A DNA stretch of 63,898 nt, counting the filler. It is 10 parts of 10 records of this genome, joined end to end, with 100 filler letters (N's around TTAATTAATTAA, not from the genome) between each part and the next. Parts side by side here need not be neighbours in the genome. Positions count along the whole stretch, not along the records: positions 1 to 12,258 come from SRR7504441_4033; 9 more parts are not named here. One strand, given 5' to 3'. The position numbers and the translations under genes are program-made. Under the pieces are notes generated by a model. It was not told the DNA's origin, searched no databases, and saw only the letters and a program-made list of their open reading frames with translations. Positions 1-63,898 of this stretch are shown one piece after another; positions within the stretch are counted from its first letter, which is position 1, and each line of letters opens with the position of its first letter.

Positions 1-110
1 TGGCCAGGCAGAGGTACCCAGTGCCAGGCAGTACAGGAGTGCCACCTACACGGTGCTCTGCAACGTAGCCACAGGTGGAAACTGGCCACAGGCGCTCCCA
101 GATGGCTCGT
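1..110 (-). other. Start of PKS dehydratase domain (runs off window)
   Basis: YVAEHRVGGTPVLPGTGY matches the DH HxxxGxxxxP motif. Confidence 0.8.
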
Positions 111-3100
111 GGAGCTACTGGGAGCTCATCGGCTGTTATTCTACTGATTGTTGATTCTTTGGTATCCCACCAAGCGTATACGGCCTGCCGATAGAGCACT
201 ACTGGTTGCTCAAGAGTCGCTGCCTCTTGGTCTAAGGCACTTGTCTTATGCGCCAGAACGATGTGGGCGTTGGTTCCGGCAAATCCAAAGGAGCTGACTC
301 CTAGCGTCCCTCCTGGTGGCAGTCCCGAGCCCTGCGATGGCAGGCACACTGGTAGTTCGTCGAGCTGTATGTGCGGGTGAGTCCCCAACAGGTGCAAGTT
401 GGGACTGATGCAGCCGCGTGAGAGAGAATAAACACTCTTCACCACCCCTGAAGTGCCAGCAGCGAACTCTGTGTGGCCAATATTGCTCTTGAGGGCGCCA
501 AACAGGCTACGTATGGGCGCTGGGTCCTCGTCGTGGACCAGAGCTAAGGCTGCTGCTTCGATCGGATCCCCCAGTGCTGTGCCTGTCCCATGACCTTCTA
601 TAGATCCGATTTTCAGAACCCCTAAGGCCTGTTCGATCACTACTTGCTGAGCTAGACCATTCGGAGCCATGAAACTGGCACTGCGACCGTCTTGATTGGT
701 GCTAAATCCCTCTACGGAGACGAGCTTGCAGTCGCGTCGGCTATCTTGCTTGGTAGAAGCACCGGCTGAAAGGAGGACTTTATTTGATGTACAATTGCTC
801 AGTACAACAACTGAGCAAGCGTCTCCTCGCCCATAGCCATCAGCTCTGCGGTCAAAAGTCTTACAGCAGCCATCTGGGGAGAGAGCGCCTAATGCACACA
901 TCACAGTCCAAGCTCCCAATCCGAATGTCAGATTGACCCCTGCACTGACCGCATGCTCACAGCTGCCTCCATGGAGGCCTCGGCATGCTGCGTCCATGGC
1001 CACCAGCGATGATGAACATGCTGTGTCGATGCTGCAACATGGGCCCTTCAGGTCCAGAGTGTACGAGATCCGACCACATGCAGCGGCTGCATTGACGGCA
1101 TGGGCAGTGTACGTGTTTACGCGATGCACAAAGGAACCCCAACCGGTTTGGCCAAACCCCAACCAGACTCCTGTCTTCGGCGTCTCCGCGATGGTATGTG
1201 CCTTACGCGCTGCAGCAAGCGCTCCAAACACCGTCTCTAACAGGATACGCTGATGTGGATCGGTCGCCTTGGCTTCTAACGCATTCATGTCGAATGCAAG
1301 ATGGTCAAAGAGCTCAGGGTGATCGATGAAGTGACCATGCTGCACGTAAAGGTCTCCTGTTGCTGATTCAATGTAAGATTCTGGAATAAGTTGCAGAGAC
1401 TCGTACCCTTGAAGCATCATTGAGAAGAGTGATTTTGGTGCCTTGCACTTGCCAGGTGCAGTGCACTGCATGCTGACCACACAACAGCTACGAACAAGAG
1501 CACTCGAGGCAACTGCGGGCGCGACCTGGTTGGTTTGAGCACTGGCATAAGAAGTAGTCTTTGAATCCAGATGCTCTGCAATGGCAACAACATTGGGGTA
1601 CTGGAATACCAGTATCGCAGGGAGCTGCTTAGCATCTTCACTTAGCAACCCCTGTAGTTTACGACTAAGGCGCACAGCACTGAGCGAGTTTAACCCAGCT
1701 TGCATTAGCGGCTGCATCCGACCGACACTATGGCCTATCAAGTCTTTGACCTGTTCAAGGACAGCGTCTTCCAAAAGGGCCCGAGCGGAAGTGGGTATGG
1801 GAGGACGCTGAGACCTCGCATCATTCGGAATTTCCTGGACAGCAGCACCTAAAGGATCTGGCAATCTCTGGCGGTCCAACTTGCCAGAGGCATTCAGGGG
1901 CCATGCCGCCATTGCCATGAGCTGTGATGGCACCATGTAAGCTGGAAGGTTGTGCTTGCACACCTCAATAACCATGTCAGTATCGATTTCCTCGGGCAAT
2001 ACGTATCCTATCAGACAATCAACCCCCGATTTGTGTAGCAGTACAAGCGCGTGCTGTACCCCGGGTGCGCTCTGAATGACTGCCTCCACCTCATTCGCCT
2101 CAATCCGCTGCCCATTCAATTTGATCTGAAAATCAACACGGCCAAGGAACTCCAGGGTGCCATTCGCTAGCCACCGGACTCGGTCACCAGTAGCATAAAG
2201 CCGCTGCTTAGACCAGAACGAGTTGTAGAAACTGCGGGCAGTGGTGCCGGGACGAGCAATGTAACCACAGGAAAGCTGGATCCCACCAAGCTGCAGTTCG
2301 CCAGCAACTGCAACAGGAACCAGCATTTGGCTATCAACTTGTACAAAACAGCTCAGGTTGGGCAGGGTTGTACCGATCGGTACATGATAAGCACCGTGCA
2401 TTTCTTCCCCATAGCATTCATAGCCATGCGATGCGATGGTTGCTTCTGCTGGACCATACCGGTTGGTGAATTTAAGATGGTGTCCGCAGCCGAGCACGCG
2501 AGTAGGCAGTGATGGCTTGCATGCTTCGCCAAGCACAAACACATGGCGTACATGAGAAGGAAACAGCTCCTTGTCAGGGCACATGTCTAGGTAGAAAGCC
2601 AGAACGGAGGGCACCAGATCAATGAATGCCACCACCTCGCTACTCAGTAAATGCACTGTGTGTAGCGGATTAAGCATGGATCTAGAATTGGCAAGCACTA
2701 ATCGTGCACTAGATGTCAATGGACACCAGACAAGCTGAACTGAGGCGTCAAATGTGAAAGCAGTAGAATGTAAGACCCCTTCGTGAGGTGCAAGACCCAC
2801 CGTCTCGCTGGTATGAGCCAAATACGCTGATAGTGATCCCTGCTGCACCATCACACCCTTGGGCCGGCCTGTTGACCCTGACGTGAAGAGCACATACGCG
2901 AGCTGCTCGGCAGGAACCTCTGTGGATACTATTCCGGCACACCCCTTGTTCGTATCTGGTTCTGCATCGTGTAGTTTCCATTTTTCACCTGCGATCACGG
3001 TCACCCGGGCGAAGTGCTCCGCAATAGCCAGAAATCGACGTTGCACCACTACGGCAACACAGTCGCACGACCCTGTCATGCATGCCAGTCGCACTAGTGG

Positions 3101-6100
3101 TTGACTTGGATCGAGTGGGACATATGCCTGCCCAGCGCGCATGATGCCCACGATCCCAACAATCTCGTGCACACTCCTCTCCACGCACAGCCCCACCACC
3201 TCTGCAGGCTGGTATCCAGCGCGCATTAGCTGGTCAGCCAACTCTGTACTCTGCCACTCTAATTCGCCGTAGCTCACCGCATGACCCTCAAACAGCAACC
3301 CTGTGGCTGCAGCCCTGCTTACTGTGATCTGCTCGAACCGTGCAGGTGCCGGTACTGTGCTGAACACAGCGGCAGTGGCGTTCCATCGCTGCATCACCAA
3401 CTCTGCCTCGCGGACTGGTATTATTAGTAGTGCAGCAAGAGCTACGTCCGGCCGATCTGCCACAGCCTGCGCCAGCTGCATGAGCAGGCGGCCCAATCTT
3501 GCAACCTGAGGCCACACAGCGACTTAAAATCGCAACAAGTAGTTATATTAGGTTTGATTTACCGTGTCGCGTTGAAACAAGCCCGGATCATAGCTGATGT
3601 GCCCAAGCCAAGCCAGCGTCTGTGAGTTCGAGGGTGACAAGTGCAATTGCAGCTGCACAAGCGCAGGCTGGTGCGCATAAGCTCCAAGTGTTTCCAACCC
3701 ATTCATTGGTGGCAGGCGCGACTTATGGAGTCCCCTCTCCCACAGAAATAAGTTCTGGTACACCGGTGGGTGTAGAGCATCTCGCCGTAGGTGGCGAAGA
3801 GATCCCAGAATCCGCATAAAGGGCACAGATCCATGATGAAGACAGTCCAGCACCACTTTGCTGGTAGCTGTCACCAGGGAGCGGAAGCCTTGTTGTGGCT
3901 GTACAGTCACATGGGCAGCCAGGGTGTTGACAAAGTAGCCCACCAGTGGCAGTAGCAGCTGGTGTTCTCGATGAGCATATGGAAATCCCACCACCACAGC
4001 TTGCTGCCCGGCATACCTGCATAGTGATGCTGCCCAGCATGCTAACCCAACGTGCATCGGTGTGGCGCCAGCAGCAGTCCCCCCAATGCTTTCGGGGATT
4101 TGTACCTCCACTTGACCGGGCGGATCCTTTGTCGCCTGAACTTCGCGAGTGTCAGCAAGATCAAGTACAGGCAGGTCGCCATCGTGCAAAGTCTTCTGCC
4201 AGTAGGATAGGCCTTTCTCCAGTGCACTCCTTTCTCCACCCCACTCGAGCGTTGCGTGGTGCCACGCGGCCCAGTCTAGGTATTGCACGGGCAGCTCTGC
4301 CAGCTCTGGACTACGACCAGACACTGCAGAGCTGTACGCTGAAGCTAAATCAGCCATGAGCGGTGAAAAGGACATGCCATCGCAAGCAATGTGATGCATT
4401 GTCAATACCACCCAGCACTCACTGGTCGATACAGACTGTACTTGCACCACATGAAACCTTAATGGTCCAGCTGTCTGAAGGTCTAGCTTCTCTTCATTCG
4501 CAAGCTTGACTGCTATTTCTGCAGCCTTGTGATCAGGCACAAGAACAGTGGAGTCCATCACTGACGCCAGAGAAAACAAGGATGTACTTGGACTTGCATC
4601 TACTTGCTGCGTTGCACTGCCGTCCTCTGAGTGCATGTATCTAGTCCTTAGGATATCATGCTTCGCCACCGTTGCCTGGAGTGCAATCGAGAGTGCGTGG
4701 CTGTCTAGCTTGCCGCTCAGTTGGATTACGAGGCTGATGTTATAGTTCGCATCCGGGTTGAGCTGCAACAGAGTCCACATCTGCTGCTGCATTGGCGACA
4801 GCGGCCAGCGTCGCTTCTGGCTGTCGCTATTTATACGCCTCTGCAAGCGTGGCTTACAATTGATGGCAGATTGCACAGTCGTGCCAGAAATTTCGAGTGC
4901 ATACCATTCAACAGAACCATCACGATAGCTGTCAGCAGCCCGCTTGAGCAGATGGGGATATCGCTCAAGCTGTGTCACTTCCCCTGCAAACCCGTGCGCG
5001 ATAACATGCCACATATCAATTTGATGCTTGTGCCCTGCGGTGCCGCCCCGGGTGGTCCATGTCCAGTGGTCATCTGCAGCCTTGTGGATAGAGTGGGACG
5101 AACCATGAAGTGGCGGTCTCTCCTCTGGAAGTATGAAGCGAATTTCTGCATTCGTACAGTTCTCATCAAATTGAAATTCCATACTAGCTCCCTTAGCAGA
5201 GTGTATACTCAAAAGCAGCGCGATCCCCGGAATCGTAGAAGAAACCATGCACGTGCGGCCGCAGCTACAGCTGAGAGTGCGGGTGACCTCGTCCCATTGC
5301 TCACTACCATCCACACAGATCAAGAGACATGTCTCAGGAAGGTCCATCCACCATACACCGCTGAACCAAGTTGGAAAGCTAGAGGTCTGCAAATTATCCA
5401 ATCGAGCTCGCCTGTGAGCCAGATGGCTTGTGAGTGCCTTGTGTGCTATTTTCACCGCCGGTGTTTTATCGAGCATATATTTTGCTTTGGTCAGAGGCGT
5501 AAATATTGACCGTGCAGTTTGTGCAGATCGCAACATCGGAGCCTGGACCGCCGATAAGAGGTCATCAAGGTCCAACGTGCAGCTAGCTCCTCCGATTGGA
5601 AACGCTTTGAATAACTCTTCCCAGACCTTGCTGGTCCTTCCGCCCGCATCTCCCTCGTAATACGAAATCGTACCCCTCTCCTTTGCTTGGGACAAAAACT
5701 CAGAGTATGCCGGGGTTCGCGTCACCTCACCATCGGCCATCACCTTCAAGAGTCGGCGGAACCTGTAGGTAACAAACTCCTTCGTACCACGGTCGCACAA
5801 GCGCCTCTCCCACTCGTCGTCGTCGATTCTGTGCATGGTGTTCAACACAATCCTGCGTTTCTCGCTACCATCCATGCTTCTGTAACTGATCAAGCATGAG
5901 TCCAGCTCTGGGTTAAACTGCCACTGCATCACATGAGGTTTTTCGTAGGCATTGAAAAGCGCGACACCCAAAGATGTCGCATCATACGTCCAGGATGGCT
6001 GTCGAAGACACTGGAAAGTGCTGGTTTCGGTGCACCACGAGCACGTGTTATCATGCCCAATCAGTGTTAGTTGTTCGGCATGAGGATTGTCTTCCATCCA

Positions 6101-9100
6101 CCACAGGCCTTTCAGGAATTGCGGACAGGTCAAGAAGGATCCCTGCTGCAGCTTAATAGGCCATCTTTCGAGTCCTTGCTCATAAGTACTCTTCTTGATT
6201 CTGTTACCAAGGATGGAAAGAGCAAGTGCTTCTATCATCGTCTGTTCAAGCGCCCTTCTTTCAGCTTCAGTGCCGGTGTTGGACGATTCTTTGGCGCATG
6301 ATGCCGGCGACGGGACTTCTTTGGGTGCTGCATTTGTCATATGTTGATTGGCCGGGTAGAATGCGGGACTTTCAGCCTGGGCGCGAGATCCGTGGAGGTC
6401 TAACAACTCAGCTTCATCGTCTGCCGATGCAGTGCTGACAATGGGCATATTGCCATCGAGGCTCAGAATCTGATCTGACATTGCCTTGATCGTCGTATGC
6501 TGGTAAAAGTCAGATGGTGCAAGCTCTAAACCATGCTCTGCAGATATGGCTCTTGCAAGCTGTACTACTTGCACAGACGTCAGCCCGAGTTCCCCCCAAG
6601 TACTGTTAAGAGACACAGCGGCTGGGTCCAGTTTGAGGTGGCTTGCCACAAGTTCATGAACCGTGGACATAGACAGGTGTTGCGGACTGAGATCCAGATA
6701 GTCTGCCACTAGGCCGTGCACTTTGGTTGTCACGGCTTGGTCGCCCTGTATAGTACCGCTACTCTGTGGGTGATCGCCTCCTCCGTGCGGCACAACCTTC
6801 AACCACTCACCGCTGGCATGTAGTTCATACCACTTCGCAATGACCGGATAAGTATGCCGTCCAGCCATGATACGGTTGGCAGCCTGCAGCCCAGATACCA
6901 TTGCATCCTCGTGAGACATGATTCCATTAAGGTAAGATCCAGCAAAGTAGGCGCCCTTGGAGCCTTGTAGGGCCTGCATCTGACACCGGAGCTCGAGAGC
7001 GCGACAGTTGAGCTGGGTGTGCGAGAAGCGCGGGCCCTCGACTCCATCATGGATTGGCAACTGGTTACCATACGAGTATGTGACAAACACGGGCTGCTGT
7101 GTGAGGTTACAAGGATTGCATCTCGTGATTGTCAAGGTGTCCGACCAGTTCGGAGTGTCTTCGGCTCCAGGCAGTACGCGGTTCAGGGCAGCCCACCTTG
7201 TTTGATCCTCCGGCATCCATGAGGCATCACGGTGCAAGGTTGCAGATCCTCCGCGCATGTCAAATGCAGCAAGGACGGAACGCTCTTCGGAAGTTGCACA
7301 TGATGCAAGTACCTCGAGTGCCTGATCTGGATGGGTTGCAACGATCAACTGTGCACATTCGACTTCATACTCAGCACCCGTTTCTCTGATGGCGACATTG
7401 AGCTTGCATTGGTCGTTGGTGCGTTGCAACAACTTGGTATTGCACCCGGTGATGAATTTGACGCCGCGTTGTTCCAGGAAAAGTCGGTAAGACTCGCTAT
7501 AGCTACCAGATCCGCCTCGTACCATCTGTTGGTCGTAAATAAGCTCCAGCTCGTCGCCACTACGACTTGGGCGAAATGCGCTCTCCAACCAGATCCGGAT
7601 GGGCCAGTCCAAGTATGTGCTGAGCTTTTCTCCAGGAAATGCTCGCACAATGAAACCCAGCACCGTGGACGGTTCGAATCCGTGCAGTCGCGCAAATTCA
7701 CGCACTGTTGTTGTGGTGGTAGGCTGGTTAATGAGCATGTGCAGCGCGGCCTTCATGAACCTTTCGACCTCACTAGCATGTGGAGAAGAAGTTGTATCGG
7801 AACCGCGAACAAATTCGCTGAAATCGAGCATCCACTGCTTTGGCTTGTAGGTTTCCACACCAATCAAATCAAACAAAGCGTATACATTTGGATGGGTGTC
7901 AGGGCTCATGCTGCCACCAAAGGCCGGATCAGTCGACCACACCACGTTGTCGTGCTCATCCCTAGTTTCAAAGGAGCAGGCATGACCGCCTACCACTTCC
8001 TGCTTCTCGAGCACAGTGACCGAATACCCAAAAGTGGATAGCGCCAGTGCTGCTGACATGCCCGCGGCTCCAGCTCCCACCACACACACACTGTTGGCCA
8101 GATCAGAGGATAGTGACAAAGCCACAGTTGGCAAAGGAATCAAATGTACCAGAAGCCGCTTTGGGGCATTCGCTTGTTTGACTTGTGCAACTTCGAACTC
8201 AGCTTTAGGACCGACGAGATTCCATCGCACCCTGGACACAATACGAGCAACAGCTAGCTCTATACTCGAAGGCACAAGATCTTGTGCTGGGCATCGTCTG
8301 CCAGTCAAGCCACCTATCCCAAACACTAGCTCTGCTGCTTTCCTGGCATTATCTGGCAGCTTCTTGTTGAACCTGTCTGGTACAAATCGATTAGGGTCTT
8401 TGAATATCCCGGCATCCCGCATCGAATGGAAGATGCTTGCCTCGATGTGAGTGCCTCGAGGAATACAAAGTCCGCTCAGTGTCAGGTCCTGTGATGCAAC
8501 CACATGGCAAAATGGGACAGGAGTGTGTAACCGGAGCACTTCTTTGATGATACTGTTCAGAAGCGTCGGAGACGAAGCGACTTCATGTTGTTGAGCCTTG
8601 CAACCTCCTTCAAGGACCTCTGTCCGAACCTTCTTACAAACAGATGGATCATTCGATAGCTCAGCAAGAACGGCACTCAGTGCTCCGACCATCCCAGCAT
8701 ATGCAGCGAGCACGACCGTCCCAAGGCTCTGCCACACATGCTCTTCATCCGTTTCTTCATCACGGCCCTCAGGGAAAAGCCGCTTGGAAGAGCGTATCTT
8801 AGCCACTATGGTATCCCTGGCCTCGAAGGACTGTTCGGTGGGCGTTACAATACCATCAAACAGAGAATCAAAGCTCGAAGACGCTTCAGGCCAATCGATA
8901 TCCAATAGAAGCGCGCAGATGAGGTCAGCTACATATACTTTGACTTCGATGACCCAATCCAAGGTTCCAAGCGACAGCCAACGTCCCACATAGCGATCTG
9001 TCAAGTTACACACTACTTCTGCGCTTTGAGATGAAGAGGTTGCTAACCAATCAAGAGTCCAACACTTTTGCCTATCATGAGCGATACCATTCTCGAACAG

Positions 9101-12100
9101 CGAAATTCGGTGGCCTTTGAATAGGTCACTTGCGACAGGAACCTGACCAAGAAACCAACACTTTGAAGTCTGCCCCTCATCAAATGCAACTTGCACGTCC
9201 TTCAGAGAGGTCACGATGCAGGTAGGTCGATGCTGTACGTTGAGTTGGAATACGGGTCCATACGCTGAGATATTTTCATCAACGAAGGCACGCCAGTTTG
9301 AAGTCATCTGGTGCATATTTCCAATTGGATCGCCTCCACCCCCTGGGCCTGGGATGTGACTTAGATCAAGAGCAGAGGCGACAGGAGGGTCGACACTAGT
9401 CGTGTACGCTTCTGCAGAACGCTCCCAGCATCGTATGAGCTGCTCCCATGACACCCTGTCCTCACTCCTACCGCACTCAGCGATGCTGGAAGCACATGGC
9501 ACATAGTTGCATGTGCCGTACGCAATTTGGTTACAAATTCGGGCCAGCCTACTACCGCCTTTAGAATGCAGGTCGTCATAGGTACGTCGAAGCGTATGTT
9601 TGGCTGAATCTGTGAGGTCGAGTCCTGGATTGTCCAGAAAAGGACACTTATACCCCCTGGAACTGGGTATATTTGCCGCCTTTGCTGCAGTAGGCCCTGA
9701 AGGTGGCTGGCATTTGTGATCCCAGATTCTCGAGAGCAGCATGCACATGTGGAGCCCGCTTGACTTGCAGTTTTCTACAACTAGGTGCACATTCACACCG
9801 CTTGCTGCGTGTCCGTGCACGGCTGCGGTCTTTGTGACCAGACTAGTCTCCTGGACTGGTGCCAGGGGTTCCTTAAGGTGTTTAGTGGGTCGCATTAACT
9901 TCAAGTGGGTCGAAGATGTTCGTGTACTGAATGCTTCCAGTGTAACTAGCAGCGCCAACAGCCCAGAGGCAGCTACAGTGTGCCCATAGTTGGCCTTGTG
10001 ATTCTGTAGAGTCCCAGGAGGCAACCAGGTATTTCTTAGAGCCAACAACTCCGTCGCATCCGCCACAAGCTGGCCTATTCCATGGATATGCAGCAGTTCC
10101 ACAGAACATCCTGCCTGAGCTGTCCTCACTGCTGACTCTTGTGACTCCTGGTCCGGGGAGAGGAGCGAAGGTAGCCTGGGACGGTTGTGCGTCACAGCAG
10201 ACCTACTAAAAATTCCAGAGTGTTCTTGGCTGTTGCCAAGAGCCTGCAGCACCAAGGCCACGCATGCCTCTCCACGCACTAGGCCATCGGCAGCCTGGTC
10301 GAGTGGACGGCAAACTCCAGTGGGTGATAGAATGCCCTCCTGCAGCATGCCTCGACTCACCACCGGCTGGAGCATCAGTGTAACACCAACTACCAACGCA
10401 GCATCACACGACCTCCCTACAATCTCCTCTCTGGCATTGTGCAGCGCTAGATGTGATGAAGTGCAGGCTACCTCCTCATGGTAACAAGGGCCCTGTAATT
10501 TCAGGGCGTTGGCTAATAGCCTCGGTAGATTACAAGTGACCATGGAGGTCCCAAAGTCGTGACTGATCGCTGCAGTGAATACTGCTACCACGCCTCTTAA
10601 GTTGACACTGCCCAGCACCGCCTCTGTACCGACCTCCATAGCTAGCCGGGCGTGGAAGTCAAGTTCAGCGACACCCAACTCGGTAAGGCCAAAGTAGGCT
10701 GCGTCAAAGAAGTCAATGCTTTGCAGAAACGCGCCTGAGCTCGTACCTCGACCACCAGCATTCCAGCGGCTCGGAGGTGTGTGAGTAAGGTAACAAGTTG
10801 CGCTGGCGAGTGATGGCCAAAGGGGGCCAGCGACTCGACTAGCCCGTCCAACAATAGCCACTCCCACCATGTCAACGACGTGCTGTGCTTTCGCTGGCAC
10901 TGGGTTCGCCATGCCAGTAGAGATCCGATCAAAGATGCACGTAGCTGCCGCAGACGAAGTGTCACAATCCAAAAGTAAGGTGGACGGGATCTCGAAACCA
11001 AACTGCGAGTGCACCAGCTCGGAGGCTTCGATCATCTTTAGGGAATCCAGCCCTGCAGCCGTCAGCGAGCTCTCCGCGGCAAGCTGGTCGTTCAAAACAT
11101 GCTGCATGATCTCCAGCACCCTGGAATGAACCCACTGCTTCAAACTGGCCTCACTTGAATCTACTGGTGGCAGCTTGTCTGCGCAAAGGGCCTTTTCAGG
11201 GCTCGGATCCTGTGGGTAGATGGCGCTGGCCGACTCCGCAACCCAATGAGCAATGCACTCAAACATCTCCTTAGTACTATCATGGCTCGTGGTGCACTCG
11301 CCCGTGGCTGCTTGCTGACGCCGGTCGTGCCAGTCTAGGAAACCCTGCTTGCAGGCCTTGCGCCGAATCTTCCCACTGGTGGTCTTGGGCACAGTCCGTT
11401 CCTTTAGAAGAAGCATTGCATAGCATCGCAGCTGGTGAGCATCCAACACCTTAGCCTTGGCAGCCTGAATTGCGTCTTGGCACGCTTGATTGCTCGGATT
11501 GCCCTTGAACTCGGCGATTAGCACCAGATGCTCTGTCCCATCAATCTCCACTCCGAATGCAGCCGAACAGCCTGGACGAAATGCAGCGTGACTTGCCTCA
11601 GCAGTGCGCTCAATATCTTGAGGATACTGGTTGCGCCCTCGAACAATGATCAAATCCTTGAGCCGGCCACACACATAGAGCTCGCCATCATGCAGGAACC
11701 CAAGATCGCCAGTCCGCAAATACTCGACTCCGTCAAGCTTGGCTCCGAAAGTCTCCTCGCTCAGCTCAGGCTTGCCCCAGTACCCCTGAGCCTTGCTTGG
11801 ACCACTCACCCATATCTCGCCCACGCGGTCAGCTTCCAGCTCTGCAGCGCTCTCCTGGTCGACTATCCGAATGCCCACCCCTTGACCAGGCGTACCGCAG
11901 CTCACCAGCTGCACCCACAGCTCAGCTACAGCTGGTTCAGGCAGAGGCTGGGGGAGCACACACCTCACAGTAGGGCTCCTCGGACATCGAATGCACAGTA
12001 ACAGTAACCACGTTTCTGCCCAGATCCGCAGTGCTCGCCCTCAAGATTGTCGGCGTTCGCAGCTCAGGTCCCCGCCCTGTCACATACACCGCTGCACACA

Positions 12101-12258
12101 CACGCAGTCATAAGCTACGCCATGTCATTATTTAATGCACACCGTTCTCGGCCATCCCCAGGCAAGGATAGCAGGCGCCGCGCCGGAGACCACACTTCTG
12201 AAACTTGGCTGCGAAGGCCTCGACTGTTTGTGCGCGCACTGGCTCGCCACCCGACATG
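1..12258 (-). CDS. Hybrid FAAL/PKS/NRPS megasynthase, partial at both ends (FAAL-ACP-KS-P450-FAD oxidoreductase-ACP-X-X-C-A-T-KS-DH...)
   Basis: The 2806-aa ORF 3548..11968 extends upstream across GT-AG introns 12092..12142 and 11909..11963 (SGGEPVRAQTVEAFAAKFQKCGLRRGACYPCLGMAENAVYVTG, FAAL-like). It extends downstream across the in-frame GT-AG intron 3506..3562 into an open frame running to base 1, with A, carrier, KS and DH motifs that I translated by hand. Confidence 0.92.
255..1490 (-). other. Ketosynthase domain (KS2), canonical
   Basis: DPHQRILLE, GPCCSIDTACSSSL, CKTFDRRADGYGRG, EGHGTGTALGDPIE, KSNIGHTE, GVSSFGFAGTNAH. Confidence 0.93.
1560..1790 (-). other. Carrier (ACP/PCP) domain 3
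   Basis: PLMQAGLNSLSAVRL...LPAILVFQYPNVVAIAEHL. Confidence 0.85.
1860..3400 (-). other. NRPS adenylation domain
   Basis: Hand translation: AYVPLDP, LAYVLFTSGSTGRPKG, FDAS, NRYGPAE, GELQLGGIQLSCGY, LYATGD, GRVDFQIKLNGQRIE, LPAYMVP, NASGKLDR. Confidence 0.92.
3570..4810 (-). other. NRPS condensation domain
   Basis: PLSPMQQQMW, YNI, HDILRTRY, intact HHIACDG, YLDWAAW, VGYFVNTL. Confidence 0.92.
6470..6730 (-). other. Acyl carrier protein domain 2
   Basis: WGELGLTSVQVVQLARAISAEHGLELAPSDFYQHTTIKAM. Confidence 0.8.
6860..8095 (-). other. FAD/NAD(P)-dependent oxidoreductase domain (COG2907 / amine-oxidase-like)
   Basis: VCVVGAGAAGMSAA...VLEKQEVVGGHA, HPNVYALFDLIGVET, ATHPDQAL, LHRDASWMP, QGSKGAYFAGSY...HEDAMVSGLQAA. 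Confidence 0.85.
8130..9360 (-). other. Cytochrome P450 domain, CYP74-clan-like
   Basis: KEVLRLHTPVP (ExxR), FKDPNRFVPDRF (PERF), FGIGGLTGRRCPAQDL (heme Cys codon at 8293..8291), I-helix VLAAYAG with no acid-Thr pair. Confidence 0.88.
9770..10870 (-). other. Divergent ketosynthase domain (KS1)
   Basis: IDFFDAAYFG, EVACTSSHLALH (Cys), CRPLDQAADGLVRGE, HIHGIG (His), KANYGH (His). The C-terminal SSFG motif is degenerate. Confidence 0.85.
10930..11140 (-). other. Acyl carrier protein domain 1
   Basis: AAGLDSLKMIE phosphopantetheine Ser motif directly after the FAAL. Confidence 0.85.
11340..12258 (-). other. Fatty acyl-AMP ligase (FAAL) domain, C-terminal part
   Basis: [72 protein letters not shown]. 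Confidence 0.9.
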
Positions 12259-12358
12259 NNNNNNNNNNNNNNNNNNNNNNNNNNNNNNNNNNNNNNNNNN
12301 NNTTAATTAATTAANNNNNNNNNNNNNNNNNNNNNNNNNNNNNNNNNNNNNNNNNNNN
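12259..12358. other. Artificial contig spacer
   Basis: N44-TTAATTAATTAA-N44 with stops in all six frames. Identical spacers at 16762..16861, 19970..20069, 24373..24472, 30822..30921, 34081..34180, 48016..48115, 57197..57296 and 60687..60786. Confidence 0.98.
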
Positions 12359-12743
12359 ATGATACAATCATGTACCGGATTCAGCCTTGCAGAGTAATGA
12401 CATACCTTAAATATGCGGCTGTCTAGACCGACAGTTTAGTGGGACCTTTCGCTCGAGTTAACAAAAAAAAAAGCTCTTGATTAAGAAGTGTACTTATGTA
12501 ACCTTAGATCTACGAGTAACCTCTATATTAATTCTGTTAGTCCCCAACCGTCCAAGTGCCATTAAATTATAATAACGGAAATGGCTTGAGGGAGTATCAA
12601 TTGTCAATATCAAATGATTGAGCTCGCAGACTAACACTGGGAGCACGACGATCAGCCTTGTACATAAAGTCGCATCTAGCCCCCGGCGCCTTCAGCAATC
12701 TCGTCCTTGGACTCGATTCACGTGTATCGACCACCTAGTGGAT

Positions 12744-15700
12744 CTAGAACATAGCAAGCGGATGATTGTCCAACCGATCTGCAATTGGGTCTTCCACCAC
12801 ATATTTGACCAGAGGCGCCAAGTGCTGGCTCATGATCATCCACAGCGCCTCGGCGGGGAGCACATTGTCAGCCAGCGACATCTTTTGAGCAACCCGGGCC
12901 AGGAGCCGCGCAAAGTCGCGCCTGCTCACAGTGAAAAACTTGGATTGGCCCTCTGTGCCATGCGCAATCAGCAGCGCCTCGACATCGCCTGCAGCAAATG
13001 AAAGCAGCTGGGCGTCATCGAGGAGTGCATGCAGCTGTTGCAATGAGAAGGATTGATCTGGGTGACCAACATAGTGCGATATGATGTCGTCCAGACCCAT
13101 CACGGCACACTCCTGGTGCCGCTCGAACTGTGCCACCGCCCAGCCAGGCAGCTTAGCCCAGCTGCAAGGCGGGCTGCTGGGAATGGCCGGAGTGGATGAC
13201 TTGCTTGAGGCTGCTGCGATCGCCCGGGGGTGAGTTGGGTCGTCAGGCAGGTCCACGCAAGAGCAAGCAACCGGCAAGAGGTGCTCGGTCAGCAATTTAT
13301 CAAATGCAGAGAGAGCACAGCAGTCCGCCCCCCCAAACACCACGCGGGCTACGGAAGCGAGCACAGATAGGAAACCATCCCAGGACAAGACCGGCTTGAT
13401 GCCCGGTCGAGTAACCGCCATTGCAATCTGGGTGATCTCTGCTGGGGAAATGGCTCCCTCAGGCAGCATCAGCTTGGCACAGAGCGCTCGCAGCCCTCGG
13501 AGCGGCATCACACCATCAAATGCGCTCTCAGTGGCAACCAGTGGAGCCACGAAGCTCTTCCAAGGCTTCTGGGCGCTGCCTGGCGAGGCCTGCCAGTGAG
13601 ACCTCGGTGAAATACCAGGTGCAGGAACCGGTGTGGACGAGATCACGCGTAAATTGTAGTCATTCTTACGTGGCAGCGAGAAAAAGCACCAGAGATGCCC
13701 AAGCAGCTTTGTGGTCTCTGGGACAGCGATATGCTTCTTCAGTGCTTGGTGAAAGCCAATTAGACGCCTCTGCCACAGCTGATGCACAGCAATGTTCATT
13801 TCGTGGTGACATGCCAGTCGTGAAATCAGATGGCCGACCCTGGTGGCTGGGTCAGCCTCTGAGGTCCGCTCGACACATGCGCGCAACAACCGAAGCCAAT
13901 CAGACCAGGTCAGCACATCAGTTTGTCTGGGCTCGACTGCTGCACCAATCATCTCTTCCAGCACCTGCTCGAGGTCTTCTTGGCTCAAGAGCTCAGGCAC
14001 AATCGATGTCTTGGAAAGCACCTTAGACACCTCACTCATCCTGAGAGTCAGTCCAAGTGTGTCAATGTGCCCAGCCTTGCTCTTCTCGAGAGGGCGTTGC
14101 TCGAGCTTGGGGTTGGGCCTACCGTAATAGTAGAAGATTGATTGCAACAGTGTCCAGTTCTCCTCAAGTAACGCCACGACCGCCAGCTCATCTATCCTTG
14201 CATAGGCGCTCGCCATCAAACCGGCTGAGCCGCTCTTAGCCAAAGGGAGGATGCTCTGCCTAAGTAGCAAGCGCAATGCATCCCGGGCGATCGCTGTGTC
14301 CGCCCAGTCCTGACTGCTTCGGTCAATATCAGACTCTCGATCGCATGCCATGGCCACAAGCGCCAGCAGCAGGTGATGCATAGAAATGCACATAGAACGA
14401 TTCCACTGAGAGCCAAAGCAGCTGGAGAACACCTGGTCGACCAAATGACGAGAGTCGACCGCGTCGAGGCTGCGACCAAGCGCAGTTGCAAACAGCGAAA
14501 AGCCACGTGTCTGGTCGTCAAGCGAAAGCAGGCTGGGGGTCAGCTTTGAGTCAGCCATCAGCTGCAGGAACTGCGAGACAGACAGGCCGTCCTTTTGATT
14601 ATTCAGTTGGTACACTGTGTACAGCATCTCTATTGCTGGCGCAAATTCCTGCTCGCACATAACCGCCTGAAGTGAGCCAAGATTTGGGTCCGGGATCAGT
14701 GACTTCACCAGCTCCCCGTCAAACTCGGCTAGAGCACGGATATGAGCCCTGGGTCGGCCATCATGCTCGCCTGGAGGCATGGAACGGTGCGCCTCTGCAG
14801 AAATTTGGCACCCAATCGACTCGTGGTCATCATCCAGATCTGATTCTGAGTATACCTCCTTGTTTTCCACCATTCCTGAGAAGTAGTCCTCGCATGCCCT
14901 CTGCAGCTCGGGCAGAGAGATGGCGCCATCACGGTTTGTGTCGTATCGCAGCAACCGGCTGCGCTCTTCCAGCAACCAAGTTGTAAACTCATGTTTGGGC
15001 AGGAAAGTCAGGAGCTCGTTCACTGTGAGCTCACCATTGCGCTTGTGGCGATCGGCTTGGTTCATGATCCAGTCGGCCCACTGCGCAGGAGTCCTCTGGA
15101 CTGGCTCGGATCCGCTTTCTTCTGTGTCCTGCGGTGAATCGAGCCCCTGGCATGCCGGCTCTGCAGTCTGTGGAGCTCCTGGCGACTGTTGATCCCACAG
15201 TGCAGCAGTCAAGCCGGACAGTATCTTTGGAGACATGGGCTGCTCAAACAATTTCCCCATTTGCTCAGAGAACTCACCAAAGTCCATCAGCCCATCGTGC
15301 TCGTCAATCGATGTCTCGATCATCTCGACTTGTTCATCACTCAACCCTTTTGGATTGCCACCGTCCACTCGAGCGCACACCCACTTGGCCACAGACATCA
15401 GATCGCGGGTCTCGAGGACACCGCTGTCGTCAAGATCGAGCCTCTGAAACTCGTCGTTTGCTCCCTCCAACACCTCAGAGAGTGGTCTGGTTGATATCTC
15501 CTTCTCAGGCAGGGGTTCGGGATCTGTTGGTGTGGGCTCTGGCTCTGCCTGTGGGAGCTCCACATTGTCCCTGCGAGGAGTGAGCTGGTAGATCTTGTTC
15601 ATTGTTTCCTCACGCAACTTCCGAGCTGCCTGAACTTTCTCCATAGCTGCTGCTTCTTCACTCTGGGCCTTCTCCAGAGTCTCTTGCAGCTTGATTAACT

Positions 15701-16761
15701 CTTTGGTTTTCACATCTGAATCATCCGCCGGCACCACAATCTCCAAGTCCTGGTTAGCGGAGGAAGTAGTGTCAATCGTGACAACTCCATCAAGCACTCG
15801 GGACAGGTGTTCTTGAGCTGATCCTTCTGCAGGCTCAGGTGTTGTCTGCGACTGAATTTTATCCTCATTGTCTTCCATAGAATCCGAGAGGTACATGACA
15901 ACCTTGTCCTCTTCGCTCTGAGGTGAAGGTGAGTTGGGTGCTCTCATCTGCGAATGGGTTGATTTTCCCTCACTGGCCTCCCCCTCAAAGGCATCCACCG
16001 CACCCTGGCCATGGACTCGCTCAGTTTCATCAATGCAGCCGTCCTGATTGGATTCAATCTGATCCAAAGCGGGCTCAGTGACAACAAATTCGTCCTCCTG
16101 CTTGACGGATGAAGACACATCAATTGAGACAATCCCATCAAGCACATGGGTTAGGTGCCGAGTAGATTCGCTGGCTCGCATACGAATCTCATGGGTCTCA
16201 CTCTCGGGCGGTGAAGGCCGAGTAATCACCCGATCTGATCCAAGTGCCTCCACTAACGCTTCTGGAGCAGGACGTGTGGAGTCTCCTTTGAAGGTCTGTT
16301 GTGACATGTGCTCCATAGGCTCATCAGGCTGAGCTTGCAGTGCAGTAGATTTGGGCGCAGTGGGCTCTTGTTCGCGAGAGCTCAACACAGCTTTCCACGA
16401 AGACTTGAACCAGGTAGAGAACTCATCAAACTCCATCCCACTGCCGTTTAAGTCGAGCCAGCTGGCCAGCTTGGCCTTGTGTTGACTGCGCTCGGAAGGA
16501 GAGAGAGGCACGCCACCTGGATTAAAGCAGTCCCACAGCCATGTTGCGAGCTCAAACAGTGCAGATTTCTGAAGCGCTCCACTGCTGTTGATTTCCAATA
16601 GCATGCGATCGAATCGCGCCCGTGCATGTAGGAGCGCCCTGGACATATCGTTTGAGAGGTGACAACCGAGCCTGAGCGTTGAAGGCCGCTCGGGCGAACG
16701 AGGCAGCCCTGTGCCTTCTATCTGGGTCCGGACCAGCCCAGCCTTGATGCTGTCCTGGGTC
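12744..16761 (-). CDS. Large multi-EF-hand protein, 5'-partial
   Basis: The 1300-aa ORF stays open to the contig edge. EF-hand-like loops: DLDDSGVLETRDL, DEHDGLMDFGEF, DRHKRNGELTVNEL, DTNRDGAISLPEL. Confidence 0.75.
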
Positions 16762-16862
16762 NNNNNNNNNNNNNNNNNNNNNNNNNNNNNNNNNNNNNNN
16801 NNNNNTTAATTAATTAANNNNNNNNNNNNNNNNNNNNNNNNNNNNNNNNNNNNNNNNNNNNA

Positions 16863-16919
16863 GACCGGTGCACGCTCGCCGACGTGTTGCAGGACCCGTG
16901 GGTCACCGGCAACTCGTGA
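16863..16919 (+). CDS. 3' end of a probable Ser/Thr protein kinase gene
   Basis: DRCTLADVLQDPWVTGNS* resembles kinase subdomain XI (RxTxxExLxHPW), at the contig start. Confidence 0.55.
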   Translation, partial: DRCTLADVLQDPWVTGNS

Positions 16920-17378
16920 GCCTGATCGGCGTGTCGAGCATGCGACGTGGCTGTAGGGGCGTCGAGGCTTGATCTAGAGGCCGACTGAGCACTGCTCGAA
17001 TAGCGGAATGAGCGGACTTGTAAGCTTAGAGGCCGGAACGTCATCTGTACGTATACACGTGTAGATGATATCTATAGAGATACTAGAATGAAGCATGGAC
17101 TTGAACATTACACTTGCGTATACGAGTAATTTGTCATCGGGCCGGGCGCCCGCGCACCCGGTTGAGGCGGCAAAAGTCTATCTCAAGCTAGATTACTAGC
17201 ATAGTATAGAGTGGTCGGATCGCGCCGGCCAAACGCAAGCGAAACATCCGTGACCGCCCGACTGCCTCGGTTCCCCCCTCGGAGCCGCTCTGCCGACCCC
17301 CTGCATAGTGTGAACCAATCTGGAACTAATGTGATAGTTGATCGTTACTAATAATGCCTATAAAAAGGCGAAAAATGA

Positions 17379-18288
17379 TTAATACCCTTTGGCAATGTAC
17401 TTTTTGTTGCTTTTCAATGATGCTCCATGTACCACCCGATACTTGCTCCTCGACATCCAATCGTTCCCAGTGGCCTTCTCACTCATTACATAAACGTCGC
17501 CATGGGTAACAGTAATGTCAACTGGGGCTCCAAAGGGGTCCGAACTCCCGGGTGCACGCCACTGGTACCTGCACTTCGGTCTCTAGCGGCCGACCAACTG
17601 CTAGTACTAATTCGGCACCTTAAAGTGGATTCGTTTCCAAGAGAGACGCAAATCACAATCTTGCGCTCTGATACACCAGGTGAGAACCAGAGGGTTGTAT
17701 ATTAGGGAGAGGATTGCCTGCATCGCCATGGAACCCAATCCCTGATTGTGGGTTGTAGTAATGATTCCCTTCAGCATTCAGCCCTTCTGCTTTAGGCCCA
17801 AATATCTGTGGGAGCGCATACCGGCAGTATTCACCCGCTGTGTTCCTGCTTGCGTTTCTCGCGCTTGCGGTTGGCTCGTCGCGCTTACGTTTCTCGCCCT
17901 TTTTGCTCGGTTCCGCCTGCGGGTTTGGCTGACGCGGGTGCTTGGCGGCGGTAGAGTCGGCTGGAAGCAACGCCATCCACTCGCTCCGGAGCCGCTGGGC
18001 CTGGGGGTGGGCTTCGGTCAGGCTAGGCGCTTTGAGGAGCCTCTTGAGGGAGTGGCCCACTTTGGTGGCAGCAAGCAACTGTATGCACATCTGGACTTTG
18101 CCGAGAGTTTTGAGTGCCTCGAGGGCAGCGGCCAGGTTGTGGTTGTGGCACGCCGCGTCAATCTGGTCTCTGCACTGGGCCACCACGGCCTGCTGGCTTT
18201 GCACTGTCTCGTTAGCGCTGACCGGCTGCTCTGTGTTGTTAGCGCTGACCGGCTCCGAGTTGTTGGCTCCGTGCTGCGGCGAAGACAT
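17379..18288 (-). CDS. TFIIS N-terminal (LW) domain fused to a 2OG-Fe(II) oxygenase-like domain
   Basis: LEALKTLGKVQMCIQLLAATKVGHSLKRL...AQRLRSEW, then AEGNHYY...GIGFHGDA|ERKIVICVSLG...|YQW...HGDVYVMSEKATGNDW...RVVHGA. This needs introns 17668..17717 (GC-AG) and 17569..17618 (GT-AG). Stop TAA at 17381..17379. Confidence 0.8.
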
Positions 18289-18415
18289 GGCGGCTCTGTT
18301 GTCTCCAGAGCGGTTTCAGTGAACCGCCGCCATTCTAACGGCAACTTTGCCGATTTTCAACCAACGGCAACGCACTTTGCCACCGATCGGTCCTGGGCAC
18401 ATCTCGTCTGGTGGC

Positions 18416-18843
18416 ATGTCTGACAACAAGGTTCAGCCGGAGTCGGGGATCGACTACGGCGACCCGTTCCTGAACCGCTCGAACTTGGCCCCGGAGTACC
18501 CGCCGGACGAGCCGTTCAAGCTGTGCATCAAGACCACGCTGGGGGACATCGTGTTCAGCATCGAGGCGACCGATGCCACCACCGTCTTCGAGCTCAAGGA
18601 GAAGATCGAGCGGCAGGAGAAGTTCCCGGCCGGCGCGATCGAGCTCACCTTCGACGTCGAGGAGATGGAAAATCATAAGCGGCTCGGCGAGTTCCACTGG
18701 CTGCATGTGCACGCCTGGCGGGACTGTCTGTACATGCACACAAAGTACAATCGCAACAACCACTGGAAGTGGAGCCGGAAGACCAAGGTGCGCGCGCCGG
18801 GCCGGGCGCGCTGAGGGGGTGGCAGGGGTGGGAACCCAAGTGA
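18416..18843 (+). CDS. Ubiquitin-like domain protein
   Basis: FKLCIKTTLGDIVFSIEATDATTVFELKEKIERQEKFPAGAIELTFD. A probable terminal intron 18788..18825 gives ...KTKGWEPK*; without it the stop is at 18814. Confidence 0.7.
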
Positions 18844-19052
18844 GCGGACAGTGCGGGTAGCACCGCATAGCACCTTCTAAATAGACCTACGTATAGTACA
18901 TTGGGGCAGGCTCCTGTGGGCGTGCCCGATGATTTAAAATTAACACCGTGTACCCTTCTGGTCCATCTATAGAATACAAGTTAAATAGGCTCGTAATGAA
19001 AGAGCGTGCCAACTACGATACTCGTTGTTACTCGATGCACGGGGACGGCTAA

Positions 19053-19814
19053 TCAATCACTCGGGCTATCGATCTCCTCAGGCAGCCATCCGTCGAGGTT
19101 GCCGGGGTTACTCACAGGCGAGAGCGGCGTGTTACCGCTGGTGTCCTCGCAGACGTACTCCTCGGACGGCAAGCTCGAGTTGCCGGCCTTGAGCAGCACC
19201 CTCACGGGCGGCCCCGGGCTCTCTAGTTGGAGTTTAACCCCGCCCAGTGCCCGAGTAGGCGAGTCCGGACTCGGGCTCACGGTCGGGCTCCGCGCCTGGC
19301 TGATTGGGAGCACCATGGCCCCGCGCTCACAGTGCGGCCGCCAGAGTGCCGAGTTTAGCAGCAGCTGGCTCACCGCCCGGTGCCCGCGCCCGCGCGCCTT
19401 GTCTATTGCGGTTTGCTCGAGCAGGTCAGCCCGGCCCGGGTCGGCGTTATGCTCCAGCAGCAGCTTGGTGGCCAGCAGCTGCCCGCTCTCGGCTGCCACC
19501 ATCAGCGCCGTCTTCCCGTCCGCGTCCGTCTGTTCAAGGTCGCACCGGCCCTCCAGCAGCGCCGACAGCATCGGCTGCCGGCCGCGCCAGGCGGCCGCCA
19601 TCAGTGCAGTCCTGCCGGTCGGGGTGCCACTGTCCAGGTCAAAGTTGTGCTGCTGATACTCGCGCAGCAGCTCCAAATCCCCCGCGAGAGCCCCGTTGAT
19701 CAGCGCCGCCACCCGGGCCTCCGGCGGGGTGTCCTCGAAGGTCCGGCGGGCCGGCGGCGGCGGTGGCGGCGCCGGCGGCTCCTTGGGCTCGGCCGCCTTG
19801 CCCTTCTTGCCCAT
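19053..19814 (-). CDS. Ankyrin-repeat protein
   Basis: GRTALMAAAWRG, DGKTALMVAAESG, LLEHNADP, EQTAIDKARGRGH. Confidence 0.85.
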   Translation of the reverse strand: MGKKGKAAEPKEPPAPPPPPPARRTFEDTPPEARVAALINGALAGDLELLREYQQHNFDLDSGTPTGRTALMAAAWRGRQPMLSALLEGRCDLEQTDADGKTALMVAAESGQLLATKLLLEHNADPGRADLLEQTAIDKARGRGHRAVSQLLLNSALWRPHCERGAMVLPISQARSPTVSPSPDSPTRALGGVKLQLESPGPPVRVLLKAGNSSLPSEEYVCEDTSGNTPLSPVSNPGNLDGWLPEEIDSPSD

Positions 19815-20248
19815 CGTCGCCTTGTCTCTGCAGCTGTGCCTTCTTGGGATCACACAGCTAGCTAGGAAACGGTCCGCGCGCAGCAGGTATGATTGGGATT
19901 CGAAGATTTACTTATGGTTTACTATTCTATACCAGATCAGTACTATGGCACGATTAATGCAACCGGACTNNNNNNNNNNNNNNNNNNNNNNNNNNNNNNN
20001 NNNNNNNNNNNNNTTAATTAATTAANNNNNNNNNNNNNNNNNNNNNNNNNNNNNNNNNNNNNNNNNNNNCAGCCTCTCGAAGCAGGCTAGAGCTCTCACC
20101 CTGTTTCGTCCTCGTCGACGCCCCGTGACTAGTGCGTGACTCCTCACTCGTCCTGTTCCCGTCGGTGCTTCCGCAACCCTGAATCACAACGGCGACTCGG
20201 CAGCAGGGCTCGGGTTGGGTGTGGCTCGCGTGAGCGGCTGGGGTGGTG

Positions 20249-23200
20249 ATGCCGGAGGATGAGGCGCTGGTCAACTACCGGTCGCGGAGCGTGCTGCTGA
20301 CTGGCGGGACTGGGCTGCTGGGCAAGCAGGTGCTGTGCCAGCTGCTGGCCCAGCCGGCCGGTCCGGAGCCGGGCGCCATCTTCGTGCTGCTCCGGAACCG
20401 TGGGGCGGCCGATGCGGCGCACAGGCTCGAGCGCGAGGTGCGGGGCCGGGCTGTCCGCCGGCCAGCGCAGGCAGGTGCTCAGCTCGCCGATCTTCGAACG
20501 GCTGCGCGGTCGGGCAGGCTGGGCAGACCGGCTGGTGGCTCTGACCGGCGACCTGGCGCTAAAGGACCTCGGGCTGAGCTCCGCCGAGTGGCGGCGGCTT
20601 CGGCGGGTTGAGATCGTCGTGCACTGCGCGCGCACCACCAGCACCGCAGCCGCGGCGGCGGCGACCAACGGCTCGTCTGCGGCTCGGCTGTTTGGCCGAC
20701 TGGCGAGCATGCGACCGGCGAGCTCTCTGTGCTTTGTGTACTGCGGGTGCATATTCGGTCACGTGCTGCTGGCCCCGCTGCCCCAGGCGTTGGTCCGCGA
20801 GCTTGAGGCGCAGCTGGCCGCTGACTGGAGCGCGCGGACTGCCCTGGCCGGGCTGCGGGCCGCGGCTGTGCCGTGTTTGGACCTGGCGATGCAGGCGCTG
20901 GGCGAGCAGCAGCTCGAGCGCCAGTTTAGAGCGGCCCAGGCCGGCGGGTTCGCCGGGGCTGCCGGGGCAGTCCGGCTGGGGGTGCTAGGCCCTGGCTACC
21001 GGGTGGGTTTGGGCGCTCTGGGAGCCGCTGTGCTGCACGGTGAGTGCGCCGAGCTCAGGACGGCAACGGCGCTCGACCCGAGCCAACCGGCCATGCTGGT
21101 GCCGTCCGACATGGCCGCGCGGCTGGTGCTGCTGGCTGGAGCCCGGTGCCAACCCTAAAGCTGCTGCTGAGCTCTAGGTACAGGCTGCTCTCGACCGCGC
21201 GCGACTCGCGATTCGAGCGACACCACTATGCGAGCGCCCAGCAGAATCCGCTGCACTGGGGCCGGCTGCTCCGAGCTATCAAGGACCAGACTGGCGACCA
21301 GCCGTACAAGGTCCGGGCTGGGGAGGAGAGCAGGATGCTCAGGTTCCGGCCACTGGCGGGGATCCCGCTCGCAGAGACCGAATCGCTCTGGGCCCGGCTG
21401 CCGGATCACGACCCAGCCAGACTAGATAAGGTCTAGTGCCCGCCGGCGGTCTGAGTTGGGTGCCAGGTCGACTGGAGCAAGTACCTCCGGCGCGCGTTCG
21501 GGCCGTCAATCATGGAGCTCGGGGAGCGGCCCAGCTGGAGCTCGGCCGGAGCTGGGCTCTGGCGCTCGCTGGCTCGGAGCGGCGGGCTGGACCTAGCTTG
21601 GGTGCGCAGTCAGCACAAACAAGCCGGGCTGGCAGCCGCGCCGGCGATTCAGCTGAGCAAGATCGAGGGGCATATCATGGATCGACTGCCAGGCCAGCGA
21701 GCAGCAGAGGAGAAACTGCGGCTAAAGCGGCTGGTCAAGGACATGGTGGGCGGCCCCAGAAGATCGGCGGTGACCGTTATTGCATACATGCTGCGAAAGG
21801 TGAGCTGGGATGCACCGTTTCTCTGATTTATCGATCGAGCTGCAGGTTTGGCGGCGAATGTTCGACTCGATCAGCGCTGAAGTGGATGCCCTCGAGACTG
21901 TCAGGGCAGCCGTGGCCAAAAAGGGCACACCAGTCATAATCTTACCGACACACCGCTCCTTTGCAGACTTTCTGATTGTTTCCTTCATGATGTATGCTTC
22001 TGGCCTACCGCTCCCGCATGTTGCAGCTAAGGACGATATGGCAAAAATGGGTCCTATTTCGTTACTTTTGCGGAACACTGGTGCTTTCTTCCTGCGACGG
22101 GGTGCCCGAAGAGACGACGACGAGCTTTATCAAGCTGTTTTTTCTGTCTATGTGCAGTATCTTGTTAGTACACAGCCTGCGTTTGAGTTTTATATCGAAG
22201 GCGCCCGCTCGAGGGATGGCAAATTGATGAGACCTAAGATGGGGCTCCTGGCTCAAGTTTGCAGTTGCTTTTTTGAAAACCAGGTTGCATGCGCAAGTTT
22301 TATCGGTGTGCTGCAGTCTGATTGGCTCGGTCAGGTGGATGACCTTCTGTTCCTGCCGGTGTCCATCACATATGAGAAGGTACCGGAACCTTTGGGTCTT
22401 CTAGACGGCAGCATTCGCGCAGGATCTAGCAGGATCATGCCGCTCCTGCTCAATCATCTATCACGCGGATGTGGTCAGGTCTGCTTGCCATGCAGGCAGA
22501 ATGGCACTCACCCGCTCAACTTCAGGTGCGGGTCAAAGTCCAAGAACCAATATCGCTGCAAGAACTGTGCGCCGAGCATCGTGTTCCGCCCGAAGCGTCG
22601 GCGACTGAAGTCAAAACAGAAGGCTCTCCGCATTGGCGACTCATCAACCACCTGGCACTCCGCGTAATGGGCGAGCTGGCGCAGGCTTCTATTGCTATGC
22701 CATCTGCACTTGTTGCGGCTGCATATCTAGTGCAGCCTCAGGGTGCTGTAGTCACCCTGGGCATGCTAGCCACCCAGGTTGAACAGCTGTCCAGTGAGCT
22801 CAAGCGTCGGGCGGGCGCGGGGATAGTCGAACAGGCAAGTTCGGTCGAGCGCGGCTTGGCCATGCTTGATTGCTCGCTTTCTGTGAATAAGGCTGGCCAA
22901 GTGACTCTCCTCGATGGCGGGGCTATAGAAGTGACATACTACAGCAATACACTGGCACATTGGTTTGTAGCAGATGCCCTGATTCTATCTACAATGTGGT
23001 GTATAGCTCCCCTAAAAGGCAGCAAGCTTGAGTTGCCGAAATCACAACTCCAGGCAGCCACCCTTGGTGTGCGGTGCTTGATTACATGATGGTGCTCAGG
23101 AGCAGCTGGCCCGAGTGCGACACCTTCTCGACCCATGGTTTGCATTTGGTCTGGATCCTGCCAGCCACGTCCAGCTAGCCCTCCCGTTAGACGCAGACCA

Positions 23201-23909
23201 ATTGATCAATGCGGGTGTACGAAATCTGAGCGCCTGCGGTGTTTTGGAAGTGTCGAGTGAGCCAGATCTGCGGCTGTCGGTAAATGTGGCTGATCACTGG
23301 GTGATGGGCTTGGTGCGGTCGCTGCTGGTAGAACACGTGGGCAGCTTATTGGCAGTGACAGTTACCCTGCTCAGGCTTGTTTCAGAGGCCTCTCAGGTGA
23401 GCATCTGGACCGTAGAGTGCTTGACACATGTGGGCTGGCAGGCCATCACGCGGCAAATGCTTGAGAGCAGTAGCACTTGGGTAGCTAAGCAGATGTTTCG
23501 AGCCGGTGAACTCGAACACGAGGTGTGCAGTGCCCCCAATTTGGAGCTAGCTTGTTGCTGATCCTAATTGTGCCAGGGTTCTTGCGCTGCCCGGACAATT
23601 CGTGAAGCAGTGAACGCGATCACCACCAAGCCCATAGGGCTAGTCGTGACATGTGATTATGACCCACAAAGCTTGAAACTTAATGCTGCAAATACTGATG
23701 AGCAACTTCCGTTGGTGCGCCAATGGATTCTCAAGATGGTGCACCTTTATGGGTGTGGAGATCCACAGAAATATCCAGAGCTACTTGAATATGCCACAAC
23801 GTCCTGGACAGAGGTTTTGGACAAGTTCGACTTGCTTTCGAGAACAGGGCTTCCAACTAAAGAAGGCTACGACCAGCACGGTCTAATCAATGCACCATCA
23901 AAGCTATGA
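20249..23909 (+). CDS. Fatty acyl-CoA reductase-like / dihydroxyacetone-phosphate acyltransferase fusion (FARAT-like), peroxisomal, multi-exon
   Basis: N-terminal VLLTGGTGLLGK, LTGDL...LGLS, VVHCA (FAR/NAD_binding_4). Acyltransferase motifs PTHRSFADF, GAFFLRR, FYIEGARSRDGK, LPVSITYEK. Ends in SKL* (PTS1). Confidence 0.85.
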
Positions 23910-24249
23910 GCCGGAACTCGATTACTTGCACTCGCACGAGTAGTCAGTACAGTACTGTACTCTACACTCGCACACAATACGGTAGTTGATTAAGTCACTC
24001 TACGTTAACTCTACAGCGTACGTTAACTCTAGGTTACGTACAATTCATACGTAGTCAGTGTAAAATTAATCCATATTCACGAGATCTAAAACCACATGAA
24101 TCGAAATCCAACTGATGGCGCCGGCCTACAAGTACAGACCATGATTGTACAGTACGTATACGAGTACTCGTATACTTGGACAAGATGAGATTCCCGAGGA
24201 TCTTGATAGACACCTTGAGGACCACTATGTACAGGCAGAAGGGGCAGGT

Positions 24250-24372
24250 GATTGTGGCTGGACCGGAGACACGACGGAGCCGTTCGACATTTGCAATGGA
24301 GGCAAGCAGGGCGACCCGCTGTTCCCGCTGATATACATCATCGCAATGGAGGGGCTGGTGGCGCTACTGAAG
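24250..24372 (+). mobile_element. Non-LTR retrotransposon reverse transcriptase fragment
   Basis: TTEPFDICNGGKQGDPLFPLIYIIAMEGL resembles the LINE RT QGDPLSP motif; truncated by the contig end. Confidence 0.7.
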
Positions 24373-24551
24373 NNNNNNNNNNNNNNNNNNNNNNNNNNNN
24401 NNNNNNNNNNNNNNNNTTAATTAATTAANNNNNNNNNNNNNNNNNNNNNNNNNNNNNNNNNNNNNNNNNNNNTGCTCGCAGCTTGTTCTCCAGTCGCGCC
24501 TCCGGCCGTGGGCATGGTTTAATTTGCCGTTGTAGCTCCACCTCAGACACC

Positions 24552-25148
24552 ATGTTCGGGCTCGAGAAGATCTCCATCTCTGGCGGGTTGTTTCTCTTCT
24601 TCGCGGCATGTCCTCCGATCATGGCCGCCGGTTTGGGCGCGATCAAGTTCTTTGTCTCGAGCGCTTTCTCCGACAGTTGCCTCGCGTATCTTGCAGCCAG
24701 CGGTGTGCCGGCAAAGAACGTGCCCATGTTGATCGCTGTTATGATGGTGCTCGTCGCCTGGCTCAGCTGCTTCTTCGCCTTGGGGATCATTGCTTATTGT
24801 AAGAAGCCTGAGGGCTACGACAACTCGATGCCACGCCTTCTCAAGAACTCCGCCGAGTTTGCGAAAACCTACCCGGTGAGCTACCGCTTGCAGTGTGCAC
24901 ACAACAACTCCCTTGAAGCCCTCAACTTTATGACGCCCTGCTTCTGGGCTGCGCACACGCTCGGACTGGAGGAGGTTCTCTTCGCGAAGCTCGCGGTCAT
25001 GTTCCTCTTCGTCCGCCTCGTCTACATTGTCATGTATGCCGTCGACTCAAACGGTCTGCGCACCACCGTCTTCACAACGGGCATGACCATCCTCATCCTC
25101 ATGGTCCTCGGCGGACTATGGCCGAGCACGCTGCACTGGATCCAGTAG
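24552..25148 (+). CDS. MAPEG family membrane protein
   Basis: GYDNSMPR, RLQCAHNNSLE, FVRLVYIVMY, with several TM segments. Confidence 0.8.
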   Translation: MFGLEKISISGGLFLFFAACPPIMAAGLGAIKFFVSSAFSDSCLAYLAASGVPAKNVPMLIAVMMVLVAWLSCFFALGIIAYCKKPEGYDNSMPRLLKNSAEFAKTYPVSYRLQCAHNNSLEALNFMTPCFWAAHTLGLEEVLFAKLAVMFLFVRLVYIVMYAVDSNGLRTTVFTTGMTILILMVLGGLWPSTLHWIQ

Positions 25149-25544
25149 TAGGGCAGATGGCTGCAGAGCGCGTGGATCATCATCGCGACAGCCATGCGCC
25201 AGGAAAAAACGTTGTGGAGCGACCAGGATGCGTACGTACGATGTTATCATAGTACGAGAGAGTCGCAGCGTCACGTCTATCAGAGGGCGCCTTGGGAGCC
25301 AGAAGAAGAAAGGAGAGAGGTGGAGCCGCCGTACAGTACAACAAAGTCTCGGGTGGGCGGGATGGCCATGGCGCCATGGGCAGGTGGGTATTATCTACTT
25401 GTATATAGTAGTTAGAGTTCGAATCGTCTATCTGGATATCTAGAATTAGAGCTCCGAATGATTCAAATTACCCAATCATTCATGATTATCATAACACACG
25501 GTAACCGCTGTTATGAACTCGTGTCGTGCATTTTATGTTCCCGA

Positions 25545-26867
25545 TTACGGCGCGGACAGCCGCAGAAACGCCACCCCATGTGGCTCGAGCGCTCCTGGGA
25601 CAAGAACGCTCGCACCGGCCGGCACACCTCCTTTCATGGCCGTTCCCCTGAAAATGTTGCGCACACTCACGCGGCCGCCGCTGCTCACATTTAGAGGAAA
25701 CTCGGCGGCCAAATCAGCCAAATCCAAGACCGCTCCCGGCGTGAGGGTGTGGTTGGCCTTGTTGACCAAAGCGACAGCCACATCTCCCCCGGCGAGCCGC
25801 CTCGCCCACAGTTCCACCCCGTCGGCCGTGAAAGGCGAGAGCCGGTAGCCTGGCCGGCCAAGAGGGTCCTGGTTGACTCGAATGGCCTCCGGGTTCAGAA
25901 GAGTTTGGCGCGACCTGGCCGGGTGAACGTCTCGGGCGTCGTTCCCCATGATGAGCGGGGCGGCTAGGATGCAGAAGATGGCCATCTGGGTCTCCTCCTC
26001 CGCGGGGGTGATGCAGCCGTTCCCGATGATCAAGTTATCGGGGTCGCTCCAGCCAAGCTCCGGCCCGGCCACCTGGGCCAGTGTTCGCGAGTAGTTCCCA
26101 AAGTGGTTGAGAATGAGAAAACTCCGGTCGTATGTGCAGGTGACGTCGGTCCAGGGTCGCCACATGTCGCACCCAGCCGCGTGGATTGCACCCCACGGCT
26201 TGCTGCTCTCGTTATCGCCCAAGTAGGCCGGCCAGGAGCAGCTGTACGCGATGCCGTTGCGGTCACACGCAGCGCCCATGGCCGGGTATCCGCGGGCGTA
26301 CTCGTCGAAGCATTCCATTCCGGGCCGGCAGGGGTACGGGGTGCCAGTCTGGTTAACGGGGAAGCAGCCGTCGTACATCAGGTAGCTCGCGCCCGATGCC
26401 TTGAAGCTGGCCGCATCCAGCTGCTCGTGCCCCTTGCTCCCAAGCTGCCCAGCGCATGAACGCACCCCCTGGTCGCTGTATATGCCCAAGCGCAGCCCAC
26501 GGGCCCGCACGTAGGCCCCCAGCCCGGCCAGGCCCGACGGGAACCGCTCCGGGTCGGCTGCCAACACCCCGGTGCTCCCGTTGCGCGCACTGGCAGCCCA
26601 GCAGTCGTTTACCCCCACTTGGGTGTATCCGGCCGCCGCGTACCCGCCGCTGACCAGCGCGTCGGCATTTGTTTGGTACAACTGCTCGTTGATGCAGGCG
26701 GTGGGCTGGGCGGCGCAGTCGGTGTGGCACAGGAAGCGCAGCCAGCTCATCCAGCCCATTGGGGGCAGCGGCAGGCGGCCGGTGCAAGCCGCAGGCCAGA
26801 CCAGGAGCCAGCAGAGAGAGAGCACCAGCATGGGCCGGCGGGCCCTCATCTCCGAGATGGTGAACAT
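25545..26867 (-). CDS. GH27 alpha-galactosidase / alpha-N-acetylgalactosaminidase
   Basis: Signal peptide, PPMGWMSWLRFLC, NDCW, RFPSG, LGIYSD, YLMYDGC, YSCSWP, WSDPDNL, LAAPLIMGND, NQDPLG. Confidence 0.93.
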   Translation of the reverse strand: MFTISEMRARRPMLVLSLCWLLVWPAACTGRLPLPPMGWMSWLRFLCHTDCAAQPTACINEQLYQTNADALVSGGYAAAGYTQVGVNDCWAASARNGSTGVLAADPERFPSGLAGLGAYVRARGLRLGIYSDQGVRSCAGQLGSKGHEQLDAASFKASGASYLMYDGCFPVNQTGTPYPCRPGMECFDEYARGYPAMGAACDRNGIAYSCSWPAYLGDNESSKPWGAIHAAGCDMWRPWTDVTCTYDRSFLILNHFGNYSRTLAQVAGPELGWSDPDNLIIGNGCITPAEEETQMAIFCILAAPLIMGNDARDVHPARSRQTLLNPEAIRVNQDPLGRPGYRLSPFTADGVELWARRLAGGDVAVALVNKANHTLTPGAVLDLADLAAEFPLNVSSGGRVSVRNIFRGTAMKGGVPAGASVLVPGALEPHGVAFLRLSAP

Positions 26868-26910
26868 GGCCCGCGGTGGATCTCGGTCGTCACGGCGGCC
26901 CGGGCCGGAT

Positions 26911-26923
26911 TAACGGCTAACGG
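26911..26923 (+). promoter_or_regulatory. Tandem TAACGG (Myb-type) motifs in a 58-bp bidirectional intergenic gap
   Basis: TAACGG at 26911 and 26918; the same hexamer recurs near many other start codons in the window. Confidence 0.5.
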
Positions 26924-26925
26924 TC

Positions 26926-28779
26926 ATGATGGGGAAAGGCGTGGGCTGTCAGATTGCGGGGTCGGTGGGTGTGGCACTCGCCGCTCTGGCCGCAGTTGTG
27001 GCCCTGTCCGGTGGGCATGCCTCGGCCCGGGGCCCGGCAGCCTCCCCGCTCAGTCAGCTGGCCGCCCAGCCGGCCCCGATGGTGACGGTCTCCGGCGGGC
27101 GACTCAAGGGCTCCCTGGACCTCGGCGCGGTGCGCAGCTTCCGGAGCATCCCGTTCGCCGCCCCGCCTCTCGGTGCCAACCGTTTTCGACCACCACAGCC
27201 GGCAGCCGGTTGGGCCGGCGTGCGGGACGCCAGTGGGTGGAACGGCAAGCGCTGCCTCCGAGTCAGCCCGGGCCGGCCCTACAAGCCCGGCGGGCCACTC
27301 GGCTCGTTCTCGCATGCGCCGGGCGTGTGGAACGAAACCGAGGACTGCCTGTACATGGGGGTGTACGCGCCCGATGGGGAGCACTCGGGCCTGCCGGTGG
27401 TGGTCTGGATCACAGGCGGCGGGTTCAAGGGTGCCGACCCGGACGTCCAAAGCCTGGACGTGCTCTACACTAGCCTCACCCTGGCCGCCCTCCGGCGCGG
27501 TCGCCCGCTGGTGCTGGTGGCCTTCCAGTACCGGACCAACGTGTTTGGGTTCCTCGGAAGTCAGTAGCTGAGGGCCCGCAGCCCGGATGGGTCGACAGGC
27601 AACTACGGGCTCCAGGACCAGCGCGCCGCGCTAGAATGGATCCAAACTGAGATCGGCCAGTTCGGGGGCGACCGGCACAGAGTGCTCGTGCTCGGCCAAT
27701 CGGCCGGCGCGGCCAGCATCAGCGTGCACCTGGCCGGCCACAGCTCTGGCGGCTTGTTCCAGAGTGCTGCAATGCTCTCGGGAGGATTCGCTACCTGGAG
27801 CGCCAAGCCGCTAGTCCGGTCGCAAGAGGTGTACAACGCCGTGCTCGAACAAGTCGGCTGCCACTCGGTCGCGTGCCTCGAAGCTGTGGAGGCCGATCGG
27901 CTTCTGGCGGCTGCAAAGCAAATCGAAGGGCTAGCCTCCTTCGGTGGACAGGCTTGCCTGGGCTCGACCCCGCCAAGCGAGTGCTTCTTCGGCAAGGCGT
28001 ACCTCGAGTATCCTTGGTCTCCGTCGATTGACGGGGTCGAGATCTCGGAACATCCGTGGCTGCTCGCCCGAGCGGGCAGGCTGGGGATGAGCGTGCCGAT
28101 GATTCTAACCAGCACCGCCGATGAGTTCGCTGATGTCCTCGGGCAGGGCTGGCAGACCACGCCGGATGGCTTCCGGCAGGTGATGGATCGCGCGTACGGC
28201 GATACAGTCAGCCGCACCGAGCTCGAGCGTGTGGCCACTGGCTACTTGGCCGAGTCTCACAACAGCGGGCCGGAGGGCGCAGCCTGGTGGGCCGAGGTGC
28301 GGTCGATGACCGACCAATCCTGGGGCTGCGCGGCGAGCATGGCCTCCGAGCACCTGGCCCAGCACGGGTACCAAGTGTATCAGGGCTACTTCAGCCACAA
28401 CAGCAGCTTCATGCCCTATCAAGCCCGGGCCGCTCATGGCGCCGATGTGCCCTACTGGTTTGGCGTGCTCGACGGCGCTGTTCCGGCATCCATACCGCTT
28501 CTGCACGGCAACCCTGAAGAAATCAGACTGTCAGAGCGGCTTGGAGAGTTTGCGGAGCGGATGGCGGCTCGGGCGGACCCAAACGCTCCCAATGCGAGCG
28601 ATGAGTGGCCTCAGTACACACCTGGGGCTCAGCAGTACCTGGTTCTAGATACTCGGACTGGGCACAGTAGTCTTGGGCCGGGCGGGGTCCGGGCCGGCCG
28701 GCTCCGAGAGGAACAATGTCGGTTCATGAACGGTTGGGCGCGGGCTCGCTTTCGCGCTAGATCTCAAATCAATCCGTAG
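26926..28779 (+). CDS. Type-B carboxylesterase with one in-frame TAG (27565..27567)
   Basis: [56 protein letters not shown]. The two track ORFs are in the same frame. Confidence 0.88.
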
Positions 28780-28850
28780 ATTATAAATCATGTACTAACT
28801 GGTCATTACAGTACGTATTTAAAGCGAGCACCGATAGGTCAGCGTCGAGG

Positions 28851-30206
28851 TCACTTGGCGAGCACGTAGTCGAGCTCTTGCTTGGTTTCCACTTGCATGC
28901 TCGGGAGCGCTGTCGGGGCCTTGAGCTCCTCGGCCTTGCCCTGCTGCTGCAACTCGACCTCAGGCGGATCCGGGGCCAACAGCATCATTGCGCCGCTCGC
29001 GACCATCAGCACCGCGCACACAATGTACGGCGCCTCATAATTCGAGTGCTCGTCATACCAAAGCCCGGCTGAGACCGGCCCGATTGCAGAGCCCACCCCA
29101 GCCAGGCTGTAGATAAGCCCGGAGGTGTGTGCCATGTACTCACCTCCACCGAGCGTCTTGACCAGCGGGGCCACACTCGCTATAAACACCCCGCAAGTGC
29201 CCCCGATGAAGAAAGCAAACACCGCGAAAGCAGCGTAGCCCGAGTGGTCGGCGAGCACGATGAAGACGTTGCACGCGCCGGAGAAGATCTGGTTGCCGAC
29301 ATAGACATATCTCGGGCCGGTGAAGTCGGAGATCCCCATGAGCACCACCCGGCCGACGATCGTGCCCACCCCCACGAACAGCACTATGTCCCGGGCCCGA
29401 TCGCTGCTGTACCCATGGTCCTCTATGTATTTGACTGTGTGCGTCATCGGCACCCACCACGCGAAACCCTGCACAAGAGCGCTCACGCAGTACAGCCGGT
29501 ACCGCCACAGCCGCGTGCTGAACAAGACCTCCAGCGAGAAAGGCGGCGGCTCCGCTCCGCTGCTGCTCGGCTGGGCCGGATCGGCTTTGGCAGCGTCGCC
29601 CTTGGCAGGCTCAGGAGGCGGCACCAGAAACAGCCCGGGGACCATGGTGCCTACCAACTGCATCCCTCCGAGGCAGACGAACGTGAGCCGCCAGCCGACT
29701 GCCTCCATGAGCGCTTGGGTCGTGTACCCGATGTAAATAGTCCCTACTCCCGCGCCTGTGGTGCCCACTGCGATGGCCAGGCCGGCCCGCTTGATCCCAG
29801 CGAACCAGCGGCTCATTATGACAATCCCGGCCGGGAAGCAGAGCCCATGCCCGAACCCGACCACCAGCCCGTAGCTCAGGTAGAGCTGCCACAACTCCGA
29901 GACCGCCGCGCTGAGCATCAGCCCGGCGGTAGCCACCGCGGCCCCGATCAGCACGGTGGTCCGCTCGCTAGTCTGCACCTGGACCAGCCCGGAGACGTAG
30001 GCACAGCACAACATGGTGCACGACATGAGCGTGCCCACCCCCGCGGTCAGCCCGCGGCCCTGCCCGAACTGGTCGAGCAGCTGGGCGAAGAGCACGCCGT
30101 AGCTGTAGTGCATCCCCGGCACGTGCATGAATACGATCGCCGTGCACAAAACTACCAGCCAGCCCCGAAGGTAGCCCCACTCCGCCCTCTCCTCTGGCAC
30201 TGGCAT
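28851..30206 (-). CDS. MFS transporter, monocarboxylate (SLC16/MCT)-like
   Basis: GWLVV, YSYGVLF, LYLSYGLVVGFGHG, RWF...RAGLAIA, about 12 TM segments. Confidence 0.88.
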   Translation of the reverse strand: MPVPEERAEWGYLRGWLVVLCTAIVFMHVPGMHYSYGVLFAQLLDQFGQGRGLTAGVGTLMSCTMLCCAYVSGLVQVQTSERTTVLIGAAVATAGLMLSAAVSELWQLYLSYGLVVGFGHGLCFPAGIVIMSRWFAGIKRAGLAIAVGTTGAGVGTIYIGYTTQALMEAVGWRLTFVCLGGMQLVGTMVPGLFLVPPPEPAKGDAAKADPAQPSSSGAEPPPFSLEVLFSTRLWRYRLYCVSALVQGFAWWVPMTHTVKYIEDHGYSSDRARDIVLFVGVGTIVGRVVLMGISDFTGPRYVYVGNQIFSGACNVFIVLADHSGYAAFAVFAFFIGGTCGVFIASVAPLVKTLGGGEYMAHTSGLIYSLAGVGSAIGPVSAGLWYDEHSNYEAPYIVCAVLMVASGAMMLLAPDPPEVELQQQGKAEELKAPTALPSMQVETKQELDYVLAK

Positions 30207-30627
30207 CGCGCCGATCACTAGCACCAGAGGAGATCCGCCCTCTCCTCTGGCACTAGCATTGCTCCTGGAGGGATCCGGCCATGTTGTCGATCGATATCAG
30301 AGCAATTTGCCCGAACATGGCACGGATCCCTCTCCTGCATAGCCACATGGCAAAGGAAAGCTCAGGTTGTTCTCGACTTGTCTACTTGTAACTGTAGTGG
30401 TCTAAACTTGTACCCTTGATTGCTTTATCATTCATTGATAGGTGATCTAGATCGGTGCCCCTCCGCCGGAGGCAGTCTATCAAGAAAATAATTTAATAAG
30501 TAATTGCTGGATACATGTAATACATGATTGTAAGAATGAACCTTAGATCATCCTTGTTCTAGAGGCATGCAAGGCTCCGATTCAGTCTCGGGGCGTGCGC
30601 ACGCCGTAGCTGAGGCACTGACCGGGG

Positions 30628-30821
30628 CTAATACATGCCGCCGGCCTGCAGCTGAGGCTGTGGAGGAGCCGGCGGCTCGTATGCCTCGGGCACCGACTCG
30701 GCGTACGAGTCGAGGTCAGAATCGGTCGGGTCTTGCCCGGATCCGATGGCTTCGGAGAGCAGGTGGAAGGCGGTCATGGTCGACACCCAGGTCCCAAAGT
30801 AGCCGTTCCCGGAGGTGGTGA
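30628..30821 (-). CDS. 3' end of a membrane protein (GNGYF-motif family)
   Basis: Hand translation TTSGNGYFGTWVSTMTAFHLL...QAGGMY*, open to the contig edge. Confidence 0.5.
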
Positions 30822-33139
30822 NNNNNNNNNNNNNNNNNNNNNNNNNNNNNNNNNNNNNNNNNNNNTTAATTAATTAANNNNNNNNNNNNNNNNNNNNNNN
30901 NNNNNNNNNNNNNNNNNNNNNCGCCCTCGGGGGATCGAACGCGCCAGGAGCGCTCCAGGCGGAGGTGGTTGGCGATCTGGAAGACCTGACTGGTTCTGAG
31001 CTGGAAGCCCTCGAAGAGGCAGACAGTAGCAGCGACATACAGCTCGTCGACCTACTGGCTGAGGTTGGCGAGCCGGCCGGCGAGCAGGTGGCGCTGGTTC
31101 ACGACCCGGAGGTGGAGGAGGCGGTGCTGGCGCTTCAACAAGAGAGCGAGACTGGTGCGAGCGGGCAGTTGCAGGCTGAGTGCGACTGGCCAGATCACGA
31201 CATCCTGCATCCGATCAGCACTTACAAATGCGACGGACAGGTGAGCACCAAGCTGCAGGTGTACAGGTGCCAGGCTAGGCAGCAGCGGTGTGAGGCCCGG
31301 GCAGTCTCAAGGCGGATACCGCGCTGCCGGTCGAACTGAACCTAGTTAATGCCACTCGCGACAGCACGCTCGTTCTCGGGGCCAGCTGTACATCTGGCCC
31401 TGGACTCAAGTGTATTGTGCTGCGGCACAACGATTCGGCAAAGCAAGTGTTCACCTGGATTGAGATCCAACTCGCGCCGGTTGCCATGCCGCATGCAGTT
31501 CTTGTCCTCTCAAACGATCGCACGCTGCCTCGTTGTTCAAGAGTCTTTTCTCAGGCAGGGAGCCAGGTCCTCCTATCCTAAGATGGCAGGCCTGAGCCGT
31601 CCACCGGCAGGCCGCAGTCAGGACGCATTTGGGATAACTGCTCAAGGCTGGAGCTCTGAGCCGGCCAAGGTCGGGTTGTTTTCAAGCCAGGTCTGCCTGG
31701 CCCGCACCGAAGCTGGGCAGTCCATCCAGTGGCCTCCACCAAAGCCACGCAAACGGGCGCTGTTCAGCCTCAGCCGGTAGCGCCGTCATGCTGGGCCTTC
31801 TAACAGGGGGACAGGTACAGTGAAGATGCCAAAGCAGGTGGCGATGGCAATTCGAAAACGGCCCCAGTGTATTGGGTCCGGTGGAGATTTGAAGCTCAGC
31901 CACTGATGGTGAATCTCGGCCAACTTGGGCTAGGATGGAATCCAGATCGCGATAGAGCCCGGCTGGTGTCGCTCAGCAAGGGCGGTCACGGATTGCAATT
32001 CCGGATGCTGATGGAACAGGCTGGGATTGCAATGTCTATGATGATCAACATAGAGGGCCTGGCACTCGAGGCGCTGAGTAATGACAAGGTGCATGGCTTA
32101 GCCTGCCAACCAATGACTGCCAACAATGTGCAGGGGTTTGCACTTAGCAGGCTGAGACGAGCATTGCTCGGATTAGCAGGTGGGCTACGTGCTGGCAAGT
32201 TGGTGGACTCGGCTAGCGTGCTGGAAGATCTCTCCTCGGTCAACAGTGGTTGGTCAAAGGATGCCAAAGTCCGGCGCAAGTTTTTGGCAACAGTTCCCAC
32301 GCCTCGCTCAAGTGCTCAAGCTGCTTCTGTCGCCAAGCCGTGAGTACATTCAGCTATCATTTGTGAGCCGGCCTTAGCCGGCCGGTTTATCGTGAGTTAT
32401 GGTTGTACCAGTAATGCTGCATGATTGTATAGCGCGTGCCATTGGCCGGCATGTACTGTACGTTACCAACATTTAATAATTATAATATTTACATGTAAGT
32501 ATACACGGAGTTCGACGTGCAATTGACTTGCCCTCACTTGTTCTCAATTTTTGATATTAATTATAATTGTGTGTTTTCACTCGGGAACGTCTTTATTCAA
32601 GTACATGTAAAAGGTCCCACTAATACTTGTAAATCATGACTTGTAATGTACATGATGGTAAGAGCAAAGCAGTTAGTTTCAAAGGCAATTCAATGCATAA
32701 TAATCGTCGATTCCATTTTCCATGCAATGCCTCATGCAATGATGCAAACTCGCGATCTTGTTGGTCCTCCGTGACCAGACTAGTTTAACTCCGGATCTAG
32801 GTTTGTGAGCCTAGGGCCCCGACGTTCTAATTTGTGACACAATAAGTTCAATTTGTGACACAAATCCGTATATAAAGTCCCTCGTGACCTACCGTGACCA
32901 TACACGATAAAAACTGGAGCTTCCGAGCTTTTTGCGGTTTCCGGGTCACAAGTCAGCGTTTCTGGGTCACAAAGCACAAAACACGGAATTTGCGGGACCG
33001 CCACTTCCGTGCGGCACTGGTGAGCCACCCCGGTGCGCGATGGAAAGCTCGACAACGGGAGTACGCCCTGGTGCGCGCCCGCCTCCCCTAAGCCGAGCCC
33101 GGCGCCCATCACGATGCCACCTGGGCGCCGCCACTTATA

Positions 33140-33646
33140 TTGGAGGGCGCAGGGCCCTCGGATCCCGCCGACCTGTGGTGGACGCTCACAAGAGTTACAC
33201 ACCGGTTGGCCGATCTGTGGTTGATGCCGGAGCCGGACGTGCGAGCGTTTCTGTTGAACCAGGCCCGAGCCAGTCTGCTTGACCTGAACAAACTCAAGTT
33301 GCTGATGGCCCGACTGCAGAACGGCGAACTCGATTCGCTAGATAGCATCCGATTAGCGGTGCACAACGTTAACGGCGGCGCCAGCATGTTCGGGCTCACG
33401 TACATCTGCATTATGGCCACGGATATCTCCGCTCGGGTCAAACAAGCCCAGCGCGACCAGGAGGTAGGAGGCGGCCGCCGCCGAGGTGCCAGCCGGTGGG
33501 GACAGGCGGACGCGGAGTGCTGCGACGCAATCAACGCGGAACTGCTGCGCATCCACGCGGCGTACTCGAAATATGCTGAGCATCATAACGAGCCGTCGGT
33601 CCTTATGACGTGCAATGAGTGCAAAGCCACTTCATGTACGTGCTAG
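33140..33646 (+). CDS. Histidine phosphotransfer (Hpt) domain protein
   Basis: AVHNVNGGASMFGLTYICIMATDI resembles the Hpt HxLKGSSxxxG motif; true start uncertain. Confidence 0.6.
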   Translation: MEGAGPSDPADLWWTLTRVTHRLADLWLMPEPDVRAFLLNQARASLLDLNKLKLLMARLQNGELDSLDSIRLAVHNVNGGASMFGLTYICIMATDISARVKQAQRDQEVGGGRRRGASRWGQADAECCDAINAELLRIHAAYSKYAEHHNEPSVLMTCNECKATSCTC

Positions 33647-33845
33647 TGAGTGCAAAGCCTGAAACCGCTCACAATAAACATGTACGATTATGCGGCAATT
33701 GTATGAGAGGAGCATAATCATTCCATCTTTTGTATAGGATCAGCGAACCCGCGAATACTTTACCGCATCATAAGATGTCGTTGACTAGATCATACTAAGA
33801 TCATACGTACTTACGGATAGTTAACTCTTTGGTGGCTAATCGTAC

Positions 33846-34080
33846 TTAGCACCATGGCAAGCTGACATCAGCCAGGCACATATCAGCCCGGTGAGCCAGC
33901 ACTCCGCTGCTTACTCGGACGGCCATCTGGGGTTCCATCCCGGCCAGCCACCACCCTTCATAGAACGCGAACAACGGAGCCACTCCCAGGCTCTGCCCGA
34001 ACGAGTCTAAAAGCGCCGGCTTGACCCCCTCGGCCAGCGAGTGCCCCGGATGCAGCTGCATGTACCACCCGACCGCGTGC
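33846..34080 (-). CDS. Mpo1/DUF962 family protein, 5'-partial
   Basis: GWYMQLHPGHSLAEGVKPALLDSFGQSLGVAPLF. Confidence 0.75.
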
Positions 34081-34180
34081 NNNNNNNNNNNNNNNNNNNN
34101 NNNNNNNNNNNNNNNNNNNNNNNNTTAATTAATTAANNNNNNNNNNNNNNNNNNNNNNNNNNNNNNNNNNNNNNNNNNNN

Positions 34181-35599
34181 GCCGCAGGCGGAGTCCTCGA
34201 CCATCTCGACCGCAGAGGCGGTTCGATGGTCAGGACATCGCCACACGGTATAGCGCGTGGGATAATATCAACAAATGCAACGCCAACGGCGGCCCAAGGC
34301 ACTGTCCATCGGGTGGCCCCGATTCGCTTGACGTGCCCACGATCACCGATACCTCAGCTCCGCGCTCTGGTAGTACGCAGGCCTGGACTAGGCAAAAAAC
34401 TGCGTTGCAAGTGCTCAGCTTCGTGGGCGATGCCTCCTCACCCCTCGGACCTGAGGGGTACACGGCCACAGAAGTAGCAAGCTTCTTCATCAAGCAATTC
34501 GGTGTCAAGCAGTGCAAAAGCGGGCAAACAGCCAACACAGACGGCACTTGTACAAACTGGCATGAGATGTGGGATCGTATCACGAGTTACCAGCGACGGT
34601 TCCACAGGTACTACAACGATATCAATGACGCAAAGGGTATTTTCAAAGTGATTCAAGGCATATATGATCGGCATATATGATCGGTTTGCTACACTCAAGG
34701 AGGGATCCGTCGCCGGTACGCCTTTGCGGAGAAGTGACATCTTTGCTCTGGACAGATATCTAGACTTTCACCAGAGTGCGTTTACTCCACTGATTAATGC
34801 CAACGAGGCTGATTTCATTACAATGCTGCGGTATGGAAATGACGTCGATCGCGGGACCGCCTGGGCCACAGTTGCAGCACTGCCTCACTATGCGATGATG
34901 CATTTGACCGTGAAAACGATGAAATTGGCGGTCAGCGCCCCAGTGAACCGACACAAAATCCTCACGAGTCCCCAGCACGGCTACTTGGTCTCGATCCAGA
35001 AGTATATGACCATGGCAACAAACCTGTACAACAAATTGATGAATGTGCGGGAGGATGCGCTGGTCGCCAATTGGGAGGACGCTGAGGATCAACTGATGCG
35101 CAATGCTGTGACGCGGCAGTCGCCCTTTACCCGTAGGGTCATAGGAGGGACTGGGAAACCTCTGGTCAAAATCACCATCAAGGACACGTGGCCTGGCTGT
35201 AAATGGCAAAAGACGCTGGCCGTTTGCCCTCAACCAGGTGTGGACTGCTCTGCTGAAACAAACCATGGAGACGTACATCCTGAAACGTGCTTCAAAGAGC
35301 ACGGATTTTATGTGATGGAGCAGTGGATACTCTTTTGGACAAATGAACTGCTCAAACCCACCAAACTGTGGGACAGCATGGGATGGAAGGTAATAGAAAC
35401 CAACCACCTGCCCCACGCGTCCGAAGCCGCGAGCCACATTGCAGAAAACAATCGCTTTCTCAGCCACCCGGTGTGTCCTCCCGGCACTTATCAACGTCCG
35501 GACAGTACTTCTTCCAACTATGTTCACGACGATTGTATGAGTTGGTCTCAGATTTGGGCTCGGGAGTTTCCCGATGCCCGCAACCCCGGGCGTGGTTGA
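34181..35599 (+). CDS. Unknown helical protein, possibly Cry/endotoxin-N-like, frameshifted by a 13-bp duplication
   Basis: ORFs 34333..34680 and 34664..35599 join if one copy of GGCATATATGATC (34657..34682) is removed. Confidence 0.5.
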
Positions 35600-35801
35600 T
35601 GCCCGGGGTTTCTGTGTCCAAAGAAAAGCTTCGTTGATGCTCAGTTAGAGAAACACAACAAGTAGATAGATAGATAGATAGATGGAGATGACGCAAGCCT
35701 AGGTCTTAGGGTACTCCACTTGTGCTTGGACATATGCCATGGTGCCTGCAGTAGAATAAAAGGAAAACCCCAAAACGGTCCATGGTCGTGGCAGCCCAGT
35801 G

Positions 35802-37096
35802 ATGGCCCGGGAGGCTGCGGCGAGGCTGTGGCGCTGGCTCTTGTCAGCGATGCTAGTGGCGCTGCCGGGTACCTCGCCTGCTGCCGTCGCGATTGACTCA
35901 CTTCGTGCTGAGCAGCCTCTGTGGCGCGGCGGAATGCTCTGGTGGTGCCGACCCGGGCCGTGACACTCAAGGCGGTATTCGCCGATCAGTGGGACTGCAT
36001 CACGGACTCGTCGTCCAGTTTACTGACCAATTGCAGCCGTGGGAGTGGCAGCGAGCAGTGGAATATCCTTAGCGACGGCTTGATCGAAAATCAGGGGTCG
36101 GGCAGCTGTCTGGACGGCACTGCTGCGGGCAGTGCGGTGCAGACGAGTGTGTGTGACTCTTCGTCTCAGTGCGCAGCTAGCAGCCACGGGTGGGCTGAGA
36201 TTGGCACGTTTGCCAGGTCACAGGGCTGGGAGATTCACGAGAGTCATTACCTCATCCAGCAGGTGGCCGTGGGCCTATTGCCAGGTCGGGCAAGGCAGGA
36301 CAGGCCACGGCAGTCAATGGCGGAGCCGCGCTTTGCTTGGAGCGCGTCTGGGCTGCCTCTGCGGTGGCCTTAATTGCTCTGCCTACGTCGTGCCAGAGCC
36401 GAACCCAGCACAGAGCCCAAGATCACCTCACCACAGGAGCCATGGCCGACTTCCTGCACGCGCCCGCCCTGCAAACAGTCCAACCCATGTCGATGCCCGA
36501 CGTGCAGCCGCACTCGTGGTGCTTGTTTGCTTGGCAATTGTCTGAGTGCTGTGGCAGCAACCAAGTCCTGACCAAAACTTGGTTAGGATGGATGCACTCC
36601 CGGGCATCCGGAGCGCATGGCTGTCAGGGAGTCGGCGCAACGATCGTCAGGCTTCAGTACGAGCTGGCAACCCTCTTGCATATGATCAAGCTCAACACGT
36701 ATTAGTTGTGGAGTCGTTTCTTGCTGGCTTGCCGACCTTTCTGTTTGAGCATTGTGAGCCGGATGAAGGAGAACAATGCACCATTTGCATTGAGGAGTGG
36801 AGGGCTCTAGATACAGCAATAGTTTTGCCGTGCAGTCACAGGTTCCACGAGGTGTGAACTGATCTTTGATTCTACATGATCGCTGGTGCTCGCAGGCTTG
36901 CATCAAGGAGTGGTTACTCAAGGCAAAGGGTGGAATCCAATGTTGCCCTGTTTGTAAGGTGAAAGCCATGAATTGTTGCGTTGGCACTGAGAGGTTGGCC
37001 AGACGGAAATCTGTCTACGCCCGGGCAATATCAATGTTCCTGACTCGTCACCGGATAATCCGCTTGCCGATAGAAACGTCCCCGTGGACTTTATAG
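35802..37096 (+). CDS. Signal peptide - ricin-B lectin - TM - RING-H2 protein, multi-exon
   Basis: MAREAAARLWRWLLSAMLVALP; EQWNILSDGLIENQGSGSCLD (QxW); CTICIEEW...LPCSHRFHE|ACIKEWL...CPVCK. Confidence 0.7.
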
Positions 37097-37137
37097 CCGC
37101 CGATGTAGGCATAAGAACATTCGCAAACGATTGATAC

Positions 37138-37872
37138 TTATACAGTACTTGGGCACCATTCATTAAGCACATGTCTTAATAGCAAGTTGGCCTGCTGGTG
37201 CTGCAGAAAGAGCTTGAAAGCCCGCCTTACCTCTTTATCCGAAGGGACCAAGTGCCCTCCGGGGTGTTCAACAATCACCCGACTCGTCTCATCAAACAGT
37301 GTAGCAGCCGCGATCGAGTCAGAACTGGCGATGATCTCATCCGAGGCGCCGTAACAGTGGAAGCTCGGCACCGACAGTGGCGCGGCCGCCTCGACGCACG
37401 TAGCTAACTGCGGTGTCCTCGGGACAAACCCCGAGAACATGGCGAAGAATCCAAACTGCACCGGCAGCTCGCCTTGCAGCTGGCGCGCCGCCAGCAGCCC
37501 GACCAGGCTGGCACCCTGAGAGAAGCCGCAGACGCCGTCGAACGGTCCCTCGCGGGCGCACAGTTCGCCGAGCGCCAGGACACTCTGCTCAACAGACTGG
37601 AGCGCCACCGACGGGTCGGCCGGGTCGTGGCGCCACCAGCACCGGGCTGGCTCTTGACACGGGTCGCTGGCCGAGCCGATGGCCGGGCGGCCGGTGATCT
37701 CGCGCCGGGCGGCCAATTCGTCCGGCGACAGCTCGTGCGGCGCTTGGGCGAAGACGAACTCGGCCAGCTTCTTGCTCTCGGAGCGGGCAGCCCCCGACTT
37801 TGCCCGGAAAGTCGGGCCAGACTGGCCGTAGCCGTGCAGGCAGAGCACCCGCAGCTTGCTCCGGCCAGACAT
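37138..37872 (-). CDS. FSH1/OVCA2 family serine hydrolase
   Basis: LCLHGYGQS, GPFDGVCGFSQGA, HCYGASDEII, HPGGHLVP. Confidence 0.9.
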   Translation of the reverse strand: MSGRSKLRVLCLHGYGQSGPTFRAKSGAARSESKKLAEFVFAQAPHELSPDELAARREITGRPAIGSASDPCQEPARCWWRHDPADPSVALQSVEQSVLALGELCAREGPFDGVCGFSQGASLVGLLAARQLQGELPVQFGFFAMFSGFVPRTPQLATCVEAAAPLSVPSFHCYGASDEIIASSDSIAAATLFDETSRVIVEHPGGHLVPSDKEVRRAFKLFLQHQQANLLLRHVLNEWCPSTV

Positions 37873-37994
37873 GCCAACCACTCGCTTTCCCACCTCTCAG
37901 ACCGCACTCGGTTCGTCCGTTAAATTAACGGAAACATTGCCTTCTCGAGTGGCGGTTGATCGCCCCCCGATCGAGCCTCGAGACACAAGGACAC

Positions 37995-38718
37995 ATGGCA
38001 TACCAACAGCAACCGATGTACGGGCAGCCGCAGCAACCAGTGTACGGGCAGCCGCAGCAGACCTACGTCCAACCCGGCCAGCCGATGCCCCCGCAGCAGA
38101 CCTACGTCCAGCAAGGCCAGCCTATGCACCCGCAACAGGGCTACGGCCAGCCGATGCCACCGCAGCAACAAACCTTCCGGGTCATCTTCCCGTCAGGTGC
38201 CCGCCCGGTAGCCCGGTGGCGAGCCGCCCGTGTAGGAGTGGCATGGCGGAGTCAGCCCAACTATAACGCCAAGATCACCCAAACTCAGGGACCGGTCTGC
38301 GGAACGGTGGGCGGCCTGGGCTGCCCGGGTTCGACGGCCGGGCCAGCAAATGTCCGGACCGGTGGTCCAGGGACAGGACGGGATCCAGTATCTGCAGGTG
38401 GGAAGCCAATTCCTTCCTCTCTTCAGTGCGTCGCCGAGGCCGGGCCGCGGCTGAGGCCTGGGCAGCTCCGCAGGGCCAGCCGCTCTTGCAGAACACGATG
38501 CAGCAGGCAACCGGCCGGCCGACGCGGTCTGACCGGTGCGGTTGCAGCAAATGAATGCCGACATCCATAGGGTGCAAGGGGGATACGCCCAGCCGGGATA
38601 CGCTCACGGGCACCACGGGCACCACGGGCAAACGGTCGTGATGCACGGTGGACACGGCAAGAAGATGAAGAAGATGAAGGGCCACAAGAAGAAGGGCTAC
38701 AAGATCAAACTCTTCTAG
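37995..38718 (+). CDS. Gln/Pro/Tyr-rich low-complexity protein with His/Lys-rich C-terminus, multi-exon
   Basis: MAYQQQPMYGQPQQ repeats; the last exon ends HGHHGHHGQ...GKKMKKMKGHKKKGYKIKLF*. Confidence 0.6.
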
Positions 38719-39093
38719 ACTCGCTGTGCGAGGCCCCGGAGCCATTGTTGACAAGCTTTTTAAGGCGCTACGATATAACTTACGCAATAGCTATTGCTCG
38801 GATTATTTCAATTGAGCATGTCAAAGTCCGTGTGATCCGAATGAACATATATGATTCATCTCAACGATCTCCTGAGAGTACTAAAAGACAAAAGAGTACG
38901 CTAGATGTACTTCGTTTAATTACTAATTGACTCCCGAAAGCTTAGGTTTGGGTTTAGTTTGGGTTGCAACTGAGCCGTACGTATGTACTCAGCCTAACTC
39001 AAGCCTCACAAGGTGAATCTTTGTGTGCACTCGTACTTGAGGTCCGGACTGGGTGGCCGGTGAGGCTTAAAGAGAACGACTCGGCTATCATTG

Positions 39094-41826
39094 TTAGTCC
39101 GACGTTATGATCGGAAACAGATGGTTGGGGCTTGACCCACCGGTGTAGTAGAAGAAACCGCCGAACGGGGCCTCTGCAATCTCATTCGGGTGGATCCAAG
39201 CTCGCTTCACAATCCCGTGCGACTGATAGCTCTTCCTCTCTTCGAGGGTCACCAGTCGGCCAGCATCGACCAGCTGCCGCACCAGCGGCGCATTCGCGTC
39301 CCAGTCCTGCCGGTCGCCAAACTGGATCACGTGCCCTCCTTGGAAGTGCCACACGATCACGTTGATCCCGACGATCGTGAATTCCTTGTCAAAGTACACA
39401 AACCCGCCTCGGAGCATCAACCGGAGGATGTTGTCCAGCTCCTGCTTGCCCTCGGAGACCCATTTGCATCCCTGCATCCCGAGCCGCCTTCTGTTAGCGT
39501 CCATAGCCCCGTCGCAGAACGAGACATACTCTGCTGTCAGCGGGATCCCGGCCACTCTCCGGCTGTGCACGTCCAGATTGATCGGCTCGGCCGCGCTGAA
39601 GCATACTGACTTCCACGGGAGCTCCTGCTCGATGGCTTCGCACGAGGCTTTCTGCATCATCTCGGTCACATCAAGCAGCCCGTCCCGGTCAACATCGTAC
39701 CGCCTGAACTGCTCTGCGGTCCCACCGGCGGCAATAAACTCGTCCAAGTCTACCCGGCCGTCCTGGTTGTCGTCGAGGTCGTTGATCTGGGTCTCGACCT
39801 GCTTCCGGAGCATGACGGCAACCGTCTGCGCCGAGTCGACCTGGGCCACCTGCTGGCCGTGCGTGAATTGGTCTAGGAAGGCCATGATAGTCTCCCTGGT
39901 GTAGACATCCTCTGCCGCCACATAGTGCAGCTTCTTGCCGCCCTCCGAGTCGCAAATCGCCCTCCGGTGCTCGTGCCTAAGACAGAGCGAGCACGGCCGC
40001 ACTGCGTTGGCCAATATCCGCAGCACAGGGTGCGCCAGAGGGAAGTCCGAGCTCGACTGTATTGGAGAGAACCGCTCCCTGATCGGCACAAACGAGTGCG
40101 ACCGGTCCTCGAATACCTCGAGCACAGGCGTGCGGTGCTCGTTGTTGATCTTGACCAGAAAGTCGGCAAGTGGCCCGAGCACGTCCACCGACTTGCGCGT
40201 GTTCTGCATAGAGGTCCGGAGCGTTTCTTCTGGCACGAACCTGCCCGTCTGCAGCCCTCGGTTATACGCTCGAGAGAGCACCGTCTCTTCGGCGCAATAT
40301 ACGTAAAATATGGCAATCCGGTACTGCGGAAATCGCTCGCGTATTTTGGCGAATTCTTGCCTGAACCAGTCTGAGTCGCCCAGGCTACCGTCGATCCAAG
40401 TATTCTGTCCTCGTGTGAGCGCGATCTCTGTGGCGAGCTCCTGGAGGAACCCGCTCTCTTTGTGACACATTGTGCCGGCCTGCTGGGTGCCGTTGGTCTT
40501 GTCCGCTTCGATGTACCCGCGCCACTCGGGCATAACCGACTTGAAATGGTCGGGGTCTATGTGGACAACGTTCTCGAGCTCGAACAAGCCGTGCTGCGAG
40601 AGCCAACTCATCGCGTGCCCCTTGCCCGCACCCATCGCCCCGCACGTATACACCAGCCATGGCCGCTCCTGCGAGTACATACGGACCGCCACGTCGGCAA
40701 CCACCTTGTCCTGCCACCGCTGCCTTTCGTTTGAATAGTTTGTGTGGTACTTGTAGTCAACTCTCTCTCTCACGTGCACGTAATTGCCCACAAGCGGCCC
40801 GTGCATGGCGGGATCGTACTGCTTGCTGCTGCTAGTGCCCCACTGGTTGCCTGGCGCCACTTTGTAATCCGGGTGGCACTGGGTGCGATAGGTCTCGACC
40901 CCGTAATCGTACGAGTCCGGCACCGAGAAGCTATGCGGGTGGGCGTAGTCGGAAACAATCGTCTGCAAAAACCGGTTACGGCGCCAGGCCCGGCAGAAGA
41001 GCCGGTAGCTGAGCAGGCCGGTGTGCGCCGGGTCGATTTTGTCAAACAGTCTGTGCATCTCGTGCTTGGACAAGTCCAGCTGCATCTCCGAAAGCGCCGA
41101 GATGAATGTCTGAATCGTCACGTGCCCGTTCAGGTCCTCCCCCTCCGCCGACTCCTGCTCGCCCTCCGGGAGCGTCCGTAGCTCGATAAACATCTTGCGC
41201 AGGTCCGAGGCCGATCGCGTGCCTTGCACACCGCTGCTCACCCGCCTGACACCACCGCTGCTCGGGCACTCCCCCCGACACGTCTCGTCGGCGCAGTCGT
41301 CGGCCGGGGCGGCGGTCGGCCCGGTCCAGAAGACGCTACGGTGCTGCTGCCCGGAAGACCCCCGGAGCAGGCCCGATTCGTGCGAGGCGCGTGTGTCGGG
41401 CGTCGGACTGGCGGCGGCGGCGGGCGGGACCGGGAGACCGGCGGCCTCGAGGGCAGCGGACATCTGGTCGACTAGCTGCTGAAGCCGTTGGTTGTCGGCC
41501 TGGAGCTGCTCCCGCTGGATCGAGGCCACGTCCAGCTCCAGCTTGAGCAACTTGCATCTTTCAGCTGGACCGGCCATCTTCTTCTCCCGAGCATCAGCCT
41601 CCATCTTCGACTGTTGGCAACGGAACGGCGGCCCCTTCCAGAGCTGCATGGGCTGCAGCACGAGCTCGCCGCTGCAGCCCGGCGGCGAGCCGGGGAGCGA
41701 GCCGGGTTGCCAGGGGAGCAACAAGCTGTCGGGCCGATCGGAGTCGATCGCCGAGCTAGAGAGAGCCGAGAACGCCGAGTCGGGCCTGGGCAGCACCGGC
41801 ACGGTGCCACGGTCCAAAACCCCCAT
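39094..41826 (-). CDS. Zeta-toxin-like P-loop kinase with EF-hands
   Basis: TCGAMGAGKGH (P-loop), IDPDHFK, HKESGFLQE, IDGSL, RAYNRGLQTGRFVP; EF-hands DPAHTGLLSY, DDNQDGRVDLDEF, DVDRDGLLDVTE. Confidence 0.85.
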   Translation of the reverse strand: MGVLDRGTVPVLPRPDSAFSALSSSAIDSDRPDSLLLPWQPGSLPGSPPGCSGELVLQPMQLWKGPPFRCQQSKMEADAREKKMAGPAERCKLLKLELDVASIQREQLQADNQRLQQLVDQMSAALEAAGLPVPPAAAASPTPDTRASHESGLLRGSSGQQHRSVFWTGPTAAPADDCADETCRGECPSSGGVRRVSSGVQGTRSASDLRKMFIELRTLPEGEQESAEGEDLNGHVTIQTFISALSEMQLDLSKHEMHRLFDKIDPAHTGLLSYRLFCRAWRRNRFLQTIVSDYAHPHSFSVPDSYDYGVETYRTQCHPDYKVAPGNQWGTSSSKQYDPAMHGPLVGNYVHVRERVDYKYHTNYSNERQRWQDKVVADVAVRMYSQERPWLVYTCGAMGAGKGHAMSWLSQHGLFELENVVHIDPDHFKSVMPEWRGYIEADKTNGTQQAGTMCHKESGFLQELATEIALTRGQNTWIDGSLGDSDWFRQEFAKIRERFPQYRIAIFYVYCAEETVLSRAYNRGLQTGRFVPEETLRTSMQNTRKSVDVLGPLADFLVKINNEHRTPVLEVFEDRSHSFVPIRERFSPIQSSSDFPLAHPVLRILANAVRPCSLCLRHEHRRAICDSEGGKKLHYVAAEDVYTRETIMAFLDQFTHGQQVAQVDSAQTVAVMLRKQVETQINDLDDNQDGRVDLDEFIAAGGTAEQFRRYDVDRDGLLDVTEMMQKASCEAIEQELPWKSVCFSAAEPINLDVHSRRVAGIPLTAEYVSFCDGAMDANRRRLGMQGCKWVSEGKQELDNILRLMLRGGFVYFDKEFTIVGINVIVWHFQGGHVIQFGDRQDWDANAPLVRQLVDAGRLVTLEERKSYQSHGIVKRAWIHPNEIAEAPFGGFFYYTGGSSPNHLFPIITSD

Positions 41827-42377
41827 CCCAGCAGAGCTGCCGCCCGAGGACGACTGCCAGCCCGACGACGACAGGGCCTGAGCGTGGTGGCTCGCAAGTG
41901 CTTCAGTGGGCAGGCTGGCGAGCCCGAGCCAAGTGAGCTTTGTGCGACACCATCAGTGATGAGTGTGCACCGGCCATGTAGGAGTAACATTACACGCTAT
42001 ACCACCATGTAGACTACTCTAGAGATGCTCTAGAGACGTATACTAGATGACCCGTCATACGTGTACAGTTAAATGATGCTTAGGTCCTTCATTAGGATGA
42101 GATCTATAGGAGACACCCACCCTTGAGCAGAGAGTTGCTCCGACGTGCTATATCGGTACTGTACGAGTGCTTTACCATACGAGTACGTACGTGCTTGCAA
42201 GACGGTGCCTAACCTTTGACGCGCGTGTAGCCGTCTCTCTTCCGGCCTACACTCGCATACGCATGCCCCCCGTGCTCCTCGTGCGTCTGATTACAAGCTC
42301 GGGCACTGCCCTCGTGCCAGTGCGGCTTGGCAGCTAGCTCCACCTTGTCTTCCCCCACAACCTCCGGCCGATCGCGA

Positions 42378-43980
42378 CTACTTGGCCGCTTCCACAACGC
42401 CCCGCCCACAATCGTGGTGCTGCCGCCCCGCGCTCAGGTTTATATAGGCAACATGCCACCTGCCGCAAGACACCCAGTTGTGCTTGGAGTCGGCCATTCG
42501 GACTGGCAGAATGATGTCAAAGAAGCCGTTCGCTTTCATGATGCCCAATATCACCATCGTGAGCACCCCTATAACAACCCAAAAGGCGTAGTATCCATAC
42601 TCCCACTCCACCCTGCCCCCCGTTCCCGGCCCGCGCCCCAGGCGCGCACTCGGGTAGATTATGGAAATTCATCCCGTATACTCCTGTGATGAAAGAGAGA
42701 GGCAGAAATATCGTCGCCACAATCGCCAGCACTGTATTGAGCTGCCCCACCCTCCGCTCGAACGAGTCGGCCCACTCAAGCCGGATCTCGGCCGCGAAGC
42801 TGTCCGCATCTTTGATCGAGTGAAGGTTCCGTTCGGTTAGATCAGTTAGAATGTACACGAGCCTCTTGCTGTCCTGGTCCAGCTTCGCAAACAAGTCGCG
42901 GTCCGTGTCCATGATCCCGCCGTCCCGGATGCAGAGCAGGTCCAGGAACTCTTTGATCGGCTCGTGCAGTCGCTGGCAGGTGAGTAGGAACCACTTGACG
43001 TCGGCCGTGATCCCCATCACAAAAGTCTTTTGATTCTGATCGACCAACTTGTGCAATTCATGCAAAGAGAGCATCGTCTCCGTTATCACGTCTATCATGC
43101 TCTCAGCCGCAACCATCATCAGCGTCAGCGCAAAAAACGGCGCGCTTGCCGTTCTGAGCACCGATGCTGTGCATCTTAACTCGTCCAGCACTCCACTCCA
43201 GACCTCTTGCTCCAGCTTGAGCAACGGAGAGCTCTCGCCAGTCAGCTGGCGGACCGCGCTGAAGATCACCGGCCCGCGGCCCTCCCCGGGGGGCGCCACG
43301 TAGACCACTACTCGATGCACCTTGAGCTCGAGCCCACACAGTCGGATCACCGGGAACACTAGGTACAGCCACGGCGTCCCAGCCTGGTGCGGAACCTCCG
43401 CACTCCAGCAGACGCGCTGCCGGCATATCTCATCGTTGCGCAGCTCCTGGAAGAACTCAGGCGGCAGCCCTGGCGCCAGTCCGGCAAGCGTCCCAAAGTG
43501 CGGGCAGTCCCGGGCGTCCGTGGGCAGAAATGCCGAGATCCAGAGGACAGATTCGCGGTTAAGGCTGGTGAACGCCTCGGTCACCCCAGCCGCCTTGGAG
43601 TAGTACCGGGGCGGGATCCGGGTGCCGGTGCTTACGTCGTGGAACGCGAAGCAGGCCGAGGTGCGCTCAGCTTCCGATAGCTCTCTGCCGTCCGGCTGGG
43701 GTAAAGAGAGCTTCTCCTTGAACCAGGCCAGCCGGGGCAGCCCGTGCGTCTCGTGCGCGTCCCCGGAGCACGCCTCGGCCATGGGCTCAGCGTCGTAGGC
43801 CGGGCGGCAGGTGGCGCCATAGGCGAATGGTACGTGCTCGGTGCAGGCCGGGCGCTGGCAAACGTCACAGAAGCTGATGCTGACCTTGCGCCCGGCGGGG
43901 GAACCGGTCAGCGTCGAGATCTCCGTGGCGATCGTCCCAGCCCCGCCCGAGGGCCCGTGCCGGCCCAGCTGGCTCCCCAT
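42378..43980 (-). CDS. corA: CorA-family Mg2+ transporter
   Basis: LAIVATIFLPLSFITGVYGMNF...LPE|VEWEYGYYAFW (GMN motif, short intron near 42612..42650). Start is ATG 43980 (MGSQ) or 44064. Confidence 0.85.
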
Positions 43981-44236
43981 CGGCGCACACACACTGCCGA
44001 GGTGCCGTGCGCGAAAGGTCTGACCTTGTTTTCTGCGGTGGTCTTCCGTTGAGAAACAGCTCATCAGGTGGTCTCCTGATCGCCATCAACGTCAACTGAA
44101 GGCGAGGATCCGGCCCTGGCTGGCGCTCGAAACCGGTCGAGAGGGGGTTAACGCGGGGACCGGGGTGAGTCCAGGACGGCTCGAGAGCGGGGGCGGCCTA
44201 GCTACGGGGCTTGAGCCGGGCCCGTAGGCCGACGTT

Positions 44237-45613
44237 ATGGAGTACTGGTGGCTCCTCGGGGTGTTCATTTATGTGAGCGGCACAGTCGGGGAAGCCCTCG
44301 GGGCCAACTTGCAACGATATGCCGCGCGCATGGAGGAGGAAAAGCCCGAGGAAGAGCGGGAGCTCGAAAAACAGCCCTACCATCGAATCGGATTCTGGTG
44401 CTTCGTCCTCAGCGGCATCTTCATGAGCATGGCGCTCTTCTTCGCCACCACCACCCTGCTCGCCCCGATGCAGCTGTTCATGTTTATGAGCAACTTCATC
44501 TTCGCGCACTACATCAACGGCGAGCCTTTCAACTGGGGTACGGACGGCGTCGCGGCTGGGTGCGTGGCGGCGGGCGTCATCATGTGTGTGGTGGTGGCCC
44601 CCAAAGACAGCGACAGCATGGACCAGGCCGCGATGATCGACCTGATGCAGAAGCCGACCTTCTATACCTACGTAGGGCTATCCACGGCCTTCATAGCGAC
44701 CGCCATGTATGCCAAGCGCAAGTTCATGCGCGACAGCGGCGGGGACCCGACCACGCTGAGTAAGACCCGGCAGAACCTGCTCAACATGAGCTGGGGCTCT
44801 CATGCCGGCGCTCTGGGCGGGGTGAACGTGACGCTGACCAAGGTGTGTTTCTCTATCATCATCGGCGAGTGGAATGATGATCAAGTGCGAGGTGTGGTCA
44901 CCTCTCCGCTGATGTACTGTATATCGTTTTTCTTGGTCATGACCTATATATTCCAAATCTGCGTCACTGTGGATGGGCTCGAGGCGTGCAGCGCGATCAT
45001 TGTGATGAGCACGCACTCGGTCACAGAGGAGGTATTCGCGATGCTGGGCGGGATCCTCTGGTTTGAAGACTATAGTCAGCTCACCTGGATCACAGGCCCT
45101 ATCTTTGTCTCTGGCCAGGTCCTCGCCATCGTAGCGGTGGTTGTGCTCTCGTACCTGCGGGTTGGCGTGGAGGAAGAGAAATCTCTGGCTGAGATGGAGA
45201 ATGACGGCTCAGTTGCACTTTCAAAAGATGACCAGCCGCACCACCTCGAGATGTTAGCGAACGGAGAGCATGCCGAGGAGGTGCCCTCGTCTGCGGAGAC
45301 TTCCCCGGGAGGCAAGCAGACCGACGACTCTGGTGAGATCCCGCCCCCGGAGGAGGAGATCAAGACCACTGAGTGTGCGCTGAGCCAATCGCCGGGCGTG
45401 TCGCCACGAGGGGACGCTCAGCCTGAAGGTGTCGTGATAGACTTCGCCGAGGACGACCCTCCGCCCACTGTAGCCACCGAGAGCCCACCGCCACCATCGA
45501 CCGTACCGCCGCCAGTCAAAGAGAGCCCACCCCCACCACCGACTGTGCCGCCGCCAGTCACAGAGAGCGCACCCGCACCACCGACCGAAGCACCGCGTTC
45601 AAAGGAGTTTTAG
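44237..45613 (+). CDS. NIPA-family (DMT) Mg2+ transporter-like protein with Pro-rich tail
   Basis: GANLQRY, ALFFATTTLLAPM, NFIFAHYINGE, GALGGVNVTLTK, LGGILWFEDY; about 9 TM segments. Confidence 0.8.
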   Translation: MEYWWLLGVFIYVSGTVGEALGANLQRYAARMEEEKPEEERELEKQPYHRIGFWCFVLSGIFMSMALFFATTTLLAPMQLFMFMSNFIFAHYINGEPFNWGTDGVAAGCVAAGVIMCVVVAPKDSDSMDQAAMIDLMQKPTFYTYVGLSTAFIATAMYAKRKFMRDSGGDPTTLSKTRQNLLNMSWGSHAGALGGVNVTLTKVCFSIIIGEWNDDQVRGVVTSPLMYCISFFLVMTYIFQICVTVDGLEACSAIIVMSTHSVTEEVFAMLGGILWFEDYSQLTWITGPIFVSGQVLAIVAVVVLSYLRVGVEEEKSLAEMENDGSVALSKDDQPHHLEMLANGEHAEEVPSSAETSPGGKQTDDSGEIPPPEEEIKTTECALSQSPGVSPRGDAQPEGVVIDFAEDDPPPTVATESPPPPSTVPPPVKESPPPPPTVPPPVTESAPAPPTEAPRSKEF

Positions 45614-45921
45614 CAAGAGGCTATGGAGCAGTCAGAGGATGGAGCTGCGCGACCTGCGCCAAAACTGCCTTGAGGGCCGTGTCGAGGGCATTGGGTCCTA
45701 GAGCTGGCCCAATGTTGGTCATCCAAAACGGATTGGCTCACTTGGCATGGCAGGCGAGATCTCTGTGAACTCAGGACTATTTACATGTTAGACTCACACT
45801 TGCCGCCGATTGGCTATTACAATATTTGTTACAGATTCCATGTGATCAATTGCAACCCTAAGCTAGCAACAATTAATTAGCTCGTTAGCTTAGCTCAGAG
45901 CCGCGCGCTACTCGAGCTTGT

Positions 45922-46393
45922 CTAGTCGCGCACCAGCGGCAAGTTGGCCTCCTTCCAGCTGAACAGCCCGCCCTTGAGGCAGGCCACCTTGGTGAAGTTG
46001 TACGTCTTCTCCAACTCCACTGCCACCCGACCGGACCGGATCGCCATCTTACACACGAATACCTGCCAGCCCTCGCGCCCCGCCCGGCCGGGCAGGCACC
46101 ACGGGCAGCTCCCTGTCCCAGGTCTTAAGCGACGAGCTGAAGTTGGTCAGCGGCACGTTCTCTGACTCCTACCGCCGGGCTCGCCCCGCCCCCCTCGGGC
46201 CGTCGCACCGGAATGTGCCCGAGCTCGTCGTTGAAGTCGTCGCGCTCGCGGACGTCGACGATGCGCACCTCAGCCCTGTGCTCCGCCAGCCACTCGCAGC
46301 TGACCTCCGCCGCGTCCGTGACCGCCTACACCCCCGGCCGTCGGCTCAGCCGGCGGCCAGCCCTACCCGGGTGATCGGCCAGTCCGCTGCCAT
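45922..46393 (-). CDS. Single-domain rhodanese protein (not in the ORF track)
   Basis: Spliced over introns 46326..46366, 46169..46208 and 46063..46099: ...IVDVRERDDFNDELGHIPESENVPL...VVFVCKMAIRSGRVA...LKGGLFSWKEANLPLVRD*. Confidence 0.88.
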
Positions 46394-46481
46394 GCTCCAA
46401 CGGCTCCAAATTCAAGCTGATCAAATGGGGAGCTGTGTAGATCTAGGGACGAATATGTGGTAAAGGGCGTGCGTGGTCCCG

Positions 46482-48015
46482 ATGCTCTCGTCGCAGAACT
46501 ACAAGGCGTTCGCCTCCATGATGAACCAGGGCGGCCCCGGTGACTGCCCGGCCCGGCCCTGCCTGAGCCTGTGCCCGCCAGCCGGCGCGTTCGCCACGAT
46601 GGATTTCTCGTTCCGGAGTGAAGGTTCCTCGGATGAGGAGCCGGCGGCCGGGAAGAAAGGTTATGAGTACTACTACAACCAGGAGCTGCGCAAGATGAAG
46701 GACGAGCTCCAGCATCTCGAGGCCGGCTACCACGACCGCGAGGATCCGCTGCTCCAGCCAGCGCCCGCCCGGATGGGCCCCGGCGAGCTGGGCGAGCGCC
46801 GGTTGGCCGACACCGACCGCAAGGTGCGCGACTTAATTGAGAAATTCGAGCGGATGGAACTGCGTGACCTGCGCCGGCTGATACGGACCGAGAACCCGCG
46901 GGTGGGCGCGAGAGTGCCCCGTTGGGACTTCCGGCGGGTGGTCTGCCGAGCGCTAGAAATGCCGTACCTGATTGAGAACGAGGTGCTCTCGAGTCAGCTG
47001 TTCGATTTGCTCCACCTGGACGTGGACGGCACCGCCAGCTGGCTTCAGGTGATCGCCGCACTCGCAGCGATGGCACGGCTAGGCCGGGGCGAGACACTCA
47101 GGCTGCTGCTCGAGCTGTGCGACGCGAACAGGGACAATTGGCTGCACTACGAGGAGCTGATGGCGCTGCTCAAGGCGGTGGCAGAGGGCCGGATGGTGGA
47201 CGAGGCCGCGCTCCGGCACGCGATGACCGACGCGGGCGCGGTGCACATGGAGGAATTCTACCGCTGGAGCGGGAAGGAGGTGGTGCTCGAGTGGATTGAC
47301 AAGTTCACAGTACAGTTTGAGACCCGACTCACCCGGCTCCGGAGCGGCAGCGTGGCCGGAGCGGTTCCGCGCGACCCCGGGGTGGTGGCCGGCACGTTTG
47401 AGAGCGCGCATGTGGCTGGGGCATCTGGGGAGCCCGTGATTGATCGGGCGCTTCTGCAGTACATGGCCCGATTGGCTCATGGCGTACGCCGGCCGGAGGA
47501 GCTGGAGCGGGCGCTGCGGGCGAGCAACGCGCGGGTGGGCCAGCCTGTTGGGGAGGTGGAGGTCAAGGCTGTGGTGCTGGATTTGCTCGAGAGCCTAAGC
47601 AGGAATAGCCAGGCCGCGATGGCAGCGGGGCCTGACTGGAGCCAGTTTGAAGCAGTAACGCCGGCGCAGCTGCAACGGCTGATAATGGCCGAGCGCGGGC
47701 TGATGCAGGGGGCTGCGCTTGAGCTGCAGGTTTCTAGGTTCTTGGCTGCTCTCTCGATCCAATCGGCTGATGCGATGGCGACCCGATTTGTCCGAGTGAT
47801 CCAGCACGATAGCGGGCCGCAGCACGGTATGCGGTGGGCCGACGTGGTGATGCTCGTGTTGAGCTTGATCAGGAAGCAGAGCGTGAGTGGCACCGAGGCG
47901 GCAGGCGTGCTGATGCAGCTGGCAGCGGATGGGCACGAGCAGTACGCAATGCACTCTGTGCTTGAGGTCACCTCCAGCCTGACTGGGCGTAGTCGACTGG
48001 TCCGAGCTGAAGCAG
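46482..48015 (+). CDS. EF-hand (calcineurin-B/recoverin-like) protein, 3'-partial
   Basis: LFDLLHLDVDGTASWLQV, LCDANRDNWLHYEEL; start uncertain. Confidence 0.65.
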
Positions 48016-48309
48016 NNNNNNNNNNNNNNNNNNNNNNNNNNNNNNNNNNNNNNNNNNNNTTAATTAATTAANNNNNNNNNNNNNNNNNNNNNNNNNNNNN
48101 NNNNNNNNNNNNNNNTAATTAGTCTAATATTGCATCACTACTGCCTTTACAATGTCATGTACGAGTACGTAACAAATAACCTCCACCGCCATGCCAACCG
48201 CCTGCTCCGCCCGTCCGCCTAGGATCCGCCGCGTGCACACACAAAGAACGCCATTTCGTCCCGACTCAACAGCTCGAATAGGCACAGCGGCCGTGTCACG
48301 CCACCGCGC

Positions 48310-49410
48310 TTGCTCCGTCAGCTGCTCCGGCTGTTCGCGCCAGGCCCACCGGCACCAGCCGCCCCGCCGGCCAGGCTCGCCAGGCTCGGGCCGGACCTGC
48401 CGGGCTGCCGGCGGGGCTGGGCGGAGCACACGGGCTGGACGCTCTGGCTCACCCGCCGGGCCGAGCCGGGCCAGGCTGTAGCCACGGTGCCGGCCTGCCG
48501 CACGCTGGCGGTGCTTGCTGACGACCCGTGCTGGGACGCCGCCCTGGCTAAAGCGCTGCTCGGACGATTGGCGGCCGAGCCGGACTGGGGGTCGTATCAG
48601 CAGCTCGCGCCGGCCTGTTGGGGGCTGGCCACCGAGGCGGAGCTGCGAGCAGTGCCGTGCCGGTCGGTGCGGCAGACACTGCGGCAGGATCGGGCCGAGA
48701 TGCGCTCTAGAGCCGGCCCGGTGGCTCGGGCGGCCGGGTGCGGGCTGGACCGGGCGGTGTGGGCGATAGGGGTTGCTCGGACTCGGGCGTGCGAGCTGGA
48801 CGGCTGGGCAGTGCTCTGCCCTGGTTGCGATCTGGCCAACCACAGCTTTGACCCGACAGCAATGTGGGAGCGGCGGCAGGATGGGGCGGTGCAGCTGTTC
48901 CTCACCCCGTCTGGACAGCGGCTGTCGGAGCGCGGGGGGGCAGTCGAGCTGACGGTCTGCTATGGCGCTGGGATGACCAGCAGCGAATTGCTCCGGCGTT
49001 ATGGGTTTGGCTGCAGCTCGCCTTTTGACCGGAGACCTACCAGACGGCGGCTGCGGCTGGATCCGGTACCGGTGGGAGTGGTGACCGAGTGGCTGGGACA
49101 GCTGGCAAGGCAGGCTGGGCGTGTGAAGGTGGGGGACTGGCTGCCAGCAGACACGACGCTGCTGTCTGCGTTTTGCTCGATTGCCGTGTGCGAGGGCAGC
49201 AGCGAGGCGGATGCTGGGTCGTTGGCCCTGGCGGCAGAGCTGGTGGCGGCCGAGGCAGCCGAAGAAGAGGCCGAAGGGCGCAGCGAACAGTCAGATTCGA
49301 GTCTGTTGGCCGGGGAGGCGGCACGCTGGTGGCGGGGGCAGTGCCGGCTCAGTAGGGCATTTCAGGCGGCGTTGCAATCGCTTGGCTGTTTTGCGAGCAG
49401 CCAACAGTAA
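48310..49410 (+). CDS. SET-domain (Rubisco LSMT-like) methyltransferase
   Basis: WAIGVARTRA, LCPGCDLANHS, ELTVCYG, ELLRRYGF; start uncertain. Confidence 0.8.
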   Translation: MLRQLLRLFAPGPPAPAAPPARLARLGPDLPGCRRGWAEHTGWTLWLTRRAEPGQAVATVPACRTLAVLADDPCWDAALAKALLGRLAAEPDWGSYQQLAPACWGLATEAELRAVPCRSVRQTLRQDRAEMRSRAGPVARAAGCGLDRAVWAIGVARTRACELDGWAVLCPGCDLANHSFDPTAMWERRQDGAVQLFLTPSGQRLSERGGAVELTVCYGAGMTSSELLRRYGFGCSSPFDRRPTRRRLRLDPVPVGVVTEWLGQLARQAGRVKVGDWLPADTTLLSAFCSIAVCEGSSEADAGSLALAAELVAAEAAEEEAEGRSEQSDSSLLAGEAARWWRGQCRLSRAFQAALQSLGCFASSQQ

Positions 49411-49635
49411 GCTGAATTTAAATCTATTTTAAATATGAGCGTCACAATATCGGCTATGCGGCGTAAGACTGACCCTTCCAACCAATGCATGTACACGATC
49501 TATTGTGATACTATTGTGAATTGTATATCAATCAACCATAATTACTCGTACCGTATGTCATTGTCTTGAACTGGTGTAATCATGTGAGACCCTGCGGCTG
49601 GCTCGCCAACGTAGATAATAGATGGGGTTGTAGGG

Positions 49636-51200
49636 TCACAGGCCGACGGCAGCCCGGGTGGCGTGCCTTAGAGTGAGCTTTGTGTGTGTGAGCGCGTGGT
49701 TGGACGACTTGTTCGCCTCGAGCACCACAAGCTCAGCTCGAACGAGCCCCGACTCCATGGCCATGGCCAAGCTCTCACGATGTTGCAATGGCATGTCTAC
49801 TCGCAGTTCGCCGCTCAGCTGGGCAGGTGATAACGCTGCAGTATTCGAGAGCCTTGACCACCTTCCAGTTCCCAAGTTGCTGGCGCTTTGGACGCTCAGT
49901 TTTAGGCCAAGTTGTAGTTGCCCAATTGGCGTCTTGATCGCGTCGCATGGTCTGCTGCAAATGGTTGGAGGGATTGAGCTGGTCGAGCAGGAGCAATGGA
50001 CCCAAAAAGGCACCTGACGTACACCAAGCGACACAGATGTCATGTTGCGCTGTCCCCGGGCAGTAGATGGCACCGAATCGCAGTGAGTCCAACCCCGAAG
50101 AGCACGGACTCCGGTGGTCAATCGACCAGTCGCTCCCGCCATTGCACCTGGTTGCATCGAGCTGCCACTTGGAGCATCTCTGAACAGCACGGCGCCGCTC
50201 TCTGCATCTTTGACCTTGCACACACCAAATTATCCGGAGGTATTGAAATTCAACTGACCTCGATGTCTGCTACTTTGACGGGACGCAAACTTGCAATTGA
50301 ATCGCCGAAGGACTCCACACTCGGATCAGTCACATACACCACTGCCACTTGGACGGTCTGTCCAGCCCACGCTCGTAACGAAGCACGCACGTCCTTCCAA
50401 GCGAGCTGATCTCCTGCCCATCCGGGCAAGCCACAACGGGTAGCTCCATACGAGAACCCAAATGCTGATTGGACATTGTATTGAGGCTGTGCTTTTATCG
50501 TTGTCCACTCTGACGTGCCATGTGTTTTGATCCAGAGAGCGGCTGCATCCCAGCTGGCAAGGCACAGTTCAGTCTCAGTTCTCAGCCATGATATAGTTAC
50601 CCATCGACTTTGCATCCCAAGATATGAACCGGGCTCTTTGGTGGGGACTGGAGCTTGAAGCTCATCCTCATTGTGAATTCGGGACTTCCCCCGGGCGGGA
50701 GCTGGATCGGCGGTGATAGCAACAGGTCGGTAAAACTCTCGTCGCGAAGACCAGCACGTAACCTGAGGGCACGTAATGGCAAGGGATCCAAGTGAAACAA
50801 CTACCCGTGACCACACTGCCAAATGCCAGTGGTGCCGTGACGATACCAACGTGACCAACTTTCCTCCACGCACGAGTTGCTACTGCTGGCATCAAATGCA
50901 ACTCTGCACTCCAAGCTGTCCCTTAGCCGCGGGCACCGAGCTTTGTCTCCAGTCTGCACACAGAGTAGCAACAAGGTTGCAGTGCTCATTGCCCTATGCA
51001 CTCACATGGTTGGCAGTGTCAAACTTAATGTCATGTTTCCAGCCCATTTGGGCCTTGATCCGGCGCATGTCGGCCTCCTCGCTCACCACGAAGTACACCC
51101 AGCCTCCACATTCGGAGCACCCGGGAAAGCACCTCTTGTCATCCACCTGGACGCTAGTGCGCCAGACGCAAATTTTCGGGGGACTGGCCTTGCGCGATGA
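49636..51200 (-). CDS. Hypothetical multi-exon protein with beta-rich (MAM / immune-inhibitor-A-like) segment
   Basis: TDLLLSPPIQLP, WDAAALWI, WKDVRASLRAWAGQTVQVAVVYVTDPSV; exon structure unresolved. Confidence 0.4.
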
Positions 51201-52486
51201 ACAATCGCGTTGACCTATACATCACAGCGTTTATGTACCAAATTAGCAACTCGTGGCCGCTCTAGAGAATGAGGAAGGCAACTGATTACGATAAATACTC
51301 TTAGATCGATGACCTAACTATTACCGGTCTCGTACGTACGATTACATGTAATAGATCTTGACACTACGTTGAATAATGCACAATAACTTCATGATTGAAT
51401 CATAAGATTTGACACGCTTGTCGCGCACTCTCACGACACGCGACGCACATTGGCTCATTTATTCAGCTCGCCTGCAATCGATCTTATTAACTGCTTTGCA
51501 TGATCGCCTTTAGTGGAGATTGAGGCCGGCACCGAGCACCAAATGTGCCACGCTCAGATTTCAATGAGCACGCCGCTTTCTTCAACCTTGTGTTTTCACT
51601 GGCTTGGTCTGTTTGTGCTTGTTCTATCTTTGTCCATTCAGTTTTAAACGTCTCCGGTTGTAGCTTTGTGTCCTAGCGCTGTTGCACAGCTGGCCTTGTG
51701 GCGCGGCTTCCCAACTCGTGGGTCTATCGAAATCTCATGGATCACGGTAGCACCATTGTACCAGTATTCCTGTATCGCAGCCACGTGCATTCTGGACTTT
51801 GTAGGTAGGTGCAGCAGATTTTCCAACTGCTTCGCGGTCAGCAGCTCGTAAAGAGTGCTGGCCTGGGGTATCGACAGATCCGACTCCAGGGCATCGGCGG
51901 CACGACCGCCACCCCCGTGCTGCTCAGAGGCCTCGGCCGTGCCCTCCATCGTGTCGAACCAAAGGTATGTCCAAAAACAGAACACTGGACACTATAGCTA
52001 CACAGACACACATCTCCTCTCCTCTCCTCTGCTGGTCCTCCTCGCACCAGCCCGTTGCACCAGTCCTCTCAGCACCTCCTCCGTCTACGCGCCCAACCGC
52101 GCGCCTGCAGGCCGCCACACCCGCAGTGTCTCACCACCGAGAGACATTCGTGTCAAATGCTACACAGACAGACTTTAATAGTCTACATGTACGTACAGTA
52201 TACGTATGCAATCCTGTAATGTTACAAGCATGTACCTGATATGATCATGATTTAATCATGATTGGCTGATCAGTGAACACAAAGGTCGAAAGCTTGCAAT
52301 TGATGAACTCGTAAAGTACATGTAACCCTAGTAAACGGTAGACACAATTCTAAGATAGAGTAATAATGGTATAGAGGGTGGAGATGGGGCCGGGGTTGAA
52401 TAGGCTTAAGGGATTGCATTGGTCAGTATCTAAAACCCTTTTACTAAAAGCTGCAAACTAAAAGCAAAGTCTTTTGACAACAAAAA

Positions 52487-55400
52487 TCATACATTGTAAC
52501 GCCCAGCTGTACCGACATCGCGAACCCCCGCTGCTGCTTCCTCCAGCATCCGCCGTAACTCTCGCTTTGCTCTAATCACGTTATTCTCATCAGCTCCCTC
52601 AATCGTCAGATACAGCTTCCGCTCCCCAGCAGGCGGGTTCCGGCCCGGGGCAAAGTAGGAGCCTCGAGTCGTGATGCAGATTTGATACTCATCCGTCAGC
52701 ATGTCCATCGTGGACCTGTGCGTCACCTTCCAGCGCGCCTGCTGCGGGTAGTCGTTGATTTCGAGCTCCACCTGAGCATGCGAAGACGTCTCCACCACCC
52801 CTTGAGCGTTCAGACTCATGCCCGGCTGCAGCTGCCCAGCCCGCATAGAGAGCTGCCTCGCAACTGCCTGCGCTGCAGCCAGTCCGGTCTGTGCCCCTGC
52901 ACCGCCCATCATGGCCTGCATCTGGGCTGCCGCCACGTTCGCCTTGGCCTGGGCTGCAATGTTTAATTGGGCCGCCTTAGCCTTAGCGATTGCTATTTGT
53001 GTTGCTACATCAGTCGGCCCGCCTGCAGGCTGTGTATTCTGCTGAGTGATCGCTGCAGCTGCAGCCTGCGCTTTCGCAATCATATCAGCAGCGCTGCTGC
53101 TTGCTGAAGCCACGGCTGCTGGCTTTGCACTTGCTGCTGCCGGCTCCGCCGCTTCCGCCGCACCAGGCTCCGCGTTGGGCTTGGCGACAGCTGTCGCAAT
53201 GGCCGCTTTCATCGCCTTGGCCGCCTCCAATGCCTTGGCCGCCTCCATTGCTGCTTGCAAAGCCACATTCTTGTCCACCTGAACACAACTGTCAGTGCAA
53301 GCCCACGCAGTGAAAGGCACCTGGGGGACACCGCCCACAGGCGCCATCTGCGCCGCGGCCACCGCCACTGGCTTTTCGTCCGGCTTAGACCGTAGGCTCT
53401 CCTCCTCGTCAGAGTCGTAGTACGTGTTGAGTTTGACCTCCGCACCAGCTGCAGCTTTCGCCTGAGTGAGCTTGTCTTTGGCCGCTTTCCCCTCCGCCTC
53501 GTCGAACTTGAAGCCCTTGCCGCTAGTAAACCCTGAGGCCCGCTTCAATGTCTGCCCCATTGAGTAAGCGGCTTTCTCCTTCGAGCCGTATTGCTCAGCT
53601 AGCGCCTGGAGCATTGGTGGAATCTCCTCCACACCCGCTAGCTCTAGCGCCCGCACCATATCCGGTGCATAAGCATCCTCCTCCGGCTCTATAAACGTGT
53701 AGGCAGTTCCCTTCTTCCCGGCCCTGCCGGTCCGCCCGACTCTATGCACGTAGTCCTCGTAATGGTTCGGGCAGTCGTAGTTGACCACCAGCGTAAGATC
53801 CTTGACATCCAGCCCACGTGCAGCGACCGAGGTGGCAATCATGAGCGTGTTGTCCTTGTTTTTGAAATCGGCCAACGTGTGATCCCGATCGTTCTGGTCC
53901 TTGCCTCCGTGCAGCGTGAGCGCCACATACCCCGCCTTAATCAAATCTCTAAACAGCTCATCCGCGTCCTCCTGCCTATCCACAAACACCAAAATGTTAT
54001 CCCCAAGATTGTACCACTGGGAGAGCAGCTCTAGTAGCCGCTTCGACTTGGCCTCGGCCCCGACGACTTCTATGTTCTGGCTGATGGTGTTTGACACCAC
54101 CGAAACCCCGCCACACACGATCTGGAGAGGGTTCTCTAAGATAGACTTGGCATGTTTCTCAACCACCTTGGGGAACGTTGCCGAGAACATGACAGTCTGT
54201 CGGTCGGGCCGGACGTTCTTGATGATCTTCTGCACCTGCGGCTCGAAGCCCATGTCGAACATCCTATCGGCCTCGTCCAGCACGACGTACGTAGTCCGTT
54301 GCAGGTTCATCACACGACCCCCGTTGATCGTCAGCAAGTCTATACACCGCCCAGGCGTGCACACCACTATCTCGGCGCCCGCCTTGATGTCGCCCACCTG
54401 CTGCGCCATCGGGGCCCCTCCGTACGCGCACACAGGAGTTAGATTCAGTGACTTTGTGAACTGTTTTGTGTCTCGGAAGATTTGAGTGGCCAGCTCTCGT
54501 GTTGGAGCCATGATCAGCCCGATCGGCCCCTCCCCGTCCGCCAGCGGCGGCTGGGCCTTAATGTGCCGGAGCATAGGGATAACAAACGCCAGAGTCTTGC
54601 CAGAGCCGGTCTTGGCTACTCCGATCACGTCACGGCCCGACATGATTGCAGGCAGAGCCTGGCACTGGATTGCGAACGGTGCTTCAAACCCGTTCTTGGA
54701 GAGTACCGTCAGCAGCGCCCCGGGCAGCCCGCACTGGGTCCACTTTCTAATCGGGCGGGGGCAGTCGCGGCCTCGGATCCGGATGCTGTCCAGCTCTTTC
54801 CGATATTCACTCACTTGCTCGTCTGTCATTTTCTTTATCTCGCCGGCCTCTGCGTAAAACTTGCGCTGGAACGGCATGTATTCGATCTTATCGTGGTCCA
54901 CCGGCGGCAGCTCCTTGGCTAGCTTCTTCTTTGCCAGCTTCTCAAGGTACTTTGCTTCCTCCTCCTCAATGTCGACCCAGTACTCCTCCTCCGCCTCGTC
55001 ATCCAAAAACCGGCCGGTCTTGCCTTCTCGCTTGGCCCGCGCCTTCTGCTTCTTCTCGGCATCCTCCAGCCGCTGCTTCTCCTCCAGTTCCTTCCGCTCC
55101 TTCTCCTCGCGGTCCTGCCGGATCGCAGCCATGAATGCTTCCCTGTCTTCGTCGAGCTTGTCGTCCTCCTCCTCTTCCTCGACCTCACCGGGCGCCCCGC
55201 CGTCGGACTTCATGATGTCTTCCATCGTGATCGTCTGCAGCTTGGACTGCTCCTCCCTCTGCTCCTTCTGCCTCAGCGCCGACGGACCTGCCAGTGGCAG
55301 GCAGTCCCCTATAGACTCTTGCACCTCCTTTGAAATCCCGGTCATGAACGCGTCGAGAGGGTCGACATCGTCGTCCAAGTCCGACATGCCCGGCGGGGTG

Positions 55401-55891
55401 CCCGGCGCCGGCGACGACGGCGGCGAGAACCCGCCGATGCTCGTGGCGGCCGAGGCCTGCCGTCCGAGCGGGGGGAGCCCGCCCAGCTTGGGCGGCTCGG
55501 CCTCCTGGGTGGCGAAGAGGGACGAGGCGGCCGGTTTGAGCTTGGACGCCCCGAACTTGGATTTCATCCCCATCTTGAACGCTCCGCCGCTCCCCGCCGC
55601 TTTGGGCACTGGCACCGGCACGGGCGCTGGTTCGGCTGGCTTGGTCTGCACCGACGACTGCATCGCCTTCCAGGCCTCCAGCCGCTTGCGCTTGCGCTCC
55701 GCCTCGTCGCCCGCCGCGGCCGGCTTGGCATCGCCGGCCGGTGGGGCGGGGCTGGGCTGGGCGGCTGCTGGCGAGCGGGCGGGCGACTTGTCCCTGTGCT
55801 TCTTCTCCTTCTTGTCCTTCTTGTGCGACTTGTCCTTCTTGTGCGTGTGATGCCCCTCGTCGCTGCTGTCCTCCCGGCCGCGCTTACCCAT
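52487..55891 (-). CDS. DDX46: DEAD-box RNA helicase Prp5/DDX46
   Basis: DPLDAFM, AKTGSGKT, PTRELA, TPGR, DEADRM, SAT, HRVGRTGRAG, C-terminal LEINDYPQQARWKVT KH-like domain. Confidence 0.96.
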   Translation of the reverse strand: MGKRGREDSSDEGHHTHKKDKSHKKDKKEKKHRDKSPARSPAAAQPSPAPPAGDAKPAAAGDEAERKRKRLEAWKAMQSSVQTKPAEPAPVPVPVPKAAGSGGAFKMGMKSKFGASKLKPAASSLFATQEAEPPKLGGLPPLGRQASAATSIGGFSPPSSPAPGTPPGMSDLDDDVDPLDAFMTGISKEVQESIGDCLPLAGPSALRQKEQREEQSKLQTITMEDIMKSDGGAPGEVEEEEEDDKLDEDREAFMAAIRQDREEKERKELEEKQRLEDAEKKQKARAKREGKTGRFLDDEAEEEYWVDIEEEEAKYLEKLAKKKLAKELPPVDHDKIEYMPFQRKFYAEAGEIKKMTDEQVSEYRKELDSIRIRGRDCPRPIRKWTQCGLPGALLTVLSKNGFEAPFAIQCQALPAIMSGRDVIGVAKTGSGKTLAFVIPMLRHIKAQPPLADGEGPIGLIMAPTRELATQIFRDTKQFTKSLNLTPVCAYGGAPMAQQVGDIKAGAEIVVCTPGRCIDLLTINGGRVMNLQRTTYVVLDEADRMFDMGFEPQVQKIIKNVRPDRQTVMFSATFPKVVEKHAKSILENPLQIVCGGVSVVSNTISQNIEVVGAEAKSKRLLELLSQWYNLGDNILVFVDRQEDADELFRDLIKAGYVALTLHGGKDQNDRDHTLADFKNKDNTLMIATSVAARGLDVKDLTLVVNYDCPNHYEDYVHRVGRTGRAGKKGTAYTFIEPEEDAYAPDMVRALELAGVEEIPPMLQALAEQYGSKEKAAYSMGQTLKRASGFTSGKGFKFDEAEGKAAKDKLTQAKAAAGAEVKLNTYYDSDEEESLRSKPDEKPVAVAAAQMAPVGGVPQVPFTAWACTDSCVQVDKNVALQAAMEAAKALEAAKAMKAAIATAVAKPNAEPGAAEAAEPAAASAKPAAVASASSSAADMIAKAQAAAAAITQQNTQPAGGPTDVATQIAIAKAKAAQLNIAAQAKANVAAAQMQAMMGGAGAQTGLAAAQAVARQLSMRAGQLQPGMSLNAQGVVETSSHAQVELEINDYPQQARWKVTHRSTMDMLTDEYQICITTRGSYFAPGRNPPAGERKLYLTIEGADENNVIRAKRELRRMLEEAAAGVRDVGTAGRYNV

Positions 55892-56028
55892 CCTCGCTGG
55901 CTACGGCACCCTCTACATGCAGCCACGTCAGTCCAGGCGTGCCTGCGCTGCGCTGTGAGCTGACAGCTGAGCTCGCCAACGGAAAGCTCAGCGCCGGCAG
56001 CTCGAGGAGGCTCGAGAGAGGCGCCGAG

Positions 56029-57196
56029 ATGGCTGACAAGGAGCAGCAGCTCCTGCTCGACCGGATCCGGGCCTCCCGGAACCACTACGAGGCGCCCGCC
56101 CGCCCGGACCGCCGGCCGACCGCCGGCTGCAGGTGCTAGGACTCAGCTTCGACCCAGAGGCCAGCGCTGGCCTCAACCCGGCGGACGTCGAGAGCCAGTA
56201 TCGCAAGCTGGCCCGGCGGCTGCACCCGGACAAGGTGCCGGCCGGGCCGGGGGACTGGCTGAGCGGCTGGGCCAGTGCGACCTGGAGGGGGCTGAGGAGG
56301 CGTTCAAGTCGATCAAGCTGGCGGCCGACACACTCCTCGACCCGGAGAAAAAGAGCAAGAACGACGCCCTGATCCGGCTGCGCGGCGGGTTCCTGGGCGG
56401 TGATGGCGGCCGGGCCGGGCCGGGGCGATCTCCGGGGGCAGACCTCGACTCGCTGCCGTCAGATCTGCAGCAGGCCGGGGAGGACGTAGGAGACCTCTTC
56501 CGTGAGAAGCCTGTCGGCGGGTATACGGGCGCACTGCGCGACTTCGGGCTGCTAGTGGGCACGCTGATGCTGGCCTACTCGTACCAGCGGATCCGGGTGG
56601 GGGCTCGTCGCGGCAGCGGGCTGAGGGCGGGGCCAGGCCGAGGTGGCTGCCGTGAGGAAGCTTGCGGACCGCAGCTCACATCGGCATGAGAAGATGGCGG
56701 CTGGACCGCTCGGGCTTGTGGCGGGGGTGCTGCTGCTGGGCCTGCTGACCGGGCAGAGCCTGTGGACGGTGCGGCTGGCTCTAAGGCCGGCTCGGAGGGC
56801 TGTCGACAGGTCTGCAAGTGGAGTAGCTTCTTGTACTATGGATGGACCGTAGCGATGATGGTGCCGTGGCCGGCGCTGCTGCACTGGCAGACCGAACACG
56901 CCACCGACATGCTCGGCGTGCCCGGCTGGGCTGGGCTGCTGGTGGCGTTCTGTGCCAGAGTGTTTATTAAGTATGATTTGATATCAGCGGTGCGTGGCTG
57001 CGCGGCGGCGGCGGCTGACATCGGGCAGTTGTTCCTTGGGGTGGGCGTGGGGCTCATGCTCGGGATCGCGTGCCTCAGGCAACCCCCCTGCCATGAGCTA
57101 GCTGACCGCACGGGACAGGCACAGCTCGCCAGTCACGATGCTGATTTTCGGGGGCGGATTCCTGTTGCTGGCGGCGCTGGGGCTCTACGTCTGGAC
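56029..57196 (+). CDS. DnaJ (J-domain) membrane protein, 3'-partial, multi-exon
   Basis: NHYE|VLGL...YRKLARRLHPDK|...AEEAFKSIKLAADTLLDPEK; first intron GC-AG 56092..56132; downstream TM segments. Confidence 0.82.
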
Positions 57197-57689
57197 NNNN
57201 NNNNNNNNNNNNNNNNNNNNNNNNNNNNNNNNNNNNNNNNTTAATTAATTAANNNNNNNNNNNNNNNNNNNNNNNNNNNNNNNNNNNNNNNNNNNNCACG
57301 TGGTCGTCCAGCCGACTGAGCAGGTCCATTGCCAACGGCCGATAACGGACTTGACTTCGGTGGCATCGGAAATCAAAAGCTAACCCGTGCGCGCACACTA
57401 TGCGTGTGAAAGCTCGCACTACTCGTGAGTACAAACTTGTGCACGTGTGATCATAGTCGATCCGGTCCAGTACGCCCCATCGATCCCTCCACCGGATTTC
57501 GAGCCACGAGTCTGCTACAGGTCTGCCGCCCTGACAGCACCAAATCCCACGACCGAAGGAGCTCCCGTGTCCCAGAGGTCTAGAAAACAGACCCTTGTCT
57601 CCGTTCTCGCAGGTTCGGCCTCGATGGCAATATACTAGGCTTTGAAACCCATTGGCAGATGATCAGTCAGAAATCGCAGGGCAACAACT

Positions 57690-58048
57690 TGAGCTTAGCT
57701 GATTCTAGGCTGTAAACAGCACGGTGCGATATTGGGTTGGCAGGCCGTTGTGACGAAGTGCGAGAGAGTCTCGAGGCTGGGTTTGATGTGAATGCACAAG
57801 ACAGCAAGGGCAACACTTTGCTCACCGTTGCATGTCAGAACAACCTCAAGAAGCTCGCAAAGCTGTGCCTTCGGCACGGTGCCGACCCCTTAATCGCGAA
57901 TTGCAAAGGACACACATCGCTGTACTATTGCAAGACGCTGCGGCACAATTCTTTATACACGATAGTCACAACGGAAGCCAAACTAGATGCTGACGAATTA
58001 GAACCTGCAAACAAGCTAGAATACCAAGAAGCACAAGAAGCACAATGA
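57690..58048 (+). CDS. Ankyrin-repeat protein, 3' part
   Basis: DVNAQDSKGNTLLTVACQNN...GADPLIANCKGHTSLYYC. Confidence 0.75.
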
Positions 58049-58314
58049 TACCTATAAGATAGTTTACTTAAGCCACATAGATTATGGAAAATAGCGAGAG
58101 TCTCGTAGTGTTAGTGTATTTACCACGGGAACCACCGTCAATTATTCCAACTAGATATCAAGTTGTATCGAGTCGTTTAATTTTATCAAGTGCTCCACGC
58201 TCGACCAACTAACTTTGCACTTTGACTATTTGGAGCTCGATTGCTTCGATGTTGGCTCAATCCCGAGCTGCGGTGAACAGAGTCCGCCACATTCTCGAGC
58301 ATACCGCCCCGGCC

Positions 58315-60251
58315 TTAACGCGGACTGCTTCCAATCTTTCTGCGGACTGCTTGTTGGGCTGAATACGTGTCTCTGTAAGTCATGGCTGGAACAGATGGAC
58401 GCTTCTGATTCGACTCCTCATCAAGCAGCTTGTGCCAATCAAACGACTGACAGCCCGACGTCTTGTCATACAGATGAGGGAAGTGCTCGGCGCTCTCGTA
58501 CTTTTTGCGGACGGCCTCATACAGTTCCAAGTCAAACATTTCTCCAAACTCTTCGCGAGTCATGAACGTGTCGGCGTAAAGGAATGGGGCGCCCCCAACA
58601 TCACGGGTAAACTCTTCCATCTCTCGCATGCAGGACACCGGCTTGTACTGGTCGCTCTTGCCTTCCTGGACCAGCTTCGGGATGCCGTAGACGCCCAAGT
58701 CGTAAAACATGCCGTAGTCAGTTCCAGCGACCTTTTCGCGCGGCTTTCTGAACTGGCCCTGCTGGCTGCCGTGGTCGTAGATCCTTGACGGATATACCAG
58801 GATCGGCCACATCCCGAACAGCTTGCTGGCCTTGCCGATCGCCTGCTCCAGGCTGCTGATCGGGAGCACAATGTCCTGATAGACTCTGTGGAGCATCATT
58901 TCGTGTCGGATCTTGGGGGTCGCAGGCAGCTTGAGAAATGTCACCTTAGGAGGCGTCAGCCACCCAAACAGCAGCCGGAAGAGCCAGTGGTTGCCGTACC
59001 GCTCAGGCAGCTGGTCATTGAGTGACCAGAACACAGCCCGGTTGTGCCGGAAGATGTACTGATATGTCGGGATGAACTCTGTGATCGTGGCGGCCGACTG
59101 ATCGTACTGCTCCGCCCTGGCTCGACCCGCAGCGTACATGTCGCGGATGTGGCAGTAAAACCACGGCTTGAACCAATAGTTGCAGTTGTTGACCGTCGCG
59201 CCCGGGCGCGGGCTCTCCACGAAAGTGGCAGTCATCACCACGGCTTCATCTTCGCTGAACAGCGTTGCCTCAACGAAGTCCGCAGGCTCAGGCGCGAGAG
59301 ATACGTCACGGATTCGGGTACAGATCTGGGCGTTCCCGGCGACCGCCTCGTAGTTGAGCTCGATCCACGGGGTGGCGGGGCAGACCTTGAGCGTGAGTCC
59401 AACCAGCAGCCCGAGAGAGCCGTGCGACCTGCAGACCGGTCAGCGCCACTCACCCGGGGGGCGACCAGGGCAGGCTGTGCCAAAGGTCGGCGTGCTCATT
59501 GTCCCGCCGGGCCTTGACCAGCTGACCGTTCCCGAGCACAACTTCGTACTCTACCACTGTCTCCTGTGCCGGGCTCAGCGCTTGCCCTGAGCTATCTGCT
59601 TGCCTGTAGCAGGCCGTACTTGTGGCTGGCGGTAGTCATCCCCACGGCCATCGCCAGCCCGCCGACGGTGGCCTCCTCGATCTCGAGCGTGGTCTGGAGC
59701 ATCCAACCCCTGGGCAGCAGGTACCGGGTGATCTGGCCGACCTCCACCAGCGGCTCTATCCTCACGGTCTGGGCAGCCGGGTCGAACCCCAGGATGTTGC
59801 GCATGTCCCCCACGAAGATACAGTCGCTGTTCTGCTTGTAATCCGCAAAGCGCGTGCTCAGGTTTTGCCAGGGCGCCCGGGCGGTACACATCTTGCGCCG
59901 GGCGGAGACCGGCCGCTCGAGCCGCCGCCGGACGTCGGCCTGCACTCGGGCCACACGGGCGTCATGCGCGCGGGGGTCTGCGAAGAAGCGCTGGAAGAGC
60001 CACTCCTTGAAGGCCAGGTAGTTGCGCATGACGAACGAGCAGGGCAGGACCACCAGGAGCATGGCCAGGGGCCGGAACCGGCTGGCCACGAGGTCGATGA
60101 AAGGGGTGAGCAGCGGGAAAATCAGCCCCCAGCCGTGCCCCATCAGGAGGAACACCGGGCTGCTCAGCATGCTCACCAAGGACACCGCCAGCGCCACCAC
60201 CGGCCCGGCCACCCGCACCGCGACAGCTCCGCCAGCGCCAGCACTCTCCAT
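58315..60251 (-). CDS. DHCR24: Delta24-sterol reductase (DHCR24/DWF1), multi-exon
   Basis: HDARVARVQ, MCTARAPW, EPLV, TVGGLAMAVGM, LPWSHGSLG, WFKPWFY, YIFRHNR, QDIVLP, LYADTFMTREEF, FPHLYDK. Confidence 0.92.
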
Positions 60252-60786
60252 GCCTGATTTTAAACGCTGATCCGTTATTTTAAACGTTCAGGACTCGAGC
60301 CTCTGTTGGCCGCGCCGCACAACGCCAGACGCACACCTGTGCACACCGAATGCTCTCACGCTTGCCATGAAGAGTTTTATACCACTGTGCATTCTCCTCG
60401 CCGTGTTATGCATATGTCTCGCCCAAACCGCACCCATGCCAAACAGCGCAGTCGCCGATGCCTGGACTGAGAATAAGACCAACGACGAAGTCTTGGCAGA
60501 AATGTAACGAATAAACCCGATTTTTAAAACTCTCGTGTAATCAATGATATGATACAACAGGTCAGACACCACTAAAACATGTGGTATGTGATGCTAGACA
60601 GCCCTAGACGCATGTACGTTCTTCGAAGAAGGATTGTTATATAATATATAGTGGCGTACAGGGGTTTGGTGTTCACTAGAAACAGCNNNNNNNNNNNNNN
60701 NNNNNNNNNNNNNNNNNNNNNNNNNNNNNNTTAATTAATTAANNNNNNNNNNNNNNNNNNNNNNNNNNNNNNNNNNNNNNNNNNNN

Positions 60787-63700
60787 AAATCACCGTAGAC
60801 ATGTACACCCGGCCCAAGGAGCTAGGCCTCCGCCCCGCGCAGCTCGCCATCAACAGGGTCTCCCCCCCCCGGCGCCATCGACACGCGCTCCATCGCTGTC
60901 AGCTGGGAGCTGCGCTGCGGCTCTCTCAACTGCACCGGACTCCGCCAGCAGGCTTACTGGGTCACGATCCGGGACCGCGACGGCAGGCTGCTGGTTGATT
61001 CGGGCAAGGTGCAGGGCGACCAAACCTGGCACCGCCATCTGGCCCCGGCGCTCAGGAGCGCGCGCACGTACACTATCCAGGTCAGGGTCTGGAGCGGCCG
61101 CAGTGGCCCAGGCGAAGCTTCGGCTCAGTTTCGGACGGCGCTGCTGGACGAGGGCTGGAAAGGTGAGTGGATCGGAGGCTTCACGCAACTGCGGGGCGAC
61201 TTTTCCCTCTCCCAGCCGGCGGATGCAGTGTCCAGCGCGCTCGCACATGCCAGCGGAGTGGGTTGCTTTGCTCTTACAGTGAACGGCAAGCCGGCGGATG
61301 CGTTCGAGACCAACCGGACCTACATGAACCCAGGCTGGTCCAACGTGCCATCGGTTCGGATGCTCTACCGGCAGTTCGACGTGACTGGTCTGCTCCGCGG
61401 CGACGGGAGGAGCCAAACACTCGGGGTGCGGCTGGGCCAGTGTAAGTTTGGGTACCAGGACGCGTTCTGTAAGGGGGCCCACGGGTCACTGGCCACCTGT
61501 CGAGCGTTCAACCTACAGCTCACGCTCGCGTTCAAGGATGGAACCGAGCAGACTGTGATCACTCACGCGACCGCCGCCAACGACACCACCCGCTGGATCG
61601 GCACAACCGCGCTCAACCCCATCCGTTATACCCATCTGTATCACGGCGAAATCGTGGACGGTCGAACTGGGCACCCGGATTGGGACATGCCCTCATACAC
61701 CCCACCGATGGGCCCAGACCAGTGGCAGCCGGCACAGCCGTACGAAGGGGCATCTCAGCTTGCGAGGCAGGTCAGCTTGCTGCGAGCGCCGCCCATAGCG
61801 GCAACTAGTGAGATCGCGCCGGTCGCTGTGACGAAGATCAGTGAAGGGTTTGTTTATGATTTCGGTAACAACATGGCCGGTTTCACACGGCTCAACGCCT
61901 CGACGGCTCTCCCGGCGGGTACCGTGGTTACACTCAAGTACGGTGAGGTACTCAACAAAGACGGCACGGTCAACATGGCTTGGGGAAGTGGCAGTGGGAT
62001 CAATCAAGCCAACCAGACCGACCAGTACACCTTCCGGGGCGTGCCCGGGGAGAGTTTCACACCTTCGTTCACTTACCACGGCTTCCGGTTTGTGCAGCTC
62101 GAGGGGCTGCCCGCTGGGGTGAGCCCAGGCCAGTCATTCCTCACGGCACTGTTTGTTCGGACTGCGATGCCTCGCTCGGGCCGTGTCGAGTTTGGGCATG
62201 CCAATTTGGATGGGAGCTACAGGTACTCGGTGCTCAACCAGATCCAAGCAGCTATTGTCCAGACTCAGGCCTCCAACGTCCACTCACACCCAACAGACTG
62301 TCCGCAGCGGGAGAAGCGCGGGTGGACTGGTGACAGCCAGGTTACTTCTGGGCAGTGTAGCCTCAACTTTGATGCGGTCGGCATGTATGACCAGTGGCTT
62401 CAGTCCATGGCCGACTCTTCGCTGGTAGGCTGCGCGCTCGCACCTCAGGCGCCCGTGCTCCCGCAGCCACAAGTGTTCGAATGCTGTGACCCGAACAAGA
62501 CTGCCTTTGGCTGCAACTACAATGGCCTCCCCCCCGGAGGCGCCAATGGTGGCTTTTCTGAGACGCATGGCTCGATAGCGGATGTTGTCCCCTATATGCA
62601 CGTGGGTGGGTGGCCTGGTGACCCGAGCTGGGGCGTTGCAGGGGCTACGATTCCATGGGAAGTCATGACACAGACTGGCGACTTGTCGATTGCGGAGCAG
62701 TATTACCAACTCTCCAAGGGGGTTGTGGACTTTTTTTCAAGGCAAGGTGACCCCAAGCTGGGCGGATTGGTCACCTTCGGCTATTACGGTGATTGGCTTT
62801 CACTGGAACCGATCCCAAAGCCGCAGACTGTAGGCTGGTCACACATGCTAGGGATGGCGCGGCTCGCCAACATGGCTGAACGGTTGGGCAAGGCGGATGA
62901 CGCTGCTCTGTACCGCGCTCAGCTCTCGAATCTCACCAGCGCCTACCGTGCTGCCTATCTCGCGCCGGATGGCTCGTTTGGAAGTAGCCAAACAGCAAAT
63001 GTACTGGCGCTCTATCTCAACCTGACCCAGGGCGCAGCCGGCAAGGCAGCTGCTGTGGCAGCCCTGGTCGCGGGGCTCGGCAAGCACGGCAACAGGACCC
63101 AATCAGGGCTGGTAGGGGTTTCTTACCTGTTCCAGGCGCTGATGTTGGCAGGCGAGCACCAACTGGCCCTCTCGATCGCGTCTGCCACCGACGAGCCCTC
63201 GTGGGGATACATGGTCAAAATGGGTCCTGGAACAATCTGGGAAACCTGGACTGATTCCTCAAACAGTCACAATCACCCGATGTTCACTGCAAGCATTGGC
63301 AAGTACCTTTACGCGCTCGCTGGGCTCCAGCCGGAGGCATGGCGCGACCCGACTATTCCTGAGCTGAAGCCAGCCGCAGGCCACGCGGCCACCGCAGCCG
63401 CTGTCGGATCTGCATCCGTGTCCATTGCCAGTCGCCATGGTGCGGGACCCATCCACTTTTCGTGGAGCTTTGACAGCCTCTCGTTCCGGGCAAACATCAG
63501 CGTGCCCCACGGCTTTGAGACTGCACGTCTCACCATGCCCGTCCGGCTGCCGACAGGAAGCAGCTTAGACACGAGCAGCTTCACCCTCGTCGAGCGGCGC
63601 AGTGGGATCCGGTACCAAATCGACGGCGGTGCCCGAGCGCTGAGCGCTGCTGGTTTGAGCTACATGGGCGTGCTACGGATGAGTATGTTGCCGGTGGGAA

Positions 63701-63789
63701 GCGACGAGGATAGCAAGGATCTGGCTCATGCGGAGCTGATGATCACGCCTGGGTATTTCGAGTTCGAGCTTGTGGCCTTCGCCAAATAG
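60787..63789 (+). CDS. GH78 alpha-L-rhamnosidase family protein, 5' end uncertain
   Basis: GEIVDGR, YDFGNNMAG, FTYHGFRFV, PTDCPQREKRGWTGD, YYGDW, PSWGYMV, TIWETW, SHNHPMF. The frame extends upstream of 61009 to about 60870. Confidence 0.93.
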
Positions 63790-63898
63790 CCTTGCACTAG
63801 TCTTGCACAGTGCGTACCCAGTGCCAGCATCCATGGTACACGGCTACATGACTCTATAAAATTAATATTCATGAGCACACAATTATCTGGATTATGGC

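Follow-up and report, generated by a model that had tools for sequence, protein, structure and literature searches.

A cytochrome P450 domain embedded in a hybrid PKS-NRPS, with kinship to the CYP74 family and an adjoining flavin domain

A cytochrome P450 that lies within the chain of a megasynthase raises the question of what chemistry it performs there, and what oxidant it uses. Such a domain is encoded in the 63,898 nucleotides of DNA analyzed here (the window), and the original prediction placed it in the CYP74 clan, which comprises allene oxide, divinyl ether and epoxyalcohol synthases and hydroperoxide lyases. We find that a specific kinship to the CYP74 lineage is supported, but that membership of the family and CYP74-type catalysis are not. 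Judged by its sequence, the domain is a close cousin of the CYP74 family, but no true member.

The host gene is a eukaryote-type, intron-bearing hybrid PKS-NRPS, and all its features lie on the minus strand. The P450 is carried by an open reading frame of 2806 amino acids (3548-11968; product P0001) that forms a single uninterrupted exon. A GT..AG intron (about 3507-3562) separates this from a downstream exon of the same gene (2..3517) encoding A-PCP-KS and the start of a DH, assigned from Pfam and sequence. The order of domains is FAAL-ACP-KS-[P450-FAD oxidase]-carrier-diverged repeats-C-A-PCP-KS-DH. The C-terminal part of an adenylation domain of the fatty-acyl-AMP-ligase type (Pfam AMP-binding and AMP-dom_DIP2-like) lies at 11333..11968, with an earlier piece in an upstream exon (about 12140-12258) found by tblastn match to P0022 and P0026. 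In tblastn the adenylation domain matches the A domains of P0022, P0026, P0036 and P0005. The first carrier, an ACP, is weakly detected at 10919..11125 (PF23297, E = 0.00089, residues 282-350, and a second PP-binding stretch). It is followed by a ketosynthase at 9914..10861 (ketoacyl-synt 2.8e-27, Ketoacyl-synt_C 1.5e-07), in which the cysteine and both histidine motifs are legible; Pfam detected no acyltransferase domain with it.

The P450 occupies 8114..9373 (residues about 866-1285 of P0001; PF00067, E = 2.2e-28), and directly after it comes an FAD domain of the amine-oxidase type at 6689..8092 (Amino_oxidase 1.6e-12, NAD_binding_8 4.7e-10). Next are a carrier at 6470..6664 (PF00550, best stretch residues 1769-1833), a region of about 540 amino acids at 4829..6451, and an NRPS condensation domain at 3557..4810 (PF00668, 5.8e-57). 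The 540-amino-acid region consists of two diverged repeats (26% identity, E = 1.4e-07), with no match in Pfam, NCBIfam or Atlas. Neither an FMN/FAD-NADPH reductase nor a ferredoxin domain turned up in Pfam searches of both exons of the visible gene. Domains that form hydroperoxides, such as a lipoxygenase or a dioxygenase, were likewise absent from the visible gene and from those large open reading frames that were scanned on the window's remaining contigs.

The P450 domain is complete, and every motif string quoted in the original prediction is present in one minus-strand reading frame within the 2806-amino-acid exon. The N-terminal Pro/Gly-rich hinge motif IPGPGGGG(DPIG) lies at 9355-9332, followed by YGPVFQLNV (9262-9236), DVQVAFDEGQTSK (9199-9161) and FKGHRISLFENG (9121-9086). 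In the I-helix groove motif VLAAYAG (8713-8693) Ala-Gly replaces the acid-alcohol pair, and Ala1088 (8705-8707) aligns with the catalytic Asn of CYP74. EVLRLHTPVP (8542-8513) comprises the K-helix ExxR and a 'PPV'-type motif, and FVPDRF (8386-8369) is of the PERF type and completes the ERR triad. The heme-binding loop FGIGGLTGRRCPAQDL lies at 8323-8276, with the codon for the Cys ligand at 8291-8293. Three alignments show E294, R297, F346, R350, G370 and C377 without variation; P348 is invariant in one and nearly so in the two others. The spacing from F to C in the heme loop is 10, i.e. canonical plus three, and HMMER alignment with CYP76AH places a three-residue insert there.

Some of these motifs had been taken as marks of CYP74, and are not. 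The IPGP...PIGNMHQM and YGPVF segments are aligned by HMMER equally well to microsomal motifs of CYP76AH and CYP46A1, the hinge corresponding both to the CYP74-like IPGxYGxP and to the PPGP-type motif of CYP76AH. EVLRLHxPVP and FxPxRF occur in P450s generally, and both stand in the consensus of a 50-sequence alignment.

The identity of the domain as a P450 is far beyond chance because of the Pfam E-value, the library matches (6692 proteins at E <= 0.001), the AlphaFold2 scores and the structural superpositions. The structure model, which had been proposed as a check, is a confident P450 fold (mean pLDDT 86.7, pTM 0.89) that superimposes upon solved P450s with Z of 32-38. The best structural matches are CYP120A1 (VIA Z 38.0) and CYP90B1. 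The guayule allene oxide synthase CYP74A2 (3dam) ranks fourth (Z 36.3, 2.6 Å over 399 residues), with the lowest rmsd among the 50 rows listed; its rank falls in the tie range of ordinary P450s.

We searched a library of 1.8 billion representative proteins with the window domain and listed the best 150 matches. The best single-domain matches are P450s within long proteins, namely P0005, P0007, P0012, P0022, P0026 and P0036 (129, 110, 94, 87, 86 and 76.5 bits). Together with the window domain these six form a previously uncharacterized clade, the embedded clade, whose P450s are built into NRPS/PKS-like megasynthases. The best non-embedded, full-length single-domain matches are standalone P450s of 430-453 amino acids such as P0014 (93 bits, aligned to residues 22-420 of the query) and P0042. 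Among the 150 best listed, seven standalone P450s of full length combine a nine-residue insert in the heme loop with Asn in the I-helix, as do six further ones. Their motifs include IPGxYGxP, FNAWAG and a heme loop W-x-x-G...C in which the spacing is 16. Against the PDB, P0014 matches CYP74A allene oxide synthases at 3.7e-39 and the next family at 2.3e-15. A profile of the seven (A1) reaches 6e-65, with CYP74A giving the only three matches at <= 1e-30.

These CYP74-like proteins, drawn from metagenomes and genome assemblies, form on sequence comparison the sister group of the embedded clade. In a careful IQ-TREE analysis (56 rows, LG+C20) support was 98/95 for the embedded clade and 100/100 for its union with the CYP74-like standalones. 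A phylogeny including CYP74 and CYP152 had been proposed as a further check. The rows of the present tree are only proteins returned by the search with the window domain itself; named CYP74s from plants, animals and algae are absent from it, as are CYP152, CYP8A and CYP5A. The next neighbor of the pair is a CYP120/152-like group (99/99), and a topology that unites the embedded clade with that group instead is rejected by an AU test (delta lnL 31.2, p = 0.0016). Profile comparison by hhalign agrees, giving 417 for embedded against CYP74-like and 331, 310 and 299 against other groups, and the two are reciprocally best.

Could so divergent a domain be catalytically dead, acting as a scaffold or docking element in the module? 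In glycopeptide synthetases a condensation-like X domain recruits P450s, which provides an analogy. The window domain shares no more than 27% identity with the nearest row of the tree, which is an embedded relative, and 24% with P0014, and it lacks the catalytic residues usual in the I-helix. But the Cys ligand, ExxR, PERF, helix-C His/Lys and loop Gly are invariant in all seven embedded members despite pairwise identities to the query of 19-28%, and the fold is predicted confidently. We therefore regard a purely scaffolding role as highly improbable.

With neither the catalytic Asn nor the nine-residue insert in the heme loop, the window P450 falls outside CYP74 proper; both departures had been correctly anticipated. 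The column of the catalytic Asn holds Asn in 13/13 CYP74-like bacterial proteins and Ala in 7/7 embedded domains. The insert is three residues in the window domain, and the embedded domains have F-to-C spacings of 10-12 (3-5 over canonical), compared with 7 in 31/31 classical rows and 16 in the CYP74-like proteins. The loop starts with F, not W, in six of the seven embedded members. PMC8124189 lists both features for CYP74s, and the Asn is considered essential for homolysis of the hydroperoxide O-O bond.

These differences bear upon the idea of an active enzyme of CYP74 type (resembling an allene oxide synthase, a hydroperoxide lyase or an epoxyalcohol synthase) that would rearrange a carrier-tethered fatty-acid hydroperoxide, needing neither O2 nor reductase. 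Several features would suit it. The nearest standalone relatives (P0014, P0042, P0158 and others) are CYP74-like and free of a reductase domain, the acid-alcohol pair is lost in both with an aromatic between small residues in the same columns of the I-helix groove, LFD...K and NG..H...K motifs are shared, and 3dam gives the lowest rmsd. Loading is assigned to a fatty-acyl-AMP-ligase-type domain, so that the substrate is expected to be lipid-like. Yet the missing Asn and shortened insert, the lack of a hydroperoxide-forming domain in the regions scanned and the tied structural rank of 3dam all count against it. Nor is there any CYP74 among the best 60 PDB matches of either the window domain or the embedded-family profile. 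In setting, too, the two differ: the CYP74-like relatives are free-standing, and the window domain is built into a megasynthase beside a flavin oxidase. We consider such an activity improbable.

The reading that we favor, to which we would assign a probability of a little under one half, is that of a heme-competent, in-line tailoring domain of the hybrid PKS-NRPS that is fed by peroxide and independent of a reductase. That it would use peroxide is suggested by the residues it lacks and by the domains around it: the acid-alcohol pair is absent in 7/7 embedded domains, the Cys loop is elongated, and the visible gene has no reductase or ferredoxin domain. The elongated loop is common to the embedded domain and to both neighboring groups, the CYP74-like proteins and an uncharacterized group between CYP120 and CYP152 (P0038, P0063, P0071, P0116 and P0120).

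The latter group and CYP152 (P450 BS-beta, SP-alpha and OleT) resemble the window domain in a spacing of 10-11 and the sequence G-[HR]-x-C. The FAAYAG I-helix motif of P0038 is almost identical to that of the window domain, and the C-terminal third of the window domain matches CYP152 at about 1e-7. According to the abstract of PMC7075034, CYP152 enzymes use H2O2. The likeness has limits, as the joint clade rejected above indicates, and the window I-helix has no Arg-Pro pair. That pair is a CYP152 motif, and CYP152 catalysis uses the free carboxylate of the substrate. This would be missing here, since the substrate would be tethered as a thioester.

A conventional O2-dependent monooxygenase, hydroxylating or epoxidizing the tethered chain with electrons from partners encoded elsewhere or from the adjoining flavin domain, has also to be weighed. 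The best PDB match of the embedded-family profile is the cyanobacterial retinoic-acid hydroxylase CYP120A1 (2ve3, 3.9e-33, nearly full length), then CYP76AH, CYP3A4 and CYP51, and CYP120A1 and CYP90B1 head the structural matches. P450s are well known to act in trans on substrates bound to carriers, and Thr is also missing in some O2-dependent P450s. In P0036 and the fragment P0127 a cytochrome-b5-like domain lies between P450 and flavin domain, and could transfer electrons to the P450 for O2 chemistry instead of a peroxide shunt. Against this, both acid-alcohol residues are missing in all seven members, there is no reductase or ferredoxin domain in the visible gene, and the tree neighbors on both sides have elongated Cys loops, also without the pair. 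Flavoproteins of the amine-oxidase fold are not known to donate electrons to P450s. Altogether we think a conventional monooxygenase rather unlikely, though a serious contender.

CYP120A1, the closest PDB relative of both profile and model, is itself an ordinary monooxygenase, which counts against the peroxide reading. Unlike the embedded domains, CYP120-like rows retain AGHET, the canonical I-helix sequence, along with a spacing of 7, and in the tree they fall outside the assembly of embedded, CYP74-like and CYP120/152-like proteins.

The flavin domain is a constant companion of the embedded P450. All seven proteins have Amino_oxidase or NAD_binding_8 matches together with A, C or PP-binding domains, so that a flavin domain of the amine-oxidase type, or at the least the FAD-binding motif from its N terminus, is present in each. 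The oxidase lies directly after the P450 in the window protein, P0022 and P0026, after the cytochrome-b5-like insert in P0036, and ahead of the P450 in P0005, P0007 and P0012. Fragment P0127 has the same P450, followed by the cytochrome-b5-like region and then the beginning of the oxidase. The oxidase domain of the window has full-length homology with those of P0036, P0022 and P0026 (5e-49, 4e-40 and 3e-35).

The GxGxxG motif of the window flavin domain is VCVVGAGAAG. Its closest solved relative is LkcE (4.6e-11, covering only residues 246-423), a partial likeness, and its best partial NCBIfam matches are HpnE/CrtI-type desaturases, limited to the N-terminal FAD motif. The domain may be an oxidase (O2 to H2O2), a dehydrogenase or a desaturase, which its sequence does not distinguish. 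PMC6162330 describes LkcE as an MAO-family amide oxidase/Mannich cyclase of the lankacidin PKS-NRPS pathway that produces H2O2 in every catalytic cycle. LkcE works as a separate protein on a chain already released, whereas the window domain is fused between P450 and carrier. In a Saprospiraceae MAG, a gene overlapping the end of P0036 encodes a second oxidase for which LkcE is again the best solved relative (3e-10, residues 505-916). The same gene also matches the catalase family weakly (26.2 bits against a cut-off of 25), in a stretch containing NNTPVF; against the PDB this stretch is marginal (E = 0.84).

Under the peroxide-fed reading, the flavin oxidase would oxidize a carrier-tethered intermediate and release H2O2 at each turnover. 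This adjoining source would be the most likely supply of oxidant for the P450, which would run on peroxide without NAD(P)H or reductase. The pair would then oxidize the acyl chain on the carrier that comes next. Coupling of a peroxide producer to a peroxide-consuming heme enzyme is described, in the abstracts of PMC5617202, PMC5708271 and PMC7075034, for coral fusions of lipoxygenase with catalase-related allene oxide synthase or hydroperoxide lyase, and for engineered oxidase-peroxidase and oxidase-plus-OleT systems. The coral proteins differ in using a lipoxygenase and a catalase fold, and the engineered systems are artificial constructs; the abstract of PMC5708271 states that no oxidase-peroxidase fusion had been observed in nature. 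The pairing of P450 and flavin oxidase in this megasynthase suggests peroxide-driven chemistry on the tethered chain.

The P450 lies at 8114-9373 on the minus strand of the first contig, within a single open reading frame (3548-11968, minus strand) that encodes 2806 amino acids. Pfam assigns along the product, in order, the end of a FAAL-type adenylation domain, a carrier, a ketosynthase (KS), the P450, an amine-oxidase-type FAD domain, a second carrier, approximately 540 unassigned amino acids and a condensation domain. The frame is bordered on both sides by GT..AG introns, at about 12092-12140 and 3507-3562. The exon upstream (~12140-12258) supplies the part of the adenylation domain that comes before this, with 52% identity to residues 325-364 of P0022, a further multidomain protein with an embedded P450, and the exon downstream (2-3517) continues the same gene with A-PCP-KS-DH. 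Taken together, the intron-flanked frame, the upstream exon belonging to the same domain and the A-PCP-KS-DH exon identify the gene as a eukaryote-type hybrid PKS-NRPS. Within 11960-12140 (minus strand), the upstream GT..AG intron of ~49 nt follows ...GMAENG, and just upstream of 11968 there is a further change of frame, caused by another intron of very small size or by an indel in the assembly.

The KS-P450-oxidase-carrier module occupies 9914-10861 and 6470-9373, both on the minus strand. The P450-oxidase pair is placed between the KS and the carrier, the usual site of the reductive domains, and Pfam detected neither an AT domain nor KR, DH or ER domains in the module. With an oxidative pair in the place of the reductive loop and no AT, it resembles modules of the trans-AT type. 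Between the second carrier and the condensation domain lies a tandem repeat region of ~540 amino acids (4829-6451, minus strand), comprising two diverged repeats that are 26% identical (E = 1.4e-07) and both contain a WWM[ED] motif. This region matched nothing in Pfam, NCBIfam or the Atlas, nor among the relatives collected.

Ten contigs make up the window, with a spacer of 44 N, TTAATTAATTAA and 44 N between each and the next (at 12259-12358, 16762-16861, 19970-20069 and six further sites), and therefore genes on different contigs are not genomic neighbors. The large open reading frames of the other contigs encode an EF-hand protein, a DEAD-box helicase, glycosidases and transporters, unrelated to the P450. 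Equally unrelated are a frame at 39094-41826 (minus strand), with a Zeta_toxin-type kinase domain (2.7e-25) and EF-hands, and a further EF-hand protein at 12744-16646. One aquatic metagenome run contains a fraction of 0.60 of the sampled words of contig 1-12258, and four marine sequencing runs contain small shares; there was no RNA run among those listed.

All the peptides quoted in the original prediction are present in one minus-strand frame, at the positions given there, and the domain is a genuine member of the cytochrome P450 superfamily. It matches Pfam PF00067 with 99.7 bits (cut-off 22.8, E = 2.2e-28). The cysteine ligand C377, E294 and R297 of the ExxR motif, the Phe and Arg (R350) of the PERF motif and one glycine of the loop are invariant in three alignments, in which the Pro of PERF is also fully or almost fully conserved. 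An AlphaFold2 model, for which the input was a 50-sequence alignment including 13 CYP74-like rows, has a mean pLDDT of 86.7 and a pTM of 0.89, and superimposes on solved P450s with Z = 32-38 over the 50 entries listed. The domain keeps everything needed for the binding of heme.

The original prediction was that this is an enzyme of the CYP74 clan. As described in PMC8124189, the clan has a nine-residue insertion in the heme-binding loop, and a conserved Asn in the groove of the I helix that initiates homolysis of the hydroperoxide O-O bond. In our alignment the CYP74-like proteins, which are standalone P450s, have both features in 13 of 13 cases, with a spacing of 16 residues from the aromatic residue to the cysteine. 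In the window's domain and the six other embedded P450s the Asn is replaced by Ala (7/7; Ala1088 in the window's protein), and the spacing is 10-12 (7/7), with 10 in the window's domain. Five standalone P450s (P0038, P0063, P0071, P0116 and P0120), which we call CYP120/152-like, are without the Asn (0/5) and have a spacing of 10-11 (5/5), while the spacing is 7 in all 31 classical sequences. HMMER places a three-residue insert in the heme loop of the window's domain relative to CYP76AH. Neither hallmark of CYP74 is therefore present in the embedded domains. The absence of the acid-alcohol (D/E-T) pair, already noticed in the original prediction, is confirmed, with A-A-Y-A-G in the I helix compared with A-G-H-E-T in CYP120-like rows, but it is not exclusive to CYP74 since it is common to the CYP120/152-like group. 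The window's domain shares the I-helix sequence FAAYAG with P0007 and P0012; the I helix of P0038 has almost this sequence, and the FNAWAG of the CYP74-like proteins departs from it chiefly at the Asn. In CYP152 enzymes an I-helix Arg binds the substrate carboxylate; there is no Arg-Pro in GTVVLAAYAGMVGAL of the window's domain.

The chemistry first proposed was a CYP74-type rearrangement of an ACP-bound hydroperoxide. CYP74 enzymes act on fatty-acid hydroperoxides (PMC9214053). The catalytic Asn is missing, the heme loop is short, and neither the visible part of the gene nor the open reading frames scanned on the other contigs showed a lipoxygenase-like domain. We regard this rearrangement as improbable.

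The standalone proteins are CYP74-clan-like enzymes, as indicated by their motifs, their matches to CYP74A in the PDB and an existing annotation. They have IPGxYGxP, FNAWAG in the I helix, and a heme loop comprising W-A-N-G, nine extra residues and N-K-M-C-A-G. One of them, P0014, matches Arabidopsis CYP74A over its full length (3.7e-39) and guayule CYP74A2 (8.4e-37), with the next family at 2.3e-15. A profile of seven of the 13 finds only CYP74A at E ≤ 1e-30 (6e-65). A word-indexed search with their alignment returned no named plant CYP74, and one protein, itself CYP74-like, that is named hydroperoxide dehydratase by JGI. CYP74-clan-like enzymes are already known from some Proteobacteria, according to PMC8124189.

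The best 60 of the 217 matches of the window's domain to PDB sequences include only ordinary families, namely CYP76AH (4.9e-13), CYP46A1, CYP3A4, CYP11, CYP120 and CYP152 (~1e-7), mostly over the C-terminal 40% of the domain, and no CYP74 chain; the CYP152 chains match locally at the C-terminus only (9e-8). Using the profile of the embedded family the top solved relative is CYP120A1 (3.9e-33), again with no CYP74 chain among the best 60 of 441 matches. In an exhaustive search of 1.8 billion representative proteins with the domain, many of the matches that ranked high were tandem P450 fusions, each scored as a total over more than one stretch. With these discounted, there were two groups of top single-domain matches. 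The first comprises P450s inside the long multidomain proteins P0005, P0007, P0012, P0022, P0026 and P0036, and the second free-standing P450s of 430-453 amino acids, such as P0014 (93 bits, query 22-420) and P0042. Other searches returned little. A word-indexed protein search with the domain alone gave three weak matches of plant CYP71 type, and one of longer proteins with the embedded alignment gave P0036 itself only. Metagenome contigs searched with the domain yielded 100 pattern matches and no relatives, and genome contigs searched with P0036 only its own metagenome-assembled genome (MAG), which is from a member of the Saprospiraceae. Among 401 sampled genomes of the phylum of that MAG, an embedded-type match occurred in that MAG only; a second match in the sample was a 497-amino-acid open frame (1.7e-26).

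We calculated a phylogeny with IQ-TREE (LG+C20 PMSF; 56 rows, 448 columns) from the window's domain, the six other embedded domains, the 13 CYP74-like proteins, a pair of P450s with unusual heme loops and 34 other P450s returned by searches, three of which grouped with that pair. All the rows came from searches seeded with the domain or with proteins related to it, and the tree is without named CYP74s of plants, animals and algae and without named CYP152, CYP8A and CYP5A sequences. The seven embedded domains form a single clade (support 98/95), and this is united with the 13 CYP74-like proteins at 100/100, both sister groups being on fairly long stems. The next neighbor, at 99/99, is the CYP120/152-like group, for the two searched members of which (P0038 and P0116) the top solved relatives are CYP120A1 and then CYP152 peroxygenases. 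Forcing the embedded clade onto that group costs 31.2 log-likelihood units (p-AU = 0.0016), for an alternative that was chosen with the tree already at hand. Profile-profile comparison agrees with the tree: the embedded profile scores 417 against the CYP74-like profile, of which it is the top partner, and 331, 310, 299, 258 and 206 against five other groups. The suggested kinship with CYP74 holds as a sister relationship to the CYP74-like proteins within this sampling, but membership is not supported, as the embedded clade falls outside the clade bearing both the Asn and the nine-residue insert.

Read most simply, the embedded clade split from the CYP74 stem after the acid-alcohol pair had been lost and the Cys loop had started to lengthen; the Asn and the complete insert of nine residues would be later acquisitions. 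We infer this order, since the tree was calculated with no root. Six standalone P450s (P0038, P0063, P0071, P0098, P0116 and P0120) lie between CYP120 and CYP152, judged by the PDB matches of P0038 and P0116, and have a CYP152-like G-H-R-C loop without the acid-alcohol pair. In P0098 the C-terminus is extended by ~130 amino acids. The function of this group is apparently uncharacterized.

Comparison of structures does not set CYP74A2 apart from other P450s. Using VIA-align the closest structures are CYP120A1 (Z = 38.0), CYP90B1 (37.8), CYP21A2 (36.4) and, in fourth place, guayule CYP74A2 (3dam; 36.3, rmsd 2.6 Å over 399 residues), which is within 1.7 Z units of the top three and so in the range of a tie. 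The rows listed from a Foldseek search of the PDB were generic P450s (TM 0.69-0.76) and included no CYP74, so that this search is not discriminating.

In all seven proteins the embedded P450 is accompanied by a flavin domain of amine-oxidase type, or at a minimum by the FAD motif from the N-terminus of such a domain; the proteins also contain adenylation, condensation, carrier or hydrolase domains. The oxidase follows the P450 in P0022, P0026, P0036 and the window's protein, and these four oxidases show homology to one another over ~410-420 residues. The flavin domain or motif precedes the P450 in P0005, P0007 and P0012. The window's flavin domain scores 47.9 bits with Pfam Amino_oxidase (cut-off 19.8) and 40 bits with NAD_binding_8, and its best match in the PDB is LkcE (4.6e-11). 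With the GxGxxG Rossmann motif for FAD binding and an amine-oxidase fold it can be placed in the LkcE-like/MAO family as a putative oxidase. LkcE, a member of the MAO family that acts in the biosynthesis of lankacidin, gives off H2O2 with each turnover (PMC6162330).

In the Saprospiraceae MAG, the source of P0036, a gene for an 1802-amino-acid protein (L001:16585-21993, plus strand) overlaps the stop codon of P0036. This protein has a second LkcE-like oxidase (residues 505-916, 3e-10), together with weak PP-binding and hexapeptide-repeat matches. Residues 228-302 give a marginal match to the catalase family (Pfam 26.2 bits, cut-off 25) with an NNTPVF motif, and there is a possible Tyr-ligand motif near residue 470. 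As the catalase-like N-terminus matches PDB catalase A at E = 0.84, and a single-sequence AlphaFold2 model was unsuccessful (pLDDT 32.7), assignment as a catalase is tentative. The protein may thus be a second instance of a heme-type domain, by a marginal match, paired with the same type of oxidase.

In P0036 (residues 1078-1171) and in P0127 (~270-345), a fragment, a cytochrome-b5-like heme/steroid-binding domain is inserted between the P450 and the oxidase; that of P0127 resembles the MAPR/PGRMC type. Such an insert would suit ordinary O2-dependent monooxygenation, with electrons coming from partners in trans or from the flavin domain. This is the main rival explanation, and we think it rather unlikely for a domain that is without the proton-relay residues used for O2 activation, in a gene in the visible part of which no reductase or ferredoxin domain was detected.

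The most likely mechanism, to which we would give a probability of about 0.45, is a peroxide-driven oxidation by the P450 of an acyl chain tethered to the carrier, with the LkcE-like flavin oxidase supplying peroxide to its neighbor. It is suggested by the retention of the features needed for heme binding, the loss of the O2-relay residues, the lack of any detected reductase or ferredoxin domain in the visible gene, the peroxide-using relatives on both sides and the obligatory oxidase neighbor. One such relative, CYP152, uses H2O2 (PMC7075034). On a fuller version of this peroxide-driven reading, the LkcE-like domain would oxidize a carrier-tethered intermediate and so make the peroxide, either H2O2 or a substrate hydroperoxide, that is handed directly to the reductase-less P450. 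That the assembly lines contain a natural self-supplying oxidase-peroxygenase unit of this kind, and that its P450 is also an evolutionary link from peroxygenase-type enzymes, with a CYP152-like loop and no Asn, to CYP74, is a combined proposal that we hold as doubtful.

P450s built in cis into PKS or NRPS modules are uncommon. In open-access full text we found no description of a P450-amine-oxidase didomain in a megasynthase, nor of a CYP74-related P450 inside one. The fold and the superfamily are familiar; what appears to be new is the clade, together with its architecture and its place next to CYP74. Because it adjoins the CYP74 lineage without the two signature features of that lineage, the embedded clade is relevant to the origin of the CYP74 mechanism, and could show the state of the P450 before the Asn and the nine-residue insert arose. 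According to the abstract of PMC5708271, which deals with engineered oxidase-peroxidase fusions, fusions of this kind were unobserved in nature. If the peroxide coupling is correct, these proteins would be a natural counterpart of engineered oxidase-peroxygenase fusions for biocatalysis, and would point to an unexplored type of oxidized lipopeptide or polyketide from marine plankton and bacteria. The oxidase-peroxygenase reading, if true, would mean that marine microbes carry out oxylipin-like oxidative chemistry on chains bound to PKS and NRPS assembly lines.
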